Shown: piece by piece, positions 1 through 64,000 of the stretch
Numbering within the stretch: position 1 is the stretch's first letter
How the letters are laid out: every line of letters begins with the position of its first letter
Program-made: the position numbers and the translations under genes
Source of the DNA: Chthonomonadales bacterium
GTDB taxonomy: Bacteria; Armatimonadota; Chthonomonadetes; Chthonomonadales; CAJBBX01
NCBI GenBank assembly: GCA_027459625.1
Contig: DAIDHP010000002.1
Span: 209,279-273,278, forward strand
DNA: 64,000 nucleotides
Direction of reading: 5' to 3'
Notes under the pieces: model-generated
What the model was told of the DNA's origin: nothing
The model's database searches: none
The model's input: only the letters and a program-made list of their open reading frames with translations

Positions 1-2046
1 TTCGTTTTGAGTGAAATTGAGAAAATAACGCGCGATGTCCACCATGCAATCGTGCTCATCCAGAACCACCAATCCACCGCTACCCACAAAAGCGCCGACG
101 CTTTGCAACGCCTCGTAGTCTATGGGGATATCGGCTAAATCGGCGGGAATGCATCCTCCGGACGGTCCTCCTATTTGCACCGCTTTAAACTTGCCGTTCG
201 GGGTTCCTCCGCCGATAACCTCCACGATATGTCGCAAGCTCGTTCCCATTGGAACCTCTATCAATCCACCCCGTGCGATTTTTCCCGTCAGCGAGAAAAC
301 TTTGGTGCCATTGCTGGTTTCCGTACCAATCTCCGCGTATGCCTTGGCGCCATGGCGAATGATCCATGGAACCATCGCATAGGTCTCCACGTTATTGATG
401 AGTGTTGGCTTTCCCCACAATCCCGATTCGGCGGGGTAGGGAGGGCGGATTCGCGGTTCTCCCCGCTTGCCTTCGATACTTGAAAGCAATGCCGTCTCCT
501 CGCCACAAACGAACGCGCCCGCGCCCTCTATCACTTTAAGGCTTAGCGAGAAATCCGAATTCAGTATTTTCTCGCCGAGCAGGTTATTCTCCTCGCAAAT
601 TCTAATCGCTTCCCGCATTATTCGAGTTGCAAGTGGATATTCCGCGCGGATATAGAGGATTCCTTCGCGTGATCCGACGGCGTATGCTCCGATTATCATC
701 CCTTCCAAAATGCGAAAAGGATAGGACTCCAATAGCATGCGGTCCATGAATGCACTAGGATCGCCCTCGTCTCCGTTCATTACAACATATTTCTCGTCAC
801 CATGTGCGTCGTGCACTCGCCTCCACTTCAAGCCGGTTTTGAATCCTGCGCCACCTCGCCCGCGCAAACCGGATTCCGTAACGGTCTCTATTACCGATTC
901 GGGGTCGGATGATTTCAAAACCTCCTCCAACGCCTGAAAACCGTCCCGTATGCGATACTCTTTTAAATTCAACGGTTGAAGCGAGCCGCAACTCTCGGTG
1001 GCGATATGCACCTGCCCACCGAGAAAATCACAGATCGCCCCCTCGCGCACTTCCGAGGAATAGCGCGTGACAGGTCCTTCATCCTCTTCGAACTTGTCCA
1101 GCGCCTCTGCGTATATCTCCTTCATTCGAGGAAATATGCCTTGCGGTTTAAGATGGGTCCGGATGATTTTCTCCGCTTGCTCAGGAGTCACCTTTGTGAA
1201 GAGACTGGAATTTCCGCCTTCGTTTTCGCTTTCAGCAATGCTTTCCGGCATGGAGTTCGGGGAGTAATGCTGGATGATCTCCACGGTTGGAGCCAGATGG
1301 CAGGCGTCGATGCATCCGACGAGTTTGATAACAGCGGGAATGTTATAGTGACGGATGGTCTCCTCGATGGCGTTTTGCACCTTCTGGCTTCCTATGGCGA
1401 TGCAGCATGACCCCATGCCAACGCGAACCTCGGCCATGTCGAAATGATCCGGGAACCTCTTATCGGCAGCCTTGAAAACGCCTGATTCGGAATCGAGTTT
1501 CAGGAAATCCTTCAAGGCGCGGTCCGCATTGTCCGTGGAGAGATGACCATAAGTGACGCCCTCTATTTGCATCACTGGAGCTAACGTGCAACATCCCAGG
1601 CAAAACACACGCTGTAATGTGAAAAGACCCTCTTTATCGGTATCCTCGCCCGGGCTTAACTCCAAGTAGCGCGTAAGAGCCTCATGCACCAAACCGGATC
1701 CCTTTACATGACAAGCCGTTCCGTGGCAAACGTTGATCGTGAATCTGCCGATAGGCTTCCTGCGGAACTGTGAGTAAAAACTAGCAACCCCTTCAATATC
1801 CGCCGGTCTGATTTGCGTGATACGACATACGTGATGTAATGCCTCTTCGGGCAGATATCGGAATTTGGTCTGTATTGCCTGAAGAATGGGCAGCAGCGCA
1901 TCCGTTCCGCGACCCGTGGTCCCAACCAACTCTTCCACGTAGGCGATGGGATTTACCTTATCCGCTTCGCCGGCGCTACGTATGCTGTTTTTTCTCCGAC
2001 CGTTCTTATTCAGAATCGGCAGGGAGACACCGATGCGGTTTCTCAT
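1..2046 (-). CDS. NuoE/NuoF-like diaphorase fusion (NADH dehydrogenase/hydrogenase/formate dehydrogenase flavoprotein-type subunit); 3' end lies beyond the left window edge
   Basis: My own translation of the minus strand is open from the window edge to the ATG at 2046. The ORF is absent from the track because it runs off the edge. Starts MRNRIGVS. NuoE-type thioredoxin-like 2Fe-2S motifs CHGTACHVKG and CLGCCTLAPV. A second thioredoxin-like Cys segment GMGSCCIAIG...CIDACHLAP. NuoF motifs GLRGRGGAGFKTGLKW, NGDEGDPSAFMDR and GAGAFVCGEETALL. Confidence 0.8.
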   Translation of the reverse strand, partial: MRNRIGVSLPILNKNGRRKNSIRSAGEADKVNPIAYVEELVGTTGRGTDALLPILQAIQTKFRYLPEEALHHVCRITQIRPADIEGVASFYSQFRRKPIGRFTINVCHGTACHVKGSGLVHEALTRYLELSPGEDTDKEGLFTLQRVFCLGCCTLAPVMQIEGVTYGHLSTDNADRALKDFLKLDSESGVFKAADKRFPDHFDMAEVRVGMGSCCIAIGSQKVQNAIEETIRHYNIPAVIKLVGCIDACHLAPTVEIIQHYSPNSMPESIAESENEGGNSSLFTKVTPEQAEKIIRTHLKPQGIFPRMKEIYAEALDKFEEDEGPVTRYSSEVREGAICDFLGGQVHIATESCGSLQPLNLKEYRIRDGFQALEEVLKSSDPESVIETVTESGLRGRGGAGFKTGLKWRRVHDAHGDEKYVVMNGDEGDPSAFMDRMLLESYPFRILEGMIIGAYAVGSREGILYIRAEYPLATRIMREAIRICEENNLLGEKILNSDFSLSLKVIEGAGAFVCGEETALLSSIEGKRGEPRIRPPYPAESGLWGKPTLINNVETYAMVPWIIRHGAKAYAEIGTETSNGTKVFSLTGKIARGGLIEVPMGTSLRHIVEVIGGGTPNGKFKAVQIGGPSGGCIPADLADIPIDYEALQSVGAFVGSGGLVVLDEHDCMVDIARYFLNFTQNE

Positions 2047-2098
2047 CTCTATGATTTCCCGTGGATAGATGATCCCATTTGGCAGTTATGAAACATCA

Positions 2099-4123
2099 TT
2101 ATTTGCCTATGCAAAAAAGATCCTTTTCTCCTCGGATAATGATCTTATTATCCACATATGCGGGTGAAGAGTATGTCCGTTCACCAACGGGGTTCTTTCC
2201 CGTCTCATTAAATTGATCGCCTGCGGCAAGTATATGCATGACGCCTTTCGTATCCAACAGATAAATGCTGTTCCCGACTAGCGTGGGGGACGCTTTTATA
2301 TTATCTGCCATCTGATGGGTCCACAACTCCTTGCCTGTCATTGTGTCGTAACAGGTTATTTGTCCTTGGGTTGTAAAAAGATAAACGCGTTTTCCGTCAC
2401 TGAGAGGGCTTACGATATCCGGCAAACCATCCATTCCCATCCATGCGATACCGGTTTTGGTGATGTCGCCCTTTCCTGTTGGTCGAATCGCAACGATATT
2501 CGCACCCTGGTTGCTAACCACAACGAAGGGACCAGAGAAGATAGGCGACGGAGCCACTTCTCCGCCGAGACATTCGCAACGCCAAATCTCCTTCCCGGTG
2601 GCGGGATCGTATGAGATAACCCACGGGTTTCCTGCGGTGATGATTTCGGTTTTGCCATTAACCTTGATGGCTATAGGCGTCGCCCAGGAACTTCCGACCG
2701 GTCGCGGGGTTCGCCATAACTGTTTGCCCGTTTTGCCATCAAATGCCATGATCGAGGATTTCTTGTCGGTGGAATCGCTCCCTTGATCGGATTGCACAAT
2801 CAGTTTTCCCTCGCATAGCAGAAGAGACGCAGCCATGCCGTATTCGTTATCCGGTGTGCCGAGGAATTTTAGCCATAGCGGCTTACCTGTGAAGTCAAGA
2901 CAGACCAATTCTCCTGTTGGGAAAATGGCATACACTCGTTTACCGTCGGTCGCCATAGTTTGCGCCGCAAAACCGGTGTCATCCCCCACTTGAGGAACCG
3001 TGTTGCATCCCTTCACATGCACCTTGTATTGCCAGTTAATCGAACCGTAGCTAAGGGAATAGCAATAAACCAACCTCTGGGTTTTGTCTCCGCCCGTGAA
3101 AAAGATGTTATCTTTCCAGACGATCGGCGAACTCCAACCCGGCAGGGGAATGGGAGCTTTCCAGAGGATGTTTTGGTTCTGTGTGCCATCCCATTGCAGG
3201 GGGATGTCGCTTAGTGTGCATATTCCCGTTCCGCTCGGGCCCCGAAACATATTCCATTGGTTACTCCAACTCGAAGGGTATGCAGTGGCGATGGACGCGG
3301 CGGAGTCATTCGATGCGGCGGCGGATGGCGTTGGAACGCCGGTTTGCACATTGGGAGAGATCGGTGTGATCGCAGTGGGTGTGACGGGGCGTAACGCCGG
3401 CGTGGAACTTGCCGTGTTGGCTGCAGTGCCAAGCAATGGCGTGCCTGCGGCTGTGTTGGCGTTAGCGAGCGCATTCGATGGGGTTGGCGCGGTTGCTGCG
3501 GTAGGCGCCGTGGGAACCGTTGCCGGTGCTGAAGCTAATTGTTGAACCATTGGGGGTGGAGGTGATGCAGGCGCGGACGCCGTGTTGGAGACCGTAAAAA
3601 GATCGTTGTGAATGTAGGCGTAGGTTACATCATGTCTGGATAGAACGATCAATGATAGAAGAACGCCTCCCATAATTCCGCCCAAGACGTAAATGGATCT
3701 CCGACTTAAGGCGGGGTTCAACCATGGCTCCTTGGCAATATTCACATTGGGCAACGGCGTTGTTTTGTTACCTGATCGGAGATATTCCAAGCAAAGGAGG
3801 TAAACCACCAACGCTCCGATCAGAAGACACAACCCGTATTTCGCGATGAACTGGCTGCGAAAATAGTTTTTCCGGATGGTCACATCCAGATTGCGTATCT
3901 CCTTTTTAAGATTTTCATCCTTCGGGTTTTGTGAAAGTTGAACAAGGAGATTCTCCAGCTTGACCGGGTTATTGGGATCGTTAATTCGAGCGCGAATTGA
4001 GTTAGCCAAAAGGATGGCCAGCATGATAACGCAAAAAATCTCCATCGCTCTGGCGGTGCGATAGGCTGCGATCATCCATGGGTTATTTTGCGGGGAGTTA
4101 CTGTGGATAGGATCCGAAATCAT
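2099..4123 (-). CDS. membrane-anchored PQQ-like (BamB-like) beta-propeller repeat protein
   Basis: 674-aa ORF with three N-terminal hydrophobic helices and a long Ala/Pro/Thr/Ser low-complexity linker. Repeated W/G-rich propeller blades follow (FRGPSGTG..., ILWKAPIPLPGWSSPIVW, LWRTP, IWRCE, LWTHQ). Paralogous to 10670-12118. Confidence 0.7.
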   Translation of the reverse strand: MISDPIHSNSPQNNPWMIAAYRTARAMEIFCVIMLAILLANSIRARINDPNNPVKLENLLVQLSQNPKDENLKKEIRNLDVTIRKNYFRSQFIAKYGLCLLIGALVVYLLCLEYLRSGNKTTPLPNVNIAKEPWLNPALSRRSIYVLGGIMGGVLLSLIVLSRHDVTYAYIHNDLFTVSNTASAPASPPPPMVQQLASAPATVPTAPTAATAPTPSNALANANTAAGTPLLGTAANTASSTPALRPVTPTAITPISPNVQTGVPTPSAAASNDSAASIATAYPSSWSNQWNMFRGPSGTGICTLSDIPLQWDGTQNQNILWKAPIPLPGWSSPIVWKDNIFFTGGDKTQRLVYCYSLSYGSINWQYKVHVKGCNTVPQVGDDTGFAAQTMATDGKRVYAIFPTGELVCLDFTGKPLWLKFLGTPDNEYGMAASLLLCEGKLIVQSDQGSDSTDKKSSIMAFDGKTGKQLWRTPRPVGSSWATPIAIKVNGKTEIITAGNPWVISYDPATGKEIWRCECLGGEVAPSPIFSGPFVVVSNQGANIVAIRPTGKGDITKTGIAWMGMDGLPDIVSPLSDGKRVYLFTTQGQITCYDTMTGKELWTHQMADNIKASPTLVGNSIYLLDTKGVMHILAAGDQFNETGKNPVGERTYSSPAYVDNKIIIRGEKDLFCIGK

Positions 4124-4287
4124 ATGTCGCTGATAATCATTCCGTAATTGGGAATTAAACCGATCAAAAATATCCTTCCATAAGATGGATGAATCGATAT
4201 GAAAGCATACCGATTCATCGACATTGATAGTATATCACGCTTTGGTTTGCGGAGCCATAGGAATGCTTGGCTTTTCTCATGCGGCAA

Positions 4288-7200
4288 TTAATTCTTTAAC
4301 TCAAGCAATACTGGCTCCATCGTGTTCAGATGGATTGTTTTCACATATCCGGTAGGTGTGGTTGGTAGTATATTTCGACAGAAGACACTCTTTTTGCGCG
4401 ACCAGACCCTTATGGTCACCGGATTTTGAAGGTAATTGACTGCGTTTACCAATATCGACCCATGGTATTTTACCGTGAGCCATTCCACGCCCCACTGGTT
4501 CTTGCCGTTCATATCCGTGATTTTTACAGTTGGGTTGAGTTTTTCGGATGTCAGATAGGGGATGAGCCTTTTCCAGATATTGATATCCGTGGTCTGTTCT
4601 CTCGTGAATGCTATCGTATGGTATGCAAGGGCTTCACGGGGATGGTTGTAGTCATCGTATCCGAATATATCCTTACCGCCGAAAGCGAGGATATGACCTT
4701 TGTATTTATCAAGAGTTTGCAATGCGGCGTCCGAGATATACCGAATATCCGGAACGATCAGAAGCGGTGCGATTGGCATTTTCCCGTCCGCAAGGTCTCT
4801 TTCCGTGACGTAGCCTATTTTCATGCCTGTGAAATCAAGTGCAGTGTAAACCTTATTAAGGCAGTCGCTGAAGTCGTTTCCGTCCCACACTCTCGCCGCA
4901 GTGGTGAATAGAATTTGCACCTGCGGCTTCATATTCTGGAATTTGGCAACCTGCGGGGCTAGGCGCATTAAATCCAAACCGGTATCGCCTATCGCCTGGA
5001 CGCACGCCGGACGCTCCATTTCAAGCCCCCAGAAATCCGCTTTCGGATCGAACGTCTCCTCCCAGCACCACAACGTTGTCGCCCCCTCGCCATGAATTGC
5101 GCTCTGCCATAAGTCCGTGATAAGATGCTGAGGCGGCACTGGGTACTCGCCTCTATCCGGCATCACATGGTTCTCGCTGTTGAAGATGGGAGCGTCCAAG
5201 ACGGAATGCTGAAGATCGTAAGCCATGTTGTTCAACGTCCAACCGTCCGCCCATTCGCCGACTCCATTATTGTAGAAATCAGCGGAATCGTTGCCGTTGA
5301 TCTGGCTGAAATCGCCGAATAACTGCGCGTTCACGCCGTAACGCACCTCTGGCGCGCCAAGCATGGTCCATGTCATCGCTTTCGCATGAACGGGAATATT
5401 GGGCGCGATGGCATGGATCGTATCCGCCAGGAAGCGATGCCATCCGGCGAAAAACTCCTGATTGAAACGGACGAAATCATACCAGATAGGCGATGGAGGA
5501 GGTGGGTTGAGCGTGTTTTGAACCGGTATGGTGTCGAAATCCGCATAATTCGTTCCCCATAATTGGTTCAGTTCCCCAATACTTGCATAGTGTTTTTGCA
5601 GCCACACATGCCAATATAGCCGCTCATTTGGATCATTCGGGCTTTGGGCGTTTGTTGGCTCGTTGCTTAAGCAGAAACTATGCAGCGCAGGATAACCCTT
5701 TAGTTGAGGGATTACATACTGCAGGAATTTGCGCAGGATTTCCCTTCCCTCCGGAGCAAAAAGGGAATATTGCAGGAATCCCTCTTTTTGCACATTCATA
5801 TCCGGATATTTCTTCATCACCCATTCGGGCATGTAATGCGGACTGATCAGTATATTTACCGCCACATTCGCTTTCGCTGCCTGTTTTAATAACTGTATCA
5901 TATCCCTGACTGCGACATCGGACACAACTCCTTCCGACGGGAAAACTGCACTGGGACCAATCTCCACCTGAATAATATTCGCTCCGTAATCCGGCAGGAT
6001 ATTGAGATCCTTACGCACCTGGTCGAACGCCCCCCAGCCTGTGAAGTTGACCGGACGTACGGACGATTTTCTTTCTTCCGGCGCCTTTGTGCTTGCGTAG
6101 AACGTGGCTTTTTTGATGGATATCTTGCTTGTCACATAATACGGAGTGGGCGGATATCGCAATTTTCGAGCGAGCATTAATTGGAAAGTTCGCTTGGTTT
6201 TACGTTCCATCGGTGTCAACTGATCCAGCATCGATGTGGCGCGCTTAATCTGATTATGATCGAGCATCGCCAACGCGTATCCCGTAAGGTGTTGGAGAAT
6301 GGTGACCGCCACGCGGGGGTAGCTTACATCCAGCTTCATGCCTTCCGCCTTATGCATCATTTTCGAAAGGGAGGGAACGACGTTTTGTATGGATAAGAGC
6401 GCTTGTCTGGTTGCGTTGGCTGAGAACAACTCAATAACCGTATTGGAAGTGGCGCGATCGGCGCCTTCTCCATTGTTAATGCTGATTTGCATGTTCGCCC
6501 ATGCATGCGGAACGTGGACGGAATCTCCCTTAATGGAAACAAGGGATAAACCGGATGGCGCATCAATTCGCGATTTTTGTTTCACAACCTTGCCATCGTA
6601 CTTTAACATCGCTGTTAAAATGGCATATTTCATGGGTTTGGAAGTATAGAGATAGGACTGGAAAGTCCACGGCTGATCCGTGTTTATTGCGGGGATAGGG
6701 GTTGGGAGGAACAATGGATGATCAATTTGTACTGTGGGAGGATCGGGTGTAACGACATTTCCCTCCTCGATTTTAGGGTCGCGCAAAAGAAAACCGTTCG
6801 TCTGTCCGTCGGTGTTTATTCGAAAAGTGAATTCCGCCTCCGAAGGGCTCGGAGTGAATGTAAGGATGAACTGTTTCCATTTTCCGTCGGTGTTCGGAAA
6901 ATAGAGCCTGACCCTCCAATCATCCCCGCCGCCAATCCACGCTACGGTTGACTGAGAGATTTTCACCCAGCAACTCATTGTGTAAGGTGTGCCAGGGGTT
7001 AGATGGATGGGGTTTGTGGTCCACATGGTTCCGTATACGTTCGCTCCAAACGGTGTCGCGTTTTTGATTCGGAGCGATCTCATCCCGAACTCCGAGCGCG
7101 TATCCACCGGGGTGATACTGGATACGGTGTTGCGCGATTGCCATGTCCACCCATTCGGAACGCCATTCTCATCCAAATCCATGAATCCGTAATTGGGGAG

Positions 7201-7335
7201 CAGATTTGGATGAGTGTCGGCGTTTGCGATTGTTATCGGGTTGGGATTACCTTGATTTGACACCGCCGCAGCAGCGGAATGGACGAATAACGCGCTGAAT
7301 AGCAAAAGACCCAAGAATAATGAAATGGAGCGCAT
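4288..7335 (-). CDS. secreted GH42-like glycoside hydrolase (beta-galactosidase family fold) with N-terminal CBM4_9-like module
   Basis: Signal peptide MRSISLFLGLLLFSALFVHSAAA. N-terminal NLLPNYGFMD...NGWTW jelly-roll-like module. GH42-like catalytic region ...FCLSNEPTNAQ... followed by WLQKHYASIGELNQLWGTNYADFDTI. C-terminal trimerisation-like segment LLIVPDIRYISDAAL. Confidence 0.65.
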   Translation of the reverse strand: MRSISLFLGLLLFSALFVHSAAAAVSNQGNPNPITIANADTHPNLLPNYGFMDLDENGVPNGWTWQSRNTVSSITPVDTRSEFGMRSLRIKNATPFGANVYGTMWTTNPIHLTPGTPYTMSCWVKISQSTVAWIGGGDDWRVRLYFPNTDGKWKQFILTFTPSPSEAEFTFRINTDGQTNGFLLRDPKIEEGNVVTPDPPTVQIDHPLFLPTPIPAINTDQPWTFQSYLYTSKPMKYAILTAMLKYDGKVVKQKSRIDAPSGLSLVSIKGDSVHVPHAWANMQISINNGEGADRATSNTVIELFSANATRQALLSIQNVVPSLSKMMHKAEGMKLDVSYPRVAVTILQHLTGYALAMLDHNQIKRATSMLDQLTPMERKTKRTFQLMLARKLRYPPTPYYVTSKISIKKATFYASTKAPEERKSSVRPVNFTGWGAFDQVRKDLNILPDYGANIIQVEIGPSAVFPSEGVVSDVAVRDMIQLLKQAAKANVAVNILISPHYMPEWVMKKYPDMNVQKEGFLQYSLFAPEGREILRKFLQYVIPQLKGYPALHSFCLSNEPTNAQSPNDPNERLYWHVWLQKHYASIGELNQLWGTNYADFDTIPVQNTLNPPPPSPIWYDFVRFNQEFFAGWHRFLADTIHAIAPNIPVHAKAMTWTMLGAPEVRYGVNAQLFGDFSQINGNDSADFYNNGVGEWADGWTLNNMAYDLQHSVLDAPIFNSENHVMPDRGEYPVPPQHLITDLWQSAIHGEGATTLWCWEETFDPKADFWGLEMERPACVQAIGDTGLDLMRLAPQVAKFQNMKPQVQILFTTAARVWDGNDFSDCLNKVYTALDFTGMKIGYVTERDLADGKMPIAPLLIVPDIRYISDAALQTLDKYKGHILAFGGKDIFGYDDYNHPREALAYHTIAFTREQTTDINIWKRLIPYLTSEKLNPTVKITDMNGKNQWGVEWLTVKYHGSILVNAVNYLQNPVTIRVWSRKKSVFCRNILPTTPTGYVKTIHLNTMEPVLLELKN

Positions 7336-7432
7336 TTATTTCTCCTTAGGTAATTGCAAGATTCGCTCGGGAGGGCGAAAAGCGAACGCGCATGGTGAAT
7401 CGATTTCCGCCTTATTCTGCAATTGCCCGCGT

Positions 7433-8725
7433 TTATTTGAGATTCCCTTTTATGTATACTCCCCCCTCCGCATATTTTTCATTTGCTTCCGAGGGGCAAT
7501 ACCCAAAACATCTGCCGCAAGCCAAGCAGGCGGCGGGATCGGCGTCATAATCATCCCATCTGTGTCGGGTGGTTATAAAAAACAGTTTCAATCCAAATAC
7601 TAACCCAAGCCATACTCCGAAGATGGTCGTATATAAGGTGTACGTTCGGCGTATCTTAGCCGCCTTGGCATATAGAAGATCATCGGGGATTTGGTTTGCA
7701 CGATGAGCCTGGCTCTCCAATGTCTCTCCATGCACCAAACCATGCCTCTCCTTCCAAACACGATCCGCAGTTTGCACCGTTATATCCACATGCGAAAGGA
7801 GAGGGCTAGCCAATCGCCCTGTTACGCCACCAAGGATCGCCAAAAACGGGATAAGCCAGAGCACTCTTGACAACACCGCTCGTGTGGATTTTCTGGACGG
7901 TCGAACCTCATCGGGAACCGGCATTCGCATGGCGTTGAATGGACAGGATTCCGCGCAAAGATGACATTGGATGCATTTTTCCGGAGCCACATGCACCTTC
8001 CATTTCGACCATGCCGCCGCCCACCGCAAGAGGACTCCGTAGGGACATAGATAACGGCAATAGGGCCTTCCGATGAATGTGGACAGGAAAAGGATTAATA
8101 TCCCGAAGGTTACCATCATCGCCCCGCCGCTCAGGCGGAAAAACGCCACGAAAGGGTCGTATTCGCAGATGATAAATACGGTTCCAGTCGCAGCGAATAG
8201 GGTTCCCAGACCTAGATAGATGTAGGGAATAACGCTAAGCGTCTCATCCATCCAAACAGGAACTCGTCTTGCTTTTTGCAAAATTAAATCCTGAGCAGCG
8301 CCAAGGGGGCATACCGCTGCGCAAAAAACCCTGCCGAAGAAAAGCGCGAAGAGGAGTGGCAAAATGAAGAAAACCCCGACGGACAGAGGAAGCGCGTAGC
8401 CGTTATGAAAAATCGCCATCGCTACGTTCTGAAGGCTTCCCACGCTGCAAACGCATCCGTGTCGATAAAATCCGAAATACAAGAGAGAGAACAGGGAGAT
8501 CAGTCTCACCTCTCTTCGGCTACGCTTGTAAAGAATGAAGTAGGCGGTCATTAGCATGAGGACCGCCAACATCACCATGTCAATGCGTGTAAACAACTCC
8601 GCCCGAGGAGGGGGATTTATCGTGACGGGATATTGGTAGCCGGTGGTGAAATCCGGCGGAGGGTTCTTTTGGGGAGGCGTTGTTATCTGAAGCAAAAAAA
8701 ACGGAGGGGTGAATTTTTGAAACAT
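7433..8725 (-). CDS. integral-membrane polyferredoxin, NapH/MauN-like 4Fe-4S binding protein
   Basis: Multiple TM helices. Two CxxxCP motifs typical of NapH-type proteins (CAAVCPLGAAQD, CRYLCPYGVL). Ferredoxin motifs CIQCHLCAESCP and CLACGRCFGYCP. Starts 7 nt downstream of the preceding ferredoxin gene. Confidence 0.7.
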   Translation of the reverse strand: MFQKFTPPFFLLQITTPPQKNPPPDFTTGYQYPVTINPPPRAELFTRIDMVMLAVLMLMTAYFILYKRSRREVRLISLFSLLYFGFYRHGCVCSVGSLQNVAMAIFHNGYALPLSVGVFFILPLLFALFFGRVFCAAVCPLGAAQDLILQKARRVPVWMDETLSVIPYIYLGLGTLFAATGTVFIICEYDPFVAFFRLSGGAMMVTFGILILFLSTFIGRPYCRYLCPYGVLLRWAAAWSKWKVHVAPEKCIQCHLCAESCPFNAMRMPVPDEVRPSRKSTRAVLSRVLWLIPFLAILGGVTGRLASPLLSHVDITVQTADRVWKERHGLVHGETLESQAHRANQIPDDLLYAKAAKIRRTYTLYTTIFGVWLGLVFGLKLFFITTRHRWDDYDADPAACLACGRCFGYCPSEANEKYAEGGVYIKGNLK

Positions 8726-8732
8726 GAAATGA

Positions 8733-9305
8733 TTAACCGTCCTGTTTTATCTTGGATTTAAGCAGATACGGTTTGCCGGCGGGAACTCGCACGATCGCCT
8801 GCGCCGGACAGACTTCCGCTATGGAGCACTGGTTGCAGTTCAGGCATCGATCATGACGAATCTGCATGAACAGGGAACCGTTTCCAAACGCATCGCATCC
8901 CTTGGAGCATTTCGCGCATCCAATACAGAGGTTTTCATCGATGACATACTGGAAATATGGGTTCTCGACATACGAACGTTGGATCGCGAATGTCGGGCAT
9001 TGCACATTTTCCGCTTCAATGGTATTGCCCACTCTTTCGGGACGCAACATTCCGGAGCACAAATTGCAATACCCGCACATAGCGAAAGCGTGCATGCACT
9101 TGACAGTCGATTGATCCAGAACGCAGGATGTGGCGCACAGTCCGCAATTCGTGCATTTGTAGGGATCGATCTGCCAGACCGTGTCTTCGGCATGGGAACT
9201 GGCGGCAAGGGCGCCGATGGCACCGCTGGCGATAATCAAACCCCCTGTGCGGATCCCGTCCGCGATAAACTCTCGCCTGGTTTTTTTATTTTCGGCGGCT
9301 GCCAT
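8733..9305 (-). CDS. Tat-exported poly-[4Fe-4S] ferredoxin, NapG-like
   Basis: I place the start at the internal ATG at 9305 (MAAAENKKTRREFIADGIRTGGLIIASGAIGALAASSHA), which gives a twin-arginine signal. The longer track ORF (to 9467) would overlap the upstream small ORF by 182 nt. Cys motifs: CTNCGLCATSC, CGYCNLCSG, CIGCAKCSKGC, CLNCNQCSIAEVCP. Confidence 0.7.
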   Translation of the reverse strand: MAAAENKKTRREFIADGIRTGGLIIASGAIGALAASSHAEDTVWQIDPYKCTNCGLCATSCVLDQSTVKCMHAFAMCGYCNLCSGMLRPERVGNTIEAENVQCPTFAIQRSYVENPYFQYVIDENLCIGCAKCSKGCDAFGNGSLFMQIRHDRCLNCNQCSIAEVCPAQAIVRVPAGKPYLLKSKIKQDG

Positions 9306-9516
9306 CTCTTTTGATCCTTTCCGCTTGACGTGTCTCCAAAGCTCGTGGAAGGTCGCAATCGCCGTAATAACCGCACTGCGTGCAGATAGGAAGTTCGGGG
9401 CATCCGCGTGATTTCCGAAGAACCATCGCTCCGATTCCTCCAACCATGGCGGCTGCCATCGTTCCACGTATAATACCCATAAGGAATTCCCGTCTGTTTT
9501 TTACGTTATTTTTCAT
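9286..9516 (-). CDS. small Tat-signal Cys-rich protein (76 aa), function unknown
   Basis: MKNNVKNRREFLMGIIRGTMAAAMVGG is a twin-arginine motif plus hydrophobic region. The mature part carries CPELPICTQCGYYGDC (4 Cys). It overlaps the ferredoxin start by 20 nt, consistent with translational coupling. Confidence 0.45.
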   Translation of the reverse strand: MKNNVKNRREFLMGIIRGTMAAAMVGGIGAMVLRKSRGCPELPICTQCGYYGDCDLPRALETRQAERIKRDGSRRK

Positions 9517-9567
9517 ACCACGCCTAAGTCTTTCAAATTTAGTCCTGCCAGGAAAGTTGTATCTATG

Positions 9568-10515
9568 TCAATTATCTTTGGCGTATACGTTCAGTTGCTT
9601 TGTGTAATTGTTAGCGATATATACGTTTCCCTCCGCATCGGCTGCAATGGGTATGTCATCGGTGTTTTGCGAAAAAGCCTTAGGACCCAAAATCACGCTA
9701 TCCAATGACCCGTTCGGCTTAAGCACCTTCACCCTTGGCAGCCCTTTTTCCGAAGTTACGATATCGCCGGACGGTAGCAGGGCGATACGAATGGGGTTGC
9801 AGCATCCGCAGAATTTATCAATCGAGTTCCCTCCCCCCCCGAACGATGAAATTAATCTTCCATTCGGAGTGAATGTCTCCACCTTATGGCGTCCGGGATT
9901 GTTTACATACAAGTTGCCATTCCTTTGGATCGCAATGTCCAAGTGTGGGCTGGGTAATATGAACCCTTTTATATCCTTAGCGGGATCTGTGCGCCCAATC
10001 GTTCCAACTATTTTTCCGCGAATATCATATTTCCATACGAGCTTGTTTCCCGCATCCGCTGCATAAATATATGACTTATTCGCAGCAAGGTTTATTATTT
10101 GTGCATTGATCGCAGGCGGACCCCAATTTACGATTTGGTTTGCATATCGCGAGAGAACTTCAATATGATTCCCAACGCCCATATATATTTTATCATCCCG
10201 GAGCGCAACGCACATAGGAGGCTCGGTAGTCGGGATCACACTCGGCTGTTGAGTCTTCCGTGTGAAGATCAGCAGGCCCTTATCGCATGCCGCATATATT
10301 CTTCCCTTCCCATCAACCGTGATATCGTTAACTCCAGAGGATGGCAACGGGTAAGAGGCGACCACCTTCCAGGTGAGCCACTTTGCGGGGACGGTTCTTA
10401 TGGCTTGGAATGCATCCAGAGCGGTGGTTGATTTGGGGGCGATTTTCCATAAGACGATCCCCCACAATCCAAAGAGGACAGCAACTATGCCGAGTAATAT
10501 CAACCGCCATTTCAT
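9568..10515 (-). CDS. membrane-anchored NHL-repeat six-bladed beta-propeller protein
   Basis: N-terminal TM helix MKWRLILLGIVAVLFGLWGIVLW. Repeated blade pattern of the NHL type (GRIYAACDKGLLIF, YIYAADAGNKLVWKYD, GNLYVNNPGRHKVETF, GNVYIANNYTKQLNVY). Unusual CGCCNP motif. Confidence 0.6.
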   Translation of the reverse strand: MKWRLILLGIVAVLFGLWGIVLWKIAPKSTTALDAFQAIRTVPAKWLTWKVVASYPLPSSGVNDITVDGKGRIYAACDKGLLIFTRKTQQPSVIPTTEPPMCVALRDDKIYMGVGNHIEVLSRYANQIVNWGPPAINAQIINLAANKSYIYAADAGNKLVWKYDIRGKIVGTIGRTDPAKDIKGFILPSPHLDIAIQRNGNLYVNNPGRHKVETFTPNGRLISSFGGGGNSIDKFCGCCNPIRIALLPSGDIVTSEKGLPRVKVLKPNGSLDSVILGPKAFSQNTDDIPIAADAEGNVYIANNYTKQLNVYAKDN

Positions 10516-10669
10516 ATCATTTCACGGAATGCGAAAAACATCACATTAAAACCCCCGTAACAAGGCATGCGCGATGCGTTGAGCATTGTCCTATCTATTA
10601 TCTTCGAAAAATCCAAATTGTCAAGAAAAAACATAATTTATCGAGTTATGTTGCAATTCAAACGGCTGC

Positions 10670-12118
10670 TTAGTGTAAGCGCATATCCAAACAGACCATT
10701 CTGTTCAGGTCCCTTGCGATTAGCAAGCCACCCGCGATTGCCATTGGACCCCAGGAATCCGGACCGCTCAAGATTTGAATATCCCCCATTTCGTGATATG
10801 CTGTCGGCGTGGCTTGCACCATTGTGAGCACCCCCGAGTCATTCATGATAAATATCAGTCCGTCGGCTATTAGATATGGTCCAAGCCCGAAACGTCGAGT
10901 GGCTCCGCTGGTCCATTGGGGCTGCCCGTTAAGATTAAGGCACACCAACTCCCCTCCGGATCGCACTCCGTAAATATATCCCTTGTATAAAATTGGTGTT
11001 TGCTGATCCGATCCGAAAACGTCGGGAGTTAATCGATAAAGCGTCTGTACAGAGAATTTGCCACTCTGCTCGGTCATTTGCATCATCGCACTGCCCGCAC
11101 CGTAGCCCCCCGTGAAGAAAATACGTCCATCGGGCAGGCAGATGGGGGTGGGGACGGTGGCTGTGCTCACCTTCCAGTCTGTGGTTTGCCAGAGTATGGA
11201 GCCATCCTTCGCCGAGACGCCAGCCGCGCCGCCGCTGCCGCAATAGACATAAATGGATTGATTGTGGAAGGTGGCTTTCGCTATCGAGGAATGCGTCATC
11301 TGCCACCCCATCGGATTCGGTGTCCGCCAGACGATTTTCCCTGTCGCAAGGTTCACCGCGATCATCAGGACATTTCCCGCTGGAGCGAGGATGACATTAT
11401 TCCCGTCGATCAGAGGGCATTGTCCCGCGTACCATTGCGGAACAGTGGTTCCAAATTGTTTGACCAAGTCCATCTGCCAGTAAATTTTCCCCGTATCGGC
11501 ATCCGCGCATAACACATGACATTGTGGTCCAAGGGAAACCACGTATTTCCCTGAAACCGCCGGAATGGTTCGGCTCATTCCGTGATTGCGCTTGATAGGG
11601 TCGGGGTAGGATTGTCGCCATATCTCCTGACCGTTTGCGAGGGAAAGACACCGAAGGGCATCCTCCTGGTGCGCTTCGTCGTAGTCCAGGACATACACCT
11701 TGCCATGCTCGATTGCCGCCGAGGCGTATCCCTCCCCTAAATTTAGCGACCACAGGAGATGAGGCGGATTTTTTTGCCAGTCAGAGGATAACGCCACTTT
11801 TTCAGGGCTGATATCATCGTGGTTTGGACCGCGAAAGCAGGGCCAGGAGCCTGGCAGGTTCGTAACATTCACTCCGGTGAATTTATAGGATGTTTGCTGA
11901 GTTGGAGCCGTTGTCGCCGTGGCGGACGGCGTCGAGGGTGTGGGAACGGCGGTTTGCATCACGTTTTGGTTTTGAATAGCCTTTGCGGGCCCCACGTTCA
12001 GCGGACGTTCAGGGAAATTGTTTATCCTCCGTTCATGCATCAGAAGCCCCAAAAGTATGGCGACGCAAGTCAGCGTGACGCCTATGGGTATTCCCCAGGA
12101 GATGATCTTATTTTTCAT
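10670..12118 (-). CDS. membrane-anchored PQQ-like (BamB-like) beta-propeller repeat protein
   Basis: N-terminal TM helix and a Thr/Pro/Ser linker. Then WPCFRGPNHDD..., LLWSLNLGEGYASAAIEHGKVYVLD, IWRQS, IYWQMD, IVWRTP, ILWQTT propeller blades. Paralog of 2099-4123. Confidence 0.7.
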   Translation of the reverse strand: MKNKIISWGIPIGVTLTCVAILLGLLMHERRINNFPERPLNVGPAKAIQNQNVMQTAVPTPSTPSATATTAPTQQTSYKFTGVNVTNLPGSWPCFRGPNHDDISPEKVALSSDWQKNPPHLLWSLNLGEGYASAAIEHGKVYVLDYDEAHQEDALRCLSLANGQEIWRQSYPDPIKRNHGMSRTIPAVSGKYVVSLGPQCHVLCADADTGKIYWQMDLVKQFGTTVPQWYAGQCPLIDGNNVILAPAGNVLMIAVNLATGKIVWRTPNPMGWQMTHSSIAKATFHNQSIYVYCGSGGAAGVSAKDGSILWQTTDWKVSTATVPTPICLPDGRIFFTGGYGAGSAMMQMTEQSGKFSVQTLYRLTPDVFGSDQQTPILYKGYIYGVRSGGELVCLNLNGQPQWTSGATRRFGLGPYLIADGLIFIMNDSGVLTMVQATPTAYHEMGDIQILSGPDSWGPMAIAGGLLIARDLNRMVCLDMRLH

Positions 12119-12186
12119 GTATTAGTCGATGTGAAACCTTGGGTGCTTAGGAGATGTTCCACGCTTGGCGAGGGTTCCTATCTTAA

Positions 12187-12195
12187 TGATATAAT
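12187..12195 (+). promoter_or_regulatory. extended -10 promoter element (TGaTATAAT) upstream of the terpenoid-type operon
   Basis: tgatataat at 12187-12195 sits in the 194-nt divergent intergenic region, about 118 nt upstream of the 12313 start. The -35 region (ggcgag at 17-nt spacing) is weak, as is usual for extended -10 promoters. Confidence 0.3.
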
Positions 12196-12312
12196 AAAAG
12201 CAAAGAACAAATTGCCAAAATGATTATTTTGCACTGTAATTACCAGCCTTCCATCGAACCATGTCAATGTTAGGCATGATTCACTGCTCATCATTCAAAG
12301 GACATAAGCGAT

Positions 12313-13140
12313 ATGTCAATTAACATTATACTGTCCAGAAGCGGAGAAGTGGATTCTCTCCCCCAAGAAAATCAACTTATTCGCAAACTTTCGGGACAAT
12401 TCGGAGTGGCGGTTACCGTGACCCCGCATCTGTATCATGTATCCGAAAACGATTCCATTTGGATGGAACTTGCAAAAATGGAGGGGGATATCGTATTCAT
12501 CTCCTGGTTGCATCCCCGCCCTGCGGAGTGGTTGCTGCGTAAACATAACGTGGGGGAACAAGCTCTGATCTGCTATCATTTCTCGGATATCCCATCCGAT
12601 CCGGCATGGAGTGTCCTCCCCGAGGCAAACTCCGCTGCGCTCGCCAAGCCTAAAGTGTTGCAAACCCAGCAACTTGTTCGATGGTATCCGGTCGTGGACA
12701 GGTCGAGATGCACCAACTGCCTGAACTGCCTTCAGTTTTGCCTGTTCGGAGTTCACGAAACGGACGAAAACGGCGAGGTCAAAGTTGCAAACCCGGATCA
12801 GTGCAAGCAGGGGTGTCCTGCGTGCAGTCGTATCTGTCCGAATGGGGCGATTATCTTTCCTCTCTATGCAAAGGATCCTTCAATTGCCGGGGCTCCAGGA
12901 TTGGTAATGCAACCGGACAAACAAGCCAGGCATATGTATTACACCAGAACGAAAGCCAAATGTCCAAAATGCGGACAGGAGGGTTCGTTCCTAATCCCTT
13001 CCCCGGGCGCTCCAACTTGCGAGGAGTGCACCAGACCTATTCGCATCAGTAAGCCTGAACCCTCAACGTCAAATATCGTGATGGACGAGATGGACGAATT
13101 GATAGACCAAGTGGATTCAAAATACGGGAGACGCAATTGA
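12313..13140 (+). CDS. 2x[4Fe-4S] ferredoxin-domain protein with unknown N-terminal domain and C-terminal zinc-ribbon
   Basis: CTNCLNCLQFC (CxxCxxCxxxC) and CKQGCPACSRICP motifs. C-terminal CPKCG...(15 aa)...CEEC. The N-terminal ~130 aa (…DIVFISWLHPRPAEWLLRKHNV…) has no motif I can assign. Its stop overlaps the next gene's TTG start. Confidence 0.7.
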   Translation: MSINIILSRSGEVDSLPQENQLIRKLSGQFGVAVTVTPHLYHVSENDSIWMELAKMEGDIVFISWLHPRPAEWLLRKHNVGEQALICYHFSDIPSDPAWSVLPEANSAALAKPKVLQTQQLVRWYPVVDRSRCTNCLNCLQFCLFGVHETDENGEVKVANPDQCKQGCPACSRICPNGAIIFPLYAKDPSIAGAPGLVMQPDKQARHMYYTRTKAKCPKCGQEGSFLIPSPGAPTCEECTRPIRISKPEPSTSNIVMDEMDELIDQVDSKYGRRN

Positions 13141-14711
13141 GTGGAAAGGGCAGCAGAATCCTGCTAACCGCGGATCGCACACTTATAGCCGATTACGATC
13201 TGCTTTTCGACGGAATGCTAGCGGCCAGTCAAACCACTACCACACCCTCATTTTTGATGAAGCACCTCCTGATGAAACGCCCGCGCTCGGCAGGCGGCGC
13301 TGCGAAGTTTGCACCCCTTGGACTTAGGCGAATTGAGGCGGCTCTTCTCTCGGATGGATTTACCGAGGGGGAAGTGGTGGTTGCCGATCCGGATTCGCTC
13401 TCGGATTTCGTTGGGAAGGATACAGCCATTATTGCCGTCTCCTCCGGCGAACCTGCCGGATTTGGCATGAATAGCACCACCATGTGCGGTATTGCCGGAG
13501 GCTCCATTTACCCTTACCGAATGTTTCGCCAATTGATGGGGAATATTCGTCGATTGAAGGATGCGTATCCCCATGTGAAAGTGGTGCTTGGAGGTCCCGG
13601 AGCTTGGCAGATGCGAGAGAAAATACGCTCCCGGGAGCTTCCCATTGACTATCTTGTCACGGGTTACGCCGAGGGGAACGTATCCTCCATCTTTCATAGG
13701 ATTCTTTCCGGAGACGAAATCCCGACCATTATCGATGGGGAATCGGTTTCCGCAGAACAAATTCCTACCATACGGCGCCCTAGCACCATGGGGGTGGTGG
13801 AGATAAGCCGAGGATGCGGTTTGGGATGCGCTTTTTGCACCATCCGGAAAACCGCGATGATTCATTTGCCTCATGAGACGATTATCAAGGATGTGCGTAC
13901 GAACGTGGAGATGGGAAAGCCCAATATCGCCATCCTTAGCGAAGATTTTTTCCGTTACGGTGCAAACGGTATGCAAGTGAATCCGGATAGTCCCATACGC
14001 CTCTTGGAAAACGTTAGAGAGGTGGAGGGGTTAAAGCTGATCCAACTCGATCATTGCAATGTGCTGAGCGTGTCCCAGTATTCCGATGACCATTTGCGGC
14101 AAATACGCCGGTTGCTAACGCAGGGGCAGCGGCATGAATACCCTTGGGTGAATATCGGCGTTGAAACCGCCAGTGGAACGCTATTAAGGAATAACGGGGG
14201 CGGAGCCAAGATGGGGCGAGGGGGAGCAGACGCTTGGGACGAATTTTCCGAGAATCAAGTGCGCAGGCTGGTACGCGCAGGATTCTTTCCTCTGGTAAGT
14301 CTTATCATTGGTTTGCCTTACGAGACGGAACACGATATCCAAATGACGATGGAATGGGTGGAGCGTCTTTCGAATGAGCGTGTCACGGTGTTTCCGGTTC
14401 TTTACGCCCCCGTGGATGGCTCACGACCTCCGAACCCGAATGATCTCCGTCGCTCTCATTGGGATTTAATTAAGCGTTGCTACGATTTGAATTTTTATTG
14501 GACTCCCAAAATGTACTGGGACAATCAGTCCGGAGCAGGCGTCGGTTTGGGCAAGAGATTGCTCATGCAAGGAATGGGTAGAGGCCAGGTGCTTGAGTGG
14601 AGCCTTTTACTCAGTATGAGGAGGTTACGCTCGCCGAAAAGCTTTGCAAATCGGGTCGCATCCAATGAGAAGGAATCCGAAGATGCACCGATGGGAAAAT
14701 CATGTCATTGA
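13137..14711 (+). CDS. B12-binding-domain radical SAM protein
   Basis: Radical-SAM cluster motif EISRGCGLGCAFCTIRK (CxxxCxxC) lies behind an N-terminal Rossmann-like domain (AIIAVSSGEP...VKVVLGGPGAW), as in class B radical-SAM enzymes. Overlaps its neighbours by 4 nt and 10 nt. Confidence 0.8.
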   Translation: MSGKGSRILLTADRTLIADYDLLFDGMLAASQTTTTPSFLMKHLLMKRPRSAGGAAKFAPLGLRRIEAALLSDGFTEGEVVVADPDSLSDFVGKDTAIIAVSSGEPAGFGMNSTTMCGIAGGSIYPYRMFRQLMGNIRRLKDAYPHVKVVLGGPGAWQMREKIRSRELPIDYLVTGYAEGNVSSIFHRILSGDEIPTIIDGESVSAEQIPTIRRPSTMGVVEISRGCGLGCAFCTIRKTAMIHLPHETIIKDVRTNVEMGKPNIAILSEDFFRYGANGMQVNPDSPIRLLENVREVEGLKLIQLDHCNVLSVSQYSDDHLRQIRRLLTQGQRHEYPWVNIGVETASGTLLRNNGGGAKMGRGGADAWDEFSENQVRRLVRAGFFPLVSLIIGLPYETEHDIQMTMEWVERLSNERVTVFPVLYAPVDGSRPPNPNDLRRSHWDLIKRCYDLNFYWTPKMYWDNQSGAGVGLGKRLLMQGMGRGQVLEWSLLLSMRRLRSPKSFANRVASNEKESEDAPMGKSCH

Positions 14712-16465
14712 GCTCCATGTCGAACCCTGAGATAGATGAAGCGATGGTTCAGTTGAAGAGCATCCTTGCCGAGGAGATTATTGATGGTTCCCATTGGGAG
14801 GGACATTTATCCGCGTCAGCCTTATCCAATGCAACCGCTCTTTCCGCTCTCTCCTTTTCAAACGCCCCCGAGGATGGACAAAGTTTGAATGCAGGTTTGG
14901 AATGGCTCTTTGACCATCAGAATCAGGATGGGGGATGGGGGGATACGACCGATAGTCCCTCCAATCTCTCCACCACTCTGCTCGTGAACGCCGCATTTCG
15001 TCTTAATGAAAAAAGATTGACGGAATTGAAACAACTAACCGTTGACAGTGCATTGCAGGGGATGAATGCGTGGTTGAAAAAGGCTTTGGCTAACCATAAC
15101 GGTGATGTCGCAAAGGGCGTTCGGGAGTTATATGGAGAGGATCGAACCTTTTCAGCGCCGATACTGATGAACTGCGCTCTTGCGGGGTTGGTGGATTGGA
15201 GGTGCTTGCCGGATTTGCCTTACGAGTTGGCGGCAGCACCGCAGGGTTTGTTTAAATTCCTGAAACTAGGGGTGGTTAGTTACGCTCTCCCAGCATTGAT
15301 CGCCATCGGAATGTTGGTGGAACAAAGAAAACCCACTGCGAATCCGCTTGCAGGAGCTTTGCGGCAGGTGTGCATTCCGAAGGTTATGGAGAAATTGCAG
15401 GAGATTCAGCCCGCCCATGGTGGTTTTCTTGATGCTACTCCCTTAACCTCCTTTGTCGCGATGGCTTTGGCAAATCGTTTCGACCCTCAGCATCCCGTAA
15501 CTCAAAAGTGTTTCGCTTTTCTTCGTTGGTCCATGCGTTCGGATGGAAGTTGGCCCATAGATACGAACCTCTCCGTTTGGATCACCTCCCATATTTTCGG
15601 CCTGTTCGAATGGATCGGATTTCCCTCGGATATCCATCCACTCCAAATCAAGGAATGGCTATATGGACGGCAACAACTCGTCCGTCATCCCTACACGGGA
15701 GCGGATCCGGGCGGTTGGGGATGGAATCATCATCCGGGTAGTGTTCCCGACGCTGACGACACATCTGCTGTGCTAATAGCGCTCTATCGTCTTCAAGGAG
15801 AGGCGAGGGAATGGAATGGGTTGAAATGGTTGTTGCGTCTTCAAAATGATGATGGCGGATGGCCGACCTTTTGCAAAGGCTGGAGCGGATTGCCTTTCGA
15901 CCGAAGTTGTCCGGATATCACCGCTCACGCCTTGCGAGCCATCTCCCCGTATGCCAAGGTGGCGTCCAATATGAATGTGTCAAAAAGCATTCGAAAAGGT
16001 TTGGAATGGCTTAAGAAGAATCAATGCGAGGATGGCTCCTGGGTTCCATTATGGTTCGGTAATCAGTACGCCCCGCATGGCGAAAACAGAGTGGTGGGGG
16101 CGAGCCGAGTTCTATTGGCGCTGGGGGAGTTGAATGAACAGCAGGCGGAGAGCGAAAAAGGGGTTCATTATCTTCTGAATGTTCAAAACGATGATGGAGG
16201 ATGGGGCGGCGGAAAAGGAATATCCTCCACCATGGAGGAGACTTCGTTATCCGTGATCGCTCTTTTGGCGTGCGGCCATATTCATGAGGCGGAGAGAGGT
16301 GTTGAGTTTTTGCTGAGAGGATGCCTTAGTCGTGCTTACGAAAATCCTGCACCAATAGGCCTCTATTTCACAAGCCTTTGGTATTCCGAAAAGCTGTATC
16401 CGATTATTTGGACTTTGGAAGCTTTGGGGCGGTTCAAACTGCAAAAAAAAATGATCCATGGCTGA
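14702..16465 (+). CDS. class II terpene cyclase (squalene-hopene cyclase / prenyltransferase alpha-alpha toroid family)
   Basis: Five QW-type repeats (QNQDGGWGD, MRSDGSWP, LQNDDGGWPT, NQCEDGSWVP, VQNDDGGWGGG). DxDD catalytic-acid motif in GSVPDADDTSAVLIALYRL. 587 aa. Confidence 0.75.
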   Translation: MSLSSMSNPEIDEAMVQLKSILAEEIIDGSHWEGHLSASALSNATALSALSFSNAPEDGQSLNAGLEWLFDHQNQDGGWGDTTDSPSNLSTTLLVNAAFRLNEKRLTELKQLTVDSALQGMNAWLKKALANHNGDVAKGVRELYGEDRTFSAPILMNCALAGLVDWRCLPDLPYELAAAPQGLFKFLKLGVVSYALPALIAIGMLVEQRKPTANPLAGALRQVCIPKVMEKLQEIQPAHGGFLDATPLTSFVAMALANRFDPQHPVTQKCFAFLRWSMRSDGSWPIDTNLSVWITSHIFGLFEWIGFPSDIHPLQIKEWLYGRQQLVRHPYTGADPGGWGWNHHPGSVPDADDTSAVLIALYRLQGEAREWNGLKWLLRLQNDDGGWPTFCKGWSGLPFDRSCPDITAHALRAISPYAKVASNMNVSKSIRKGLEWLKKNQCEDGSWVPLWFGNQYAPHGENRVVGASRVLLALGELNEQQAESEKGVHYLLNVQNDDGGWGGGKGISSTMEETSLSVIALLACGHIHEAERGVEFLLRGCLSRAYENPAPIGLYFTSLWYSEKLYPIIWTLEALGRFKLQKKMIHG

Positions 16466-16510
16466 GGGTGGATATTTCAAGCGTCAGTTTTAGCGTATTT
16501 GTGATACCTG

Positions 16511-16519
16511 TGTTATAAT
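16511..16519 (+). promoter_or_regulatory. possible internal extended -10 promoter (TGtTATAAT)
   Basis: tgttataat at 16511-16519 in the 83-nt gap between the cyclase and the DUF116/polyprenyl-synthase-like gene. No good -35. Confidence 0.25.
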
Positions 16520-16548
16520 GAAAAAAACAATTAGCCGCTCCACCGTAA

Positions 16549-18273
16549 GTGGCGCAAAGAGATACTGTTATTTCCATGATTTTCAAACCTTCCGGCGAAT
16601 CCACCATCAAACCATCGGATATTAAACAGGTGCCTCAGAACGCAGAAGTGCGTTCCGCAATTCGTGCGGAATCGCTTCGGATCGCCTCCGCCTCCTTCAC
16701 AAACTCCCCGCCGGATCGAACCGAGTTGGAGTTCCACGGGATTCATCTCTTATCCTCCATGCAGGAGAGGCTGGAATACCTCGGCTTTGCCATGGTTGAG
16801 CTAAGCAACGCCTTTTGGAAGTGCCGCTACGCTGCGACGCCATTTAATCGCCGTTTGCTGCTGCTGCCGCATTGTCTAAGAGATCAGAGAGCGTGCAGAG
16901 GGACCTATGATTCCGTTGGGTTGAACTGCGCGGGATGCGGTGCATGTGACATCCATTCTCTCAAAAGCAGGGCGGATGAGCTTGGATATCAGGTGATTAT
17001 CGCCGAAGGCACAACCTCGGTCATTATGAAGGTGCTCGACAATGAGGCTGATGCCATTCTTGGCGTTGCCTGCCTCGATTCCCTTGAGAAATCCTATGAA
17101 CGCGTATCGAATTTGGGGGTTCCCATGGTGGCGGTCCCTCTCTTACGCGACGGTTGCAAGGACACCGAGGCGGAAATATCTCTTGTCAAACGCGTTATGG
17201 AACTTCGAACCGAGGATCGTCAACAGGATTATCTGTCATACGTTCCTATGCTAAGACACACCCGATCTCTCTTTTCCAGCCGCAATTTGGAAAGGTACCT
17301 CGCTTCGGTTTTTGATCGCTCCCACGACGGCGGATTCTCGACCGAAACGGATCGTATCTCGTATGAATGGATATTGGAGGGGGGCAAGAGATTCCGACCG
17401 TTCATCACCCTTGCGGCGTATGGGGTGGCCAAGCATGGCGATATCGTCATGGAGGAGGGGGCGAATTTGGAATCCCTCATCCCGGATTCCGTTCGACATA
17501 TCGCCATCGCCATCGAATGTCTGCACAAGGCGTCCCTGGTGCATGATGATATTGAGGACGATGATAATTGGCGTTACGGGGATGACACACTGCATCATCG
17601 TTACGGAGTGGCGACGGCTCTCAATGTCGGTGATTTTCTCATTGGATTGGGCTATCTTCTTGTGTCACGGCAAGTCAGCGACATAGGAGCGGATGTTACT
17701 TCCGACATTCTCGCGCATCTTGGTGCGGCTCACCTGAACCTCTGTCGCGGACAAGGGGCGGAATTGATGAGCGTTTCCAATGGCTCTGATAACCTGAAAC
17801 CGTTGGATGTGTTATCCATCTATGCGCAAAAGACCTCCCAGGCTTTTGAGGCGGCGTTATTCGCCGGCTTAAGGTCTGCAGGATACCAAATGGATAAGGA
17901 ACCGCTATCCCGTTTTTGCTCCTATATGGGTCAAGGTTACCAGATCGTAAACGATCTGGATGACTGGAGCGAATCCGAGGAGAACAAGGTTCATATGGGG
18001 CAGGATTTTCTTTCCGGCCGCCCTACCATCCTTCGAGCGTTTGCATCCGAAAATGGCTCCGACGTTCCCACTGCCCAAGATGTGCAATCCGGGATGGTTT
18101 CCATCCAGGAAGTCAGGGAGCGATACGAAAGCATGGGCGCTTTCACAAAAGCGGATGCGTTAGTTGACCGGCTGAAGTTGCGATGTCTCACCATCGCGGA
18201 CCAGATAGAGAAGAAACCCATCGGGAATTTGCTCCGGTTTTTGGTGAATACAATCCTTGCGCATACGGACTAA
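16549..18273 (+). CDS. fusion protein: DUF116-like Cys-rich domain + trans-isoprenyl diphosphate synthase-like domain with atypical motifs
   Basis: N-terminal part has RRLLLLPHCLRDQRACRG...LNCAGCGACDIHS...VIIAEGTTSVIM, a DUF116-type pattern. C-terminal part has CLHKASLVHDDIEDDDNWRYGD (first Asp-rich motif) and GQGYQIVNDLDDWSE (second motif, first Asp replaced by Asn). The start could instead be the ATG at 16576. Confidence 0.7.
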   Translation: MAQRDTVISMIFKPSGESTIKPSDIKQVPQNAEVRSAIRAESLRIASASFTNSPPDRTELEFHGIHLLSSMQERLEYLGFAMVELSNAFWKCRYAATPFNRRLLLLPHCLRDQRACRGTYDSVGLNCAGCGACDIHSLKSRADELGYQVIIAEGTTSVIMKVLDNEADAILGVACLDSLEKSYERVSNLGVPMVAVPLLRDGCKDTEAEISLVKRVMELRTEDRQQDYLSYVPMLRHTRSLFSSRNLERYLASVFDRSHDGGFSTETDRISYEWILEGGKRFRPFITLAAYGVAKHGDIVMEEGANLESLIPDSVRHIAIAIECLHKASLVHDDIEDDDNWRYGDDTLHHRYGVATALNVGDFLIGLGYLLVSRQVSDIGADVTSDILAHLGAAHLNLCRGQGAELMSVSNGSDNLKPLDVLSIYAQKTSQAFEAALFAGLRSAGYQMDKEPLSRFCSYMGQGYQIVNDLDDWSESEENKVHMGQDFLSGRPTILRAFASENGSDVPTAQDVQSGMVSIQEVRERYESMGAFTKADALVDRLKLRCLTIADQIEKKPIGNLLRFLVNTILAHTD

Positions 18274-18301
18274 GGCGATCGGATAGCGTCTTGAACGGAG
18301 G

Positions 18302-19591
18302 ATGGTAATGAGGATTGTCCATTTAGCGGCGGGCGCCGGAGGCATGTATTGCGGGGCTTGCGCGCGTGATATCTCCTTGGCAAATGGTCTGATCGCTCAA
18401 GGGGATGAAGTTATTATCCTTCCCCTTTACACTCCTCTTCGCGTGGATTCCGACCTTGTTGAGACGTTTCCTCAAACCAAAATCTTTCTTGGCGGCATTA
18501 ACTCCTGGCTGCAGCAAAATATCCCTTTTTTTCGCAAAACGCCGGTATGGATGGATAGTCTGTTGGATAACCCCAATCTTCTCCTTTGGGCGAGCAAATT
18601 CGCTGTGAGTGTGAAAGCCGAGGAGTTGGGACCCATGACTCACTCCGTGCTGCTTGGGAGAAGCGGTTTTCAACGCAAGGAGATGGATAAACTTCTCGCA
18701 CATATGGATACCCTGCAGCCGTTTGATCTGGTAAGCATCACGAACACACTTCTCTCAGCCATGGCGCCTGAAATTAGAAATAGATACGAAATCCCCGTGG
18801 TCTGCGCCTTTCAAGGCGAGGATGGTTTCGTGGAGGCGTTTCCTGAGGAGTGGAGATCAGAGGTTTGGCGTCAGATGCAGGAGAACGTACGCGCCGTGGA
18901 CTGTTTCATCTCTCCTAGTCACGATGCGACGGAACGCATGGCGGCGTATCTTCGATTGCCTTGTGAGAAGATACATGAAATACCGACCGGCATTGATTTG
19001 ACAAGATATGAAAGCGTCGTCAACAGAAACAGAGAACCATTCACCATCGGGTATGTATCCGCGATCACGCATGGGAAAGGGTTGGATGTTTTGGCTGAGG
19101 CGCTGAGGATTCTCACTAATCGCGGAACGGGTAGGGTATGTTTACTTGTAGCGGGGAAAGTGATGGATCCCAAATATTGGATGCAGGTGCAAACCTCAAT
19201 CTCCCAGTGCGTGAATATTGAATTCAAGTATCTTGGGGAGATAGATTTCGCGGAAAAAACGCGGATGCTACGCTCCTGCAGCGCATTTTCGGTTCCGAGT
19301 GGAATACCCGAAGTCAGAAGTATGGCGATGATGGAGGCAATGGCTTGCGGCGTCCCTGTCATAGCCCCCAACCATGGAGTCTTTCCGGAACTAATCGGTA
19401 TGACTTCCGGCGGGGCGTTGTTCGATAAAAACAAGCCGGAGGAGTTTGCGCTTATTTTAAAAGATTGGATGGATAATCCCGAGAAAGCGGACGCATACGG
19501 CAAATCGGCTCGGGAAGGCATCGCCAAACACTATCGAATTGAGGATATGATCCGTCAAACACGGGAATTATACGGGGAAATCGCCGGATAA
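18302..19591 (+). CDS. GT-B fold glycosyltransferase, family 4-like
   Basis: C-terminal GT1/GT4 signature ...SVPSGIPEVRSMAMMEAMACGVPVIAPNHGVFPELI (E-x7-E region). N-terminus MRIVHLAAGAGGMYCGACARD. The ATG at 18308 has better spacing to GGAGG and may be the true start. Confidence 0.75.
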   Translation: MVMRIVHLAAGAGGMYCGACARDISLANGLIAQGDEVIILPLYTPLRVDSDLVETFPQTKIFLGGINSWLQQNIPFFRKTPVWMDSLLDNPNLLLWASKFAVSVKAEELGPMTHSVLLGRSGFQRKEMDKLLAHMDTLQPFDLVSITNTLLSAMAPEIRNRYEIPVVCAFQGEDGFVEAFPEEWRSEVWRQMQENVRAVDCFISPSHDATERMAAYLRLPCEKIHEIPTGIDLTRYESVVNRNREPFTIGYVSAITHGKGLDVLAEALRILTNRGTGRVCLLVAGKVMDPKYWMQVQTSISQCVNIEFKYLGEIDFAEKTRMLRSCSAFSVPSGIPEVRSMAMMEAMACGVPVIAPNHGVFPELIGMTSGGALFDKNKPEEFALILKDWMDNPEKADAYGKSAREGIAKHYRIEDMIRQTRELYGEIAG

Positions 19592-19617
19592 TTCAGAAAT
19601 CCTTCCTAAGGAGATTT

Positions 19618-20250
19618 TCAGGGATTTGAGGCGCCCCGCACGGCGGATCGCACCATCTCCAGAAATAGCTCATGCACCCTCGTATCCGAAGTTAATTCCG
19701 GATGAAAAGCGGTGGCGAGCATGTTCTTTTCGCGTATCCCCACGATTTTATCCTGATATTTTGCGAGGATTTCCACTTCTCCCCAGGTTTTAGTGACGTA
19801 GGGGGCGCGAATGAAAACCCCTTCCACCGGATCCCCCTCCAAAGACGCGAAGGGTATCTGAGCCTCGAAGCTGTCCACCTGTCTTCCGAAGGCGTTTCTT
19901 GCGACGGAGATATTCGTCACGCCAAGACGGGTTTGCTCGCTCCCCGCTATCTCCTTCGCCATCAGAATCATTCCCGCGCATGTGCCGTATAGAGGCATGC
20001 CGTCCTGCACTTTATGAATAAGAGGGTCTATGATGTCGTGCTTGACAAGCAGCTTTCCTATTGTCGTGCTCTCCCCGCCAGGTATGATCATGCCGTCGCA
20101 CATATGCAACTCCTCCACCGAGCGAACCAATAAAGTCGCCGCCCCGCCACTATGAGATAGCATTTTTTTGTGCGCTTCGTAATCCCCTTGAAGAGCTAAA
20201 ATCCCGATTGTGATTTCCTTGTCAGTTTGCATAAGTGTCATATCCCTCAA
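19618..20250 (-). CDS. pdxT: pyridoxal 5'-phosphate synthase glutaminase subunit PdxT
   Basis: ITIGILALQGDYEAHKKML..., GMIIPGGESTT, YGTCAGMILMA (catalytic Cys) and ATAFHPELT are PdxT/class I glutamine amidotransferase motifs. The likely true start is the third ATG, at 20232, which has GAGGGA 10 nt upstream. Confidence 0.85.
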   Translation of the reverse strand: MRDMTLMQTDKEITIGILALQGDYEAHKKMLSHSGGAATLLVRSVEELHMCDGMIIPGGESTTIGKLLVKHDIIDPLIHKVQDGMPLYGTCAGMILMAKEIAGSEQTRLGVTNISVARNAFGRQVDSFEAQIPFASLEGDPVEGVFIRAPYVTKTWGEVEILAKYQDKIVGIREKNMLATAFHPELTSDTRVHELFLEMVRSAVRGASNP

Positions 20251-20349
20251 GATTGGTGCGTTAATATTTCTTACGATAGTTTCAAACGCTGAAGTCCTCC
20301 AATCCGCTTTTAATGTTGGAATGGATACGCACCTATCAATTCCGAAAAA

Positions 20350-22062
20350 TCATTGATTTGACGATGTCGATTTTGTTCCCGTCGGCAAAAGATTGAAGAT
20401 GACATCCAGTCCTTCGTATCGCGTATGGTACGCCAGTCCGACCTCCATGCAATCAAATCGCTTCTTGATTCCCAATATTGTATCAAAAGCCCGCCATCTC
20501 TGCACGTCGTATCTCACACCGAAATTGTATCCCCAATGCGCCGCAAGGCAGCCGTAATTGAAGTCCACCTCGTGGGGCACATCCTTATGGTCGAATAGAA
20601 ATGGGGTCTTGCCGAAATCCTGTTGCAGACGGTAGGAGGCGGAAAGCAGTGTGTTCGGTCGAACCACCCAATCCATCTCCGCCTCTGGAGAGAAGAGCGT
20701 GTAATTGGTGTGCGTTTTGGTGTAGTAAGACGAGTGCAGCGTCATGCCATATCGAATATAAAACGGGTTGGCGAGAACATAAAGAGGCGAGGATATATCC
20801 AACCCCTCCGAAAACCTTCCAGAGGTTACATGATCCGGCTGTTCGCGGAAATAACCCCCGTTGACATCCGCGCTTACGATCCATTCCGCAGGATTTAAAA
20901 AGGATGTTCCGAAGACGGAATGCGTCTCCTCGCTGAAGTTTGGATCAGTTGGATTCACCTGACGGCTATTAAGGATATTACTAAAATGCACCCCAATGTC
21001 CGGTAACCGATCCACTTGTATGTTCGTGCGTTCCCTGTTATCCACAAAAGTTCCCTTCGTGATTAAACCGTACAACGTGGTGCGATGAAGAAACAATGTG
21101 GGGCTTGGCGCATTGATGTTCATCATTGGCAGCGGCTGCAGAGCGCTTCCTAACGGTTGAGACGCTCTGAACGCTTGTCCTGAAGGGGGGTACGCTCCGG
21201 TAGGCACATGTGCGATATCCTGCGCGAAAGAGATGATCCCCTGCGGAGACTGCTTGGCGGCTATATTAATATTGTAGAACATCGAGCGATTGGTGTCCGT
21301 GAACACATCGCCCGCCAGGGGAAATGCGAGACCGTTTTGCTTGGAATACCCGGGAATTGGAATTGGGTTCTGCACTCCAGGTCCGAATGTTTTCTCCAAG
21401 GACGGAAGCGAGATGATGCGGCTAGGTCCCAGCCAAAATGTGATTCCTTTTCCCACAACCTTGCCATTCGGGTACACCCTTACCTCCTTGGCGGTGATAT
21501 GGTAGTCCGGATGTTTCAGCCTGCATGTGGTGAAGGTGGCGTCCTTGGCCAAGAGGATGTTTCCAGGTAAAAGCTGGATGATTTTTCCCTTGAGAAAGAT
21601 GTTATAAGCATCGGTTTTGGCGTTATGGATAATCCCGGTATGATCCATGGGATTGAAAGTCATATCCTCCCCGGTGAGATCGCCTTCGGGTCTGGTTAAT
21701 GTAAGATGACCTTTGACCGTGATTGTTTGGGATGCGGATCCCTCCACGTTATCCGCCAAAATGATGGTTTTCTCTCCCGTATCGGGGTCAATCAGGATAA
21801 TTCGCACAGGGCTGTTTGATTGGAAGTAGTTGGTTTCTGGTTGCCATGATAATTGCTTGAACTGATCGATGATCACATCCGGCGGTTTTGAGTTAAGTTT
21901 GATCTTTCCGGCTGCGAATGCGGTTGCGGATGCAATCATGAAAGCGATAGCAAATGTGAGAGGGTGGATTCGATGACGAATCGAGGGGGATCGCTTGATA
22001 TGCGGATTTGAGTAGGTGATGCGTTGATTGTTTGTCATCCCGAGGCGGTTCCCTCTTGCCAA
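20350..22062 (-). CDS. lptD: LptD/OstA-like outer-membrane LPS-assembly protein
   Basis: Signal-like N-terminus (LTFAIAFMIASATAFAAG). OstA-N-like beta-jellyroll (ILADNVEGSASQTITVKGHLTLTRPEGDLTGEDMTF). LptD-like ATFTTCRLKHPDYHITAKEVRVYPNGKVVGKGITFWLGPSRIISLP. Aromatic-rich beta-barrel C-terminal half. Confidence 0.6.
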   Translation of the reverse strand: MARGNRLGMTNNQRITYSNPHIKRSPSIRHRIHPLTFAIAFMIASATAFAAGKIKLNSKPPDVIIDQFKQLSWQPETNYFQSNSPVRIILIDPDTGEKTIILADNVEGSASQTITVKGHLTLTRPEGDLTGEDMTFNPMDHTGIIHNAKTDAYNIFLKGKIIQLLPGNILLAKDATFTTCRLKHPDYHITAKEVRVYPNGKVVGKGITFWLGPSRIISLPSLEKTFGPGVQNPIPIPGYSKQNGLAFPLAGDVFTDTNRSMFYNINIAAKQSPQGIISFAQDIAHVPTGAYPPSGQAFRASQPLGSALQPLPMMNINAPSPTLFLHRTTLYGLITKGTFVDNRERTNIQVDRLPDIGVHFSNILNSRQVNPTDPNFSEETHSVFGTSFLNPAEWIVSADVNGGYFREQPDHVTSGRFSEGLDISSPLYVLANPFYIRYGMTLHSSYYTKTHTNYTLFSPEAEMDWVVRPNTLLSASYRLQQDFGKTPFLFDHKDVPHEVDFNYGCLAAHWGYNFGVRYDVQRWRAFDTILGIKKRFDCMEVGLAYHTRYEGLDVIFNLLPTGTKSTSSNQ

Positions 22063-22240
22063 GCGTCATTCAAGTGGAGTGTGATATTCATTGAAAACGA
22101 TCATCGACGGCTACGAACAGCATAATAAACATTCGAAGACGTGAACCGCCATATGATCGAACTAATTCTATAATGTCGATATTATTGTACCGGTTTTATC
22201 CCGTTCTTTATCCAAGCAAGGGAACGAATTGCCCTTGTTT

Positions 22241-22957
22241 CTATAAAAAAGCTCTCGGTGCGCCGTGGATGCAAAGGATGTCAAATATCACGGATATCCC
22301 CCAATGAATCCAAAAGCCTGGCAGAAACGATTTGCCGCGGAGGGCAAGCCAACCCATCGCAATTCCCGCGATGAAGGACCCGAGAAACTCCGGAATCGGT
22401 TTGGTCCAGTGAAGAGCGCAAAAGGCGATGGATGGCAATATGACCGCCGTAATCGATCCAAGGCGTTTTTCCAAGCCGAAGGTGAGAAACCCTCTGAAGA
22501 AAAACTCCCAGCAGAAAAGATAAAAGCCGTATGTAATCTCAAAGTAGAGGAAATAACGCGCCGAATAGATCGCCTCTTTTTGGATGGGATAGTAAGTGCG
22601 AAAGGCTGGAAATCTGGATGCGATGATGAGAATCGGCAGCATGAACAGAAAAAACCAGAGGGCGATTTTCACCGCATCATTTTGCGGGCGTATCAAACCA
22701 TAGGACTGCGGATTTTCCCTGAAAAGGGTGAATATGATTAACATGGGAATGAAAATCAAGCAGGTGATGTTGACAAGCAGGTATTCATTCCAGGTGTAGG
22801 GCGGCGCATATGTACCGGCATATGCCAAACTCAAACCGGAAAGGTTGTAATGAAACAGGAACAACACGATGACAGCGCCAGTTACCAGTGTTATCAGGGA
22901 GATTACCAGCGCCTTGCGTAGATTTGGCTTCGGTTTTACAACCGCCCTTTTTTTCAT
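22241..22957 (-). CDS. CPBP family intramembrane glutamic endopeptidase (CAAX protease-like)
   Basis: Polytopic membrane protein with the EExxxR-type motif CWEFFFRGFL, plus the downstream FCALHW and HWGISVIFD His motifs. Confidence 0.75.
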   Translation of the reverse strand: MKKRAVVKPKPNLRKALVISLITLVTGAVIVLFLFHYNLSGLSLAYAGTYAPPYTWNEYLLVNITCLIFIPMLIIFTLFRENPQSYGLIRPQNDAVKIALWFFLFMLPILIIASRFPAFRTYYPIQKEAIYSARYFLYFEITYGFYLFCWEFFFRGFLTFGLEKRLGSITAVILPSIAFCALHWTKPIPEFLGSFIAGIAMGWLALRGKSFLPGFWIHWGISVIFDILCIHGAPRAFL

Positions 22958-22964
22958 GTCCGCC

Positions 22965-24347
22965 TTACCCTTTCAGCCGAACCGCGATTTCGCGCACCTT
23001 TTGAATCGCCCGTTCCGTGTCCATCCCCAGGACGCCTCCGTCTACGTACAGTGCCTCGCCATTGACAAATGTCGCGAGGACATCGGATGAACTCGCCGCA
23101 TGCACCAGAGCCGAAGCAGGGTCGTGGCATGGGGTCATCGAGAGGGTACGGGTGCGCACAAGGGTTAAATCCGCCTTTTTGCCAATTTCCAAACTTCCAG
23201 TGAGAGCTTCCATTCCCAAGGCCTTGGCTCCCCCGATAGTCGCCATTTCCAACACTTTGCGCGTATCGTGAGCGGAGCAGTCTCTCCTGAATGCTCGCCT
23301 GAGCAACAGGGCGAATCTCATCTCCTCGAACAAATCCATCCGGTTGTTGCTTGCCACGCTATCCGTTCCGATTCCGACGGGGATGCCGGGGCTCTCGGTG
23401 AACGCCCCGATAAGCTCCATCGGGGCTCTGCCATTGCACAGTTTTGCATTGGATTTAGGGCAATGCGCAAGGGAGCAATGGTCGCCGCTCATTATAGCCG
23501 CGTCCGACGCCTCCATTTGAACAGCATGGACCAAGAGTGTCCTATCGCCAAGTATCCCCCGTTTTTCCAGATAGGCGATGGGGGATACGCCCTCGGCGGT
23601 CCAGGGAATCTCTCGTCTCGAAAACATCTCCGCTATAACCCCTCGACCCTCTCGAATCAGTTGCGATTCCCCGGGGGATTCCGCCGCATGGATGCACAGA
23701 GGGATATCCAGTTTCGCGCGGAGTTTCGATACGCCCTCCAGCATCCGTTGGTTGCAGGTGTACGGGGAGTGTGGGGAGACACCCGCAGTGACGATCGTTC
23801 CATCGCATCTGCGTTGTTGTTCCAGAATGAGGTTTTCCGCATCCTTCAACGCCGTTGCGATATTCAGGGATGGATCAATTCCGAAAACCTCCTGATAGAC
23901 GATCCCTCGAATATTCGATTCCAGCGCCGCCTGCAAGGTTGCGCCGGTGGAGGAGCAATCCCCGATGGTTCCAACTCCCGCGCTTAGAGCTTCGGCAATT
24001 CCCAGTCGCGCGGACCATATCCAGTCCTCCTCGGCAAGTCTGTCCTTCAATTCCACCATTCCACGCACCCAAGGGAAAAATGGTAGGTCCTCCAATAACC
24101 CGCGCATCGCGGTGTAATCCACATGGGTGTGGACGTTGACGAAGGCAGGCATTAAAATCGCGTCGCCGTAATCGAGGATGTCGTCTCTTTCGGTGCGACC
24201 GGAGGGAACTGTTCGCAAATCCACGATGTTTTCGCCGTCAATGACGATCTCCCCATCTGAAAAGGGAGCGGTTGATACCGGGACTATCCATTGCGCGCGG
24301 ATTCGCCTGATGCGGCTTTGAACGCGGCTCACAGCGGGGTGTTCCAT
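22965..24347 (-). CDS. amidohydrolase superfamily deaminase (MtaD / aminofutalosine deaminase / chlorohydrolase-like)
   Basis: Metal-binding HxH in PAFVNVHTHVDYTAM. Later LCIHAAES, LLVHAVQ and GIGTDSVASNN (Asp ligand) are typical of the ATZ/TRZ-type amidohydrolases. Confidence 0.75.
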   Translation of the reverse strand: MEHPAVSRVQSRIRRIRAQWIVPVSTAPFSDGEIVIDGENIVDLRTVPSGRTERDDILDYGDAILMPAFVNVHTHVDYTAMRGLLEDLPFFPWVRGMVELKDRLAEEDWIWSARLGIAEALSAGVGTIGDCSSTGATLQAALESNIRGIVYQEVFGIDPSLNIATALKDAENLILEQQRRCDGTIVTAGVSPHSPYTCNQRMLEGVSKLRAKLDIPLCIHAAESPGESQLIREGRGVIAEMFSRREIPWTAEGVSPIAYLEKRGILGDRTLLVHAVQMEASDAAIMSGDHCSLAHCPKSNAKLCNGRAPMELIGAFTESPGIPVGIGTDSVASNNRMDLFEEMRFALLLRRAFRRDCSAHDTRKVLEMATIGGAKALGMEALTGSLEIGKKADLTLVRTRTLSMTPCHDPASALVHAASSSDVLATFVNGEALYVDGGVLGMDTERAIQKVREIAVRLKG

Positions 24348-24970
24348 ATGGCGTTCATCTGCGAACGCGTCTCTATTTTCACGTGATCGTCCGCAAAGAG
24401 AGTGTTATAGCGCATATCGTTCAATGCGGAGCCTCCATGCCAGTTTCCTGAGGCGTCCATTAACAGGTTCGCCTCGGACGGGGTGTTCAGGGAATCTTCG
24501 CTCATATGTCGAAACGATATCTCCGTTCGATAGTTGTAACTCGTGCCGAATTTGGCGTAGCTTGTGGGGGTGGCGTCCAAAGGGATTCCGGTGAAATCCT
24601 CCACGGTATATCCTGTGTCCGAAGGGCAATGATAAACCTCCGGGTCCTTGACATAGGGCAATAAAACGGTTTGGATAAGCGGCATGTTAGGGATTTCCGC
24701 TTGAAAAGCGGGATAGGAGTTCCATATCTGCGGGGTGTATTTATCCGTGGGGTCCACCGCCCACGGAAAGTATCCATCGTAATCCTGGGCGTACATAGTG
24801 AAAGCGTAACCTATTTGGCGCAAGTTTGAAACGCAAACAATCTGCCTCGCCTTCGCTCTCGCGGCTGCGAAGACAGGGAATAGTATCGCTGCGAGCAGAG
24901 CGATAATGGCTATCACCACAAGTAATTCGATTAATGTAAAGGCGGTTTTTTTACGCATCTGCCGCGGCAT
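24329..24970 (-). CDS. prepilin-type N-terminal cleavage/methylation domain protein (pseudopilin, DUF1559-like)
   Basis: N-terminus MPRQMRKKTAFTLIELLVVIAIIALLAAILFPVFAAARAKAR. C-terminal ...WHGGSALNDMRYNTLFADDHV resembles the H-x9-DG tail of this family. Confidence 0.8.
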   Translation of the reverse strand: MPRQMRKKTAFTLIELLVVIAIIALLAAILFPVFAAARAKARQIVCVSNLRQIGYAFTMYAQDYDGYFPWAVDPTDKYTPQIWNSYPAFQAEIPNMPLIQTVLLPYVKDPEVYHCPSDTGYTVEDFTGIPLDATPTSYAKFGTSYNYRTEISFRHMSEDSLNTPSEANLLMDASGNWHGGSALNDMRYNTLFADDHVKIETRSQMNAIWNTPL

Positions 24971-25019
24971 CTCTTTTCAACCGTAATATACTCTTCCAAT
25001 TCTACCTTAGGGTTTGTGA

Positions 25020-26537
25020 TTGGTCAACTCCGGGATACATTGGATGGAAAGGCGAATCGTTATTGACTTTCTCCATCTATGCGTGATACGTTATTCATTA
25101 TCGTTTTTGATATGGGTGGGCATTTTGATAACACGCAAAGAGTTACTACTTGGCATGGCAGGCTCGCTTATCGGTGGATTGTCGTTAACCGCCAGCCATA
25201 AAATAATCAAAAACAGGGCATTACACGGCGGCGGCATATGCGTTCACTCCTCGGGGAGGTACTATCAGGATGCCGCCGGCAAGCCGGTGTTTCTGATGGG
25301 GTATTATGATTGGGCGGCGGTTCCCGATGGGTACTACATCGATCATCCCTCCCTATACAGGGAGATGATGAGGCTTGAAAGTCCCTATCATCTCAATTAC
25401 ATTCGCATCAGCCTCGGGGTGAATCGCATGTCCGACTCCACCCATCCACCCAGTTGGAACGGAGCGCCCACGCCTGTCCCATTTCTTTACGTCAATACCG
25501 GGCGGGGATGGAAAGCGGATTTAAGCCAATGGGATCCTGTATTCTGGAAAGGGCTGCATGGACAGTGCGAGTATGCGAAAAAGCATGGTTTCATCACGCA
25601 CCTCTCCATTTTTGACGGAGTCGAGCTTCGTCAACAAGGCGGAGCGTCTTTCGGCTATCAAAACTCCTTTTGGAATCCTTCGAATCAAACTAAGCCGTTC
25701 TACCCCCAAGGGGATTACTCCGATCTTCCCGAGGGGTTCTACAGGTTTTCCGATTTCCAGTCGAACAATGGGATAGGGTTCTATCAACGAAAACTGATCG
25801 ACAAAGTCTGTTGGGAGATGGCGCGTCATGACAACGTATTCTTCGAACTTGGCAACGAACTTCTCAGTTCAAACTCCGCATGGAACGAGGCGGTTATACG
25901 TTACATTCGCACAAAAACGCTGAATCCGGTTTCGCAGGAAAACAACGGCGGAGCGTCCAATCGGGCGCAATTCGAGTTGCAGGGTTGGTCGCAGCATGAT
26001 GCGAACACCTCCCTAGAGGTGAAAAGAAATCTGGAAAGTATTGTGGGGAGAGGCTATCCGGCGTGGGAGGATCCCGACGGTCCGAGACTGTGCGACGCTT
26101 CCTCGGATGAACTGCGCGCTGCGGCTTGGCGCTCGCTCACGGGAGGGGCGGCGGGATTCGGTGGTTTCTCCACGGATTTTTGGAACGGCGGGAGAGGATT
26201 TCAGCGCGCAACCGCCCAATATTACGGGAACCTTCTGAAGTTCCTCTGGGAGATCGGGGTTAGTTTCGCCGCGATGATCCCGCGCCAGGAAATCGTTGGA
26301 AACCCCGACATGAACTCATGCCTCGCGAACGTCGGGAAAGCCTATGTCGTCTATATCCCGGAGGATGCCCAGGTCTCACTGGATTTGCGGGACGTGGCGG
26401 GAAATTGCCGCGTCCGCGTTTATAATCCGATCAGCGGGGAATGGGGGAAAACCTCAACCATGCCAGCGGGAGATGTCCTTTCCATAAAAAAGCCAAGGGC
26501 GTTGGAGGATTGGGTTGTTCATGCGGTTATCGAGTGA
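25020..26537 (+). CDS. putative clan GH-A TIM-barrel glycoside hydrolase (GH5/GH140 DUF4038-like) with C-terminal beta-sandwich
   Basis: ...KPVFLMGYYDW..., LNYIRISLG and FFELGNELLS (NE acid/base-type motif). C-terminal AYVVYIPEDAQVSLDLRDV...VRVYNPISGEW resembles the collagen-binding-like tail of DUF4038 proteins. The start is uncertain; a signal-like ITRKELLLGMAGSLIGGLSLTA begins near 25125. Confidence 0.45.
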   Translation: MVNSGIHWMERRIVIDFLHLCVIRYSLSFLIWVGILITRKELLLGMAGSLIGGLSLTASHKIIKNRALHGGGICVHSSGRYYQDAAGKPVFLMGYYDWAAVPDGYYIDHPSLYREMMRLESPYHLNYIRISLGVNRMSDSTHPPSWNGAPTPVPFLYVNTGRGWKADLSQWDPVFWKGLHGQCEYAKKHGFITHLSIFDGVELRQQGGASFGYQNSFWNPSNQTKPFYPQGDYSDLPEGFYRFSDFQSNNGIGFYQRKLIDKVCWEMARHDNVFFELGNELLSSNSAWNEAVIRYIRTKTLNPVSQENNGGASNRAQFELQGWSQHDANTSLEVKRNLESIVGRGYPAWEDPDGPRLCDASSDELRAAAWRSLTGGAAGFGGFSTDFWNGGRGFQRATAQYYGNLLKFLWEIGVSFAAMIPRQEIVGNPDMNSCLANVGKAYVVYIPEDAQVSLDLRDVAGNCRVRVYNPISGEWGKTSTMPAGDVLSIKKPRALEDWVVHAVIE

Positions 26538-26757
26538 GCTCGATGCCTCTTCGGTTGCTCATCTCAGAATTGCGTGAAAAGACACCCTCGGGAGCGGGGA
26601 GGAACTCTCATTTATCAGCTCCGGATGCCATGGGGAGAGTTTATCGTAGGCTTCACAGGGAGTCCTCCGAAATACTCCCGAAACGAACCATAAGACGTAA
26701 GGATGAATTCATTCTCAAATTGATACGCATACGATAATAATGGTATTGAAAAAACGC

Positions 26758-26786
26758 TTGACAGCCATTATTGCGGATGTTATAAT
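26758..26786 (+). promoter_or_regulatory. perfect sigma70 consensus promoter (TTGACA-17 nt-TATAAT)
   Basis: ttgaca at 26758-26763, a 17-nt spacer (gccattattgcggatgt), and tataat at 26781-26786. No convincing ORF follows. Confidence 0.5.
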
Positions 26787-27070
26787 CCTGCAAAGTTTGC
26801 AAGCGCATGAATTTTACGGAAAAAGTGCGCGAATACATTTTAATTCATTTTTTTGCTCCTCTGAAAACATACGAACCGGCGATGCGCGAGCGCTTGACGC
26901 TTGCGGTTCAGCCTTTTAATCTCGGATGCTACTTTACGGCATCTCGCCCTCCCTGCGCACCCGCCCTTACCCATATAACGAAACATTCCGCAAGTAACCG
27001 GTTTTTTAATTTTTTAAGCAGGAGAAAAGGAATGACAAAGTGAACATGGCATTTCAAGCAACACCCTTAG

Positions 27071-27436
27071 GATACTGCACATTCTCGCAATGATCCGTGC
27101 GCGTCGACGTCGCACACGGCTTACGAAACGCCATTGCCTACTACCGCCTCTTGCTGGCAGGGGCAGACGGGATATTACATGAACGCCGAGAACATCTTGG
27201 TATACTTTCAGGCGCACCATTAACTGCAGTGGATTTTCAAAGATAAGTATGCAAAAGCTGGTTTGAACGTGAATGACCCTGAATACGGATTGTGGGTCAA
27301 AGCGGAAAGGCACTTGTCATTCGGCTATAAATACAATATGGAATGGACGGATTTTTTCAAAGGAAATCGATATCCATCTAAAGCCGATATTCTGAATAAA
27401 TTGCTGAAACTGAACAATACGGGACTCTATAAATAG
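27071..27436 (+). pseudogene. remnant of an AHH-type (HNH/EndoVII fold) nuclease toxin C-terminal domain, interrupted by an in-frame TAA
   Basis: A single frame reads ...NILVYFQAHH, then TAA (27221-27223), then LQWIFKDKYAKAGLNVNDPEYGLWVKAERHLSFGYKYNMEWTDFF...LYK, then stop. The pattern AHH ... NxxxGxWx...H...Y matches polymorphic-toxin AHH nuclease domains. No upstream delivery domain is present, and an immunity-like gene follows 17 nt downstream. Confidence 0.4.
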
Positions 27437-27453
27437 AAAGAGGAATAACACAT

Positions 27454-28149
27454 ATGATTTTTTACGAATTCGGTCACAATTCATTTTGCACAAGAGGATA
27501 TACCTGGGCTTATTCATTGAAGCCTCTCCCTGCGGAATTGAAGTTAAGATGCGACAAATGTACAGCCGGGTTACCACTATATCCCAAACATCAAATCGGT
27601 CTTGTTGTGGAAGGGGGAGTGAAATACCCTGACATCCTAGGATGCGGAGCGTTTCCTTTTCTTATCGTATCGCAAAACGTGATTGATGACTGGGAGAATG
27701 CCGGGATAACTGGTTACGAAAAATACGAAGCAAATATTGTGGAGGCGAAGGGTAAGCGAATTAGGGATTTAGAGCCACCGCAATATTATCATATCAACAT
27801 CACCGGAAGAGCCCAATATGATATGGACGCGATGGGTTTCAGATGCGAAGTTGTGTGCAATTACTGCGGCCATACGAGATTCATTGATTCTAACAATGAA
27901 ATGGATATTCCGAGTCCGACAATCATCAAGGAGGGTTCGTGGGACGGGTCAGATATGTTTGCAGCGGATATAACCCCGGGCAGATCATTTTGCACGGAAA
28001 AAATACTTTTTCTGACGGGAATGAATGAAAGAACAAACTGCAGATTCGTTCCCCTGGATGACAACGATCCTGTGAGCAACAAAGGACTGGATTACAAGGC
28101 GATCGCGAAAAGGATGCTGCGTGAAAAGCGAAACCCATTCGAAAAATAA
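27454..28149 (+). CDS. double-CxxC(G) motif protein, putative polymorphic-toxin immunity protein
   Basis: 231 aa with an RBS (aaagagga) 8 nt upstream. Two widely spaced Cys pairs, CDKCTAG and CNYCGH. Size and layout match the double-CXXCG paralogous family found next to toxin genes. AT-rich relative to its flanks. Confidence 0.5.
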   Translation: MIFYEFGHNSFCTRGYTWAYSLKPLPAELKLRCDKCTAGLPLYPKHQIGLVVEGGVKYPDILGCGAFPFLIVSQNVIDDWENAGITGYEKYEANIVEAKGKRIRDLEPPQYYHINITGRAQYDMDAMGFRCEVVCNYCGHTRFIDSNNEMDIPSPTIIKEGSWDGSDMFAADITPGRSFCTEKILFLTGMNERTNCRFVPLDDNDPVSNKGLDYKAIAKRMLREKRNPFEK

Positions 28150-28279
28150 TCTCACGCCTCTTTCTCTCCTTCCGCTCGAGGAGTAAGGCGAAAAGGATTT
28201 TTTTATCCGCCTAAACGGAGGATGGCGGTCTTTACTTGCGCCATATGTAGTGTATATTTAACTATGTGAGTCGTTTTAA

Positions 28280-28771
28280 TGCGCACACGCCTCCGGGAAC
28301 CTAACCTCGCTGAACGGGGAGACTCTCTCCAGCGTCTACGACGCCTTCGGCAGGCGGATGTCCAAAACCGTCGGCTCAAGTACAACCTACAATCTGTACG
28401 ACGGCGACGCCCTGATAGCGGAGGTGGACGCCTCCACCAACCAGGTCACCAGATCCTACACGTGGGGCGCGGACGGTTTGGTGAGCGACCATGCGGGGAC
28501 GCAGAGCAGGTTTTATCTCTTCGACGCGCTCGGGAACGCGCGGAGCCTGCTGGATCCGAACGGGAACCTTCTGGCGTCCGCCGCGTACACGACTTACGGG
28601 ACGCTCATCGGGACCCCGCTTCCCTCCACCCCCTTCGGGTGGCAAGGCCAGGCGGGATGCTATTCGGACTCCGAGAGCGGCATTGTCGTCATGAACATGC
28701 GACCAAGCACCGTGTATGGATCCCCACAGCATCCAGCGAACAGGCACAATACCGAATTACCCGCATTTTAA
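28280..28771 (+). pseudogene. RHS/YD-repeat core fragment (orphan, truncated at both ends)
   Basis: The frame opens right after a TAA (28277-28279): ...LNGETLSSVYDAFGRRMSKTVGSSTTYNLYDGDALIAEVDASTNQVTRSYTWGADGLVS...RFYLFDALGNARSLLDPNGNLLASAAYTTYGTLIG...PFGWQGQAGCYSDSESG. These are canonical YD repeats and the start of the RHS-associated core. The expected ...YYDP..GR..DP end is degraded or frameshifted after about 28700. GC content is much higher than in the preceding 1.5 kb. Confidence 0.7.
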
Positions 28772-28829
28772 AGCGAGATACTTACGGATTGGCATTAACA
28801 ACTTGCCATGTCAAAGCCCCTATCCCGTG

Positions 28830-31409
28830 TTATTTGGTTTCGTGAGTTCCGATTTTTGATCCCGCAGGGTCAAAAAACACCCCGCATAACACGGCGTTAT
28901 CCCCGCGCACCTGATCAATGCGTATTCGCACGGACCCATGACAACGATATACCAGATACTTCCCCTCCGCGTAGCGGGAGACAAGTGTCACAGGGGTTGC
29001 GCGGTTGAGTGACGGAAGAGTGAACAATTCCACAGCCGCGCTTCTTCCCTTGCGATCCCAATCCAGGAAGTAAAGCTCAAGATCGTACTGCTGATCGTTC
29101 TTCGCATGGATATCCAAATGCATCGTGGGGGAGAGGGTGTAGATGCACCCCGCGCTGCGCGGAAAGCCATTGGATGGATTCGGCGCCAGCGCCCTTTTCT
29201 CCTGCGTGCTTGCTGACCAGGTGCAGTTCTCCGCCGGGTTTCCGTTTCGGTACGGGGTGACGGATTTGATAAAAGCAGGGAGTTTCGCCTTATTCTCGCC
29301 TACGGCTCCGTAGTTGAACAAGACATAGCCCTCCTTGCCGTAAATTCCCCCCCAATCGCCCTGGGTCTTGTCGTCCTCGCCGAGGAAGGAGAATGGTCGG
29401 ACGATTTTCTCCTTAAGCGGCTGAGGTAGCGCGCCCTGATACCGAATGTTAAAGGTGTAGCTTCCCGGCGCCACGCCGTAAAGATATAAGGAATTCGCGT
29501 TGTTCTCCACACCTTCAATCCCGCGTACTGGGTGAAAGATCCCATCCCATATTAATTGCCCGTCGCAAAATATTTTGTTGACGCTCCGCTCATTATGCGG
29601 GACGCCGATCTTGCCGGTCACCCCGGGCGGAAGGGTCACCTTGTAAAGACCGGTTTTTAGGTTGAAGCTGTCCGAAACGATGCCATGCGGCGTCGGAACG
29701 CTCCCCGCGACGGATGTGAGCCTGTCGCCGAGATGCGGACGTATCAGCACGGAATCGAATCCGGGGGAAGCGGGCTGGATACCCGCGATTTCCTCTGTGA
29801 GCCACATGGTGACCCCTGCGCTCCAAGGGTGGCAGAGGCTGGTTTGCCCTGACTGACAATTGGGCACCGGATCGTTGGGCTTCAGGATGTCGTTCCAACT
29901 GGGGCGATATACTTCGAAGAACGTCGTGCCGCCGTATTTTATCTGTCCGCCCCAACAATCCAGCGCCGTCTGTAACGCTTCGGGAAAACGCTTCATATTG
30001 GAAAGCGCATAGAGGATGAAGAATTCGTTGAACGGGGAGTAGGAGAGGCGATTTTCGCGATTGGCGAACTGGGCGTGAAACATCGCGTCCCGCTCCGTCG
30101 GCGTGACGAACCCGGCGTTGATGGCGTCGGAGTCCGCGTGGATTCCGAATGTGTCGAACCAATGGGGATTGGCGCGAATCTGTTCGATTTTTGCATCCGC
30201 CAGCATGTTGTATTTGTTTTGGAGGTCGGTTCTCCCGATGGCTGCCGCCTCCGAAGCGAAGTATCGGCAGGTTCCGATGAACAGCATGCGATAGGCGTTT
30301 TGCGCTTCGGGGCAATTGGCATCCTCGAACCCCGCTCCAAGCCGTTCATCCCAGCCGTAAAAGCCTATGGGGGGATTTGCGTAAACGGAGTCGCCGTGCG
30401 CCAGTTTTTGCTCGATTATGGGAATGTATTTCTCGAAGGTGGCTTTATCGCCGGTGTAGCGGAAATAATCCAGAAGGCTTTCCACCCAATAGAGGGAATA
30501 GCTCTCTATTCCGTTCGTATCGTTCGCCGTACGCTCAAGGTTATGCAGGATGAAATCCCAATCGCCAAACGCCGCGAGCGCCGCAGCTTGGGCGGTATGC
30601 GCATCTCCCGTCCAGGAAATTCTGTCGCCTCGGTCCATTAGGATCGCGCCGAAGTAATCCTTGAGCAGGTTTAAACGAACGGTATACGCCCCTGTGTACC
30701 AAATCTGAGTGAGGAGCGGGTCGCTGCAGGAGAAGCTTCCGAGGTAATTTGTCGGCTTCGCCTGACACACAAGCCGGACAGCGGTGATATGCCACGGTTT
30801 CGTGTAGTTCACCACATGGATCCATCCGAACCGCACCCCCTCGTAGAGTTCGGGGTTCAACTCCAAACGATAGGTGTCACCGTGTTTCACCGGCACGGCG
30901 GTTTTGCCAGGCCAAGGTTTGTTGTATTCACTGATGCTCATCTCCACTTTGCCCGTGAGATCCGGGCTGTCAAACTCGAGCCACGCCGCGCTCTCCACGC
31001 CGAAATCCAACCGGATGGAGCCGGCTCCAGTCACAATAACATCGCATTTTCCGCTGCGCATTGATTTCAACCCTGCGAACGAACGCGGGGAATCCGTGCT
31101 CGCATTCATTGGCGCAAGGGTGTATATCTGCAGTCCGTCCGACGCAACGGGGTGGCTCCAGTGATAGGCGACCAGAGGATCGGGGGAGTTGGGTGTCGCC
31201 TTGCCCGTGAATTCGCCTCCATGAAGCGGCGGGTATGGTTCCCGGATCGGGGAGTAGGTTCCTAAATAGTGATAGTGATTCATGCCCGATTCCGTCGCGA
31301 ACGCCGGGGATAAGCACAGGCAGGCGCAAAGCGCAAGAGCGAGGGATGCGATGGCAGTCATGTGTAAGGAAAACTTCGGGTTACGCGGTGAACGGCTTTC
31401 CATGCTCAA
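28830..31409 (-). CDS. GH78-like alpha-L-rhamnosidase family protein with extra C-terminal domain
   Basis: Signal peptide (TAIASLALALCACLCLSPAFA). Six-hairpin region with ...LCHPWSAGVTMWLTEEIAGIQPASPGFDSVLIRPHLGD..., the characteristic GH78 C-terminal catalytic-domain pattern. Confidence 0.65.
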   Translation of the reverse strand: MSMESRSPRNPKFSLHMTAIASLALALCACLCLSPAFATESGMNHYHYLGTYSPIREPYPPLHGGEFTGKATPNSPDPLVAYHWSHPVASDGLQIYTLAPMNASTDSPRSFAGLKSMRSGKCDVIVTGAGSIRLDFGVESAAWLEFDSPDLTGKVEMSISEYNKPWPGKTAVPVKHGDTYRLELNPELYEGVRFGWIHVVNYTKPWHITAVRLVCQAKPTNYLGSFSCSDPLLTQIWYTGAYTVRLNLLKDYFGAILMDRGDRISWTGDAHTAQAAALAAFGDWDFILHNLERTANDTNGIESYSLYWVESLLDYFRYTGDKATFEKYIPIIEQKLAHGDSVYANPPIGFYGWDERLGAGFEDANCPEAQNAYRMLFIGTCRYFASEAAAIGRTDLQNKYNMLADAKIEQIRANPHWFDTFGIHADSDAINAGFVTPTERDAMFHAQFANRENRLSYSPFNEFFILYALSNMKRFPEALQTALDCWGGQIKYGGTTFFEVYRPSWNDILKPNDPVPNCQSGQTSLCHPWSAGVTMWLTEEIAGIQPASPGFDSVLIRPHLGDRLTSVAGSVPTPHGIVSDSFNLKTGLYKVTLPPGVTGKIGVPHNERSVNKIFCDGQLIWDGIFHPVRGIEGVENNANSLYLYGVAPGSYTFNIRYQGALPQPLKEKIVRPFSFLGEDDKTQGDWGGIYGKEGYVLFNYGAVGENKAKLPAFIKSVTPYRNGNPAENCTWSASTQEKRALAPNPSNGFPRSAGCIYTLSPTMHLDIHAKNDQQYDLELYFLDWDRKGRSAAVELFTLPSLNRATPVTLVSRYAEGKYLVYRCHGSVRIRIDQVRGDNAVLCGVFFDPAGSKIGTHETK

Positions 31410-31502
31410 ATCTCCTATGATGATGATATTAAATGGTACCTGTTCGCGTCTCTTTGCGATATAACCAGTGCTTCCTGGATCGGAATAATAATAGATGATA
31501 TA

Positions 31503-34361
31503 TCAAGGTTGCCACAAATCCAATTCGTCGATCCAAATCCGTCCGGAGCCTCCGCCTGTGGCGTCGATGAAAAAAGCTGCGTGATCCGCTCCGTTCGGCA
31601 TGTAGGGTGGTGTGAGTGCAACTTCTATCGGTTCCCAATCTTTAGTATTTACCGAGATGTGCGCAAATCCCTTCACGGTTTGCCAGCCGTTTTCGATCCG
31701 TGCCTCCTCGCCAGTGCTGGCGAGGCAGGAGGTGCTCACCCAATCCTTGGATCCAAACCAGGCGAGATTAAGGGTGATCCGGCATCCGGAAAGATGATCC
31801 GACTTAATCCAGCATTTGAAGAAAAGCGAGTTGTCTCGCTCCGGCTTGATGTTCCACTGCACGAACCGCTGTGAGAAAGGCGCGATGAGTCTCAGACTTC
31901 CAGGAAGGAGATGACCGATCTTCCCGTCATATGCGTATTTGGACTCGCCTTGAATTGTCCAATCCGAGAAATTTGCCTGACAAAACGCACCATCTGCGAT
32001 GAGATTGGGACCGCCGTTAGCGGTTACCGTTATTCTTTTTGTCAGTTCCACCTCCCGCTGTAAACCGAAGGCAGGCGGTGAATATCGCATGGAAACTTCC
32101 AGAATCCCAAATAGTCTATGCGAGGGATTTTCCGGCGTCATTGTGATCTTTCGCGTATCTGATGAGTTCGTAGGGGTGCCGACGATGAAATCAGTGGATG
32201 GGTGCGGAACTATGTTAATTTTTTCTGCGTGCGGAACACTGAATGCCAGTTCCGCAGAATGGACGGTTCCAATATTCAGTTCCTCCGGCACATCACAAAA
32301 CTCCGCCTCGGCGCTGGCTATGCCAGCCATCTGATGTGACCCCTCAATATACACGGGACCATTTGCGAAATCCAGCATTACCTCGCCTGCATTTCCGTTT
32401 GCGAGGAGGTTGGTGTTGATGTCCCGAACGATAATTCGCTCACCCGCAAGGCAGCCCGCTTCCGTGGCGGGCAGTGGGCTGAATTGGCGTTGTCCCTCGC
32501 GCCAGACAACCGACACCGGACCTACGAAGGAGACCTGCCGGACGCCGCTTTCCGGGTTTCGCGCCATCCCGAGGCATCGTTTTCCATCCGCCATCCAGGC
32601 GTATCCCGCCAACGCTGCGTAGGCAAGCTTCGGGAGAAAACCCAGATAGAGAATTCCGATCCCGGCGTCTCCGGTCCAGCCTGATTCATGCGCGGCGTCG
32701 CGAGGATCGTGCGTGCAGAACCAGAAGGCTTTCATTTCCGGGTTCAAAGTCATCGCCTGGGCGTAGTTCTCCGTGAGAGTGATGGCTTGGTTTCTCTCGG
32801 AACAGCTGTATTTTCGGGAGTAGGCGGTATTGAAATCATAGGCGGTTACACCCAACTCGTTGATCCAGCAGCGGTGAATGCCGTATCTTTCCAGGATCGC
32901 AATACGTTTGCGCGATTCCTTGACGAAATCGGCTGGAGAGGCGTAGTTGTGAAATGTGGCGATATCCATATATCTCGCCGCGCCACCCTCGCACACCTTT
33001 TCCAGCCAATCCAAATCACCGGCGAGAGACAGCCCGAGTATCCTGCATTTCGGGTCCGCCTCCTTGGCGGCGAGCCAGGAGGTTTTAAGCAGAGCGAGGT
33101 AGTGCGCCGATCTGTTCCGCTCCTGTTGCCACATTCCGTCCGGTTCGTTCCAAATCTCGTAACACGGTATCCTGTCTTTGTACTCCGCAGCCAATCTGCG
33201 CACGTAATTTCCCCAATCCTTCAAGCGGTTCATGGGCGGCGTGCCGCACTGAGCGCCGCCTGCAACCCATTGCGGAGCTTGGAAGAGGATGTCTTGATAC
33301 CTCATTCCATATCGATACATTCTTCTTAGAGCGGCATCCAAGGGCTTTGTGCGCCATTGATCGGACTGTGGCTGTTGATTGTTCCAGGTGTTCTCCCACG
33401 CTAGCCAGGGCCTTATCCAGTGAACTCCCGCCGCAGCCATCATGGGTACCTGAAATGCGTACCACCAGACCTGCTGTTGGAAGATGTTGATGCCGATTCG
33501 CGATTGTTCCGGATTGACTTTGCGCGGTTTCGGGATGCGGCAGATACGCAACGCGGCGACATGCTCGCCTTGATATACGGCGGTCAATGCAAATATCCCG
33601 AACCGCTTCAGCGGGATCGTGATTGAGCGCATAGAGACATTGGCGGCGTTTATGCATATTTTCTGCGATCCGCTCCACACGGGTCTTTGGGTGGCGTAGT
33701 CGGTTACATGAAAAGCGATCTCCATTTCCTGAGAGATATCAACCCCCAGACCGACCAAGCGGATCCGCACATCCTCCTCGCCAGAGAAGATATTTCCAAC
33801 ACGGTTGGTGAGCAGGCGGAGGATGGGCCCCGTGGCGGCTTTTGGAGGGACTAGCCAGAGCGGGAAGTCCTCCCCATCCGCAGTGAGATAGACCGCCTCC
33901 ACATACCTGTCGCCATCCATTGGTGAGCCAAGAATGAGGTTGGAAAGTAGGCACTTCAACATACCCGGACCATTTCGGACCACCGACACCTCGCAGGAAA
34001 AAAAGGGCTCGTTGATACGAAACTTGAGCGTGTCGGCTTCACTGTCCATAGGGGTGGCAGTGAGAATGACACCATGGGCGGGATCGCGAGGAAACTCCGG
34101 ATCACATAGGAGATAGCGGATTTGGAGGGTTTTCGTGTTGGAATGTGGATAGGCGAATGCGAATGCGGGGTGGGGAAGTCGAAGGTGTTGGCCGTCCCAA
34201 TCCAGGAAAGTCCAATCTCCCCGGTTCAAGTCCAGCAACTCCACGGTGAAGGGTTGCATGGGGATGGGCGGATGGAAGGCGGAAGCGTTAGCTGCATTCT
34301 TAAGCCCCGCATTGCTTGCAAGGGCGCCAAGTGATATGATAAAGTCTCGTCGGTTCATCAT
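31503..34361 (-). CDS. Tat-exported clan GH-A TIM-barrel glycoside hydrolase (GH39/GH5-like) with C-terminal CBM4_9-like module
   Basis: MMNRRDFIISLGALASNAG Tat signal. CYEIWNEPDGMW acid/base motif. WINELG-type nucleophile region (CWINELGVTAY). C-terminal NLIADGAFCQANFSDWTIQG... jelly-roll. Confidence 0.6.
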   Translation of the reverse strand: MMNRRDFIISLGALASNAGLKNAANASAFHPPIPMQPFTVELLDLNRGDWTFLDWDGQHLRLPHPAFAFAYPHSNTKTLQIRYLLCDPEFPRDPAHGVILTATPMDSEADTLKFRINEPFFSCEVSVVRNGPGMLKCLLSNLILGSPMDGDRYVEAVYLTADGEDFPLWLVPPKAATGPILRLLTNRVGNIFSGEEDVRIRLVGLGVDISQEMEIAFHVTDYATQRPVWSGSQKICINAANVSMRSITIPLKRFGIFALTAVYQGEHVAALRICRIPKPRKVNPEQSRIGINIFQQQVWWYAFQVPMMAAAGVHWIRPWLAWENTWNNQQPQSDQWRTKPLDAALRRMYRYGMRYQDILFQAPQWVAGGAQCGTPPMNRLKDWGNYVRRLAAEYKDRIPCYEIWNEPDGMWQQERNRSAHYLALLKTSWLAAKEADPKCRILGLSLAGDLDWLEKVCEGGAARYMDIATFHNYASPADFVKESRKRIAILERYGIHRCWINELGVTAYDFNTAYSRKYSCSERNQAITLTENYAQAMTLNPEMKAFWFCTHDPRDAAHESGWTGDAGIGILYLGFLPKLAYAALAGYAWMADGKRCLGMARNPESGVRQVSFVGPVSVVWREGQRQFSPLPATEAGCLAGERIIVRDINTNLLANGNAGEVMLDFANGPVYIEGSHQMAGIASAEAEFCDVPEELNIGTVHSAELAFSVPHAEKINIVPHPSTDFIVGTPTNSSDTRKITMTPENPSHRLFGILEVSMRYSPPAFGLQREVELTKRITVTANGGPNLIADGAFCQANFSDWTIQGESKYAYDGKIGHLLPGSLRLIAPFSQRFVQWNIKPERDNSLFFKCWIKSDHLSGCRITLNLAWFGSKDWVSTSCLASTGEEARIENGWQTVKGFAHISVNTKDWEPIEVALTPPYMPNGADHAAFFIDATGGGSGRIWIDELDLWQP

Positions 34362-34700
34362 TATGGTGTTTTACCGGATTTCTGCGTCACGGTGATATCA
34401 TAGCGGCGCCGGAAGTGATGGTTGCTTGTGTTCATTCTACGCCTTTTTCCCCGGTATGTAAACACCTGAGTTTTTAGGGTCGCAATATTATAGTATCAAT
34501 ATGTAGATGACTGTAATTAGGAACTAGTCCCATCTAAAGTGGTAAGTTTGAGAGGATGGAGGCTTAACCCCGCCCGAATCCGGGGAAACTCATAAGAGAG
34601 GAGCAAACCGCAATGTAATCAGAAGAGGTAATTGCAAAATTCAGAAAATGAGGCGAATTGAGTTCATCTCACGCTTGATTGGATATTTTAAAAGCAAATT

Positions 34701-35141
34701 TTGCAATTCCCTGAGAATAAAGCATTATTGGTAAAATCGATCCGCGCACATGGGCTAACCCATTATAGGCAGCATCAGGACGCCGCCGCCAGAGTGCTTA
34801 AGGAGATGATTGCCAAAAACAATATAGGGCTTTCCCGTAAACTACAGCGCAGCCTTGGTTCCACGAATATTATAGAGTTTGCGAGCAGCGGAGTAAAGCG
34901 CCGAACTGGTCGAATAGAAATGTGGTGTGACGGATCAATCATCAAGTGTTGGGTTGAAGTTCGTTTCTTGATGCAGGAAAAAGGTTTCGCAGAATCTTTG
35001 GCTGCGAAGATATTTGGATGCTTGGAGTGGCATTCAGAGAGAATATTGACATTCAGGAGAAAAGAGCGTAATAATGAAAATAGTCACGAGTCATTTCCCA
35101 CGATAGCGGGGACATTTCCTGGACAAACCCTGCCACTTTAG
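34701..35141 (+). pseudogene. degenerate C-terminal fragment of a DDE transposase (IS remnant)
   Basis: ...AAARVLKEMIAKNNIGLSRKLQRSLGSTNIIEFASSGVKRRTGRIEMWCDGSIIKCW... resembles the conserved ...SL.EGL.ETLT...LGL...L.RSL.sTN.IES....vr.rt.rVkrW.dG.M.lRW... C-terminal block of a bacterial IS transposase family. There is no catalytic N-terminal part, and it sits in an AT-rich 0.8-kb intergenic gap. Confidence 0.3.
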
Positions 35142-35177
35142 CGAAACGCTTGCCTGCATTGTTTTAGGAGCATTCAA

Positions 35178-36491
35178 ATGAACCGTTTATTTCCACTCGC
35201 CTTCATACTATTGGCTGGTTTATTCAATGTCCCGCTCTGTGCGGCAACACCTACCTACGCTAAACCGAAATTGGTGCGAGAGGTATTGAATGGTAAACGG
35301 AACGTTGCGCGCGTCTCATGGTGGGGATTCGATCCAAAGGACTCGACCGAATTTCTGCAGAGCGCCATTAACTCCAAGGTCAAGAAGCTCATCATCGATC
35401 GGCAGAAATCGGCTTGGGTTACTCGGCCCCTGACAGGTGTAAGTAATCAGGAGATAGTTTTCGAGAAGGGAACGGAACTGATTGCTCTCAAAGGCGCATT
35501 CCAATCCAAGGACGACTGTCTTATTTCATTTCCACAGTGTGAAAATATAATTATTCGCGGGGAAAAGAAAGACTGCGGCAAATCGGAGCACATCCGAATG
35601 CATAAACAAGACTATGAATCTCCTGCCTACGAGCATTCGGAGTGGCGGCATGGGATTGCACTCTACGGATGCCGAAACGTACTAATTCAAGACCTTGCTA
35701 TCGAAGAGACAGGCGGAGATGGTATTTACCTTGGCGACTTCGATGGCAAACATGTCAATCAAAATGTTGTGATTCGGCGTGTCGATTGCAATGATAACTA
35801 TCGCAATGGAATCAGCGTTATCAGCGCGGAAAATCTTCTAATTGAGGATTGCCTCTTGCGTAATACCAGTGGTACTGAACCACAATCCGGCATTGATTTT
35901 GAGCCCAACAGTCCTGACGAATTGCTGGTGAACTGCGTCATGCGTAACTGTATCGCGGAAGGCAATGCCGGAATAGGGTACGAGATATGTCCGCAGTCTA
36001 TGAACAGCAGTTCAAAACCCATCTCGATTAATCTGGTGAACTGTGTCTCCGGCAACAACCGTGAACATGCGATAGATTTGTGCAGCGCAGTGAAGAACCC
36101 TCCTGCAGGTCTGTTGCGTATTAGTCATTTCACATCAACAAGTGATGGAATGGCGGGGCTCGCGATGCAGTTTAATCCTTACGACGCCGTGCGCATTGAG
36201 GTCGAGGATTCGCTGTTTTGTGATGACGCTCTCGATGATAATTTCTTTCCCCCGATCTATATTCAAGTTGACTCGAAAAATCGTCCCGCAGGAGGCATCA
36301 GCTTCAAGCATGTGACGGTTAAAGATGACATCGACCGCCCTTTTATCAAGATTGTTGAGCCCAAGGGAAACATGCCGAAAGACATGTCAGGGGATATTAC
36401 CCTTGAGCGCAACGGAAGAAGAGAGCGAATTATTATAGACAAAGCGTGGCTGCTCCGCTATCTCGCGATACCGCCAATATCGCGTGGGTAA
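35178..36491 (+). CDS. secreted right-handed parallel beta-helix repeat protein (pectate-lyase fold; glycosidase/lyase-like)
   Basis: Signal peptide MNRLFPLAFILLAGLFNVPLCA. Repeated beta-helix turns (GIALYGCRNVLIQDLAIEETGGDGIYLG, NGISVISAENLLIEDCLLRNTSGTEPQSGIDFEPN, NCIAEGNAGIGYEI). Confidence 0.65.
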   Translation: MNRLFPLAFILLAGLFNVPLCAATPTYAKPKLVREVLNGKRNVARVSWWGFDPKDSTEFLQSAINSKVKKLIIDRQKSAWVTRPLTGVSNQEIVFEKGTELIALKGAFQSKDDCLISFPQCENIIIRGEKKDCGKSEHIRMHKQDYESPAYEHSEWRHGIALYGCRNVLIQDLAIEETGGDGIYLGDFDGKHVNQNVVIRRVDCNDNYRNGISVISAENLLIEDCLLRNTSGTEPQSGIDFEPNSPDELLVNCVMRNCIAEGNAGIGYEICPQSMNSSSKPISINLVNCVSGNNREHAIDLCSAVKNPPAGLLRISHFTSTSDGMAGLAMQFNPYDAVRIEVEDSLFCDDALDDNFFPPIYIQVDSKNRPAGGISFKHVTVKDDIDRPFIKIVEPKGNMPKDMSGDITLERNGRRERIIIDKAWLLRYLAIPPISRG

Positions 36492-36520
36492 CGTGTTGTA
36501 TTTACAGTGAATCGCGTCAT

Positions 36521-38269
36521 TTATATTTTCCACACCCCCATATCATCCACATACACCTTCGCCTCCAACGGGGTGATCTCCAAGTCGAAGAATGCGGCGG
36601 AGGGATCGGTCACTCTAAGCGTACCCTCAAGCTTGGACCACTTGTCGTCTACGCCTCCCTGTGCGATAGGTTGATACCTTCCCAGCCACCTCTCCTCTTT
36701 ATCGAAAAGAGCCGCCTGGATGGACGCCTTGCCATAGACCCACACGGAGACTCGATAGCTTTTCCCGGCTTCCACGCGAATATGGTTATCGAATCGGTTC
36801 CTCCATGGAATTCCCGGTTCCAGCATCTTCGTCTTGACGCCCTCCTGAGCCTTCGTTAGGAGCAGGGCGCGCCTTCCGCCGTGCACCACTGTGGTCTCAT
36901 AGATCGCCGGGGCGCCGTCGAAGCAGACCCACCCCCAATCCCGCTCGAAACCCGGGTTGATGATCAGGTTGCGACCCTGACGAGCGATCCGCTTCTCAAG
37001 ATGAGCCGGAATGTCCGGGTAATCCATCTTAGCTTTTTCGTTCGTTGTCGGCTTGGGATGATCGAAACGCTTCATAGAAGGGAAAAAGGCGCGCTGCATC
37101 GCGTCCAGATAGGCGCAGCCGCGCTGTTCGGTGGGTTCGATATAGGATCCTTCTCCAAACTCGTTCCATGTGCCGATCAGGATCATATTCAACTTCGGAT
37201 TCGCATCAGCCTTGAGCGTTTCGCACATTTTTTGAAAATCTCGTGGTGTCGAACCGGTGCGCACGACGCCGTTTGCTCCGTACCATGCCCGTGAATCCCA
37301 CCCCGGTGAGACGCACGGTATGACTGGCAAATCCCCGCTTCGCGCGGCGGTGTTCCATATCGGAGCGACCGTGGGGAGAATGGTGTCGTAAGGGGCTTCA
37401 TGCGTGCCTGGTTTCATGCCGTCGGTCGAGTAGCCATAGAGGGTGCATGCATCAAATCCTGCGTTACGCAGATTGGTAAGATTGGCGAGAGACGGGGATT
37501 GGATGCCGACAAAAATAAGACCTCCCCACGGCTTCGCCTCCTCGTTCATCGCCGCCAACTCTTTCTTGCACCCCTCCACACCGAAACATTGGATCAGCCG
37601 GTCAGGACGGGAGATTACGAGGATGTTCCCGCCATCCGGAGCCTTCAGGTAGTCGCCTTGATCAAGGTAGCGCGATCCTATCGTTCGGACCATTCGGAAC
37701 AACTGCTCGTGCGTGTAGTCGGGAGAAGCGCTAGATTCGTTGCACCACATAATGGCGAACTTCATCCGGTTTCGCAGGGATGCGTGCAGAAACCCCTCGT
37801 CAAGGGCGGCGTTGTCACGGAAAACGGTGTCGGTCTGGCGGTCGTAATACCAGTCAAAAATCCAGAAGGATATTCCATGGTTCGTCGCCTGGCGGATATG
37901 CCAGTCCTGTGTGAGGGGCGAGGCATCGTTGTAATATCCAAGGATGGGGGTGCGACCGCCATAATCCACAATGGGAGCCCAGCGATCCGCCGTAAACCAT
38001 CCGGGAAAGTAGAAGCAACCGACTTTCAATGGATGTGTTTGGGCGAATATGGATGGCAAAGGAAGCGTGAGGAACAAAACGATAAGGATGGCATATGCCC
38101 ATTGAACGTATGGAAAACGAACTCCTGACAAAGGTCGGCAATGGGCGACATGGCAACCATGATGACTGTGACGGGGTTCCTCAAACGGTCCGAGGAGACT
38201 GTTAAGACGACGCATGGTGATTGCGATAGAGTTCATATATTTTGCAATGTGAAAAAAGCTCGACTCCAA
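36521..38269 (-). CDS. GH99-like/WbsX-like glycoside hydrolase domain protein with C-terminal CBM4_9-like module
   Basis: VGCFYFPGWFTADRWAPIVDYGGRTPILGYYNDASPLTQDWHIRQATNHGISFWIFDWYY is the WbsX/GH99-like pattern. C-terminal NLIINPGFERDWGW... carbohydrate-binding-like module. The start is uncertain; a signal-like WAYAILIVLFLTLPLPSIFA begins about 60 codons in. Confidence 0.55.
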   Translation of the reverse strand: MESSFFHIAKYMNSIAITMRRLNSLLGPFEEPRHSHHGCHVAHCRPLSGVRFPYVQWAYAILIVLFLTLPLPSIFAQTHPLKVGCFYFPGWFTADRWAPIVDYGGRTPILGYYNDASPLTQDWHIRQATNHGISFWIFDWYYDRQTDTVFRDNAALDEGFLHASLRNRMKFAIMWCNESSASPDYTHEQLFRMVRTIGSRYLDQGDYLKAPDGGNILVISRPDRLIQCFGVEGCKKELAAMNEEAKPWGGLIFVGIQSPSLANLTNLRNAGFDACTLYGYSTDGMKPGTHEAPYDTILPTVAPIWNTAARSGDLPVIPCVSPGWDSRAWYGANGVVRTGSTPRDFQKMCETLKADANPKLNMILIGTWNEFGEGSYIEPTEQRGCAYLDAMQRAFFPSMKRFDHPKPTTNEKAKMDYPDIPAHLEKRIARQGRNLIINPGFERDWGWVCFDGAPAIYETTVVHGGRRALLLTKAQEGVKTKMLEPGIPWRNRFDNHIRVEAGKSYRVSVWVYGKASIQAALFDKEERWLGRYQPIAQGGVDDKWSKLEGTLRVTDPSAAFFDLEITPLEAKVYVDDMGVWKI

Positions 38270-38421
38270 GATAACAGCGTCTATGGCTCATGCATGATCC
38301 TGTCTCAAACCTAATGGAATTTGGGCGGCGGCGGTCCAATAACCGCCGCCCACTCGATGCGAGAAAATCACCAACAACTCGTATCATGAACAAACAAGCT
38401 GAAAATGCAATGTTGATTGTC

Positions 38422-39510
38422 TCAGGACGAATTGGGAAGCGGCAAGGTTTTCCTTAAGTATTCTATGATCCGCGGAAACGCTTTGGAGTCATCGTGATCC
38501 ACGTTGATTTCAAGCATGAAATCCACCTTCACGCCGTTTTTATCAAGCGCATTCGCCAACTGAATGCTTTGCTGCAAAGGCACCCAGGTATCCAAGGTGC
38601 CATGCACGAAAAGAAACGGCGGAACATTTTCTTTTCGGTCTGCATAGGTGACAGGGCTCGCCCACTTCGCCTGTTTCGGTATGTCAGCCGCATTGCCAGT
38701 GAAGAATTTGCTCAAGTTGGGGTCCGTGGCAAGGCTGAAATTCTTCCACCACTGAAACATCGCCTCGCCCCAAATGGGAGGCTGAGCCAAGGAGGCATCC
38801 CAGACGGGCGGCGCAAAAAGCTTGTATGCCTCCTTGTCATCAGCCCACTTATTCACGATCTCCTGCCAGCGTTCCAGATCCGTGGGGCCGAAACCATCCA
38901 CCACCAACTGCACACGGCTGGATACTCCGGGGCTGCCGCAATCGCCTTCGAAATCCGCGATGCCCTCCGTAAGCCCCATCATTGCGGCGAGATGCCCGCC
39001 TGCGGAACAACCCCATACCCCGATGAGATCCGGATTAACGCCGTACTTTTTGGCGTTTGCGCGTATAAAACGCACTGCGCCTTTGCAATCCTGCAGTTGT
39101 GCGGGGAATGGCGCCTGACCCACCAGACGATATTCAACACTGGCTCCCACGTACCCGGCTTTGGAAACCAGGTAACAATGGGACATCATGTCCTCCCTGC
39201 TTCCGCCGCCCCAACCGCCGCCATGGAAAAAAAGAATCGCGGGCACGGGCTTATTTGGCTGCGGGTCCGGGATGGTAACATTCATTAGCAACGGAGTATT
39301 GCCAACGATGCCATATTGCACATTGTTATGCAGTGTGTAACCGTTAGCCGCATCCTTGCTGTGTTCATCGGAAGCCTCGCCCGCCACGGCTGGTTCCGAG
39401 GAGGTTAGGGCGATCGCGGTCAAGGCTTGAGCCCCGAGCGTTAATCCCATCGACGAAGCGGTCATTCCTTTCAGAAAATCACGGCGGGTGATGCTTTCAT
39501 TTGCAGACAT
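38422..39510 (-). CDS. Tat-exported alpha/beta hydrolase, esterase (HSL/carbohydrate-esterase-like)
   Basis: ITRRDFLKGMTASSMGLTLGAQALTA Tat signal. Oxyanion-hole motif FFHGGGWGGG. Nucleophile elbow GCSAGGHLA (GxSxG). Confidence 0.8.
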   Translation of the reverse strand: MSANESITRRDFLKGMTASSMGLTLGAQALTAIALTSSEPAVAGEASDEHSKDAANGYTLHNNVQYGIVGNTPLLMNVTIPDPQPNKPVPAILFFHGGGWGGGSREDMMSHCYLVSKAGYVGASVEYRLVGQAPFPAQLQDCKGAVRFIRANAKKYGVNPDLIGVWGCSAGGHLAAMMGLTEGIADFEGDCGSPGVSSRVQLVVDGFGPTDLERWQEIVNKWADDKEAYKLFAPPVWDASLAQPPIWGEAMFQWWKNFSLATDPNLSKFFTGNAADIPKQAKWASPVTYADRKENVPPFLFVHGTLDTWVPLQQSIQLANALDKNGVKVDFMLEINVDHDDSKAFPRIIEYLRKTLPLPNSS

Positions 39511-40009
39511 TCATTCACTCCTCGCAGATATGATGGAAATATGATGACTACCTTCACATAGTAAAATTAGCGTGACATCCTCTTCATATTACATTATTTC
39601 AGTCTCGTTATCCACATCTCATTTATTGCGGATATGTTTCCTCCTCCTCCTTTGGAATAGTTATTTTTTAATCGCCTCCCTTTTACTTTGACAGTTTAAA
39701 AGGCGTCTCGATTCGCCTTTTCCACATTTTCCATATCTCCACGTCCGTAGGAAAGTTAATACTCCGGCATCTTCAATCAACCTCTTGCTATGGATGGGCT
39801 ATGCTCTGTAAATCGATTTACCATTCGCAACCGTGAATAATTCGATTCATAACGCTTTTTCCAGGAGTTATGGGCGGTACAATAGAGTCAATAACGTTTC
39901 CCCGCTAAGCCACCTGAGGGCGAAACCCGTGTTTCGCCCATTTGGATGGCATGCGGAATGAGATCGTGTCAATGCAGCATTAACCACCTTTCATCACAAG
40001 GAGCGTATC

Positions 40010-43000
40010 ATGTCTGACATGAAGAGGCGAGACTTTCTAAAACTTCTGGGGTGGACCACGGCGGGAATCATGGCGTATCAGCCGATGGAGTCTCTCGGGC
40101 AAAACCCGCCATTGGCAGGCGAAGCCGGACACTTCAAGCAGGTGTCCATTTCCGAACTGGAACGGCAATTCGTGACCCCACCTGATGACGCGCGCATCTG
40201 GGTCTACTGGTTTTGGCTCAATGGGAACATCACCAAAGAGGGAGCGAAAGCGGATCTCGAGGCGATGAAACGCGTCGGAGTGGGAGGTGCGCTGATCATG
40301 GAGGTGGATCAAGGAGCGCCCCCCGGACCATTAAGCTTCTCCAGCCCGAAATGGCAAGAGATGTTCACCTACATCTGCAAGGAGGCGTCGAAGCTGGGCA
40401 TCAAGATCAACATGAACAACGATGGCGGATGGTGCGGAAGCGGCGGTCCTTGGGTTACCCCGGAACTCTCCATGCAGAGGGTGGTATGGACGGAGACAAA
40501 GGTCACCGGCGGCTCGCAAGTAAACCAGACCTTGTCTCAGCCCATCGCGGTGGATGGATTCTACAGGGATATCGCCGTGCTGGCTTTTCCCACCCCGTCC
40601 GATGACGCTTTTCGCATCCCAAACATAGAGGCATTGGCTGAGTTCGGTGTGCAGGATAACCTTCCCACAAACCCCGACTGGCAAGAAATCCCAGCCGAGC
40701 AATGCGTTGACAAAAAGGGGATCACAGATATCACCGGCAAGATGGATAAGCAGAGCCGCCTTGTATGGGACGCTCCGGAAGGGGATTGGACCATCGTCCG
40801 ATTCGGTCACACCACCACCGGCGTCACTAATCATCCCTCGCCGGTCGGGGGATTGGGATTGGAGACGGACAAGCTGAGCCAAAGAGCGACGGATTTCCAT
40901 TTCAACGCCCTTATGGGGAAACTGATCGATGACGTAGGCGACCTTGCGGGCGAGACACTAGTGTCCACTCACATCGACAGTTGGGAAACAGGCTCGCAGA
41001 ACTGGACTCCCACCTTCCGTCAGGATTTCAAGCGGTTAAGGGGCTACGATCCACTGCCCTTTCTGCCCGCCGTCACCGGAAGGGTGGTGGGATCGATGGA
41101 GATCACCCAGCGGTTTTTATGGGATTTTCGCAAAACTATCTCGGATCTTCTGGTGGAGAACTACTCCGCTCGTATGCGTGACCTCGCTGCGAAGCATGGC
41201 ATGCGGCTTTCGATAGAGGGCTACTCGGGCGTACCCGTGGATGAAATGAAATACGGGGGTTCGGCGGTCGAACCAATGGGGGAGCTGTGGTCGTGGGGGC
41301 GATACGGCGCATGGAACGTCATCGGCGAGATGACCAGCGCCGGGCATGTATATGGACACAGGATCATTGGGATGGAGACGTTCACCGCCGATAACAATGA
41401 AAAGTGGCAGGGCCATCCAGCCGTGGTGAAGGATATCGGAGATTGGGCTTTCTGCCAGGGAATTAACCGTTTTGTGGTTCATCGGTTCGCCATGCAACCC
41501 TGGGTGAACCCGCATTACGCTCCGGGAATGTCCATGGGACCGTGGGGCTTGCATTACGAGAGGACCGAGACATGGTGGGAACAGGCGAAAACTTGGCATG
41601 AGTATGTCGCACGCTGCCAGCATATACTCAGGCAGGGGGATTTTATTGCGGACATCTGCTACATGCAGCAGGAAGGCGGACCAAGTGCATTTCAGGCTCC
41701 AAACGTCACGGGACCAACACCCCGTCCGGGCTTCAATTACGACGGATGCCCTGCGGAAGCGGTGATCAAACTCATGCGCGTGAAAAACGGAAGGCTTACG
41801 CTTCCCGGAGGCATGAGCTATCGCGTTCTCGCACTGCCGGATTATAAAACGATGTCGCCGCAACTGCTGAGAAAGATCAAGGAATTGGTGGATGGCGGGG
41901 CGACCGTCGTGGGACCGCGCCCCGAGAAATCTCCGAGTCTCTCCGGTTATCCTCATTGCGACCAGGAGGTCGAGCAGCTTGTGGAGGAGCTTTGGAGCAA
42001 AGGGAAAATCATCTCAGACAGGACCCCTGAGAAGGTTTTGGAGGGTAAAGGCGTCTCACCCGATTTCACCTCCGATCATCATTTGAACTATATCCATCGG
42101 AAAACCAAGGATGCGGATATCTATTTCGTCGCCAATCCCAACGCATGGCCCGTGGAGGCGATCTGTACTTTTCGTGTGGAAGGCAGAGAGCCGGAGTTGT
42201 GGGATCCTCAGACCGGTAACAAAGAGGTCTCCAAGATTTGGGAGGAGTCTCTTGGCGGTGTGAAGGTTCACCTGCGTCTGGATTGGAAGGGATCGATTTT
42301 CGTTGTCTTCCGCCATGTGGCGCAAACGAAGGGGGAGATCGTGGAGATTCGGGAGAGCGGGAAGCCACTGATTAGCCTGAATCCGAGGAAGTCTCCGCCA
42401 TCCGCAATAAAAGTGATCAAGGCGATGTACGGTCCTCCGAACGATCCCGCTCGCACTCGAGACGAGACCTCCGTGGTGCAGCAATTGGTGGACGAGGGAA
42501 ATCGCGAATTTCCGGTCGTGCAGATCGCGGCGATCGCTGGAGACCCTGCGTTGAATATTGTGAAGACCTTACATATCGAATATCGCATGGATAACCGCAC
42601 AATCAACGCCAGTTACCAGGATGGGGAGGTTGTGCGGTTCTACTCTCCACCGGCGAATACGATACCTCCATTCATGGTTGTCTCCGATGAATTCGGCAGG
42701 GGGCACGGGCTTGTGTTTCAGGCGGGGAAATATGAGATCGTTCGGCATTCCGGCGCCGCGCTTAACCTTCATGTCAACGCTCCGCCGAAGTCGCTGGACC
42801 TTACCGAGAAATGGAATCTCGTCTTTCCACCCGGCTGGGGTGCGCCTCGGTTTGTCAGTCTGGATCGATTGGTATCCTGGTCGGAACATCCGGACGAGGG
42901 GGTGCGCTATTTCTCCGGCACGGGGAGATACCATAAGACCTTCACGGTTCCTTCGGAATACCTGAGAACGAATCGTCATGTTTTCCTGGACCTAGGCAAT

Positions 43001-43357
43001 GTGGAGGTAATGGCGCAGGTGTGGCTGAATGGAAAGGACTTGGGAGTCCTCTGGAAGCCTCCTTTCCGATTGGACATAACCTATCATTTGAAGCATGGGG
43101 AAAACAGCTTGGAAGTCGCCGTGACCAATCTTTGGATCAATCGAATGATAGGAGACGAGCAACTGCCGGAGGATAGCGACCGCAACCCCGACGGGACTTT
43201 GAAGCGTTGGCCGAAATGGCTGGAGGAGGGGCTTCCAAGCCCCACGGGGAGGCTTACTTTCACAACTTGGAGACTATGGCATAAAAACGATCCATTGGTT
43301 CCTTCGGGGTTGATTGGTCCGGTGAAGCTGTTTGTTGCGGAGAGAGTGGAGGTGTGA
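40010..43357 (+). CDS. Tat-exported large glycoside hydrolase, GH106-like (alpha-L-rhamnosidase family)
   Basis: KRRDFLKLLGWTTAGIMAY Tat signal. RIWVYWFWLNGNITKEGAKADLEAMKRVGVGGALIMEVD N-terminal pattern. C-terminal galactose-binding-like module FLDLGNVEVMAQVWLNGKDLGVLWKPPFRLDIT. The ~1100-aa size fits GH106-type proteins. Confidence 0.5.
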   Translation: MSDMKRRDFLKLLGWTTAGIMAYQPMESLGQNPPLAGEAGHFKQVSISELERQFVTPPDDARIWVYWFWLNGNITKEGAKADLEAMKRVGVGGALIMEVDQGAPPGPLSFSSPKWQEMFTYICKEASKLGIKINMNNDGGWCGSGGPWVTPELSMQRVVWTETKVTGGSQVNQTLSQPIAVDGFYRDIAVLAFPTPSDDAFRIPNIEALAEFGVQDNLPTNPDWQEIPAEQCVDKKGITDITGKMDKQSRLVWDAPEGDWTIVRFGHTTTGVTNHPSPVGGLGLETDKLSQRATDFHFNALMGKLIDDVGDLAGETLVSTHIDSWETGSQNWTPTFRQDFKRLRGYDPLPFLPAVTGRVVGSMEITQRFLWDFRKTISDLLVENYSARMRDLAAKHGMRLSIEGYSGVPVDEMKYGGSAVEPMGELWSWGRYGAWNVIGEMTSAGHVYGHRIIGMETFTADNNEKWQGHPAVVKDIGDWAFCQGINRFVVHRFAMQPWVNPHYAPGMSMGPWGLHYERTETWWEQAKTWHEYVARCQHILRQGDFIADICYMQQEGGPSAFQAPNVTGPTPRPGFNYDGCPAEAVIKLMRVKNGRLTLPGGMSYRVLALPDYKTMSPQLLRKIKELVDGGATVVGPRPEKSPSLSGYPHCDQEVEQLVEELWSKGKIISDRTPEKVLEGKGVSPDFTSDHHLNYIHRKTKDADIYFVANPNAWPVEAICTFRVEGREPELWDPQTGNKEVSKIWEESLGGVKVHLRLDWKGSIFVVFRHVAQTKGEIVEIRESGKPLISLNPRKSPPSAIKVIKAMYGPPNDPARTRDETSVVQQLVDEGNREFPVVQIAAIAGDPALNIVKTLHIEYRMDNRTINASYQDGEVVRFYSPPANTIPPFMVVSDEFGRGHGLVFQAGKYEIVRHSGAALNLHVNAPPKSLDLTEKWNLVFPPGWGAPRFVSLDRLVSWSEHPDEGVRYFSGTGRYHKTFTVPSEYLRTNRHVFLDLGNVEVMAQVWLNGKDLGVLWKPPFRLDITYHLKHGENSLEVAVTNLWINRMIGDEQLPEDSDRNPDGTLKRWPKWLEEGLPSPTGRLTFTTWRLWHKNDPLVPSGLIGPVKLFVAERVEV

Positions 43358-43438
43358 GGGAACACCCTCTTTCCTTATCCCCTCTCCTTTTCCCGGGGGA
43401 GGGGGTGAGGAGTTAGGAAAACTTCATCCTATCCACTT

Positions 43439-45766
43439 TTGAGCAACGAAATTAAAGAGGAGGTTTATCCTTTGCGACGAAACAAGACACATTCCACGGA
43501 TAACCTAAGGGATCCGGGAATATCACGCAGGGAAGCGTTTAAAATTGGGATCACTGGCGTTGCGGGGTTGTTGATCGCGGATGATCTCGTCTTCCCTCAA
43601 AAGGCGGACTCCTCGTCCTTTCTCACTCGCCAAGGCGACACCATTGTTCTGGATAACGGCGTTATCCGACGGGTTGTCGTTTTTCGTAATGGAACGATCC
43701 ATACATCCTCGTTAACGCTGTTATCAAGGGGAGATGACGGGGACTCACATACTCTTACGGAATCCTCAACATTCGTATCCGGAGGACCTGAGTTCGCATT
43801 CCTTTTGGACGGGGTTTATTGCAACGGAGACACCGGATGGGATTTAACCGGCGTGAAAACGGCGCGGGATCAAAATGGCGGCGGGGGAGTCCTCATGAGC
43901 CTTGCGGGAAGAGGAACTGGAAATGCGGGGTTGCATTTGGACATCATCTATCTTCTCTATCCGAATTCTCCGGTTATTCACAAATGTCTCGTTTTCCACA
44001 ACGCATCGGACAAGAACCGTAAGTTGGAATCGGTGGATGTCGAGGTTCTGAAGCTTGAAGGATTTCATCAGCCAACGGTCTACTCGGATTTCTGCAGGAG
44101 ACCGCATGAGGGTGCGTGGAAGGGCGGACCTTATGATCCATTAATGGCGGTGTGCGATCATGCTCTGCGTGAAGGGGTGCTTGTGGGCAACGAAGCCCCA
44201 TCCATCCTGAAAAGAACGGAATTTGTGGCGAATGGATATGTTCTTACTGCGGGGCTCACCCGCATCGGGGAGGATTTCGCGTTTCGGAAATGGCTTGGGG
44301 AAGGGGATCATTGGGAAAGCCCTTGGACTTTTCTATCGCCTTATAGCGATGAGGATAATCCGAACACGGCGATGAACGGAGCGGTGAATGACTTTGTTCG
44401 AAACCACCTTGGCGTTCGGCTTCCTAAAATCCCCCGTCTTTCCACGCTGATGTACAATACCTGGAACCCGTTTTACGATAACCTGCAGGAGCCTATGGTG
44501 CTCCAAATGGTGGACGCTGCGGCGGATTGCGGAGTGGACATCTTCACCATTGACGCAGGATGGTACGGGCGATACGACGGAGGGTGGCTGGGGAACGTGG
44601 GGGATTACACTCCCGATACACGCAAATTCCCGCATGGCCTCAAACCGGTGATGGACTCTATCCGTCGTAAGGGGATGCGCTCAGGGCTTTGGATCGGCAT
44701 CGCGCAGGTGACCCGTCAATCGCCTCTTTTGAATGAGCACCCGGAGTGGTTCATACGGAACGAGCGGGGGGAGATCGTTCAGAGGCATGTGAACGGGGAG
44801 ACAAGTCAATCGTACGTCACCGCATGCCTCACCACCGGATATTACGACCACATCAAGGACGTGATACTGGGCTTGGTACGCGAGCTTGGTTTGGATTATG
44901 TGAAGCTGGACCTCGGGATCGCTGTTGGAGCGTATGTTTCCGATCCCAACCAATCGGGCTGCTTTGCAACGGACCATCCGCACAGGGATCGCCAGGAATC
45001 CTATTCGGAGATCTATCGCCGTTGTTTCGACCTTTTTGACGATATCCATCGCGAGTATCCTCATCTATACATAGATTGCACTTTCGAGACGGTGGGGAGG
45101 ATGAACTTGGAGGATTACGCCTTCTGTCGGCATGCGGAGGGAAACTGGCTATCCAATTTTCAAGACCTTCAGCCGGAGAACGCTATGATCGTGCGTGATC
45201 TTGCTTGGAACAGAAGTCCTGCGATGCCTGCGGGATCTCTTATCATCGGCAATATGAGGCTGGATGATCCGCGATGGGATGTTGTTATCGCTTCCACTAA
45301 CTGCGGAATGCCGATAGTCTGCGGCGACCTGAGGAACCTCTCATCTGCGGAGCGCGCCGGCATCAAGGCGTGGGCCCAGTGGACGAGGGACGCCTGGAAA
45401 CGGCATCGCTACCTGCTCTATCGACGTGACATGCCCGGGTTTGATGAGCCTGCGAAAGGAGGTTGGGACGGCTTCTGCCGTATCAACACGGATACTGGCT
45501 CGGGAGGAATCATCGGGGTGTTTCGACAAGGGGCGGAACAAGCGCACCATCTTGTGACCATACCCGGATTGATTCCGAAATGGAGATACTCTGTTATTAA
45601 TCCTCGGAACCAAGTGGCGCTTACCGCAAGCGGTGCCTATTTGGCGAAAACCGGCTTTCGCGTGAATTTTGCAAATCTTTACGATGGAACCCTGTTTGAA
45701 ATTCGACATGTCGGTGCGCATGGGAGCGATCCCCAGTTTCTTATAACCATATCGGTTCAATCGTAG
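43439..45766 (+). CDS. Tat-exported GH36-like alpha-galactosidase family protein
   Basis: ISRREAFKIGITGVAGLLIA Tat-like signal. TIM-barrel region GVDIFTIDAGWYG, GLWIGIAQV, LDYVKLDLG and IDCTFE resembles the GH36 melibiase core. Confidence 0.55.
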   Translation: MSNEIKEEVYPLRRNKTHSTDNLRDPGISRREAFKIGITGVAGLLIADDLVFPQKADSSSFLTRQGDTIVLDNGVIRRVVVFRNGTIHTSSLTLLSRGDDGDSHTLTESSTFVSGGPEFAFLLDGVYCNGDTGWDLTGVKTARDQNGGGGVLMSLAGRGTGNAGLHLDIIYLLYPNSPVIHKCLVFHNASDKNRKLESVDVEVLKLEGFHQPTVYSDFCRRPHEGAWKGGPYDPLMAVCDHALREGVLVGNEAPSILKRTEFVANGYVLTAGLTRIGEDFAFRKWLGEGDHWESPWTFLSPYSDEDNPNTAMNGAVNDFVRNHLGVRLPKIPRLSTLMYNTWNPFYDNLQEPMVLQMVDAAADCGVDIFTIDAGWYGRYDGGWLGNVGDYTPDTRKFPHGLKPVMDSIRRKGMRSGLWIGIAQVTRQSPLLNEHPEWFIRNERGEIVQRHVNGETSQSYVTACLTTGYYDHIKDVILGLVRELGLDYVKLDLGIAVGAYVSDPNQSGCFATDHPHRDRQESYSEIYRRCFDLFDDIHREYPHLYIDCTFETVGRMNLEDYAFCRHAEGNWLSNFQDLQPENAMIVRDLAWNRSPAMPAGSLIIGNMRLDDPRWDVVIASTNCGMPIVCGDLRNLSSAERAGIKAWAQWTRDAWKRHRYLLYRRDMPGFDEPAKGGWDGFCRINTDTGSGGIIGVFRQGAEQAHHLVTIPGLIPKWRYSVINPRNQVALTASGAYLAKTGFRVNFANLYDGTLFEIRHVGAHGSDPQFLITISVQS

Positions 45767-45778
45767 GGGCGCCCCTAC
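45763..45778. repeat. perfect 16-bp GC-rich palindrome gtaggggcgcccctac overlapping the GH36-like stop codon; member of a short GC-rich repeat motif (second copy 46002-46016)
   Basis: gtaggggc followed by gcccctac is self-complementary. The 10-mer cgcccctacg (45770-45779 and 46006-46015) and the 8-mer ggtcgccc (45781-45788 and 46003-46010) recur 230 bp downstream. Confidence 0.5.
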
Positions 45779-46305
45779 GCGGTCGCCCGCAAGGCGCCGG
45801 CAACGGAAAATCCATCGAATATACACGCCAGGTTATAATGACCGACATGCCCGCCTCGCATAATGCTCAACTTACGAGATGTTGAATTAATCGATACATT
45901 GCGCCCCCGGCTCCACGGAAACGAAATATCCTCTACAAAAGGCAACATGTTGGATTACAGATGCATGGGGGCTGGTGACCAAAATGGGCGGGCTACCACA
46001 AGGGTCGCCCCTACGGTGGGATTATTACGTTTTTAAAATATATATGTTTGAATGGGATATAGGGATTTATAACATCCGACTCTTACAGGCTATCACACCT
46101 GAGAAACCGTCCGCGATTACCTCTTTACGCCTTTCCATTTTACTGAGGAGACAGGATCGATTTCATCCCTTCATTATCGCCGTCTTCCTTCCCCCGCACT
46201 CATTCCCAAAGACTGATTTTCGCAACATTATAAGGTATCTTAATCCATATTTGGTGAGAGGTAATGCACGGTGACAGTATGCTTAATGCATGACGGAGAA
46301 GAGAT

Positions 46306-48738
46306 ATGACGAGTGATGCATTCCGAAATCCCAATCGGCGAGAGTTTCTTTCCACCTTAACATTCGTCGCAGGTGCGCTGGCGTTAGGGGATTTCGCAAA
46401 TCCCGCGAGTGGAGCGGCAGTGTCCGCTACACCCTTGAACCCTTATTCAACCGACTCCCTCCTAATAGGAAACTTCCTTGTGACCGCACCAGACGGCATC
46501 GCCTTCGTCGCGGACAATTCCGCCGCTTTTGTGGTGGATACCGGAGGCCCGTATGTTGCCGGGATCGCCGCGCCGGACGGCTCCTATAATCGCCAGGAGT
46601 TCACCCTCTACGGGACGAAAATCCGATTTGAGTGGGGAAGAGTTGGGGACAGCGTGGTCGCACGTATCCATGCGGATCAGCCCGTGGAACTCACACTGCA
46701 TCTCGGATCCGGATGGCCGGGCTGGAAGAGCGTCTACGTCCCTGCGGAGGATGGGGTACTGGGGACGGCGCAAGCCACCGATGCGCACGGCTCGACTCGC
46801 ACCATCACGTGGCGTTTACGGACCAGTCCCGCTCCCACGAGAGTGAGCGATACGCAGATTGCAGTCTCCATTACACCGGATGCGCCCGCGAAGTTTGTGG
46901 CTGGATTGGGGCGTTTGGCGGATTTTAACAAGGTGGATGATACCCTTGCATCCGCAGCCTCCTTGTATATGAATAAACGTCCTGTCGCTTCGGGCGATTG
47001 GGGGGATTTTATCGGTGCCATAGTGGATAATATGAATAACAGTCGAATCTATAGTTCCGACAACCATATGTTGGCGCACTCAGTCAGCCGCGGATGGGCG
47101 GGCGGAAATCCAAACCATGATCCCTATTTCTGCTGGGACAGCTTTTTTACCGCGAACCTCGCCTCGTTCGATGATCTGCCAACTGCGAAAAACACCGTCC
47201 GCGCCATTCTCTCCTACCAGACTCATGATGGGTTGGTGCCGAACTTTGCGCATGCAAATTCCGGCGTGAGCAATGATCGATCTCAGCCCCCCGTGGGCTC
47301 TTTGTGCGTTTGGAAAATCCATCAACGATGGGGCGACCGTGATTTTCTAGCCGAAATCTATCCCAAATTAGTTAAGTGGCACGACTGGTGGTTCAAGGCG
47401 AGGGATGGCAATCATAACGGCTTGCTTGAGTGGGGGAGCGCCACAGGGGTATGGCAGAACGCTCAGTATGAGACTGGTTGGGATGACAACCTGCACTTCG
47501 CCGGCACGCGTATGGTAGGTTCCCACATGGATGCAGATGCGGTTGACTTGAACGCCATGTGGTCGATGGACGCCCAGCATCTCGCTTACATCGCTCACGC
47601 AATTGGTAAGAGGAAGGATGCTGCGCGTTTTCGCTCAGAGTGGAGGGAGATGAACGACCGCATAAATCGGCTGTTATGGAACGAGGAGTTGGGGCTCTAT
47701 TGCAGCCGTCTCTGGGAAGGGGAAAAGCTATGGGCGCCCGTGGAGGGCGCCGCATTCGGTCAAGGATTTGCCGGTGTTTTTTACTCCGATGAAGACCTTC
47801 AGCACGAGGTTGCGCGTCGGACCGTCGCATCCCTCAATTTCAACTGGCGCGGCAAAAGTCCCGCTCCAGGCGTTCCCGGATTTCACTGGAGCGTACGTTG
47901 GACCGCAACGTTCACACCTCCCGAAACCGGCGATTACAGGTTTATCACCCGCTCGGATGACGGCGTAAGGCTGTATGTCGATGGAAAAAGGGTGATTGAT
48001 GACTGGGTGGTGCAGGGGGCAAAGGATCGCACCGCGACTGTCAAACTGACGGCTGGGAAGCCCGTGGAGGTGATGGTGGAATATTTTCAGCACGAGGGCG
48101 GTTCGAGTTTGAACCTAATCGTGGAGCAAGCGAAGAGCGCCACTTTTCTCACGCGCATCACCCCCATGAATTTCTACCCGTTGATATCGGGGGCAGCGGA
48201 CAAGGAGAGGGCTTCCAAAGTGATGAGGACGCTGACCGATCCGGCAAAGTTTTGGGGTACCTGGGTTATTCCGACACTCGCCTATGATGATCCAGATTAC
48301 TTTCAGCAGGAGTATTGGCGCGGGGATATCTGGGGGCCGACGAACTATTTGGTGTTCCAAGGTCTGATGAAATACGCCACTCTCGCGCAGTTAAATGATT
48401 TCGCGGATAAGAGCGTGAGGCTTTTCATGCGCAACTGGATTATATCCGGTCTCTGTGGAGAGAACTACCTCAGCACCGACGGCACACAAAACCACGATCC
48501 TCACTACACCTGGGGGGCGTTGTTGGATTTGATAGGAATTGAGAGCGTATACGACATCCTTCCTGATGGCTCCGTTTGGTTGAACGGCGTGCAAACCAGA
48601 ACCATCGCGATGCGGAACCTTCCCATTCACGGCAAGCTTTATGAAATTCACACGAGTCCCGGCATGGCTGAGATACTTCAGAATGGGAAGAGCGTTCTCG
48701 TTGCACGTAACCGTGTGGAGAGGGAGAAAATGCTATAA
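46306..48738 (+). CDS. Tat-exported GH63/MGH1-like (alpha/alpha)6 glycoside hydrolase with an inserted PA14 domain
   Basis: NRREFLSTLTFVAGALALG Tat signal. (alpha/alpha)6 motifs: CWDSFFTANLASFDDLPTAKNTVRAILSYQTHDGLVPNF, LLEWGS..., GWDDN and EYWRGDIWGPTNYLVFQGL. PA14-like insert GFHWSVRWTATFTPPETGDYRFITRSDDGVRLYVDGKRVIDDW...VEYFQHEGGSSLNL. Confidence 0.6.
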   Translation: MTSDAFRNPNRREFLSTLTFVAGALALGDFANPASGAAVSATPLNPYSTDSLLIGNFLVTAPDGIAFVADNSAAFVVDTGGPYVAGIAAPDGSYNRQEFTLYGTKIRFEWGRVGDSVVARIHADQPVELTLHLGSGWPGWKSVYVPAEDGVLGTAQATDAHGSTRTITWRLRTSPAPTRVSDTQIAVSITPDAPAKFVAGLGRLADFNKVDDTLASAASLYMNKRPVASGDWGDFIGAIVDNMNNSRIYSSDNHMLAHSVSRGWAGGNPNHDPYFCWDSFFTANLASFDDLPTAKNTVRAILSYQTHDGLVPNFAHANSGVSNDRSQPPVGSLCVWKIHQRWGDRDFLAEIYPKLVKWHDWWFKARDGNHNGLLEWGSATGVWQNAQYETGWDDNLHFAGTRMVGSHMDADAVDLNAMWSMDAQHLAYIAHAIGKRKDAARFRSEWREMNDRINRLLWNEELGLYCSRLWEGEKLWAPVEGAAFGQGFAGVFYSDEDLQHEVARRTVASLNFNWRGKSPAPGVPGFHWSVRWTATFTPPETGDYRFITRSDDGVRLYVDGKRVIDDWVVQGAKDRTATVKLTAGKPVEVMVEYFQHEGGSSLNLIVEQAKSATFLTRITPMNFYPLISGAADKERASKVMRTLTDPAKFWGTWVIPTLAYDDPDYFQQEYWRGDIWGPTNYLVFQGLMKYATLAQLNDFADKSVRLFMRNWIISGLCGENYLSTDGTQNHDPHYTWGALLDLIGIESVYDILPDGSVWLNGVQTRTIAMRNLPIHGKLYEIHTSPGMAEILQNGKSVLVARNRVEREKML

Positions 48739-50342
48739 TGAAGATTGAGCGTTTTCCGAATATCATTGCCATGATAGGCGCGAGGAAAGCAATGAACGAA
48801 AAGATCGTTCTTCATCTCATCTTAATGATAATGACGCTTGCGGGATCGTTACTGTGTTCAAACGCCGATACAGTTCGAAAATCCCTCGCATTTTCGCACC
48901 TGTATGACCCCCATATCGGCGCCACTCACATGGTGAACTCGCTGTGGATCGAGGTGCCCAAGGATCGTCAGTTCGGGAAGCGGAGGATAGTGACGATCGC
49001 CGACATCAAAGGTCCCGGTGTGATCACGATGATCCACTTCGCTATGCCCGCCACGCTGCATCTCGGGCGCGAGGTTGTACTGCGTATCTACTGGGACGGC
49101 GAGAAGCATCCAAGCGTGGAGGCACCGCTGGTGGACTTCTTCTGCGATCCCAACGGAACGCTGGATCAGATCGATACGGTGTTTTTGAATAAGAACCGGG
49201 GCTGGAACTGTTATTTCCCCATGCCATTCCGACACAGCGCCCGAATCACACTGACAAATGACGATCCCAACCTGAATGAAGGCTCACTGTGGCAAGGATC
49301 GCCGTGCTACGCCTACGTGATCTGGCGTGACGCCCCGCGAATGCCCAAAAACACGCTCTATTTTTGCGCTCATTGGCGTCAGCGGACACTACTCCTTGGC
49401 AAACGCGATTTCGTCGCCTTACGCGCCAAGGGGGCCGGGAGGTTTATTGGGTGGAACGTCACGGTAAGAGGGGTGGCGCCCGGAGGTGTTGGTTATCCCG
49501 TGGACGAGAATGAAAAGTACTATATTGATGGCGCCTCCAAGCCATCCATTCAATTTATGGGTCTGGAGGATTCGTTCGGTTTCTCCTGGGGGTTTCCGGA
49601 AAAGGCGAGTGAGTTTCCTTATACGGGATGGCATCCCTATTATCAAGGAGCTTCCGCATATCGTTTCTTTGTGAACGACGCGATCGACTTCCACAAAAGT
49701 CTGAGGGTGGCGATCGGTTTTGGACCGCATGATGACCCCTCCTTTCGCAAGATTTACAGCCAACCGGATCATACGTTGCAGCTTGACGCATGCTGCTATT
49801 GGTATCAGACGGAGCCACATCTTACATGGTCCGCAATGCCATCGCTTTCGGACCGACAACCCGCGCGGGATTTAATTCAATTGCAACAATGGGAGGCGAA
49901 GGCGAAAGCGTACAGAGAGAAAGATGAAGCGTTGGTCGTGAACTGCGGGATTCCCGATAACACCATTGAATTCGCCGACAAGGGCTGGAGTTGCATACTC
50001 GTCCAAGGTTACGGCTACAACGGTTTCGCACGCCAAGTGACCCACTGTTGGGCGGATTACCATAACCTGAAGATCACCATCGGCTGCCCCAAAGGCGTTT
50101 CCGGAACGCTTCGGCTTTACCTTTTGGACGGGGATCGTTTTAGGGGAGGTCGCAGGGAGAGGATATGGGTGGATGGAAGGAATATCGGGGATTACGGGGA
50201 TTTCTATGAAGGCGAATGGGTGAATATCCCCGTGACCTTGCAGGAGACCGCCCATGGCAAAATATACATTCGCGCTCAGAACCTAATCCCGAAGAACAAC
50301 GCGGTTATTTCAACCGTTATTTTTCAAACGGAGCCCCGTTAA
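48738..50342 (+). CDS. DUF2961 / GH172-like glycoside hydrolase
   Basis: IADIKGPGVITMIHFAMP..., LRIYWDGEKHPSVEAPLVDFF and WNCYFPMPF are typical DUF2961 jelly-roll motifs. The more likely start is the ATG at 48792 (MNEKIVLHLILMIMTLAGSLLC signal, GAGGAA RBS). Confidence 0.65.
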   Translation: MKIERFPNIIAMIGARKAMNEKIVLHLILMIMTLAGSLLCSNADTVRKSLAFSHLYDPHIGATHMVNSLWIEVPKDRQFGKRRIVTIADIKGPGVITMIHFAMPATLHLGREVVLRIYWDGEKHPSVEAPLVDFFCDPNGTLDQIDTVFLNKNRGWNCYFPMPFRHSARITLTNDDPNLNEGSLWQGSPCYAYVIWRDAPRMPKNTLYFCAHWRQRTLLLGKRDFVALRAKGAGRFIGWNVTVRGVAPGGVGYPVDENEKYYIDGASKPSIQFMGLEDSFGFSWGFPEKASEFPYTGWHPYYQGASAYRFFVNDAIDFHKSLRVAIGFGPHDDPSFRKIYSQPDHTLQLDACCYWYQTEPHLTWSAMPSLSDRQPARDLIQLQQWEAKAKAYREKDEALVVNCGIPDNTIEFADKGWSCILVQGYGYNGFARQVTHCWADYHNLKITIGCPKGVSGTLRLYLLDGDRFRGGRRERIWVDGRNIGDYGDFYEGEWVNIPVTLQETAHGKIYIRAQNLIPKNNAVISTVIFQTEPR

Positions 50343-50440
50343 CACCAAGGGAATAAGATTGTATCCAGTATACAAAAGAGCGGAGCGCCGGAACTTGCCT
50401 GAAGGCTAAGCGTGGTTTTTCGATGAGGCGATTCCACGCC

Positions 50441-50469
50441 TTGACACTCCCTGCATGATGTGCTATACT
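50441..50469 (+). promoter_or_regulatory. near-consensus sigma70 promoter of the rplU-rpmA operon (TTGACA-17-TATACT)
   Basis: ttgaca at 50441-50446, a 17-nt spacer, and tatact at 50464-50469, about 135 nt upstream of rplU. Confidence 0.6.
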
Positions 50470-50510
50470 TTTATCCTGTTTACGGAATGCAATCCAATCG
50501 TATTTCCGGG

Positions 50511-50540
50511 CGCTCCCGTGAAAATTGGGAGCGTTCTTTC
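50511..50540 (+). promoter_or_regulatory. terminator-like hairpin in the rplU 5' leader (candidate ribosomal-protein leader/attenuator)
   Basis: cgctccc (50511-50517), a 9-nt loop, gggagcg (50527-50533), then ttctttc. Located between the promoter and the rplU start. Confidence 0.35.
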
Positions 50541-50602
50541 ATGATGCGGTCAACGAATGGTGGGAATCACCGATTCACCGCACGCATAAGGAGGAGGAAT
50601 CC

Positions 50603-50914
50603 TTGTACGCAATTATTCGCACTGGCGGCAAACAATACAAGGTCGCCGAGAAGACGGTGATTTCCGTTGAAAAGCTTAATGTTAACAAAGACGATATGAT
50701 TGAGCTTAACGATGTTTTAATGGTCGCCGACGGCGATACGGTGCGCGTGGGAACCCCTGCATTGGACGGGGTGAAGGTCACCGCGAAAGTGCTGGATACG
50801 GTGAAGGGCGAGAAGATACATGGTTTCACATACAAACCGAAGAAGAACGTCCAGAGACACTACGGGCATCGCCAATGGCATACGCAACTGCGTATTGAGA
50901 GCATCGAAGGTTAA
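50603..50914 (+). CDS. rplU: 50S ribosomal protein L21
   Basis: TTG start at 50603 preceded by aaggaggagg. The product begins (M)YAIIRTGGKQYKVAEK..., the canonical L21 N-terminus. The longer track ORF from 50525 adds a non-homologous extension. Confidence 0.9.
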   Translation: MYAIIRTGGKQYKVAEKTVISVEKLNVNKDDMIELNDVLMVADGDTVRVGTPALDGVKVTAKVLDTVKGEKIHGFTYKPKKNVQRHYGHRQWHTQLRIESIEG

Positions 50915-50994
50915 TTTGGCTCCCCTAACAGGGTGAGACACCGGTGGATTTACGACTTAGGGCGAAGATCGCGCAAGTCAAATGGGAGGATTGA

Positions 50995-51291
50995 ATGGCA
51001 CATAAGAAAGGCGTCGGTAGTTCGCGTAACGGACGCGACAGCAACCCGAAAAGATTGGGCGTTAAGGAATTCGCAGGGCAAACCGTTCGATGCGGAGCCA
51101 TTTTGGTTCGACAGCGCGGCACTCCGCTTCACCCGGGCAAGAACGTGGGATTGGGAAGAGATCACACTCTGTATTCCTTGGTGGATGGCGTTGTGGCTTT
51201 TGAGGGACCCAAGGATAAGCGCAGAGTAAGTGTCTATCCGCCACAACAGGCGGAACCCGTCGAGGAGACAAGTCAAATCGCCGAGGCTTAA
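50995..51291 (+). CDS. rpmA: 50S ribosomal protein L27
   Basis: [54 protein letters not shown] are canonical L27 motifs. Confidence 0.95.
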
Positions 51292-51354
51292 CCTCCTATT
51301 GTAAATTATTAACGAATGGAATGAACTGCGTCGACCTTCGTCGGCGGCTCACAA

Positions 51355-51384
51355 GAAACCTCCGAAGGGAGGTTTCCTCTTTTT
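51355..51384 (+). terminator. intrinsic terminator after rpmA
   Basis: gaaacctcc (51355-51363), loop gaag, ggaggtttc (51368-51376), followed by ctcttttt. Confidence 0.7.
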
Positions 51385-51414
51385 ATATGGCGTTCAAAAT
51401 AGGGAGTTCATAAA

Positions 51415-52761
51415 GTGTTTGTGGATTACGTGGAAATAGAGGTCACTGCTGGGAACGGCGGCAACGGAATGGTGACATTCCGAAAAGAGAAGTACGTTCC
51501 GCATGGAGGCCCGAACGGCGGGGATGGGGGAAAGGGAGGCGACATAGTCTTGGAAGTGGATAGCCACCTCTCCACCCTGTTGGATTTTCGTTTTCAGCGT
51601 CATTATCGAGCGGAGAACGGTGGGGACGGACATAGCAAGGATATGTTCGGCAAGAACGGGCGGGACATGGTTTTGAAAGTGCCGGTTGGAACGATCGTTC
51701 ACGACATGGAAACCGATGAGACCCTGTGCGATCTAGCCCATCCTCAGGCTCGGTTCATTGTGGCGCAAGGAGGGGAAGGGGGGCGTGGGAATGCTCATTT
51801 CGCCACGTCCGTTCAGCAAGCCCCGAAATTTGCCGAAAAAGGAGAGCCGGGGGAGAGTCGAAAGCTACGTCTGGAGTTGAAGTTACTCGCGGATGTGGGA
51901 TTGTTAGGCTTCCCCAGTGTGGGGAAATCCACGTTGATATCCGCCGTATCCGCAGCACGTCCGAAAATAGCTGAATACCCTTTCACCACACTCGTTCCCA
52001 ATCTTGGCGTGGTATCCGTGGATATCCATAAGTCGTTCGTCATGGCGGATCTGCCTGGCATTATCGAAGGGGCGCATGAAGGGGTTGGGCTAGGGCATCG
52101 GTTCTTGCGTCACGTGGAAAGAACCAAGGTGCTTGTTCACATTCTGGATGTCAGCGGACTGAGCGGAAGGGATCCCTTGCATGACTACCATGTTCTTAAC
52201 GAGGAACTCCGTCTTCATCGGGAGGATCTTATACAGCTTCCTCAGATCGTCGCGTTAAACAAAACCGACATCATTGCAGATGAGGAGTTGGTTCAACGCG
52301 CCGAGGATCAACTGCGCCAATCGGGGCGCGAAGTCTATCGAATCTCCGCCATCACCCGAAAAGGTCTGGAGCCACTGCTTTACGCCATTTGGAACACGCT
52401 GGAAAAGGCGCGTGAAGCGGATCCTGTGTTGGAAAATGTCATCGTAACGGAGATAAAAGCTCATCCACAGGATGATTTGAGACAATGGAAGATATCCAAA
52501 TCGGACGAAGGGTATTGGATCGTCGAGGGAAAGGCTTTGGAGAAGCTGGTCGCCATGACGAACGTGGATAACGAATACGGTCTGCGCCGTATGCAGCGAT
52601 CTTTGGAGAGAATAGACTTCAACAACAAGCTGCGACGGTTTGGGGTTTCCGAAGGCGATACCGTACGTATCGGGAGGATGGAGTTCGTGTTCGAGGATGA
52701 CGACATCGACAGATATCAATCCCGACGTCATCGAAGGCATTCAACAGAGGCGGAGGAATGA
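51415..52761 (+). CDS. obg: GTPase Obg/CgtA
   Basis: GTG start. FVDYVEIEVTAGNGGNGMVTFRKEKYVPHGGPNGGDGGKGGDIVL (Obg fold Gly-rich domain). G1 GFPSVGKST, G3 DLPGIIEGA, G4 NKTD. C-terminal OCT domain. Confidence 0.95.
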   Translation: MFVDYVEIEVTAGNGGNGMVTFRKEKYVPHGGPNGGDGGKGGDIVLEVDSHLSTLLDFRFQRHYRAENGGDGHSKDMFGKNGRDMVLKVPVGTIVHDMETDETLCDLAHPQARFIVAQGGEGGRGNAHFATSVQQAPKFAEKGEPGESRKLRLELKLLADVGLLGFPSVGKSTLISAVSAARPKIAEYPFTTLVPNLGVVSVDIHKSFVMADLPGIIEGAHEGVGLGHRFLRHVERTKVLVHILDVSGLSGRDPLHDYHVLNEELRLHREDLIQLPQIVALNKTDIIADEELVQRAEDQLRQSGREVYRISAITRKGLEPLLYAIWNTLEKAREADPVLENVIVTEIKAHPQDDLRQWKISKSDEGYWIVEGKALEKLVAMTNVDNEYGLRRMQRSLERIDFNNKLRRFGVSEGDTVRIGRMEFVFEDDDIDRYQSRRHRRHSTEAEE

Positions 52762-53879
52762 GTTATCATCGCGTGGTGGTGAAGGTTGGCACAAGTTCAC
52801 TCACAAACAGCGAGGGAAGGTTGGACAAGGATTACATGGCGAAACTCTCCTCCGAGTTATGCCGTGCCATGAACGCTGGGCATGAAGTGATCCTTGTTTC
52901 TTCCGGCGCCATTGCGGTGGGGTTGGAAAAGCTGGAAACCCGCCAAGCCAAACCCACGACATGGGATTTGCCGGAAAAGCAAGCCACTGCGGCGGTGGGG
53001 CAGGGAATCCTGATGTCTGCATATATCTCCGCTTTTAATTCGCATCAGATCATAGCCGCCCAGGTTTTACTCACCCGAGAGGATTTGGCGGATAGGTCCA
53101 GATTTTTAAACGCTCGTAACACTTTGACTATGCTCCTCGCAATGGGGGCTTTGCCCGTAATCAACGAAAACGATACGGTGGCTGTGGATGAAATCAAATT
53201 CGGGGATAACGATAATCTTGCGGCTCACGTAGCCGTGCTCACGGATGCGGATCTTTTGATAATTCTCTCCGATGTGGATGGCGTATACGCTCAGCCTCCC
53301 TCGATAACGAAAGACGAACCTCCCGTATTGCTGCGTACCATACGAAAAGTGGATGATAATATCCTCCGGGTTGCGGGCGGAGCTGGGAGCAAGCGGGGCA
53401 CGGGGGGCATGATCACCAAGCTCGAAGCCGCACGAATTGCAGGGACAGGTGGAATTGCCACGGTGATCGCAAGGGCGAGGGGAGAGAGAGTCGTGGATGA
53501 TATCCTCGCGGGGGAGAGCGTTGGTACGATGATCCTCCCTCGAAAGAGCGTCCTGAGAGGGCGGCGCAGATGGATTGCGGCGGGTTCGCATCCGCGAGGC
53601 TCTGTGATAGTGAATGAAGGGGCTGCGAGAAGAATACGAACCGATAATGTCAGCTTGCTTGCGGTCGGGATAACCGAGGTGCGCAAGCGTTTCGCATCGG
53701 GAGATTTGATTGAGATTTATGACGCAAATGGAAATCGTCTCGCAAGGGGATTGACGAACTATTCCTCGGAGGAGATTGATTTAATCAAAGGACGGCGCAG
53801 CGAGGAGATAGAACTCGTACTCGGCTACAAATACTATGAAGAGGTCATTCACAGGGATAATTTGGTCGTGTTTGCATAA
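52758..53879 (+). CDS. proB: glutamate 5-kinase
   Basis: RVVVKVGTSSLT, VILVSSGAIAVG and PVINENDTVAVDEIKFGDNDNLAA are amino-acid-kinase motifs. C-terminal PUA domain (GSVIVNEGA...GDLIEI). A 4-nt overlap with obg. Confidence 0.95.
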   Translation: MSYHRVVVKVGTSSLTNSEGRLDKDYMAKLSSELCRAMNAGHEVILVSSGAIAVGLEKLETRQAKPTTWDLPEKQATAAVGQGILMSAYISAFNSHQIIAAQVLLTREDLADRSRFLNARNTLTMLLAMGALPVINENDTVAVDEIKFGDNDNLAAHVAVLTDADLLIILSDVDGVYAQPPSITKDEPPVLLRTIRKVDDNILRVAGGAGSKRGTGGMITKLEAARIAGTGGIATVIARARGERVVDDILAGESVGTMILPRKSVLRGRRRWIAAGSHPRGSVIVNEGAARRIRTDNVSLLAVGITEVRKRFASGDLIEIYDANGNRLARGLTNYSSEEIDLIKGRRSEEIELVLGYKYYEEVIHRDNLVVFA

Positions 53880-53905
53880 GCTGATGTTCAATAGAATTCG
53901 GAGAA

Positions 53906-53938
53906 ATTGAGGGACGCTCGAATTGAGCGTCCCTCAAT
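53906..53938. terminator. bidirectional hairpin terminator between convergent proB and the CDGSH gene
   Basis: A perfect 14-bp stem, attgagggacgctc (53906-53919) pairing with gagcgtccctcaat (53925-53938), and a 5-nt loop. Confidence 0.6.
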
Positions 53939-53943
53939 GGTGT

Positions 53944-54150
53944 TCACTCCGCCGGAGTTTCGTCGTTCCAGCCAAGCTCCTTGTGCGTGCCATCGCAAAA
54001 CGGCTTTGTTTTTGAATGACCGCATCTACAGAGGAAGTTCACGCCTTCATGTTGCAAGGGAATGATATTCTTGTCCGCGCCGACAAGTTCAATTTCCCCT
54101 CTTACTTCATAAGGTCCATCTTTTCTCACCTTGATGGTGATGTCCGACAT
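53944..54150 (-). CDS. CDGSH iron-sulfur domain-containing protein
   Basis: 68 aa with CRCGHSKTKPFCDGTH, the CDGSH-type 2Fe-2S motif. Confidence 0.85.
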   Translation of the reverse strand: MSDITIKVRKDGPYEVRGEIELVGADKNIIPLQHEGVNFLCRCGHSKTKPFCDGTHKELGWNDETPAE

Positions 54151-54174
54151 GGGAATCTCCTTTAGTTGATTTAT

Positions 54175-55245
54175 TTAACCGTTCATCTTACGTATAATGG
54201 CGTCAGCTACTTGAGAAGTGCCAACCGCAGTGGGATCATCGCGATTGGGTTTCATGTCATAAGTGACGTCCTTGTTCTCAGCGATAACGTCCGCCACAGC
54301 CTTTTCCAGCTTGTCCGCCGCTTCATTCTCTTCAAGATATCGAAGCATCAGCATTCCGGAAAGGATAATAGCGATCGGATTCACTTTGTTCTGTCCTGTG
54401 TATTTCGGAGCGCTGCCATGAGTGGGTTCGAAGAGGGCGATGTCGTCGCCTATGTTGGCGCCAGGCGCGACTCCCAATCCGCCGACTAGACCCGCGCACA
54501 GATCGGAGAGAATATCCCCGTAGAGATTGGGGAACAGAAGCACATCGTAGAGTTCCGGCTTTTGGATAAGCTGCATGCACATGTTGTCCACCAGCATCTC
54601 CTGATATTCGATTTGCGGATAGTTCTTGGCAACCACAGCCGATTCACGGAAAAACAGACCGTCGGTGAATTTCATAATGTTGGCTTTTGCGATCGCGGTA
54701 ACTTTTTTGCGTCCGTATTTCACCGCATAATCGAACGCGAACCGCGCGATTTGATGGGTGCCCGTGGGGCTAATGGGCTTAATCGAGATGGCTGCGTCAG
54801 GGCGAATATTCCCGTTAGCCATGTTGATAATCGTTTTCGCCTCGTCCGTGCCTGCGTCAAATTCCACGCCCGCGTATAGGTCTTCCGTGTTTTCACGAAC
54901 CACGATGAGATCGATGTCGTTATAACGGCTGCGAACCCCCGGATAGGATTTACAGGGGCGCAGGCATGCGTAAAGGTTCAGCTCTTTGCGTAACGCCACG
55001 TTCACGGAGCGAAATCCCTTGCCAATTGGAGTGGTGATCGGCCCCTTAAGCGCAACTTTGTTCCTTCGAATGCTATCCAGAACTTCGTTGGGGAGTGGCG
55101 TGCCGGTCTTTTCCATGATGTCCACGCCCGCTTCCTGGATGTCCCAGTTAAATTTAACACCGGTGGCATCCAAAACCCTCTTCGCCGCTGCGGCAAGTTC
55201 GGGTCCAGTGCCATCCCCTCGAATTAGTGTAACATTGTGAGTCAT
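54175..55245 (-). CDS. icd: isocitrate dehydrogenase (isocitrate/isopropylmalate dehydrogenase family, IDH3-like)
   Basis: Start placed at the internal ATG at 55245 ([20 protein letters not shown] aaggagaagg). Motifs [29 protein letters not shown] and NLYGDILSD are typical of the family. The track ORF start at 55311 adds 22 non-homologous residues. Confidence 0.75.
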
Positions 55246-55740
55246 TGCAGCTACCTTCTCCTTTTCATTGTTATTTACAAGATGTAATTTAACCTTTAAA
55301 ATCCTCTGCAATCAGGCAATCGCACAATTCCTTATTCATTGTTCATCATGCGCAAGATGAGCGGAACGGTTCGTATTTTGCAAAGGATGCCGATGCCTCC
55401 AATGATTGGTGTTTTTATGACTCCATGAACGATCTGACAAACCGATAATCCAACAAGCAATATACTGTTTCATGGCAAGAGTGCATTAATAGTAAAATCA
55501 TCACAAAGTATGGCATATCTCTGTAAGATATGTATGCGCTTCGGAGAGTCATTGCGCGACGGGCGAAAGCAATTACATATGACGGACTTTCCATCCTGCT
55601 AAAAAACAAGATAGGATTTTTTCCGCAATATCGCTCTTGCCTCGTGAGTCTATGATCGTTTCCATCCGGGTGAGTTTTGATAATGTTTGACAGGTTGAAA
55701 ACAGCATCGGATTGCTTCCGCATCGAATGGCAGTATTCAC

Positions 55741-58700
55741 ATGAAGGTTGATTTAATGACAGTATCACGAACAAGTCGGGCTCAAAAAACGCTTGCCGAT
55801 CTCCTTCGTCTCAGACCAATTACAATGGGAATCCTCGCTTCCTTAGTAATACTCATAACTGCCGGGATTAGTTGCATATCGCTCTATTTTAATGCTTATA
55901 ACATCGTGCGGAATGAGGTCAGGGCGAATGTGGAACGCCTTGCGTGTGTAGCGGCGTCGGACGTGGAGGGGGATTATATTTCCGCGCACGGAAGCGCATC
56001 GCCTGCATCGTTCGCGTTGAGATGGAATAGCCGCCATTCCATGAAGGAATGGAATTCCATCAATTCGGACGTCGCGACCATACACATCATCATGGTGAAT
56101 TCCGATGGTGTCAATCGTGGCGCGAGTCCTTCGCAATCGGTAAGATTGCGCTCTCCGACTGCCAAGAACTCCGTGCAATTCCTCCAACCATACGAGGGAG
56201 ATGACGTGCAACAGGCGCGGATCGTATATGAAACAGCAATACCGAATGCGGATGATCTGTCCAAATCGCATACGGATCCCTTTATCAGCGGTTTCGCGCC
56301 AATATTCAACTCCTCGCACAAGGTGATCGGCGTGGTGAAAGCGGATATCTTCATGAGCAAATACATCAAGAAGATCGCTTGCCTTCATAAAGCTGTTACC
56401 ATAGGACTAATTGTCTCCATGTTGTTGGCGATGTTGATCGGATTGATAATTTACTCCATTCGTAAATGGGCGTTGGCGTCGGAGAACAGCAAGCGTAAGA
56501 CGGATGACTTGCTGGATGCACAGAAGAGCGTCTTGGAGATGATAACTCTGGAGTATCCCTTAAAGGATATTCTTGACAAGACATGTGAATGCGTTGAGTT
56601 CATATGCAGCGATACGATCTGCTCCATACTTGAGATGGATAATCGGGACGGTAAGATATATCTCCGATCGGCGCCAAATATATCCCATGACTACATATCC
56701 AGAGTGAATGGTACTCAAGCCGATACATGCGTCATCCCTTGTTGCCAGGCTGTTCGGGAGAAAAAGGATGTTTTCGTGAATGACATTGAGACCGACCCAT
56801 TATGGACGGATTTCAAGGATTTCGCGAGAGATTGCAACATTCAGTCGAGTTGGTCTGTGCCTGTATTCGACAACAATGAAGAGCCCATCGGAGTTTTAAC
56901 CGTTCATAGCCATCGTAAACGAAATCCAAATGACTTTGAATATCAAGCCATTAAGACATTCGCTCATGCGGCGTCTCTTGCGATTACGCATACTCGCGCC
57001 AAGGAGGAAATACTTCGGAATCAAGAGCAATTAGAAGAGCGAGTTCGTGAGAGGACTTCCGAACTTGGAAAATTGAATGAATCGCTGCAAATCGAAATGA
57101 GTGAGAGGATAAAGGCGCAAGGCGAGATTCATGCAACGCTTTCACTACTCACGGCAACTTTAAACGCCACGATCGAAGGGATTATTGTATTTGATCTGAA
57201 TGGAGAGGTGATTAGTTATAACAGTCGCTGCCTTGAGATGTGGAGAATCGATGAGGAGTATGTCCATAAAGGCAGGGGCGGTGAACTGATGTCTATTGTA
57301 CGGGATCAATTACGGTATCCCGATGATTTTACATCATTGACACGAAGACTTAAATCCTCCCCTTGGGAGGAGTGCCGGGAACTCTTGGAATTCCAGGATG
57401 GCAGGGTGTTTGAAACCTGCTCGATGCCACAGATTATCAACGAAGATTGCGTTGGCAGGGTGTGGAGTTTTCGTGATGTCACTGAAACGGTTCTCACGGA
57501 GCAGTTTTTACGCCAAAGCCGGCAAAGTTTCGAATCCCTGGTTAATTCCGTAGGGGGGATCGTTTGGGAGGCATATGCCGAAACGCATGAGATCACATTC
57601 ATCAGCAAACAGGTGGAGGCGATACTTGGTTATCCCGTGGATGAATGGCTGAACGATCCGGATTTCTGGATATCGCATACGTATCCCGAGGATCGCGATT
57701 GGAGCATGGCATATGCTCGGGACGCCATTGCTGCGATGCGATCGTATGAATATGAGTTCCGGATGTTCGCTGCTTGGGGCGAGGTTGTATGGTTGGACAA
57801 CCAAGTCACTGTGGTCAAGGAGAACGATGGTAAAATCCGTATTCGCGGGGTGATGATTGATATTACGGATAAGAAACGCGCTGATGAAAACCTGGATTAC
57901 GTGATGAAGGGGGTTAAGTGCCTCATTTGGAGCGCACGAGTGGATAAGAAAAATGACGGCGAACACGTTTGGGATATCCGCTTGACGAATGAATCCACCG
58001 CTCGTCAGATGCTTCCCGTTCAGGTTGATGAGGGTGAGGATTATGTCATCGCATGGCATAGAAGCATTCCCGTCGAAGATAGGGAACGCATGGACATCAA
58101 TGCGAGAAACGCATTTGAAAACGGGCGCAATGAGTACCATCAGACTTTTCGATGTCATTTGATAACCGGAGAGGACATCTGGTTGTTCGAGGATGTGCAT
58201 ATCGAGAATATCGCACGCAATCAATGGAGATTAGTGGGAATCTGCACCGACATTACCGAGCGGAAAGTGGCGGAAAACGCATTGGCGGAGGAACGCTTGC
58301 TGCTTCAGACATTGATCGACACTCTGCCCGACAGGGTCTATGTGAAAGACAGAAACTGCAAGTTCATCTTGACCAATCAGGCAACGGCGCAATTAATGGG
58401 CGTTTCTGAGAGGGAAATCCTTTATGGAAAGGATGACACCGACTTTTTCCCAATGGAATACGCACAACTGTATATGGCTGATGAATACAAGATTATTCAG
58501 ACCGGTAATCCAATGTTAAATCGGGAGGAGCCTGTAATTCTGCCGAATGGCGAGGAGGGGTGGATACTTACATCCAAGGTGGCGATGAGAAACTCCCAAG
58601 GGGAGATCGTGGGGATTGTGGGAATCGGCAGAGATATTACAGATCGGAAGTTGGTGGAGGAGGCGCTTAGGGATAGCGAACAGCGTTATCGACAACTCAT

Positions 58701-61700
58701 AGAACATAATCCTGAAAACATCACGCTGTATTGCGGTGATACGATTGTATACGTCAACGATTCCGGAGCGAAAATGCTTGAAGCGGATTCGCCCGAGGAA
58801 CTCATCGGCAAATCTATTTACGACATCGTCGGCCCGAACAACAAGTCGATTATAGATGAACGTCTGCGCAAGACCCAGATGGAAGGCGCACACATGGAGA
58901 AGGTTGAGGAGGAGATATATACCCTCAAGGGCAATCCATTGATTGTTGAGGTGACCGCGATCCCCTCCGCATACATGGGTCGTGCCGCCACGCAGGTGGT
59001 TGTGACGGATATCACCGAACGGAAAAAGGCTGAAATAGCGTTGAGAGAGAGCGAAGAGCGCAATCGTGCGCTATTGGCAAGTCTGCCTCAAAGAGTGTTT
59101 TTCAAGGATTTGAATTCGAGGTTCATTGCGGTGAACGATCTGTTCGCCAAGGATTACAACACCACCGCATCTCGACTGATTGGCAAAAACGACTTAGATA
59201 TATTTCCTGCGGAGATGGCAAAAAAGTTCAGACGGGATGATGCATGGGTGATTGCCAATCGTGAGGTTCTATCGATAGAGGAACTCGGCATGCTTGATGG
59301 GGAAAGGCGCTACGTGGAAACGATCAAGGCGCCAGTAATTGACGATAATAATAAAGTGATTGGCATATTGGGCTTGTATTCTGATATCACTGAGCGCAAG
59401 ATGATGCAGGAAAAACTAAGGGATAGCGAGGAGTTATTCCGGGCATTGATCGAGAACAGTTCCGATGTTCTCACCATCATAGAGAATGATGGCGCAATCC
59501 GCTACTGCAGTCCCTCCATGATACGCTTGCTGGGGTATGATCCGGACTACATACAAGGCAAAAAACCCACTGAATTCATACACCCGGAGGACTGCGACAC
59601 TCTTCGTGATCTGTTTTATGCTTCGCTCGATAAAGGTGTGCGCTTTGGTCCCATTGAGATTAGGTTTCGCAGCAAGGAGGGCGAATGGCGATATCTGGAG
59701 ATGGTCGGCAGCAATCTCCTCGACAAGAAATCCGTGAGAGGGTTTGTGGTCAATTCACGCGATGTCACGGAACGTAAGATATCGGAGGAGAAACTTGCCG
59801 AATATATGAATCAAGTGGAGGAGGCGAGAGCCAGAGCGGAACATCAATCATTACTGCTGAAGGAGCAGACAATAGAACTGGCGCAAGCTCGGGACCAAGC
59901 TCTGGAATCCACTCGTTCCAAATCGGAATTTCTGGCGAATATGAGCCATGAAATACGCACGCCAATGAACGGTATCATCGGTATGACAGGGCTTCTGCTT
60001 GATACCAGCCTCGATGATGATCAGTTGGACTATGCGAAAACGATTCGATCCAGCGCCGATTCACTATTGAACGTGATTAACGACATTTTGGATTTTTCCA
60101 AGATTGAAGCGGGCAAAATGGCGATTGATCAAATTGACTTCAATTTGCGCATCGCAATGGAGGAGGTCGCCGATCTGCTTGCGCCACGCGCCAGAGAGAA
60201 ACAGTTGGAACTCGCCATGCATATGCCGCCGAATTTTCCTGAATATTTGAAAGGGGATCCGGGACGCCTGCGTCAAATCCTGACGAACTTGACTGGAAAC
60301 GCAATCAAGTTTACGGATCATGGAGGGGTGACAATCGAAGCTAAACTCTTAGAGAGTAATGATAAGCATGTATCTTTTCGAATCTGCGTGCGGGATACCG
60401 GTGTGGGGATTCCAAAGGAACGGCAAAAGGCGATATTTGACAGTTTTACGCAAGCTGATGGCTCCACAACGCGTAAATATGGCGGAACCGGCCTTGGATT
60501 AACCATATCGCGTCAATTGGTACACCTCATGGGCGGTCAGATGGGGGTGGAAAGCGAAATGGGCATTGGCAGTGCGTTCTGGTTTGATCTGACTTTGCCC
60601 TACGCCGACAACATTCCCGAATCCCGTCTCGCCATACCCGAAAGAATGCTGGGGGTTCGCGCATTGGTCGTTGATGACAATGAGATCAATAGAACTATTT
60701 TGAAAGAACAGTTGTACTCATGGGGATGTTCAACTCGGGAGGCTAGTGGCGGCAGGGAGGCGTTGGAAATACTCGATGAGAGTGAGAAGGGAGAACGTTA
60801 TCATATCGTTCTGTTGGATATGCAGATGCCGGAAATGAACGGCGAGTGCGTAGCCAAGCGCATTCACGAATTGAAGCGTTATAAGGATGTGCCTATCCTT
60901 CTAATCTCATCGATTGGCACGCACTACACCCTTGATGAGATGAGGGAAAAAGGTTTTAACGCCGTTATGACGAAACCTGTGCGTCAATCGCATCTGTTGA
61001 ATACTTTGGCGGATGTTCTGGGTTACACTGCATTATCCGCATCCAGAAATAAGGATGCGGGGGATTATAAAGTGGAGCAATCCGCGCCGCTGGATCTTAG
61101 GGTTTTGCTGGCGGAAGACAATGTGGTGAATCAAAAAGTTGCGATGCGGATGTTGGAGAAATGGGGGTGTCGAACGGAGGCGGTTTTCAACGGAAAAGAG
61201 GTGCTCCAAATGCTTACGGACATGCCTTTCGACCTCATCCTGATGGATGTGCAAATGCCTGAAATGGATGGGTTTGAATCCACCGCAGCGATTCGCCGCA
61301 TGGAAAAAGGTACGGACAATCATATCCCAATTATCGCCATGACCGCTCACGCCATGCACGGGGATCGTGAGAAGTGTCTTGCGGCTGGGATGGATGATTA
61401 TATATCCAAACCGGTGAAACCCGGTGACCTTTACGATACAATTTCAAAATGGGGTACGAATCTGAAAATAAATGATTACATGGAGGAAGCCCAGCCGCAA
61501 CAACCGAGGAAAAAGATCTTCGATTTCGAAAGGCTCCATAAAAGCTGCGGTGATGACAAGGAATTCGAGCACGAAGTCCTTGGGGTGTACATAGAATCCG
61601 CCGCTCAATCCATCGAACAACTGGCAGCATCAATCGCAAGCAATGATTGCGCTCAGGTGGATCTATGCGCGCACGGACTAAAGGGAAGCAGTCGCACGCT

Positions 61701-61857
61701 AGGGGCGGAGGCGTTGGGCGAAGCGTGTTACCAATTGGAGCTAATCGGGAAGAGCGGTGAATTGGAATTAGCCGAAGAAGCCCTGTCCAAAATTCGAGAT
61801 GAGTATCAGGAATTCATACAATATATAAATCCTTTTATGAATGAGAGGGCTGCATGA
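55741..61857 (+). CDS. hybrid sensor histidine kinase: periplasmic Cache-like domain, TM, GAF, about seven PAS/PAC, HisKA, HATPase_c, two REC, Hpt
   Basis: 2038 aa. H-box FLANMSHEIRTPMNGIIGM. N box LTNLTGNAIKFT. G boxes DTGVGIP and GGTGLGLTISRQLV. REC1 VVDDNEINR...LLDMQMPEMNG. REC2 LAEDNVVNQ...LMDVQMPEMDG...KP. Hpt HGLKGSSRTLGA. Repeated PAS cores (e.g. LIDTLPDRVYVKD, LLASLPQRVFFKD, LIENSSDVLTII). Confidence 0.9.
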   Translation: MKVDLMTVSRTSRAQKTLADLLRLRPITMGILASLVILITAGISCISLYFNAYNIVRNEVRANVERLACVAASDVEGDYISAHGSASPASFALRWNSRHSMKEWNSINSDVATIHIIMVNSDGVNRGASPSQSVRLRSPTAKNSVQFLQPYEGDDVQQARIVYETAIPNADDLSKSHTDPFISGFAPIFNSSHKVIGVVKADIFMSKYIKKIACLHKAVTIGLIVSMLLAMLIGLIIYSIRKWALASENSKRKTDDLLDAQKSVLEMITLEYPLKDILDKTCECVEFICSDTICSILEMDNRDGKIYLRSAPNISHDYISRVNGTQADTCVIPCCQAVREKKDVFVNDIETDPLWTDFKDFARDCNIQSSWSVPVFDNNEEPIGVLTVHSHRKRNPNDFEYQAIKTFAHAASLAITHTRAKEEILRNQEQLEERVRERTSELGKLNESLQIEMSERIKAQGEIHATLSLLTATLNATIEGIIVFDLNGEVISYNSRCLEMWRIDEEYVHKGRGGELMSIVRDQLRYPDDFTSLTRRLKSSPWEECRELLEFQDGRVFETCSMPQIINEDCVGRVWSFRDVTETVLTEQFLRQSRQSFESLVNSVGGIVWEAYAETHEITFISKQVEAILGYPVDEWLNDPDFWISHTYPEDRDWSMAYARDAIAAMRSYEYEFRMFAAWGEVVWLDNQVTVVKENDGKIRIRGVMIDITDKKRADENLDYVMKGVKCLIWSARVDKKNDGEHVWDIRLTNESTARQMLPVQVDEGEDYVIAWHRSIPVEDRERMDINARNAFENGRNEYHQTFRCHLITGEDIWLFEDVHIENIARNQWRLVGICTDITERKVAENALAEERLLLQTLIDTLPDRVYVKDRNCKFILTNQATAQLMGVSEREILYGKDDTDFFPMEYAQLYMADEYKIIQTGNPMLNREEPVILPNGEEGWILTSKVAMRNSQGEIVGIVGIGRDITDRKLVEEALRDSEQRYRQLIEHNPENITLYCGDTIVYVNDSGAKMLEADSPEELIGKSIYDIVGPNNKSIIDERLRKTQMEGAHMEKVEEEIYTLKGNPLIVEVTAIPSAYMGRAATQVVVTDITERKKAEIALRESEERNRALLASLPQRVFFKDLNSRFIAVNDLFAKDYNTTASRLIGKNDLDIFPAEMAKKFRRDDAWVIANREVLSIEELGMLDGERRYVETIKAPVIDDNNKVIGILGLYSDITERKMMQEKLRDSEELFRALIENSSDVLTIIENDGAIRYCSPSMIRLLGYDPDYIQGKKPTEFIHPEDCDTLRDLFYASLDKGVRFGPIEIRFRSKEGEWRYLEMVGSNLLDKKSVRGFVVNSRDVTERKISEEKLAEYMNQVEEARARAEHQSLLLKEQTIELAQARDQALESTRSKSEFLANMSHEIRTPMNGIIGMTGLLLDTSLDDDQLDYAKTIRSSADSLLNVINDILDFSKIEAGKMAIDQIDFNLRIAMEEVADLLAPRAREKQLELAMHMPPNFPEYLKGDPGRLRQILTNLTGNAIKFTDHGGVTIEAKLLESNDKHVSFRICVRDTGVGIPKERQKAIFDSFTQADGSTTRKYGGTGLGLTISRQLVHLMGGQMGVESEMGIGSAFWFDLTLPYADNIPESRLAIPERMLGVRALVVDDNEINRTILKEQLYSWGCSTREASGGREALEILDESEKGERYHIVLLDMQMPEMNGECVAKRIHELKRYKDVPILLISSIGTHYTLDEMREKGFNAVMTKPVRQSHLLNTLADVLGYTALSASRNKDAGDYKVEQSAPLDLRVLLAEDNVVNQKVAMRMLEKWGCRTEAVFNGKEVLQMLTDMPFDLILMDVQMPEMDGFESTAAIRRMEKGTDNHIPIIAMTAHAMHGDREKCLAAGMDDYISKPVKPGDLYDTISKWGTNLKINDYMEEAQPQQPRKKIFDFERLHKSCGDDKEFEHEVLGVYIESAAQSIEQLAASIASNDCAQVDLCAHGLKGSSRTLGAEALGEACYQLELIGKSGELELAEEALSKIRDEYQEFIQYINPFMNERAA

Positions 61858-63308
61858 AAGTTCTAATTGCAGAAGATGACATAGTCTCCTCCATGGTGTT
61901 GCGCCAGAACCTGCAAAAAATGGGTTTTGATGTGATCTCCGCGTCAAACGGAAATGAAGCATGGATGTTTTATCAGGCGCAACCGGTGAAGCTGTTGATT
62001 ACGGATTGGATGATGCCGGTCATGGACGGGATCGAGCTATGTAAGTTGATCCGTGGCAGTGGCGCCCCCTATACTTACATCATATTGCTCACAGCCAAGG
62101 ATCGCCAAGAGGACAAAATCAACGGTCTGGAGAACGGGGCGGATGATTTTATGCTTAAGCCCCTGGACCAGCGAGATCTCGAAGCCAGGTTGAATGTGGC
62201 GCTGCGCATACTGGCAATGCAGGAACAGCTTCAACAGTACTCCAAGGAGCAAGAGATTATGAAGGAGGAGGCGGAAATCCAAAACGTTCAACTCCAGGAG
62301 GCGTTGAAGTATTCAAAAGAGGCCAATCATAGGTTTTCGGAGTTATTCATGGGTTTGCCAATCGCCTGTTTCGCGTTCGATTCGGATGGATGCATCAGGG
62401 AATGGAATAGAACATGCGAGGACCTTTACGGGTTGACGGCGGATAAGGTCTACGAGAGGCGGTTCTGGGAGGTTATCGCTCGCCCAAATGATTATAAAAC
62501 ATATCAACGGATGAATGCCGAGGTGTTCAAAGGTATCAAATACGAGGGGATGGAAATGACCGTTGTGCGCCCTGATGGTCAGATGAGACAGATTTTGCAA
62601 AACACCTTTCCCTTGCATGGTCCCTCGGCCGATGTTCTTGGAGCGATTAGCGCCGGAATAGATATAACGGATAGGAAATATTTGGAAAAACAGTTAGCCC
62701 AGCAACTTCAGATTGAAAAGAAGTTAAGTCAGAAACTCGACCAGCAACGCAGTGAACTTGCCGCAGCGAACGCCCGATTATCGCGTTTAGTCATCACGGA
62801 CGGGTTGACAGGTCTTAAAAACCATCGCCATTTTCGAGAGCAGCTTCAACAAGCCTTCTCCCACTCTCAAAGGCACCACACTCCGTTTTCAATGATCATG
62901 CTTGATGTGGATAAATTCAAGGAGTATAACGACACCTTTGGACATATGGCAGGCGACGAAGCACTCATCGCGATCGCTAATGTTATGGAGAAAAGCGTTC
63001 GCGACCATGATATCACGGCGCGATACGGAGGGGAGGAGTTCGCAATCCTGCTATTATCCACGGATGCGGATCATGCGATGTTTGTGGCGGAGCGGCTACG
63101 TCACAGCATCCAGTCCTATGCATGGCCCAAGCGGATCGTGACGGCGAGTATCGGAGTGTCCACATACACGGATGATAAGGAGGATGCCAATCAGATCGTG
63201 GACGAGGCGGATAAGGCTCTCTATTTCTCCAAGCGAAACGGAAGAAATAGAGTGAGCCATTATGATATTAACTTGGTGGGAATGGCAAACCCCGAATCAA
63301 GTGATTAA
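61854..63308 (+). CDS. response regulator-PAS-GGDEF diguanylate cyclase
   Basis: REC domain (KVLIAEDD...LITDWMMPVMDG...KP). PAS segment. GGDEF domain with RYGGEEFAILL and the upstream DxLTGL.N motif (TDGLTGLKNHR). The ATG overlaps the kinase stop (ATGA). Confidence 0.9.
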   Translation: MKVLIAEDDIVSSMVLRQNLQKMGFDVISASNGNEAWMFYQAQPVKLLITDWMMPVMDGIELCKLIRGSGAPYTYIILLTAKDRQEDKINGLENGADDFMLKPLDQRDLEARLNVALRILAMQEQLQQYSKEQEIMKEEAEIQNVQLQEALKYSKEANHRFSELFMGLPIACFAFDSDGCIREWNRTCEDLYGLTADKVYERRFWEVIARPNDYKTYQRMNAEVFKGIKYEGMEMTVVRPDGQMRQILQNTFPLHGPSADVLGAISAGIDITDRKYLEKQLAQQLQIEKKLSQKLDQQRSELAAANARLSRLVITDGLTGLKNHRHFREQLQQAFSHSQRHHTPFSMIMLDVDKFKEYNDTFGHMAGDEALIAIANVMEKSVRDHDITARYGGEEFAILLLSTDADHAMFVAERLRHSIQSYAWPKRIVTASIGVSTYTDDKEDANQIVDEADKALYFSKRNGRNRVSHYDINLVGMANPESSD

Positions 63309-64000
63309 CGGTTTTGTTTTTGGAGAATGGGATAACGTTCGGAATCCAATAGCTCATGTGCGGAATTGACGAGGTTCTCCAGATCCAAACCGCATACCTG
63401 TTTGAGAATGTCTGGCGATCCATGTTCGATGAAATGATCGGGCACGCCTATGTGCTTGATCATAACGTTCGACACACCGTTATCCGCCAGCAGTTCCATG
63501 ACCGCCGACCCGAAACCGCCTTTTTTAACATTCTCCTCCACCAAGACCAGTTTTCCGGTTTTACGGGCGATGCTTAATATTAAATCCGTGTCCAACGGGC
63601 GTATGAAGCGGGCGTTCACAACGGAAGCGTTAATACCCTCCTCTCGCAGATGTTTCGCCGCTTCGCAAGCGATTTGCACCATGGACCCTATCGCAAGATA
63701 TGCGATATCCGCACCCTGCATAAGCGTCTCCGCCTTGCCCCATTCCAAAGGCGTGCTTTCCACGCCCCAATCGATATTCTTCGCCGCACCTCTTGGGTAA
63801 CGCACCGCGATGGGGCCGGCATGGGCGCCGTCGGTATGTTCCAAGGCGAACCAGAGCATTCGCTTGAACTCCTCGCCGTCCTTGGGAGCCATGATCGTCA
63901 TATTGGGGATGCAACGCAGATAACTAATGTCGAAAACGCCGTGATGCGTGGCGCCGTCCTCTCCCACCAAGCCTGCTCTGTCGAGAGCGAACATCACAGG
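63305..64000 (-). CDS. dxs: 1-deoxy-D-xylulose-5-phosphate synthase, C-terminal part (5' end beyond the right window edge)
   Basis: ...PVMFALDRAGLVGEDGATHHGVFDISYLRCIPNMTIMAPKDGEE... and the C-terminal transketolase domain VVNARFIRPLD are canonical DXS. The reading frame stays open to position 64000. Confidence 0.9.
   Translation of the reverse strand, partial: PVMFALDRAGLVGEDGATHHGVFDISYLRCIPNMTIMAPKDGEEFKRMLWFALEHTDGAHAGPIAVRYPRGAAKNIDWGVESTPLEWGKAETLMQGADIAYLAIGSMVQIACEAAKHLREEGINASVVNARFIRPLDTDLILSIARKTGKLVLVEENVKKGGFGSAVMELLADNGVSNVMIKHIGVPDHFIEHGSPDILKQVCGLDLENLVNSAHELLDSERYPILQKQNR

Follow-up and report, generated by a model that had tools for sequence, protein, structure and literature searches.

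A conserved eight-gene block that appears to connect a cytoplasmic flavoenzyme, a membrane Fe-S protein and periplasmic propellers in a Chthonomonadales bacterium

With which partners does an Fe-S protein pair exchange electrons when it is encoded beside propeller genes in a region that lacks molybdo- and multihaem enzymes? The question was raised by five minus-strand genes at 7433-12118 of the window, i.e., the whole 64,000-nt stretch of DNA analysed. Comparative analysis showed that these genes are the middle of an eight-gene block shared by hundreds of species of bacteria in more than 10 phyla. The block appears to link a cytoplasmic NAD(P)H flavoenzyme via a membrane Fe-S protein to periplasmic propellers, with no conventional reductase nearby. 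No published description of it was found in the literature.

Layout and conservation of the block

An ORF check placed all five genes at the coordinates of a preliminary description of this DNA, which was right on gene inventory, motifs and translational coupling: the small-protein and ferredoxin genes shared exactly 20 nt (9286-9305), and the ferredoxin and polyferredoxin genes were separated by exactly 7 nt (8726-8732). The features of the locus were as follows:

1-2046, minus strand: NuoE-NuoF fusion, C-terminus cut by the window edge (Pfam, PDB matches)
2099-4123, minus strand: PQQ674, second PQQ_2-type propeller (PQQ_2, synteny)
4288-7335, minus strand: GH42-like/CBM4_9 glycoside hydrolase, 1015 aa (Pfam)
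7433-8725, minus strand: polytopic polyferredoxin of the NapH/NosR/RdhC (Fer4_5) superfamily, 430 aa (Fer4_5, hhalign, topology)
8733-9305, minus strand: Tat-exported ferredoxin with four Cys motifs, 190 aa (conserved Cys, hhalign)
9286-9516, minus strand: small twin-arginine Cys protein, 76 aa (Cys spacing, fusion, overlap)
9568-10515, minus strand: NHL315, NHL propeller, 315 aa (NHL/SGL Pfam, AF2, Foldseek)
10670-12118, minus strand: PQQ482, PQQ_2/BamB-like propeller, 482 aa (Pfam, AF2, Foldseek)
12119-12312, no strand: intergenic region flanked by the divergent propeller and ferredoxin/radical-SAM operons (coordinates)
12313-19591, plus strand: linked accessory operon (Pfam, motifs, synteny)

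Pfam analysis confirmed PQQ_2 (96.6 bits, PQQ482), NHL/SGL, Fer4 families and Fer4_5 (60 bits, polyferredoxin) in the five-gene set. The five ORFs are real genes, chance ORFs being excluded by thousands of homologues and a recurring gene order; homologues formed 4824 clusters for the polyferredoxin and 1138 for the NHL protein (both at E<=1e-10), and 5386 for PQQ482 (E<=1e-20).

The second propeller gene and then the NuoE-NuoF gene followed the polyferredoxin gene on the same strand. Full flanks of 10 kb were available for 33 related loci, and 31-33 of these kept the order PQQ-like propeller, NHL propeller, small Cys protein, Tat ferredoxin, NapH-like polyferredoxin, second propeller, NuoE/NuoF fusion and GltD-like flavoprotein, with order and strand the same throughout. 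The NHL, Tat ferredoxin, NapH-like and PQQ674 genes were present in all 33, PQQ482 and NuoEF in 32, and the GltD-like gene in 31; the small Cys protein was found in about 66/77 loci. Wherever flanks were available, the gene order recurred in 80/80 species-representative loci, and species-representative genomes of more than 10 phyla yielded at least 584 matching stretches. The loci came from Armatimonadota, Planctomycetota, Verrucomicrobiota, Kiritimatiellae, Lentisphaeria, Omnitrophota, Aminicenantes, Latescibacterota, KSB1 and Bacteroidota; in one (L033), at least 15 genes ran along one strand with their ends overlapping. The possibility raised earlier that synteny might not be conserved was not borne out, synteny being close to 100% across these phyla. 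A link to the second propeller and the diaphorase had been called pure speculation; that judgement is reversed, the association being the most conserved of all (33/33 and 32/33 loci).

The protein at 4288-7335 matched Glyco_hydro_42 and CBM_4_9. No homologue of it was found in 85 related loci, and in other loci the second propeller gene directly followed the polyferredoxin gene (33/33 full loci) with no hydrolase between them. The glycoside hydrolase is a lineage-specific insertion within the conserved operon and lies outside the conserved system.

The membrane and exported Fe-S proteins

The polyferredoxin had two CX3CP motifs (C135/C139P and C223/C227P) and two CxxCxxCxxxCP motifs (251-262 and 400-411), all invariant in 25 homologues; the invariant Cys were C91, C93, C135, C139, C187, C223, C227, C251/254/257/261 and C400/403/406/410. 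An alignment of the window protein with 84 orthologues (85 sequences) was examined for hydropathy and positive-inside counts, and it supports a predicted topology of seven TM helices with an outer N-terminus and an inner C-terminus. The positive, inner side would then carry the two ferredoxin motifs and the two CX3CP motifs, and the outer side the GCxC motif and C187. No solved structure covers the membrane part.

The ferredoxin was 190 aa from the ATG giving MAAAENKKTRREF, and its ORF could reach upstream to a GTG at 9467. Its N-terminus contained RREF, a Gly/Ala-rich stretch and SHA ahead of the mature part, i.e., a Tat signal whose cleavage motif is SHA. Its four Cys motifs held 16 Cys, enough for four [4Fe-4S] clusters. 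RR10-11, C51/54/57/61, C77/80/83...C103P, C127/130/133/137 and C154/157/160...C166P were invariant, and an extra Cys70 was nearly so (at least 90%). The best PDB sequence match was 9mqx_E, a tungsten oxidoreductase polyferredoxin (E=4e-7).

The 76-aa protein contained NRREFL (RRxFL), a Gly/Ala-rich stretch and a basic stretch, followed by C-x5-C-x2-C-x5-C, a spacing invariant in 47/47 scored sequences. It had no Pfam or NCBIfam match; 94 representative clusters matched it at E<=1e-3, nearly all of them separate proteins 61-113 aa long, and in three loci (L018, L024 and L039) it formed an in-frame fusion with the mature ferredoxin. It is probably Tat-exported and probably binds one Fe-S or metal centre.

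Comparison by hhalign matched E. coli NapH to the polyferredoxin with 95% probability over core residues 120-275 only, and E. coli NapG to the ferredoxin with 92% probability. The curated NapH models scored 52.9 and 46.1 bits (cut-offs 213 and 234), the NCBIfam NapG model 23.3 bits (cut-off 269), and the NosR model 48.5 bits (cut-off 1000). The invariant GCxC, C187 and a two-helix membrane hairpin between the ferredoxin motifs were present in the polyferredoxin, whereas NapH lacks all three. Because the scores were far below the curated cut-offs, and because of the extra invariant Cys and the hairpin that splits the ferredoxin motifs, the two proteins are, as judged from sequence, distant relatives of NapH and NapG and not members of these families. 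The earlier reading of the pair as a NapG/NapH-type quinol dehydrogenase is thus unsupported as written.

It is quite improbable that the pair is nonetheless a true NapGH-type quinol dehydrogenase feeding a terminal enzyme encoded elsewhere, with the propellers as unrelated or structural neighbours and NuoEF/GltD as an independent transhydrogenase. Such an enzyme would agree with the distant but clear homology to NapH and NapG and with the 4-TM/CX3CP module common to NapH, NosR and RdhC, for which quinol oxidation has been proposed (PMC5928378), and the membrane domain may oxidise quinol as proposed for NapH. However, the curated cut-offs were missed four- to twenty-fold, the architecture of the polyferredoxin is unlike that of NapH, and the fixed order of the propellers and NuoEF/GltD in 31-33/33 loci across more than 10 phyla is hard to explain for unrelated genes. 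Many carriers also belong to lineages of fermentative anaerobes (Omnitrophota, Aminicenantes, Sedimentisphaerales and Kiritimatiellae). Within 10 kb, none of 35 loci contained a NapA-, NapB- or NapC-homologue or an ORF with at least two CxxCH motifs, which agrees with the preliminary statement that a canonical terminal reductase is lacking and supports the propellers as the only plausible periplasmic partners.

The flavoprotein pair, the propellers and the proposed electron path

The NuoE-NuoF fusion consisted of a 2Fe-2S thioredoxin-like domain (2Fe-2S_thioredx, 159 bits) and an FMN/NADH-binding 51-kDa domain (Complex1_51K, 142 bits). Its best PDB matches were 9bov_B, 9n5u_B (NfnB) and 8oh5_B (StnB), with E=1e-139 to 1e-146. 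The GltD-like protein, encoded 3' of NuoE-NuoF in other loci and here beyond the left edge of the window, best matched 9bov_A, 8oh5_C (StnC) and 9n5u_A (NfnA), with E of about 1e-101 to 1e-105. By these matches the Stn/NfnABC electron-bifurcating transhydrogenases are the nearest relatives of the two proteins, and NuoE-NuoF is classed as a Bfu/Stn-type flavoprotein. Stn is a bifurcating transhydrogenase that depends on ferredoxin (PMC10482914, PMC7483475). Since the diaphorase and its GltD-like partner (31/33 loci) are closest to Stn/NfnABC, cytoplasmic NAD(P)H, or electrons at the level of ferredoxin, would be a more likely partner than quinol. A precedent for docking is NapF, a cytoplasmic Fe-S protein that docks on NapH according to a passage of PMC5928378 citing Kern and Simon. 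The Bfu-type pair could also be an ordinary transhydrogenase co-transcribed by chance.

PQQ482 and NHL315 both began with a hydrophobic anchor. Of the propellers in the block, PQQ482 is conserved best, its orthologues sharing 50-64% identity across phyla. Its AF2 model (pLDDT 87) had eight blades, and Foldseek matched it best to BamB (TM 0.77) and to tetrathionate hydrolase. Its invariant motifs NHGMSRT (178-184), WYAGQCP (229-235), TPNP..W.MTHSS (266-278), Q.TP (372-375), FGLGP (410-414) and WGP (456-458) mapped to successive inter-blade loops of the model, the usual place of propeller active sites, and PQQ482 is a candidate for the catalytic end-point. Almost all orthologues had an N-terminal TM helix; in one (L060) the signal looked cleavable.

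The AF2 model of NHL315 (pLDDT 94) had six blades, with TRIM2/TRIM71/Brat NHL domains as best Foldseek matches (TM 0.70). F235, G237, C238, C239, N240, P241, E256, K257, R261 and K263 were invariant and included a vicinal Cys pair (G237-C238-C239-N240-P241). Some orthologues had a lipobox in place of the TM anchor, with or without a Tat motif, which puts this protein in the periplasm. PQQ674 (PQQ_2, 89.5 bits) comprised three N-terminal TM helices (29-47, 97-115 and 143-161), a Pro/Ala/Thr-rich linker and a propeller; R77, D80 and R84 in the first loop were conserved, and it shared 21% identity with PQQ482 (E=5e-10). No cofactor site was identified in either PQQ482 or NHL315. As their top Foldseek relatives (BamB and TRIM NHL domains) are non-enzymatic, they could be scaffolds.

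There is roughly an even chance that the five genes encode the periplasmic and membrane half of one eight-gene redox system running from the flavoprotein pair through the polyferredoxin and the Tat ferredoxin to the propellers. We infer its assembly, path, direction and chemistry from gene order and homology. The Stn/NfnABC-like pair would handle NADPH and NADH in the cytoplasm and exchange low-potential electrons with the polyferredoxin through the latter's cytoplasmic 2x[4Fe-4S] domain. Electrons would cross the membrane from the inner-face CX3CP sites to the outer-face GCxC/C187, and would pass to the four-cluster ferredoxin with the 76-aa protein as a one-centre mini-subunit, and then to the membrane-tethered propellers. 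PQQ482 would be the most likely catalytic site, NHL315 with its Cys-Cys a partner or redox-active end-point, and PQQ674 a tether for the assembly.

Outward flow, in which NAD(P)H would supply electrons for a substrate in the periplasm or outer leaflet, is the more likely direction, although none of the results fixes it. Inward flow is doubtful: PQQ482 would act as a periplasmic dehydrogenase of a sugar, aldehyde or other low-potential donor with NHL315 as an SGL/NHL lactonase-type partner, electrons would travel through the Tat ferredoxin and then the polyferredoxin into the cell, and the Stn-like module would use them to reduce NAD(P)+ and/or ferredoxin by confurcation, giving a charge-separating redox loop. 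NHL315 passed the Pfam SGL (gluconolactonase) cut-off (27.4 vs 26.3 bits), and JGI names its homologues 'sugar lactone lactonase YvrE'; its invariant GCCNP, however, is no lactonase motif. Like PQQ dehydrogenases, PQQ482 has an eight-bladed fold, but the models of these enzymes scored 20.5 bits (cut-off 480), its best structural matches were to BamB, and no hydride-accepting cofactor was identified. The carriers are glycan degraders, and glycoside hydrolase genes abound in the window as well as in other loci. Bfu-type enzymes can work in either direction (PMC10482914), and periplasmic oxidation coupled to cytoplasmic reduction would be expected to conserve energy.

Linked genes and a possible envelope role

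The accessory operon consisted of five genes identified by Pfam, with the DxDD and DDxxD motifs read directly off the translations:

12313-13140, plus strand: ferredoxin-like protein
13137-14711, plus strand: B12-binding radical SAM protein
14702-16465, plus strand: class II terpene-cyclase-like protein with DADDTS (DxDD motif)
16549-18273, plus strand: DUF116::polyprenyl synthase fusion (DDxxD motif)
18302-19591, plus strand: GT4 glycosyltransferase

A promoter scan of 12119-12312 did not rise above shuffled background. A GT4 homologue occurred within 10 kb in 13/33 full loci, always in the order GT4, ABC, FtsX. Within the same distance, GT4/ABC genes were found in about half of the full loci and radical SAM/cyclase genes in about 15%. 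Recurrent linkage to the GT4/MacB-type ABC and radical-SAM/terpene-cyclase/polyprenyl-synthase blocks is a weak hint at a glycosylated isoprenoid lipid or some other component of the envelope.

It is unlikely that the block is a machine for building or maintaining the envelope rather than a metabolic redox enzyme. In that case the propellers would be BamB-like chaperones or scaffolds working with the MacB-type ABC, GT4 and isoprenoid genes, and the Fe-S chain would power thiol/disulfide chemistry on the NHL Cys-Cys or on client proteins, supplying reducing power as DsbD or ferredoxin:thioredoxin reductase does. BamB is the closest structural relative of both PQQ482 and PQQ674, but the BamB models were missed (48.6 vs 423 bits) and the propellers are inner-membrane-anchored, not outer-membrane lipoproteins. 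The invariant Cys-Cys of a periplasmic protein would suit such chemistry, as would a disulfide role of CX3CP, for which the literature leaves disulfide versus cluster unresolved (PMC5928378); a five-cluster Fe-S wire and a bifurcating flavoprotein, however, far exceed the needs of known thiol-reducing systems. The GT4, ABC and MacB_PCD/FtsX permease genes and the radical-SAM/cyclase/polyprenyl-synthase block, the latter recurring in several phyla, would fit envelope work, but the accessory blocks are not universally adjacent. The accessory operon adjoined the core block divergently in Armatimonadota, with the arrangement seen at 12119-12312 also present in L001, L003, L007, L009, L011, L043, L057, L058 and L084; it lay downstream of the block in Planctomycetota (L064, L072 and L085) and was partly present in Victivallales (L081).

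Gene content and conservation of the block

Five minus-strand ORFs were found at 7433-12118, and their coordinates, the 20-nt overlap between the small gene and the ferredoxin start, and the 7 nt between the ferredoxin stop and the polyferredoxin start matched the preliminary description exactly. The block continues on the same strand.

Genes of the block in the window
10670-12118, minus: PQQ482, PQQ_2-type propeller, 482 aa
9568-10515, minus: NHL propeller, 315 aa
9286-9516, minus: small twin-arginine protein, 76 aa
8733-9305, minus: Tat ferredoxin, from the ATG giving MAAAENKKTRREF
7433-8725, minus: polytopic polyferredoxin, 430 aa
4288-7335, minus: GH42-like hydrolase, 1015 aa, with CBM4_9
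2099-4123, minus: PQQ674, second propeller
start at 2046, running past the window edge, minus: NuoE-NuoF fusion (NuoEF)

Pfam and NCBIfam searches upheld the domain assignments of the five ORFs. These are real genes, with homologues numbering from hundreds to thousands for each. In the public annotation of this genome, four of the five are called identically; the small gene was missed or called from an internal Met, and only a 64-aa form of its product, starting at Met13 and lacking the conserved RREFL, is on record. Annotations in general probably miss this small gene or start it wrongly. The promoter and terminator scan gave a signal no higher than the shuffled background. The GH42-like gene separates the polyferredoxin and PQQ674 genes in the otherwise conserved operon; since it was absent from all 85 related loci, it is an insertion into the operon in the lineage of the window. 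Judged from orthologous loci, the GltD-like gene of this genome would sit to the left of position 1.

The window polyferredoxin was aligned with 24 homologues (A1), and a scan with this alignment, over a single genome for each species, gave at least 584 stretches that encode a relative. The best 80 of these loci were spread over many groups: Armatimonadota, Planctomycetota (Pirellulales, Phycisphaerae, and Sedimentisphaerales), Verrucomicrobiota, Kiritimatiellae, Lentisphaeria/Victivallales, Omnitrophota, Aminicenantes, Latescibacterota, KSB1, Aegiribacteria, and Bacteroidota. Complete blocks were also seen on contigs labelled as Bacillota, Eubacteriales, and Bifidobacteriaceae MAGs (loci L022, L051, and L055). 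In view of their gene content and diderm-type signals, such contigs may come from mis-binned or contaminated bins.

Searches of all loci with the window proteins (tblastn) revealed a single order on a single strand, PQQ482 > NHL > small protein > Tat ferredoxin > polyferredoxin > PQQ674 > NuoEF, and gene calls and Pfam analysis of independent assemblies agreed with it. Presence was counted in the 33 loci that had full 10-kb flanks.

Presence of the core genes in the 33 loci with full flanks
PQQ482: 32/33
NHL: 33/33
Tat ferredoxin: 33/33
polyferredoxin: 33/33
PQQ674: 33/33
NuoEF: 32/33
GltD-like flavoprotein, after NuoEF: 31/33

A lack of conserved synteny, the main finding that would have overturned the preliminary description, was therefore not observed. 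The link to the second propeller and the diaphorase, regarded there as pure speculation, proved to be the strongest association in the data (PQQ674 in all 33 loci, NuoEF in 32).

Iron-sulfur proteins and their NapGH-type relatives

In A1, the invariant residues of the polyferredoxin were the GCxC pair C91/C93, the CX3CP motifs C135/C139P and C223/C227P, C187 in a CxYDPF motif, and the CxxCxxCxxxCP motifs at 251-262 and 400-411. A predicted seven-helix model is supported by hydropathy and by positive-charge counts across an alignment of 85 sequences (the window protein and 84 orthologues). The conserved N-terminal segment FPPPEF..GY..P is predicted to be outside, and many orthologues start with a signal-peptide-like sequence; GCxC and C187 are placed on the outer face, and both CX3CP motifs and both ferredoxin motifs inside. 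The ferredoxin motifs are split by a hairpin of two predicted helices (283-301 and 366-384) with a 64-aa outer loop. The C-terminus is predicted to be inside, because the basic stretch after the last helix is conserved and the Arg pair before it is not. Dual Sec/Tat insertion of helix 7 was considered on account of the window sequence IRRTY and rejected, as this motif is not conserved: the residues ahead of the helix vary (IRAEF, LRDRF, VQQQF, and others), and the conserved RRRR stretch comes after it. No solved structure was found for the membrane part, and the profile search with the polyferredoxin alignment matched generic 4Fe-4S motifs only.

E. coli NapH matched the polyferredoxin over residues 120-275 only (hhalign probability 95%), and the invariant FCAAVCP and YCRYLCP of the polyferredoxin aligned with FCSWVCP and WCGHICP of NapH. 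The polyferredoxin contains the four-helix membrane module with two CX3CP motifs that characterizes NapH/MauN, but its overall layout differs. NapH-type proteins have about 290 aa, four helices, and adjacent C-terminal 4Fe-4S motifs, whereas the polyferredoxin has 430 aa, about seven predicted helices, an N-terminal periplasmic segment, and the two-helix hairpin; its GCxC and C187 are absent from E. coli NapH. Scores were far under the family cut-offs for the NapH/MauN models (TIGR02163, 52.9 bits, cut-off 213; NF007013, 46.1 bits, cut-off 234) and for the NosR model (48.5 bits, cut-off 1000).

The Tat ferredoxin has an invariant RR and four Cys motifs with 16 invariant Cys, and thus shows the twin-arginine signal and the motifs for four [4Fe-4S] clusters expected of NapG/MauM; an extra Cys70 is nearly invariant. 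It aligned with E. coli NapG over the whole length (hhalign probability 92%) and scored 23.3 bits against the NapG model NF007012 (cut-off 269). Its closest solved relative is 9mqx_E, the wire polyferredoxin of a tungsten oxidoreductase (E=4e-7). Cys70 and C91, C93, and C187 of the polyferredoxin might form a purely hypothetical four-ligand site between the subunits.

The small protein was found in about 66 of 77 loci, and a search of 1.84 billion representatives gave 94 clusters, almost all of them stand-alone proteins of 61-113 aa. Its layout always comprised RRxF(L), a Gly/Ala-rich stretch, and C-x5-C-x2-C-x5-C; before the Cys part there was often AxA followed by KRRR, and after it usually LPxA. 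Over 49 orthologues there were only four Cys with constant spacing, a set that in a Tat substrate would suggest a single putative Fe-S or metal centre. In three loci of Sedimentisphaerales/Pirellulales, the small protein is fused in frame to the mature ferredoxin (...C-YRPQ-VWQIDP...).

Fusions of the small protein with the Tat ferredoxin (locus coordinates)
L018, about 3975-4586
L024, about 1261-1872
L039, about 9258-9869

In these fusions the ferredoxin's own signal is replaced, and the Tat signal of the small protein serves both parts. Because the two are fused, they act as a unit, which shows that the small protein and the Tat ferredoxin belong together on the same side of the membrane.

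Comparison with the NapGH proteins of E. coli and Wolinella succinogenes and their MauM/MauN relatives showed that in both cases the gene of a Tat ferredoxin with four Cys motifs adjoins that of a polytopic protein carrying two CX3CP motifs and, on the cytoplasmic side, two CxxCxxCxxxC(P) motifs, and profile comparison showed homology. Here, however, the small Tat protein is added, NapA, NapB, and NapC are missing, and the conserved partners are propellers and a Bfu-type flavoprotein, i.e., one of the family that includes Stn and NfnABC. Homologues of NapA, NapB, and NapC were found neither within 10 kb in 35 loci nor in the window; ORFs containing at least two CxxCH motifs were likewise absent from the 10-kb surroundings in these loci and from the initial 20 kb of the window. 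In place of napA, nosZ, or mau structural genes, the neighbours were propeller and NuoEF/GltD genes. The NapG/NapH-type identity given in the preliminary description is thus retained as superfamily homology to NapG and NapH/NosR/RdhC, while membership of each named family failed. A true quinol-linked NapGH pair with a remote partner would be in keeping with that homology, but with these family scores and neighbours it is very unlikely. As a precedent for docking, NapH is described as binding the cytoplasmic Fe-S protein NapF on its inner face (PMC5928378).

NosZ itself is a beta-propeller, and NosGH belong to clade II nos clusters. The Fer4_5 membrane module with two CX3CP motifs is common to the polyferredoxin, NosR/RdhC (PceC), and NosGH, but the propellers of the block are without the many His ligands of the CuZ site. 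The periplasmic FMN-binding domain with its covalent-FMN threonine motif, a hallmark of NosR/NirI and RdhC, was not seen (no FMN_bind match among 15 Pfam families). Membrane proteins of the NosR/RdhC type have been proposed as electron carriers to a periplasmic enzyme (PMC5928378).

NapH-like membrane parts and NapG-like periplasmic parts also occur together in the dual Sec/Tat fusion polyferredoxins (Tooke et al. 2017, PMC5449189), which, like the window-type block, are present in little-studied phyla including Latescibacteria. Those fusions are marked by a conserved twin-arginine motif immediately ahead of the last helix and an exported four-cluster domain on the same polypeptide. Here, in contrast, each part has a gene of its own, no Arg pair is conserved ahead of the last helix, and a single Cys motif comes after it. 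Export of the ferredoxin is directed by its own Tat signal or, for three loci, by that of the small protein.

Cytoplasmic flavoproteins and periplasmic propellers

The closest PDB entries of the NuoE-NuoF fusion were 9bov_B, 9n5u_B (NfnB), and 8oh5_B (StnB) (E=1e-139 to 1e-146); those of the GltD-like protein from the related locus L003 were 9bov_A, 8oh5_C (StnC), and 9n5u_A (NfnA) (E=1e-101 to 1e-105). The closest solved relatives of the pair are therefore the NuoE, NuoF, and GltD-like NADPH modules of Stn and NfnABC. These two Bfu-family enzymes are NADH/NADPH transhydrogenases that bifurcate electrons and depend on ferredoxin (PMC7483475, PMC10482914, PMC12018979). All three modules and their cofactor domains were present; the Pfam domains were the 2Fe-2S thioredoxin-like domain, the FMN-binding 51-kDa domain, Fer2_4, Fer4_20, and the FAD/NAD(P) Rossmann fold. 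The pair differs from Stn/NfnABC in three respects. NuoE and NuoF are here one protein of about 790 aa. The GltD-like subunit has about 530 aa (527-543 aa) and matches only residues 6-316 of StnC, a protein of 1172 aa (PMC10482914), the FdhF-like C-terminal half being missing. Finally, the genes lie inside an operon with membrane and periplasmic proteins, while Stn/NfnABC genes stand alone.

The AF2 model of the NHL protein had six blades (pLDDT 94), and Foldseek showed that its closest structures were TRIM/Brat NHL domains. Its invariant residues were F235, G237, C238, C239, N240, P241, E256, K257, R261, and K263. In orthologues from Chthonomonadales-like lineages (L005 6192-7196, L008, L010, and L013), a Tat motif and a lipobox replace the TM anchor; other orthologues have a lipobox alone in its place. 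Because of these exchanges the NHL protein is a predicted periplasmic protein, and they imply that in some lineages it would be exported folded, as a possibly cofactor-bearing lipoprotein. A formylglycine site was rejected: C239-N-P-I-R of the window matches the sulfatase motif CxPxR, but R243 is not conserved.

The AF2 model of PQQ482 had eight blades (pLDDT 87). Its closest structures in Foldseek were BamB and tetrathionate hydrolase; PQQ dehydrogenases came further down, with PQQ alcohol dehydrogenases at a rank of about 45 (TM 0.51-0.56). PQQ482 scored 20.5 bits against TIGR03075, the model of PQQ-dependent alcohol/glucose dehydrogenases (cut-off 480), and 48.6 bits (cut-off 423) and 41.6 bits (cut-off 285) against BamB models. 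It has an N-terminal TM anchor and not a lipobox, which was hinted at in only one of 56 orthologues. Identity across phyla was 50-64%, a conservation that is apparently far above what a scaffold would need. The invariant motifs are in consecutive inter-blade loops on one face. Clustering of conserved residues in the propellers was judged by secondary-structure position only, and on this basis the conserved face would be the usual place of a propeller active site. PQQ482 has two invariant His only; a site for copper or another metal formed by H179, C234, M274, and H276 is only an idea. For the models of both propellers, Foldseek gave no enzyme with a transferable active site, only NHL domains and BamB/tetrathionate hydrolase.

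PQQ674 is a distant paralogue of PQQ482 (21% identity) with three N-terminal helices. It ends in CIGK, and prenyl genes and an Rce1-like CPBP protease gene (22241-22957, minus) lie nearby. CaaX-type prenylation was nevertheless rejected, as this Cys is a repeat-position Cys in the last propeller strand and the domain is periplasmic.

Inward electron flow from a periplasmic dehydrogenase/lactonase pair is unlikely: PQQ dehydrogenases are among the structural matches of PQQ482, but they rank low and its score with their model is small.

Clusters of the mau and qhp type pair a beta-propeller subunit with an exported small subunit that is rich in Cys; mau has the NapG/H-like MauM/MauN, and qhp has a radical SAM enzyme. 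A beta-propeller and a small Cys-rich exported protein are also present here. A small subunit of the TTQ/CTQ type (MauA, QhpC) was rejected, however, since no conserved Trp, from which the quinone cofactor would form, was found in the Cys-rich part of 49 orthologues and the only four Cys are those of C-x5-C-x2-C-x5-C. MauG-type and haem genes are absent, and the radical SAM enzyme near this block is of the B12-binding type and linked to terpenoid genes.

Full-text literature searches gave no description of this gene set, only background on RdhC/NapH/NosR, Sec/Tat polyferredoxins, and Stn. No system known to us or returned by these searches combines a Bfu-type module, a NapGH-like wire that has an extra mini-subunit, and three propellers while lacking any conventional catalytic subunit.

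Accessory genes and the proposed electron route

In the Pirellulales locus L033, at least 15 genes are on one strand, in the order PQQ_2, GT4, ABC ATPase, MacB_PCD/FtsX permease of 1106 aa, the eight core genes, a 290-aa protein without assignment, and two more PQQ_2 propellers.

Accessory genes and the terpenoid-type operon
L033 31-6579 and 17008-20478, L003 15241-17299, co-oriented with the core: GT4, ABC ATPase, MacB_PCD/double-FtsX permease of about 1100 aa, up to three further PQQ_2 propellers
window 12313-19591, plus: divergent operon, five products

GT4 > ABC > FtsX was found in about half of the 33 full loci, a count limited by the 10-kb flanks. It was upstream of the core in Planctomycetota and downstream in Kiritimatiellae, Bacteroidota, Latescibacterota, Aminicenantes, Lentisphaeria, and Armatimonadota, and its order was kept in both positions.

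The products of the divergent operon are a ferredoxin-like protein, which has a CPKC...CEEC ribbon in its C-terminal part, a B12-binding radical SAM enzyme, a class II terpene-cyclase-like protein that resembles squalene-hopene cyclases and carries DADDTS (DxDD), a DUF116::polyprenyl-synthase fusion, and lastly a GT4. By these products it looks like an uncharacterised pathway for a cyclic-terpenoid glycolipid. Operons of this type adjoin the core block in Armatimonadota and are arranged otherwise in several Planctomycetota and one Victivallales locus; this linkage is suggestive and not universal. A role of the block in envelope biogenesis or thiol reduction, to which the MacB-type permease and the invariant Cys pair of the NHL protein could be related, is quite unlikely beside the conserved NAD(P)H module.

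The route that we infer from gene content, motifs, conservation, targeting signals, and closest relatives is as follows. The Bfu-type flavoprotein pair in the cytoplasm would pass electrons to the cytoplasmic ferredoxin domain of the polyferredoxin and so across the membrane, from where they would reach the Tat ferredoxin with its mini-subunit (the 76-aa protein) and then the propellers. The data leave the direction free; outward flow is the more likely, in which NAD(P)H or ferredoxin-level electrons would reduce a substrate in the periplasm or outer leaflet, either at PQQ482, at the NHL Cys-Cys, or at both. Our tentative reading is that the block may be a widespread, unrecognised envelope redox machine, in which a Stn/NfnABC-type NAD(P)H module, possibly bifurcating, is wired via a seven-helix polyferredoxin and two Tat Fe-S proteins to tethered propellers, which would be periplasmic redox enzymes of a new class; a possible substrate is a glycosylated isoprenoid from the linked genes, moved by the MacB-type transporter. 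The chance that the catalytic end belongs to a wholly new category is substantial.

If this model holds, low-potential electrons cross the cytoplasmic membrane without quinones, haems, or molybdopterin, from the pyridine-nucleotide/ferredoxin pool to beta-propellers without a recognisable cofactor. Bfu-type bifurcating enzymes would thereby gain a new output module, and the NapH/NosR/RdhC membrane module, with its poorly understood CX3CP chemistry, a new role. The block is carried by hundreds of species in Planctomycetota, Armatimonadota, Verrucomicrobiota, Kiritimatiellota, Lentisphaerota, Omnitrophota, Latescibacterota, KSB1, and Aminicenantes, all of them abundant phyla of soils, sediments, and guts for which views on energy metabolism and envelope biology derive largely from genomes. 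With its 8 conserved genes, or as many as 17 if the accessory blocks are counted, it therefore marks a considerable blind spot. Direct tests are feasible, and the cultured species Chthonomonas calidirosea is among the carriers (L016).

The window organism is a specialised glycan degrader. Glycoside hydrolases are dense at 28830-50342 (GH78-like and GH106 rhamnosidases, a melibiase, and a GH63/MGH1-like protein with PA14), together with DUF2961, a WbsX-like protein, and a BD-FAE esterase. The plus strand at 55741-63308 encodes a 2038-aa hybrid sensor kinase (GAF, many PAS, HisKA/HATPase, two receiver domains, and Hpt), followed by an overlapping receiver-PAS-GGDEF gene. ORFs of 570 and 952 aa (20350-22062 and 31503-34361, both minus) had no Pfam match, and a DUF1559/N-methyl pseudopilin-like gene lies at 24329-24970 (minus).

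Follow-up and report, generated by a model that had tools for sequence, protein, structure and literature searches.

What does an operon that sets a class II terpenoid cyclase beside a redox-domain prenyl synthase make, and are its neighboring genes part of the same system? We considered this question for a Chthonomonadales bacterium (Armatimonadota) within a stretch of 64,000 nucleotides, hereafter the window. A sequence-only reading had proposed a pathway for a tailored cyclic isoprenoid glycolipid. We find that the cluster probably makes a cyclic isoprenoid lipid, and the encoded proteins are most reasonably read as dedicated to a cyclic isoprenoid that does not derive from squalene. We slightly favor the view that the locus is an extended, Armatimonadota-type version of a widespread terpenoid cassette, with the cyclase and a DUF116::polyprenyl-synthase-like fusion as its core and with the mechanism proposed below.

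Organization of the operon

The ORF listing of the window contains five plus-strand genes at the coordinates first reported, encoding a ferredoxin-like protein (12313-13140), a radical-SAM enzyme (13137-14711), the cyclase (14702-16465), the fusion (16549-18273), and a glycosyltransferase (18302-19591). Junction sequences matched the overlaps and spacing described earlier. The stop codon of the ferredoxin-like gene (TGA, 13138-13140) overlaps the TTG start of the radical-SAM gene at 13137 (TTGA), which has a GGGAG Shine-Dalgarno-like element 8 nt upstream, and the radical-SAM stop codon (14709-14711) overlaps the cyclase gene, which starts with ATG at 14702. The other intergenic gaps are 83 and 28 nt. 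A second candidate ATG for the cyclase is found at 14717, which would give no overlap with the radical-SAM gene. Operon boundaries were set by gene spacing and synteny; promoter and terminator scans gave no information on them. The 194 nt, AT-rich divergent intergenic region (12119..12312, GC 0.39) is the presumed promoter region of both gene sets, and the promoter scan of this region returned chance-level matches. Profile HMM searches, which had been suggested as a check, recovered the expected Pfam families for the five proteins, with Fer4 and B12-binding below cut-off.

Conservation across genomes

Relatives of the fusion protein were encoded in at least 586 species genomes, and the adjacent pair of cyclase and fusion likewise occurred in at least 586, mostly Planctomycetota and Armatimonadota. 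We note that the fetched loci are a fusion-seeded, similarity-ranked sample, and their frequencies are conditional on the presence of the fusion. Of 66 loci with sufficient flank, 54 had the cyclase immediately before the fusion, and seeding with the radical-SAM enzyme recovered the cluster in three out of three. Distant metagenomic genomes (L001, L003, L005, L009, L015, L085, L086) preserve the five-gene order, with 40-60% identity. Co-occurrence in other genomes was a prediction of the sequence-only reading, and it held in these seven distant loci. Recurrence of the same order in many distant genomes is more than chance, and the five genes make up a conserved unit.

The core genes were previously noted in the literature. 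The sequence-only reading did not recognize a described cluster, but core parts are already reported (PMC7306690, PMC12414744, PMC5898192).

The SHC-like cyclase

Pfam, TIGR01507, and an alignment with 1gsz assign the product of 14702..16465 (plus strand) as an 'SHC-like' class II terpenoid cyclase with two alpha/alpha-toroid domains (SQHop_cyclase_N 60.7 bits, SQHop_cyclase_C 112.3 bits). It contains one copy of the DxDD motif, as DADD at aa 350, in agreement with the earlier description. The five QW repeats first counted were not all recovered, as a strict regular expression found four (aa 73, 381, 441, and 495) and further candidates were degenerate. Residues D374/D376/D377 and H451 of SHC 1gsz map onto the DxDD motif and its His partner in the alignment. 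PDxDDT was kept in 112 out of 120 cyclase homologs and DxTAH in 118 out of 120, and this strong conservation argues for catalysis by the cyclase.

Since the protein scored 113 bits against the canonical SHC profile TIGR01507 (cut-off 431) and 57 bits against TIGR03463 (cut-off 851; both NCBIfam), it is not a canonical SHC or OSC. It is divergent in sequence and fits the 'SHC-like' clade of the literature. The function of this clade has been called unknown, with genomic context pointing to a non-squalene precursor (Santana-Molina et al. 2020, PMC7306690; McShea et al. 2025, PMC12414744). Planctomycete SHC-like proteins retain catalytic residues, and their context likewise suggests non-squalene precursors (PMC7306690); the group is sister to epoxy-polyprenyl cyclases, which act on head-to-tail chains (PMC12414744).

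The DUF116::polyprenyl-synthase-like fusion

The gene at 16549..18273 (plus strand) fuses a flavodoxin-like DUF116 domain (117.5 bits, Pfam) to a trans-isoprenyl-diphosphate-synthase-like (IDS) domain (polyprenyl_synt, 124.4 bits). Seven invariant cysteines in DUF116 (C109, C116, C127, C130, C133, C175, and C203; alignment A2) suggest that it may bind metal; a structural search with the DUF116 model returned no significant relative. A DUF116-polyprenyl synthetase fusion was noted previously, and a flavodoxin-like redox role has been predicted for DUF116 (Makarova et al. 2015, PMC5898192).

In the PDB, the IDS domain best matches hexaprenyl-PP synthase 4jxy (76 bits), with hexaprenyl-, octaprenyl-, and geranylgeranyl-PP synthases as its closest relatives of known structure. 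Its IPP-binding signature (GGKRxRPF) and first Asp-rich motif (FARM, DDIED) are intact and conserved. Compared with working chain-elongating synthases, however, the domain deviates at two catalytic positions. The second Asp-rich motif (SARM) is NDLDD where DDxxD is expected, an Asp1-to-Asn change, and RRG is replaced by RYG family-wide; NDxxD was found in 116 out of 120 fusion homologs and 83 out of 87 loci. The fusion itself was correctly identified from sequence, but with NDxxD in place of DDxxD, plain chain elongation is not assured, and the chain synthesis proposed with it is an assumption.

Both substitutions would also fit a different reading, which we consider unlikely, in which the IDS-like domain is an irregular (non-head-to-tail) coupling or ionizing enzyme rather than a head-to-tail elongase, with electrons supplied by DUF116 and the ferredoxin-like protein. 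A squalene-synthase-like or reductive route on the IDS scaffold would then give a hydrocarbon for the cyclase. One preprint reports a comparable Asp-to-Asn change in the second motif of chrysanthemyl diphosphate synthase, an irregular coupler derived from FPP synthase (bioRxiv 10.1101/169417), but this analogy comes from one plant enzyme family, and known head-to-head enzymes belong to another family, SQS_PSY. All family members have the synthase joined to a redox domain, often with the ferredoxin-like gene adjoining, and plain elongation requires no electrons; the unaltered GGKRxRPF and FARM, in contrast, argue against irregular coupling. In one Bipolaricaulota isolate, a stand-alone DUF116 adjoins IspH, SHC, HpnH, and a polyprenyl synthetase, a context consistent with such a route. 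None of the known squalene synthase families is present in anammox bacteria or in certain other groups with SHC (PMC7306690), and a Kuenenia MAG (L084) has the pair. However, HpnCDE is also reported in planctomycetes (PMC7306690). The cyclase adjoining the Kuenenia fusion is again non-canonical (67 bits versus 431), so this pair gives no sign of a link to squalene for hopanoids.

Radical-SAM and ferredoxin-like proteins

The enzyme encoded at 13137..14711 (plus strand) is a radical-SAM protein with an N-terminal Rossmann-like (B12-binding-like) domain, as indicated by Pfam, NCBIfam, alignment A3, AF2, and Foldseek. The CGLGCAFC motif reported at the outset is present at aa 227, and the invariants of alignment A3 (C227, C231, and C234) correspond to a single Fe-S site. 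Radical_SAM scored 47.8 bits, and B12-binding scored 24.8 bits, under its cut-off of 32.1. A search with the AF2 model (pLDDT 92) in Foldseek gave MgmA (E 1.5e-17), followed by MiaB, AprD4, TsrM, CysS, and TokK. This fold class includes C-methylases that modify lipids and peptides. Because its structural neighbors include cobalamin-free AprD4 and MiaB/RimO besides cobalamin methylases, cobalamin use is putative, and the original 'class B / B12' label is unproven. The family is small, with only 629 detectable homologs.

The ferredoxin-like protein (12313..13140, plus strand) has a conserved N-terminal domain of ~90 aa. It further contains a 2x[4Fe-4S] dicluster domain as well as a CPKC...CEEC zinc ribbon, and its C-terminal helix is acidic. 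Its Cys motifs (CTNC, CPAC, CPKC, and CEEC) are those of the ferredoxin and zinc-ribbon regions described initially. Fer4_10 scored 25.1 bits, and the Fer4 dicluster match was weak, just under the gathering score; eight cluster cysteines are invariant (C133, C136, C139, C143, C164, C168, C171, and C175; alignment A4). The zinc ribbon is limited to the subset of loci with the radical-SAM gene. The ferredoxin-like gene itself precedes the cyclase in at least 13 loci without radical-SAM, in at least nine of them directly adjoining it, and cultured Schlesneria (L043) and the Kuenenia MAG are among the radical-SAM-less loci that have it. No such gene was detected beside the cyclase in ~20 Planctomycetaceae, Gemmataceae, and Pirellulaceae loci. 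Given its position before the cyclase in radical-SAM-less loci, it belongs with the cyclase and fusion, rather than serving merely as the radical-SAM reductant proposed at first.

Divergent redox and propeller genes

The conserved unit is larger than five genes. The iron-sulfur and propeller genes on the minus strand, first described as a divergent neighboring cluster, are indeed divergent but belong to the radical-SAM version of the cluster. At the window start, a 695-codon open frame (1..2085, cut by the window edge) encodes a NuoE+NuoF-like fusion with thioredoxin-like 2Fe-2S, FMN/NADH-binding 51K, and SLBB domains (2Fe-2S_thioredx 159 bits, Complex1_51K 142 bits, Pfam; nuoF_fam 368 bits, NCBIfam), a candidate NADH-linked electron input. 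It is followed by a PQQ_2/BamB-like beta-propeller (2099..4123; PQQ_2 89.5 bits) with three N-terminal TM-like segments. Homologs of both occur in L001, L003, L086, and L088, at 790-791 aa in the equivalent position for the first and 660-683 aa in synteny for the second.

The product of 7433..8725 is a NapH/MauN-like membrane polyferredoxin (Fer4_5 x2 plus Fer4, ~6 TM-like segments; Fer4_5 60 bits; napH_ 52.9 bits, sub-threshold, NCBIfam), syntenic in L001, L003, L005, L015, L085, L086, and L088. Adjacent is a NapG-like periplasmic ferredoxin (8733..9305; Fer4 families), whose likely start is Met55 of a 244 aa ORF (MAAAENKKTRREFI, Tat-like signal); gene calls for its homologs in L001, L085, L086, and L088 span 183-220 aa. 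An NHL/SGL-type beta-propeller (9568..10515; weak SGL/NHL matches and a weak ScyF-like match of 50 bits, NCBIfam) has an N-terminal hydrophobic segment that may be a membrane anchor or signal. Among fully flanked loci, the NapG-like gene was found in five out of nine with radical-SAM and the NHL gene in six out of nine, and neither in the 24 without it. Closest to the operon, and divergent from it, is a membrane-anchored PQQ_2/BamB-like propeller (10670..12118; PQQ_2 96.6 bits), 47-59% identical in L001, L003, L005, L009, L013, L015, and L023.

Conservation of the redox and propeller genes in radical-SAM-containing loci matches that of the biosynthetic genes, and in L005, L013, and L088 a paralogous PQQ_2 gene is interleaved within the operon. 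NapGH-type modules elsewhere pass quinol electrons to periplasmic enzymes, some of them beta-propellers, such as NosZ. The main role could be a membrane or periplasmic redox or envelope system, with the isoprenoid as an accessory lipid cofactor, anchor, or carrier rather than a bulk membrane lipid, and with alpha/alpha-toroid proteins as possibly non-catalytic binders. A 307 aa Prenyltrans protein, the usual sixth operon gene of relatives and missing in the present lineage, has no DxDD anywhere, as such a binder might. We consider this account quite unlikely, as the cyclase retains its strongly conserved DxDD and His, the scores behind the NapH-like and BamB-like assignments fall well short of family cut-offs, and most Planctomycetota loci have the cyclase and fusion without any redox or propeller gene (24 out of 24 fully flanked radical-SAM-less loci).

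Proposed pathway

Our direct observations are of gene content, motifs, synteny, family sizes, and fold classes. For the terpenoid cassette, the substrate, its chain length, and all chemical steps are putative. The IDS-like domain would supply a dedicated non-squalene polyprenyl substrate, probably C20 or longer, since small residues (Ala, Ser) occupy -5/-4 before the FARM, a feature shared with long-chain synthases. The cyclase would protonate the terminal double bond of this substrate by means of the central Asp of DADD, with help from the conserved His, and would then fold the chain into a polycyclic product. Cys-rich DUF116 and the often co-encoded 2x[4Fe-4S] protein may carry out, or assist in, a redox reaction of the prenyl substrate or of the product. 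In the present lineage, the Rossmann-plus-radical-SAM enzyme may tailor the skeleton by methylation or other radical C-H functionalization. The NuoEF-like, NapH/NapG-like, and membrane-anchored propeller proteins could be a redox/envelope module co-inherited with the cassette, delivering electrons to cytoplasmic Fe-S enzymes or acting on the lipid outside the cytoplasm.

The glycosyltransferase

A sugar is probably added by the GT4 (GT-B) glycosyltransferase (18302..19591, plus strand; Glycos_transf_1 88.3 bits, Glyco_transf_4 47.7 bits), which would give a membrane or envelope lipid. All NCBIfam equivalogs were far under their cut-offs, and PDB matches were weak and generic. GT4 orthologs with 41-47% identity are found 3' of the operon in L001, L003, L005, L009, L010, L015, L085, and L086. 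Some relatives have GT2/ABC transporter genes in its place, or have no glycosyltransferase. The GT-B assignment from sequence was correct, but because a GT4 was within 5.5 kb in only 15 out of 49 loci, missing from two thirds, it is a frequent but inconstant neighbor, and 'glycolipid' is the weakest link of that reading.

Comparison with hopanoid loci

Hopanoid pathways also employ radical-SAM enzymes and a glycosyltransferase (PMC13459092), A. acidocaldarius SHC comes closest to the cyclase among solved structures (72 bits, DxDD aligned), and some databases label some homologs 'squalene--hopene cyclase'. An ordinary hopanoid locus, with a divergent functional SHC, an HpnP/HpnR/HpnH/HpnJ-like radical-SAM enzyme, and an HpnI-like glycosyltransferase, is nevertheless highly improbable given the TIGR01507 score, the active-site differences from SHC (F365W, F605W, Y495H, and Y609E in the 1gsz alignment), and the placement of such proteins outside SHC (PMC12414744, PMC7306690). 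Among operon proteins, HpnH, HpnG, HpnP, and HpnR had no NCBIfam match, and HpnJ scored 17.6 bits versus 577.6. The absences listed in the sequence-only reading held within the window, where Pfam scans including other large ORFs detected neither a squalene/phytoene synthase nor HpnH/HpnG, and neither a class I terpene synthase nor a P450; HpnCDE and Sqs were likewise absent. In contrast to hopanoid loci, the constant neighbor of the cyclase here is the polyprenyl-synthase-like gene, instead of genes for squalene synthesis.

Operon structure and conserved core

A cyclase gene and the gene that follows it, which encodes a DUF116 domain fused to a polyprenyl-synthase-like domain (the fusion protein), form the invariant core of the operon and its relatives. 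In a tblastn map of 85 related loci fetched from other genomes (designated by L numbers), the cyclase was directly upstream of the fusion gene in 54 of the 66 loci with enough flank, a sample that was ranked by similarity and seeded on the fusion protein, on which the frequencies reported here are conditional. Both proteins returned thousands of homologs in homolog searches, and relatives of the fusion protein are encoded in at least 586 genomes (scan of one genome per species). These genomes are mostly Planctomycetota, with Armatimonadia and a few further labels, and include the cultured strains Schlesneria sp. T3-172 and Thalassoglobus neptunius. The radical-SAM enzyme had only 629 homologs. 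Its gene was found in 15 of the 56 loci whose upstream flank reached 6 kb or more, each time together with the gene for the ferredoxin-like protein.

The full order of ferredoxin-like, radical-SAM, cyclase, fusion and GT4 glycosyltransferase genes recurs across relatives (L001, L003, L005, L009, L015, L085 and L086, at 40–60% identity), usually with a Prenyltrans gene ahead of the glycosyltransferase. The five genes proposed as one operon in the sequence-only reading thus do co-occur in related genomes, the opposite of what would have refuted that reading. Loci seeded independently on the radical-SAM enzyme fell in the same cluster in three out of three cases. The closest protein matches were 88–98% identical, while named homologs were approximately 50% identical and mostly from Armatimonadota.

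Within the window, the five plus-strand ORFs have exactly the coordinates first assigned to them, and the gaps of 83 and 28 nt were recovered. The 4 nt overlap between the ferredoxin-like and radical-SAM genes reads TTGA, with a Shine-Dalgarno-like GGGAG 8 nt 5' of the radical-SAM TTG start, and the 10 nt overlap between radical-SAM and cyclase genes holds if the cyclase starts at ATG 14702. All domains named from the sequence had Pfam matches, although Fer4 and B12-binding scored under the Pfam gathering thresholds. The reported absence of squalene/phytoene synthase, HpnH/HpnG, class I terpene synthase and P450 holds for the window, as Pfam scans of all its other large ORFs yielded none of these; the scans also yielded no HpnCDE or Sqs for squalene supply in the 64 kb.

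Promoter and terminator scans over 11900–20400 gave chance-level results, and neither the Rfam nor the tRNA scan of the window returned a match. The 83 nt gap contains a perfect extended −10-like sequence, TGtTATAAT (16511–19), which precedes the GTG start codon of the fusion gene by 30 nt. It went uncalled by the generic promoter scan because it has no −35 match, and it could be an internal promoter ahead of the fusion gene.

The cyclase

By its profile scores, the cyclase (14702–16465, +) is neither a canonical squalene-hopene cyclase (SHC) nor an OSC. It scored 113.1 bits against the canonical SHC model TIGR01507 (cut-off 431.1) and 57 bits against TIGR03463 (cut-off 851). Relatives from Schlesneria (L043) and a Kuenenia MAG (L084) scored 108 and 67 bits against TIGR01507. 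The fold is that of a class II alpha/alpha-toroid beta-gamma didomain (SQHop_cyclase_N, 60.7 bits; SQHop_cyclase_C, 112.3 bits). QW repeats are present as first described, but a strict pattern counts four of them, not five. The best solved relative was A. acidocaldarius SHC, at only 72 bits, followed by drimenyl-PP synthase and ent-CPP synthase.

Alignment to SHC structure 1gsz places the DADD motif, the DxDD general acid, on D374/D376/D377 and the histidine of DITAH on H451. Among the active-site aromatics, W489, F601 and Y612 are kept and four are substituted (F365W, F605W, Y495H and Y609E). The catalytic motifs are widely shared: of 120 homologs, 112 have PDxDDT and 118 have DxTAH. Identity to cyclases of Planctomycetota loci, including those of cultured Schlesneria and Thalassoglobus, was 38–48%.

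These features fit the clade termed SHC-like, matched here on its descriptors: a position outside SHC and OSC, retained catalytic residues and a non-squalene context. Santana-Molina et al. 2020 (PMC7306690) state that the planctomycete members retain the catalytic residues and that their genomic context suggests that squalene is not the precursor; McShea et al. 2025 (PMC12414744) regard neither function nor structure of the clade as established and make it the sister of the epoxy-polyprenyl cyclases. We also considered whether the Kuenenia cyclase might be the true SHC of its organism, with the fusion protein supplying its substrate. It is non-canonical (67 bits versus 431), so the link to hopanoid squalene could not be made.

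The DUF116-synthase fusion

Both halves of the fusion protein (16549–18273, +) were clearly assigned to families. The DUF116 domain (PF01976) scored 117.5 bits against a cut-off of 25 and contains seven invariant cysteines (C109, C116, C127-x2-C130-x2-C133, C175 and C203), which include a CxxCxxC motif. Sequence search of this domain against the PDB gave no match even at E = 10, and its structural model (pLDDT 86.6) had no Foldseek match below E = 0.01. The model's resemblance to flavodoxin, B12-domain and CheY folds is vague but agrees with the prediction that DUF116 is a flavodoxin-like electron-transfer domain, which is fused to polyprenyl synthetase in Pirellula (Makarova et al. 2015).

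The synthase domain (PF00348, 124.4 bits, cut-off 27) combines features of long-chain synthases with substitutions in its active-site motifs. Its first Asp-rich motif is HDDIED in 112 of 120 homologs, GGKRxRP occurs in 118 of 120 and is kept here as GGKRxRPF, and the residues ahead of the first motif are small, like those of long-chain synthases. Hexaprenyl-, octaprenyl- and geranylgeranyl-PP synthases were the best solved relatives, and all NCBIfam synthase equivalogs scored far under their cut-offs. The second Asp-rich motif is NDLxDW rather than DDxxD (116 of 120 homologs, 83 of 87 loci), and the RRG that follows the first motif is replaced by RYG. Given these two substitutions, simple chain elongation by the fusion protein is plausible but not assured.

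An identical aspartate-to-asparagine change in the second Asp-rich motif is reported for chrysanthemyl diphosphate synthase, an enzyme of irregular coupling (bioRxiv 10.1101/169417). The NDxxD synthase domain could likewise perform an irregular or reductive coupling; set beside the intact first motif and GGKRxRP signature, we regard this as unlikely.

Ferredoxin-like protein, radical-SAM enzyme and glycosyltransferase

Eight cluster cysteines are invariant in the ferredoxin-like protein (12313–13140, +), which also has a conserved domain at its N-terminus and an acidic helix at its C-terminus; its zinc ribbon is limited to the subset of loci that contain the radical-SAM gene. At least 13 loci that lack the radical-SAM gene have the signature of this protein ahead of the cyclase. 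In nine of these, including those of Schlesneria (L043) and the Kuenenia MAG (L084), it was directly adjacent to the cyclase, approximately 1.5 kb ahead of the DxDD motif, and in about 20 others a search near the cyclase did not detect it. Since it stands beside the cyclase where the radical-SAM gene is missing, the ferredoxin-like protein belongs with the cyclase and fusion genes no less than with the radical-SAM gene.

The radical-SAM enzyme (13137–14711, +) carries its CGLGCAFC motif at residue 227, with C227, C231 and C234 invariant in 51 sequences. The alignment showed no invariant cysteine outside this CxxxCxxC, which excludes a MiaB-type auxiliary cluster. MiaB/RimO identity was rejected, as the three N-terminal cysteines are missing and TIGR00089 gave 72.9 bits against a cut-off of 251; no NCBIfam family reached its threshold. 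The structural model (pLDDT 92) was closest to MgmA (E 1.5e-17), then to MiaB, AprD4, TsrM, CysS, TokK and RimO. Like the class B methylases MgmA, TsrM, CysS and TokK, the enzyme has an N-terminal Rossmann-like domain and a radical-SAM barrel, an architecture that the model shows to be real. However, the structural matches have TM-scores of approximately 0.5 at 14–17% identity, cobalamin-free AprD4 and MiaB/RimO match equally well, and Pfam B12-binding scored 24.8 bits, below its cut-off of 32.1; cobalamin dependence is putative.

The glycosyltransferase (18302–19591, +) scored above the Pfam cut-offs for Glyco_transf_4 (47.7 bits) and Glycos_transf_1 (88.3 bits). NCBIfam gave no equivalog-level assignment, and PDB matches were generic. 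Of 49 loci, 15 had an ortholog no more than 5.5 kb away.

Divergent redox/propeller module and neighbouring genes

The conserved unit exceeds five genes. On the minus strand, divergent from the operon, are genes for a PQQ_2 propeller (10670–12118), an NHL propeller (9568–10515), a NapG-like ferredoxin with a Tat-like signal (8733–9305), a NapH-like membrane polyferredoxin (7433–8725), a second PQQ_2 protein (2099–4123) and a NuoE+NuoF-like flavoprotein, whose open frame (1–2085) runs off the window start. This set flanks the operon in the same order in L001, L003, L086 and L088. Among 33 fully flanked loci, the NapG-like gene was present in five of the nine with the radical-SAM gene and the NHL gene in six of nine, compared with none of the 24 without it; in L005, L013 and L088, the cyclase and fusion genes of the operon are separated by a PQQ_2 gene. 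The module is therefore linked to the radical-SAM-containing variant beyond mere adjacency. The likeness to NapGH is one of architecture only, that is, a multi-TM polyferredoxin and a ferredoxin with a Tat-like signal: the NCBIfam napH_ model gave 52.9 bits against a cut-off of 213, and no NapG model matched.

This linkage would be in keeping with a redox or envelope system to which the isoprenoid is merely accessory. Such a system is very unlikely to be the main role of the locus, considering that the cyclase and fusion pair is the invariant part and that the NapG-like and NHL genes are confined to loci with the radical-SAM gene.

Several neighbouring genes vary between relatives. The NapG-like ORF spans 244 aa (8733–9467, −), with Met55 as its probable start. 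In L002, L085, L086 and L088, a separate conserved ORF of 71–76 aa with no Pfam match lies between the NapG-like and NHL genes, and the N-terminal extension of the window ORF may correspond to this gene in another frame. A secreted GH42-like/CBM_4_9 protein of 1015 aa (4288–7335, −) is encoded by an insertion that separates the NapH-like gene from the PQQ_2 gene here and in the 90%-identical relative L085, not in L001, L003, L086 or L088, and is probably unrelated cargo.

The Prenyltrans protein of many relatives is a single alpha/alpha-toroid of 302–333 aa with repeated DGGF motifs, encoded after the fusion gene (L001 13502–14425, L003 13436–14359, L004 8475–9395, L043 11742–12743 and others). 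As a second cyclase, this protein (307 aa) was rejected for want of a DxDD motif. Its gene is missing from the window and from L085 as well, which makes the loss a genuine feature of this lineage. Where relatives lack the GT4 gene, transporter genes can take its place beside the operon: an ABC ATPase and a 1118 aa FtsX-type permease in L004 (9410–13470), and Wzm/Wzt-like ABC genes with GT2 genes in L087 (4093–6685), which hints at export of the product or a glycoconjugate. Downstream of the operon, the window encodes a protein of 570 aa (20350–22062, −) that has a hydrophobic segment at its N-terminus and matches no Pfam family; it is conserved at this place in L085, where it measures 562 aa. 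An Rce1-like protease (22241–22957) was dropped as a prenyl-related partner because it is syntenic solely in L085.

Comparison with characterised pathways

We lean narrowly towards a reading in which, as gene content and motifs suggest, the fusion protein would make a dedicated, non-squalene polyprenyl substrate that the SHC-like enzyme cyclises through alkene protonation. An Fe-S-dependent step may involve DUF116 and the ferredoxin-like protein, and in the lineage of the window the radical-SAM enzyme would tailor the product, with glycosylation probable and the co-inherited redox/propeller module associated with the pathway.

Ordinary hopanoid synthesis shares with this locus a two-domain class II cyclase with QW repeats, DxDD acid and H451 partner, and a precedent for radical-SAM and glycosyltransferase tailoring (HpnP/R/H/J, HpnI), but is scarcely credible here, where the cyclase is far under the SHC cut-off with several active-site aromatics changed, the neighbouring gene is head-to-tail synthase-like, HpnCDE/Sqs and HpnH/G are missing from the window and the radical-SAM enzyme is not an ortholog of any Hpn enzyme.

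For the non-squalene pathway that we favor, the sporulenol, epoxy-polyprenyl and gromomycin systems are the closest characterised analogues, similar in working but built from different enzymes. In the Bacillus sporulenol pathway (HepS/HepT, YtpB, SqhC), a dedicated polyprenyl diphosphate synthase supplies an SHC-family cyclase, likewise giving a class II cyclase a non-squalene, head-to-tail substrate (PMC7306690). Compared with that pathway, the window locus has no YtpB-type synthase, its cyclase is from a different clade, its synthase carries NDxxD and is fused to the Cys-rich DUF116, and it has extra Fe-S, radical-SAM and glycosyltransferase genes. The epoxy-polyprenyl cyclases (Lon15, AtoE, Bra4, PlaT2) are reported to form the sister clade of the SHC-like enzymes and to act on all-head-to-tail prenyl chains (PMC12414744). 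They open an oxygenase-made epoxide and belong to Actinomycetes with meroterpenoid products, whereas the window locus has no oxygenase and keeps the alkene-protonating DxDD. Gromomycin of Streptomyces is a triterpenoid made independently of squalene from regular hexaprenyl diphosphate, which a cluster-encoded polyprenyl synthase supplies, but its cyclase GroF is not SHC-type and its pathway uses Rieske oxygenases, P450 and a guanidine head group (PMC12105684). It is also an antibiotic of few strains, not a phylum-wide cassette.

The core pair is already in the literature, as an unexplained clade only. The SHC-like papers (PMC7306690, PMC12414744) share with our analysis a divergent SHC homolog with catalytic residues kept in a planctomycete, non-squalene context. 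Their taxa are PVC, FCB, Spirochaetota and Acidobacteriota, with Armatimonadota not listed, and their main text does not describe radical-SAM, GT4, ferredoxin-like, NuoEF/NapGH or propeller genes. For the Armatimonadota-type extension (radical-SAM enzyme, zinc-ribbon ferredoxin-like protein, GT4 and NuoEF/NapGH/propeller module), we found no description in the literature searched. Two recent evolutionary studies flagged a whole clade of cyclases without an assigned substrate or product. Its companion genes are defined by the window locus and related loci: a DUF116/synthase fusion with an unusual active-site motif and a dedicated Fe-S protein, to which one lineage adds a redox/propeller module, a glycosyltransferase and a radical-SAM enzyme of its own. 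This turns the "unknown clade" into a concrete, testable pathway and offers a first functional handle on DUF116. As the core pair occurs in cultured, genetically tractable planctomycetes, the question is open to direct attack.

Cyclic terpenoids are membrane regulators and the source of molecular fossils. It is possible, although we think it quite unlikely, that the locus turns a regular (head-to-tail) or other non-squalene polyprenyl chain into polycyclic terpenoids by a route assisted by redox chemistry, with DUF116 as a new Fe-S domain acting on prenyl diphosphates. If so, the SHC-like enzyme would, across Planctomycetota and Armatimonadota, be the first known example of a cyclase that protonates an alkene to fold chains of this kind. 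Should its products be regular polyprenoids cyclised in the manner of tricyclohexaprenol, these bacteria, which are abundant in the environment, would be a biological source of orphan sedimentary biomarkers such as tricyclic terpanes, whose origin is still uncertain (PMC12980184).

Other features of the window

The C-terminal part of DXS (63305–64000, −; TIGR00204, 236 bits), cut by the window edge, shows that isoprenoid precursors are available to this organism through the MEP route; at 44 kb from the operon, it implies no linkage. A dense glycoside-hydrolase block (28830–50342) encodes GH78-like and GH106 rhamnosidases, a melibiase, a GH63/MGH1-like protein with PA14, DUF2961, a WbsX-like protein with CBM and a BD-FAE esterase, and suggests a lifestyle of plant- or algal-polysaccharide degradation. 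A prepilin-type N-terminal methylation motif and DUF1559 mark a protein at 24329–24970 (−); proteins of this type are expanded in Planctomycetota and allied phyla, a weak taxonomic signal. Within 55741–63308 (+) are a 2038 aa hybrid sensor kinase, with GAF, many PAS, HisKA/HATPase, two receiver domains and Hpt, and, next in order, a response-regulator/PAS/GGDEF diguanylate cyclase whose gene overlaps the stop codon of the kinase.
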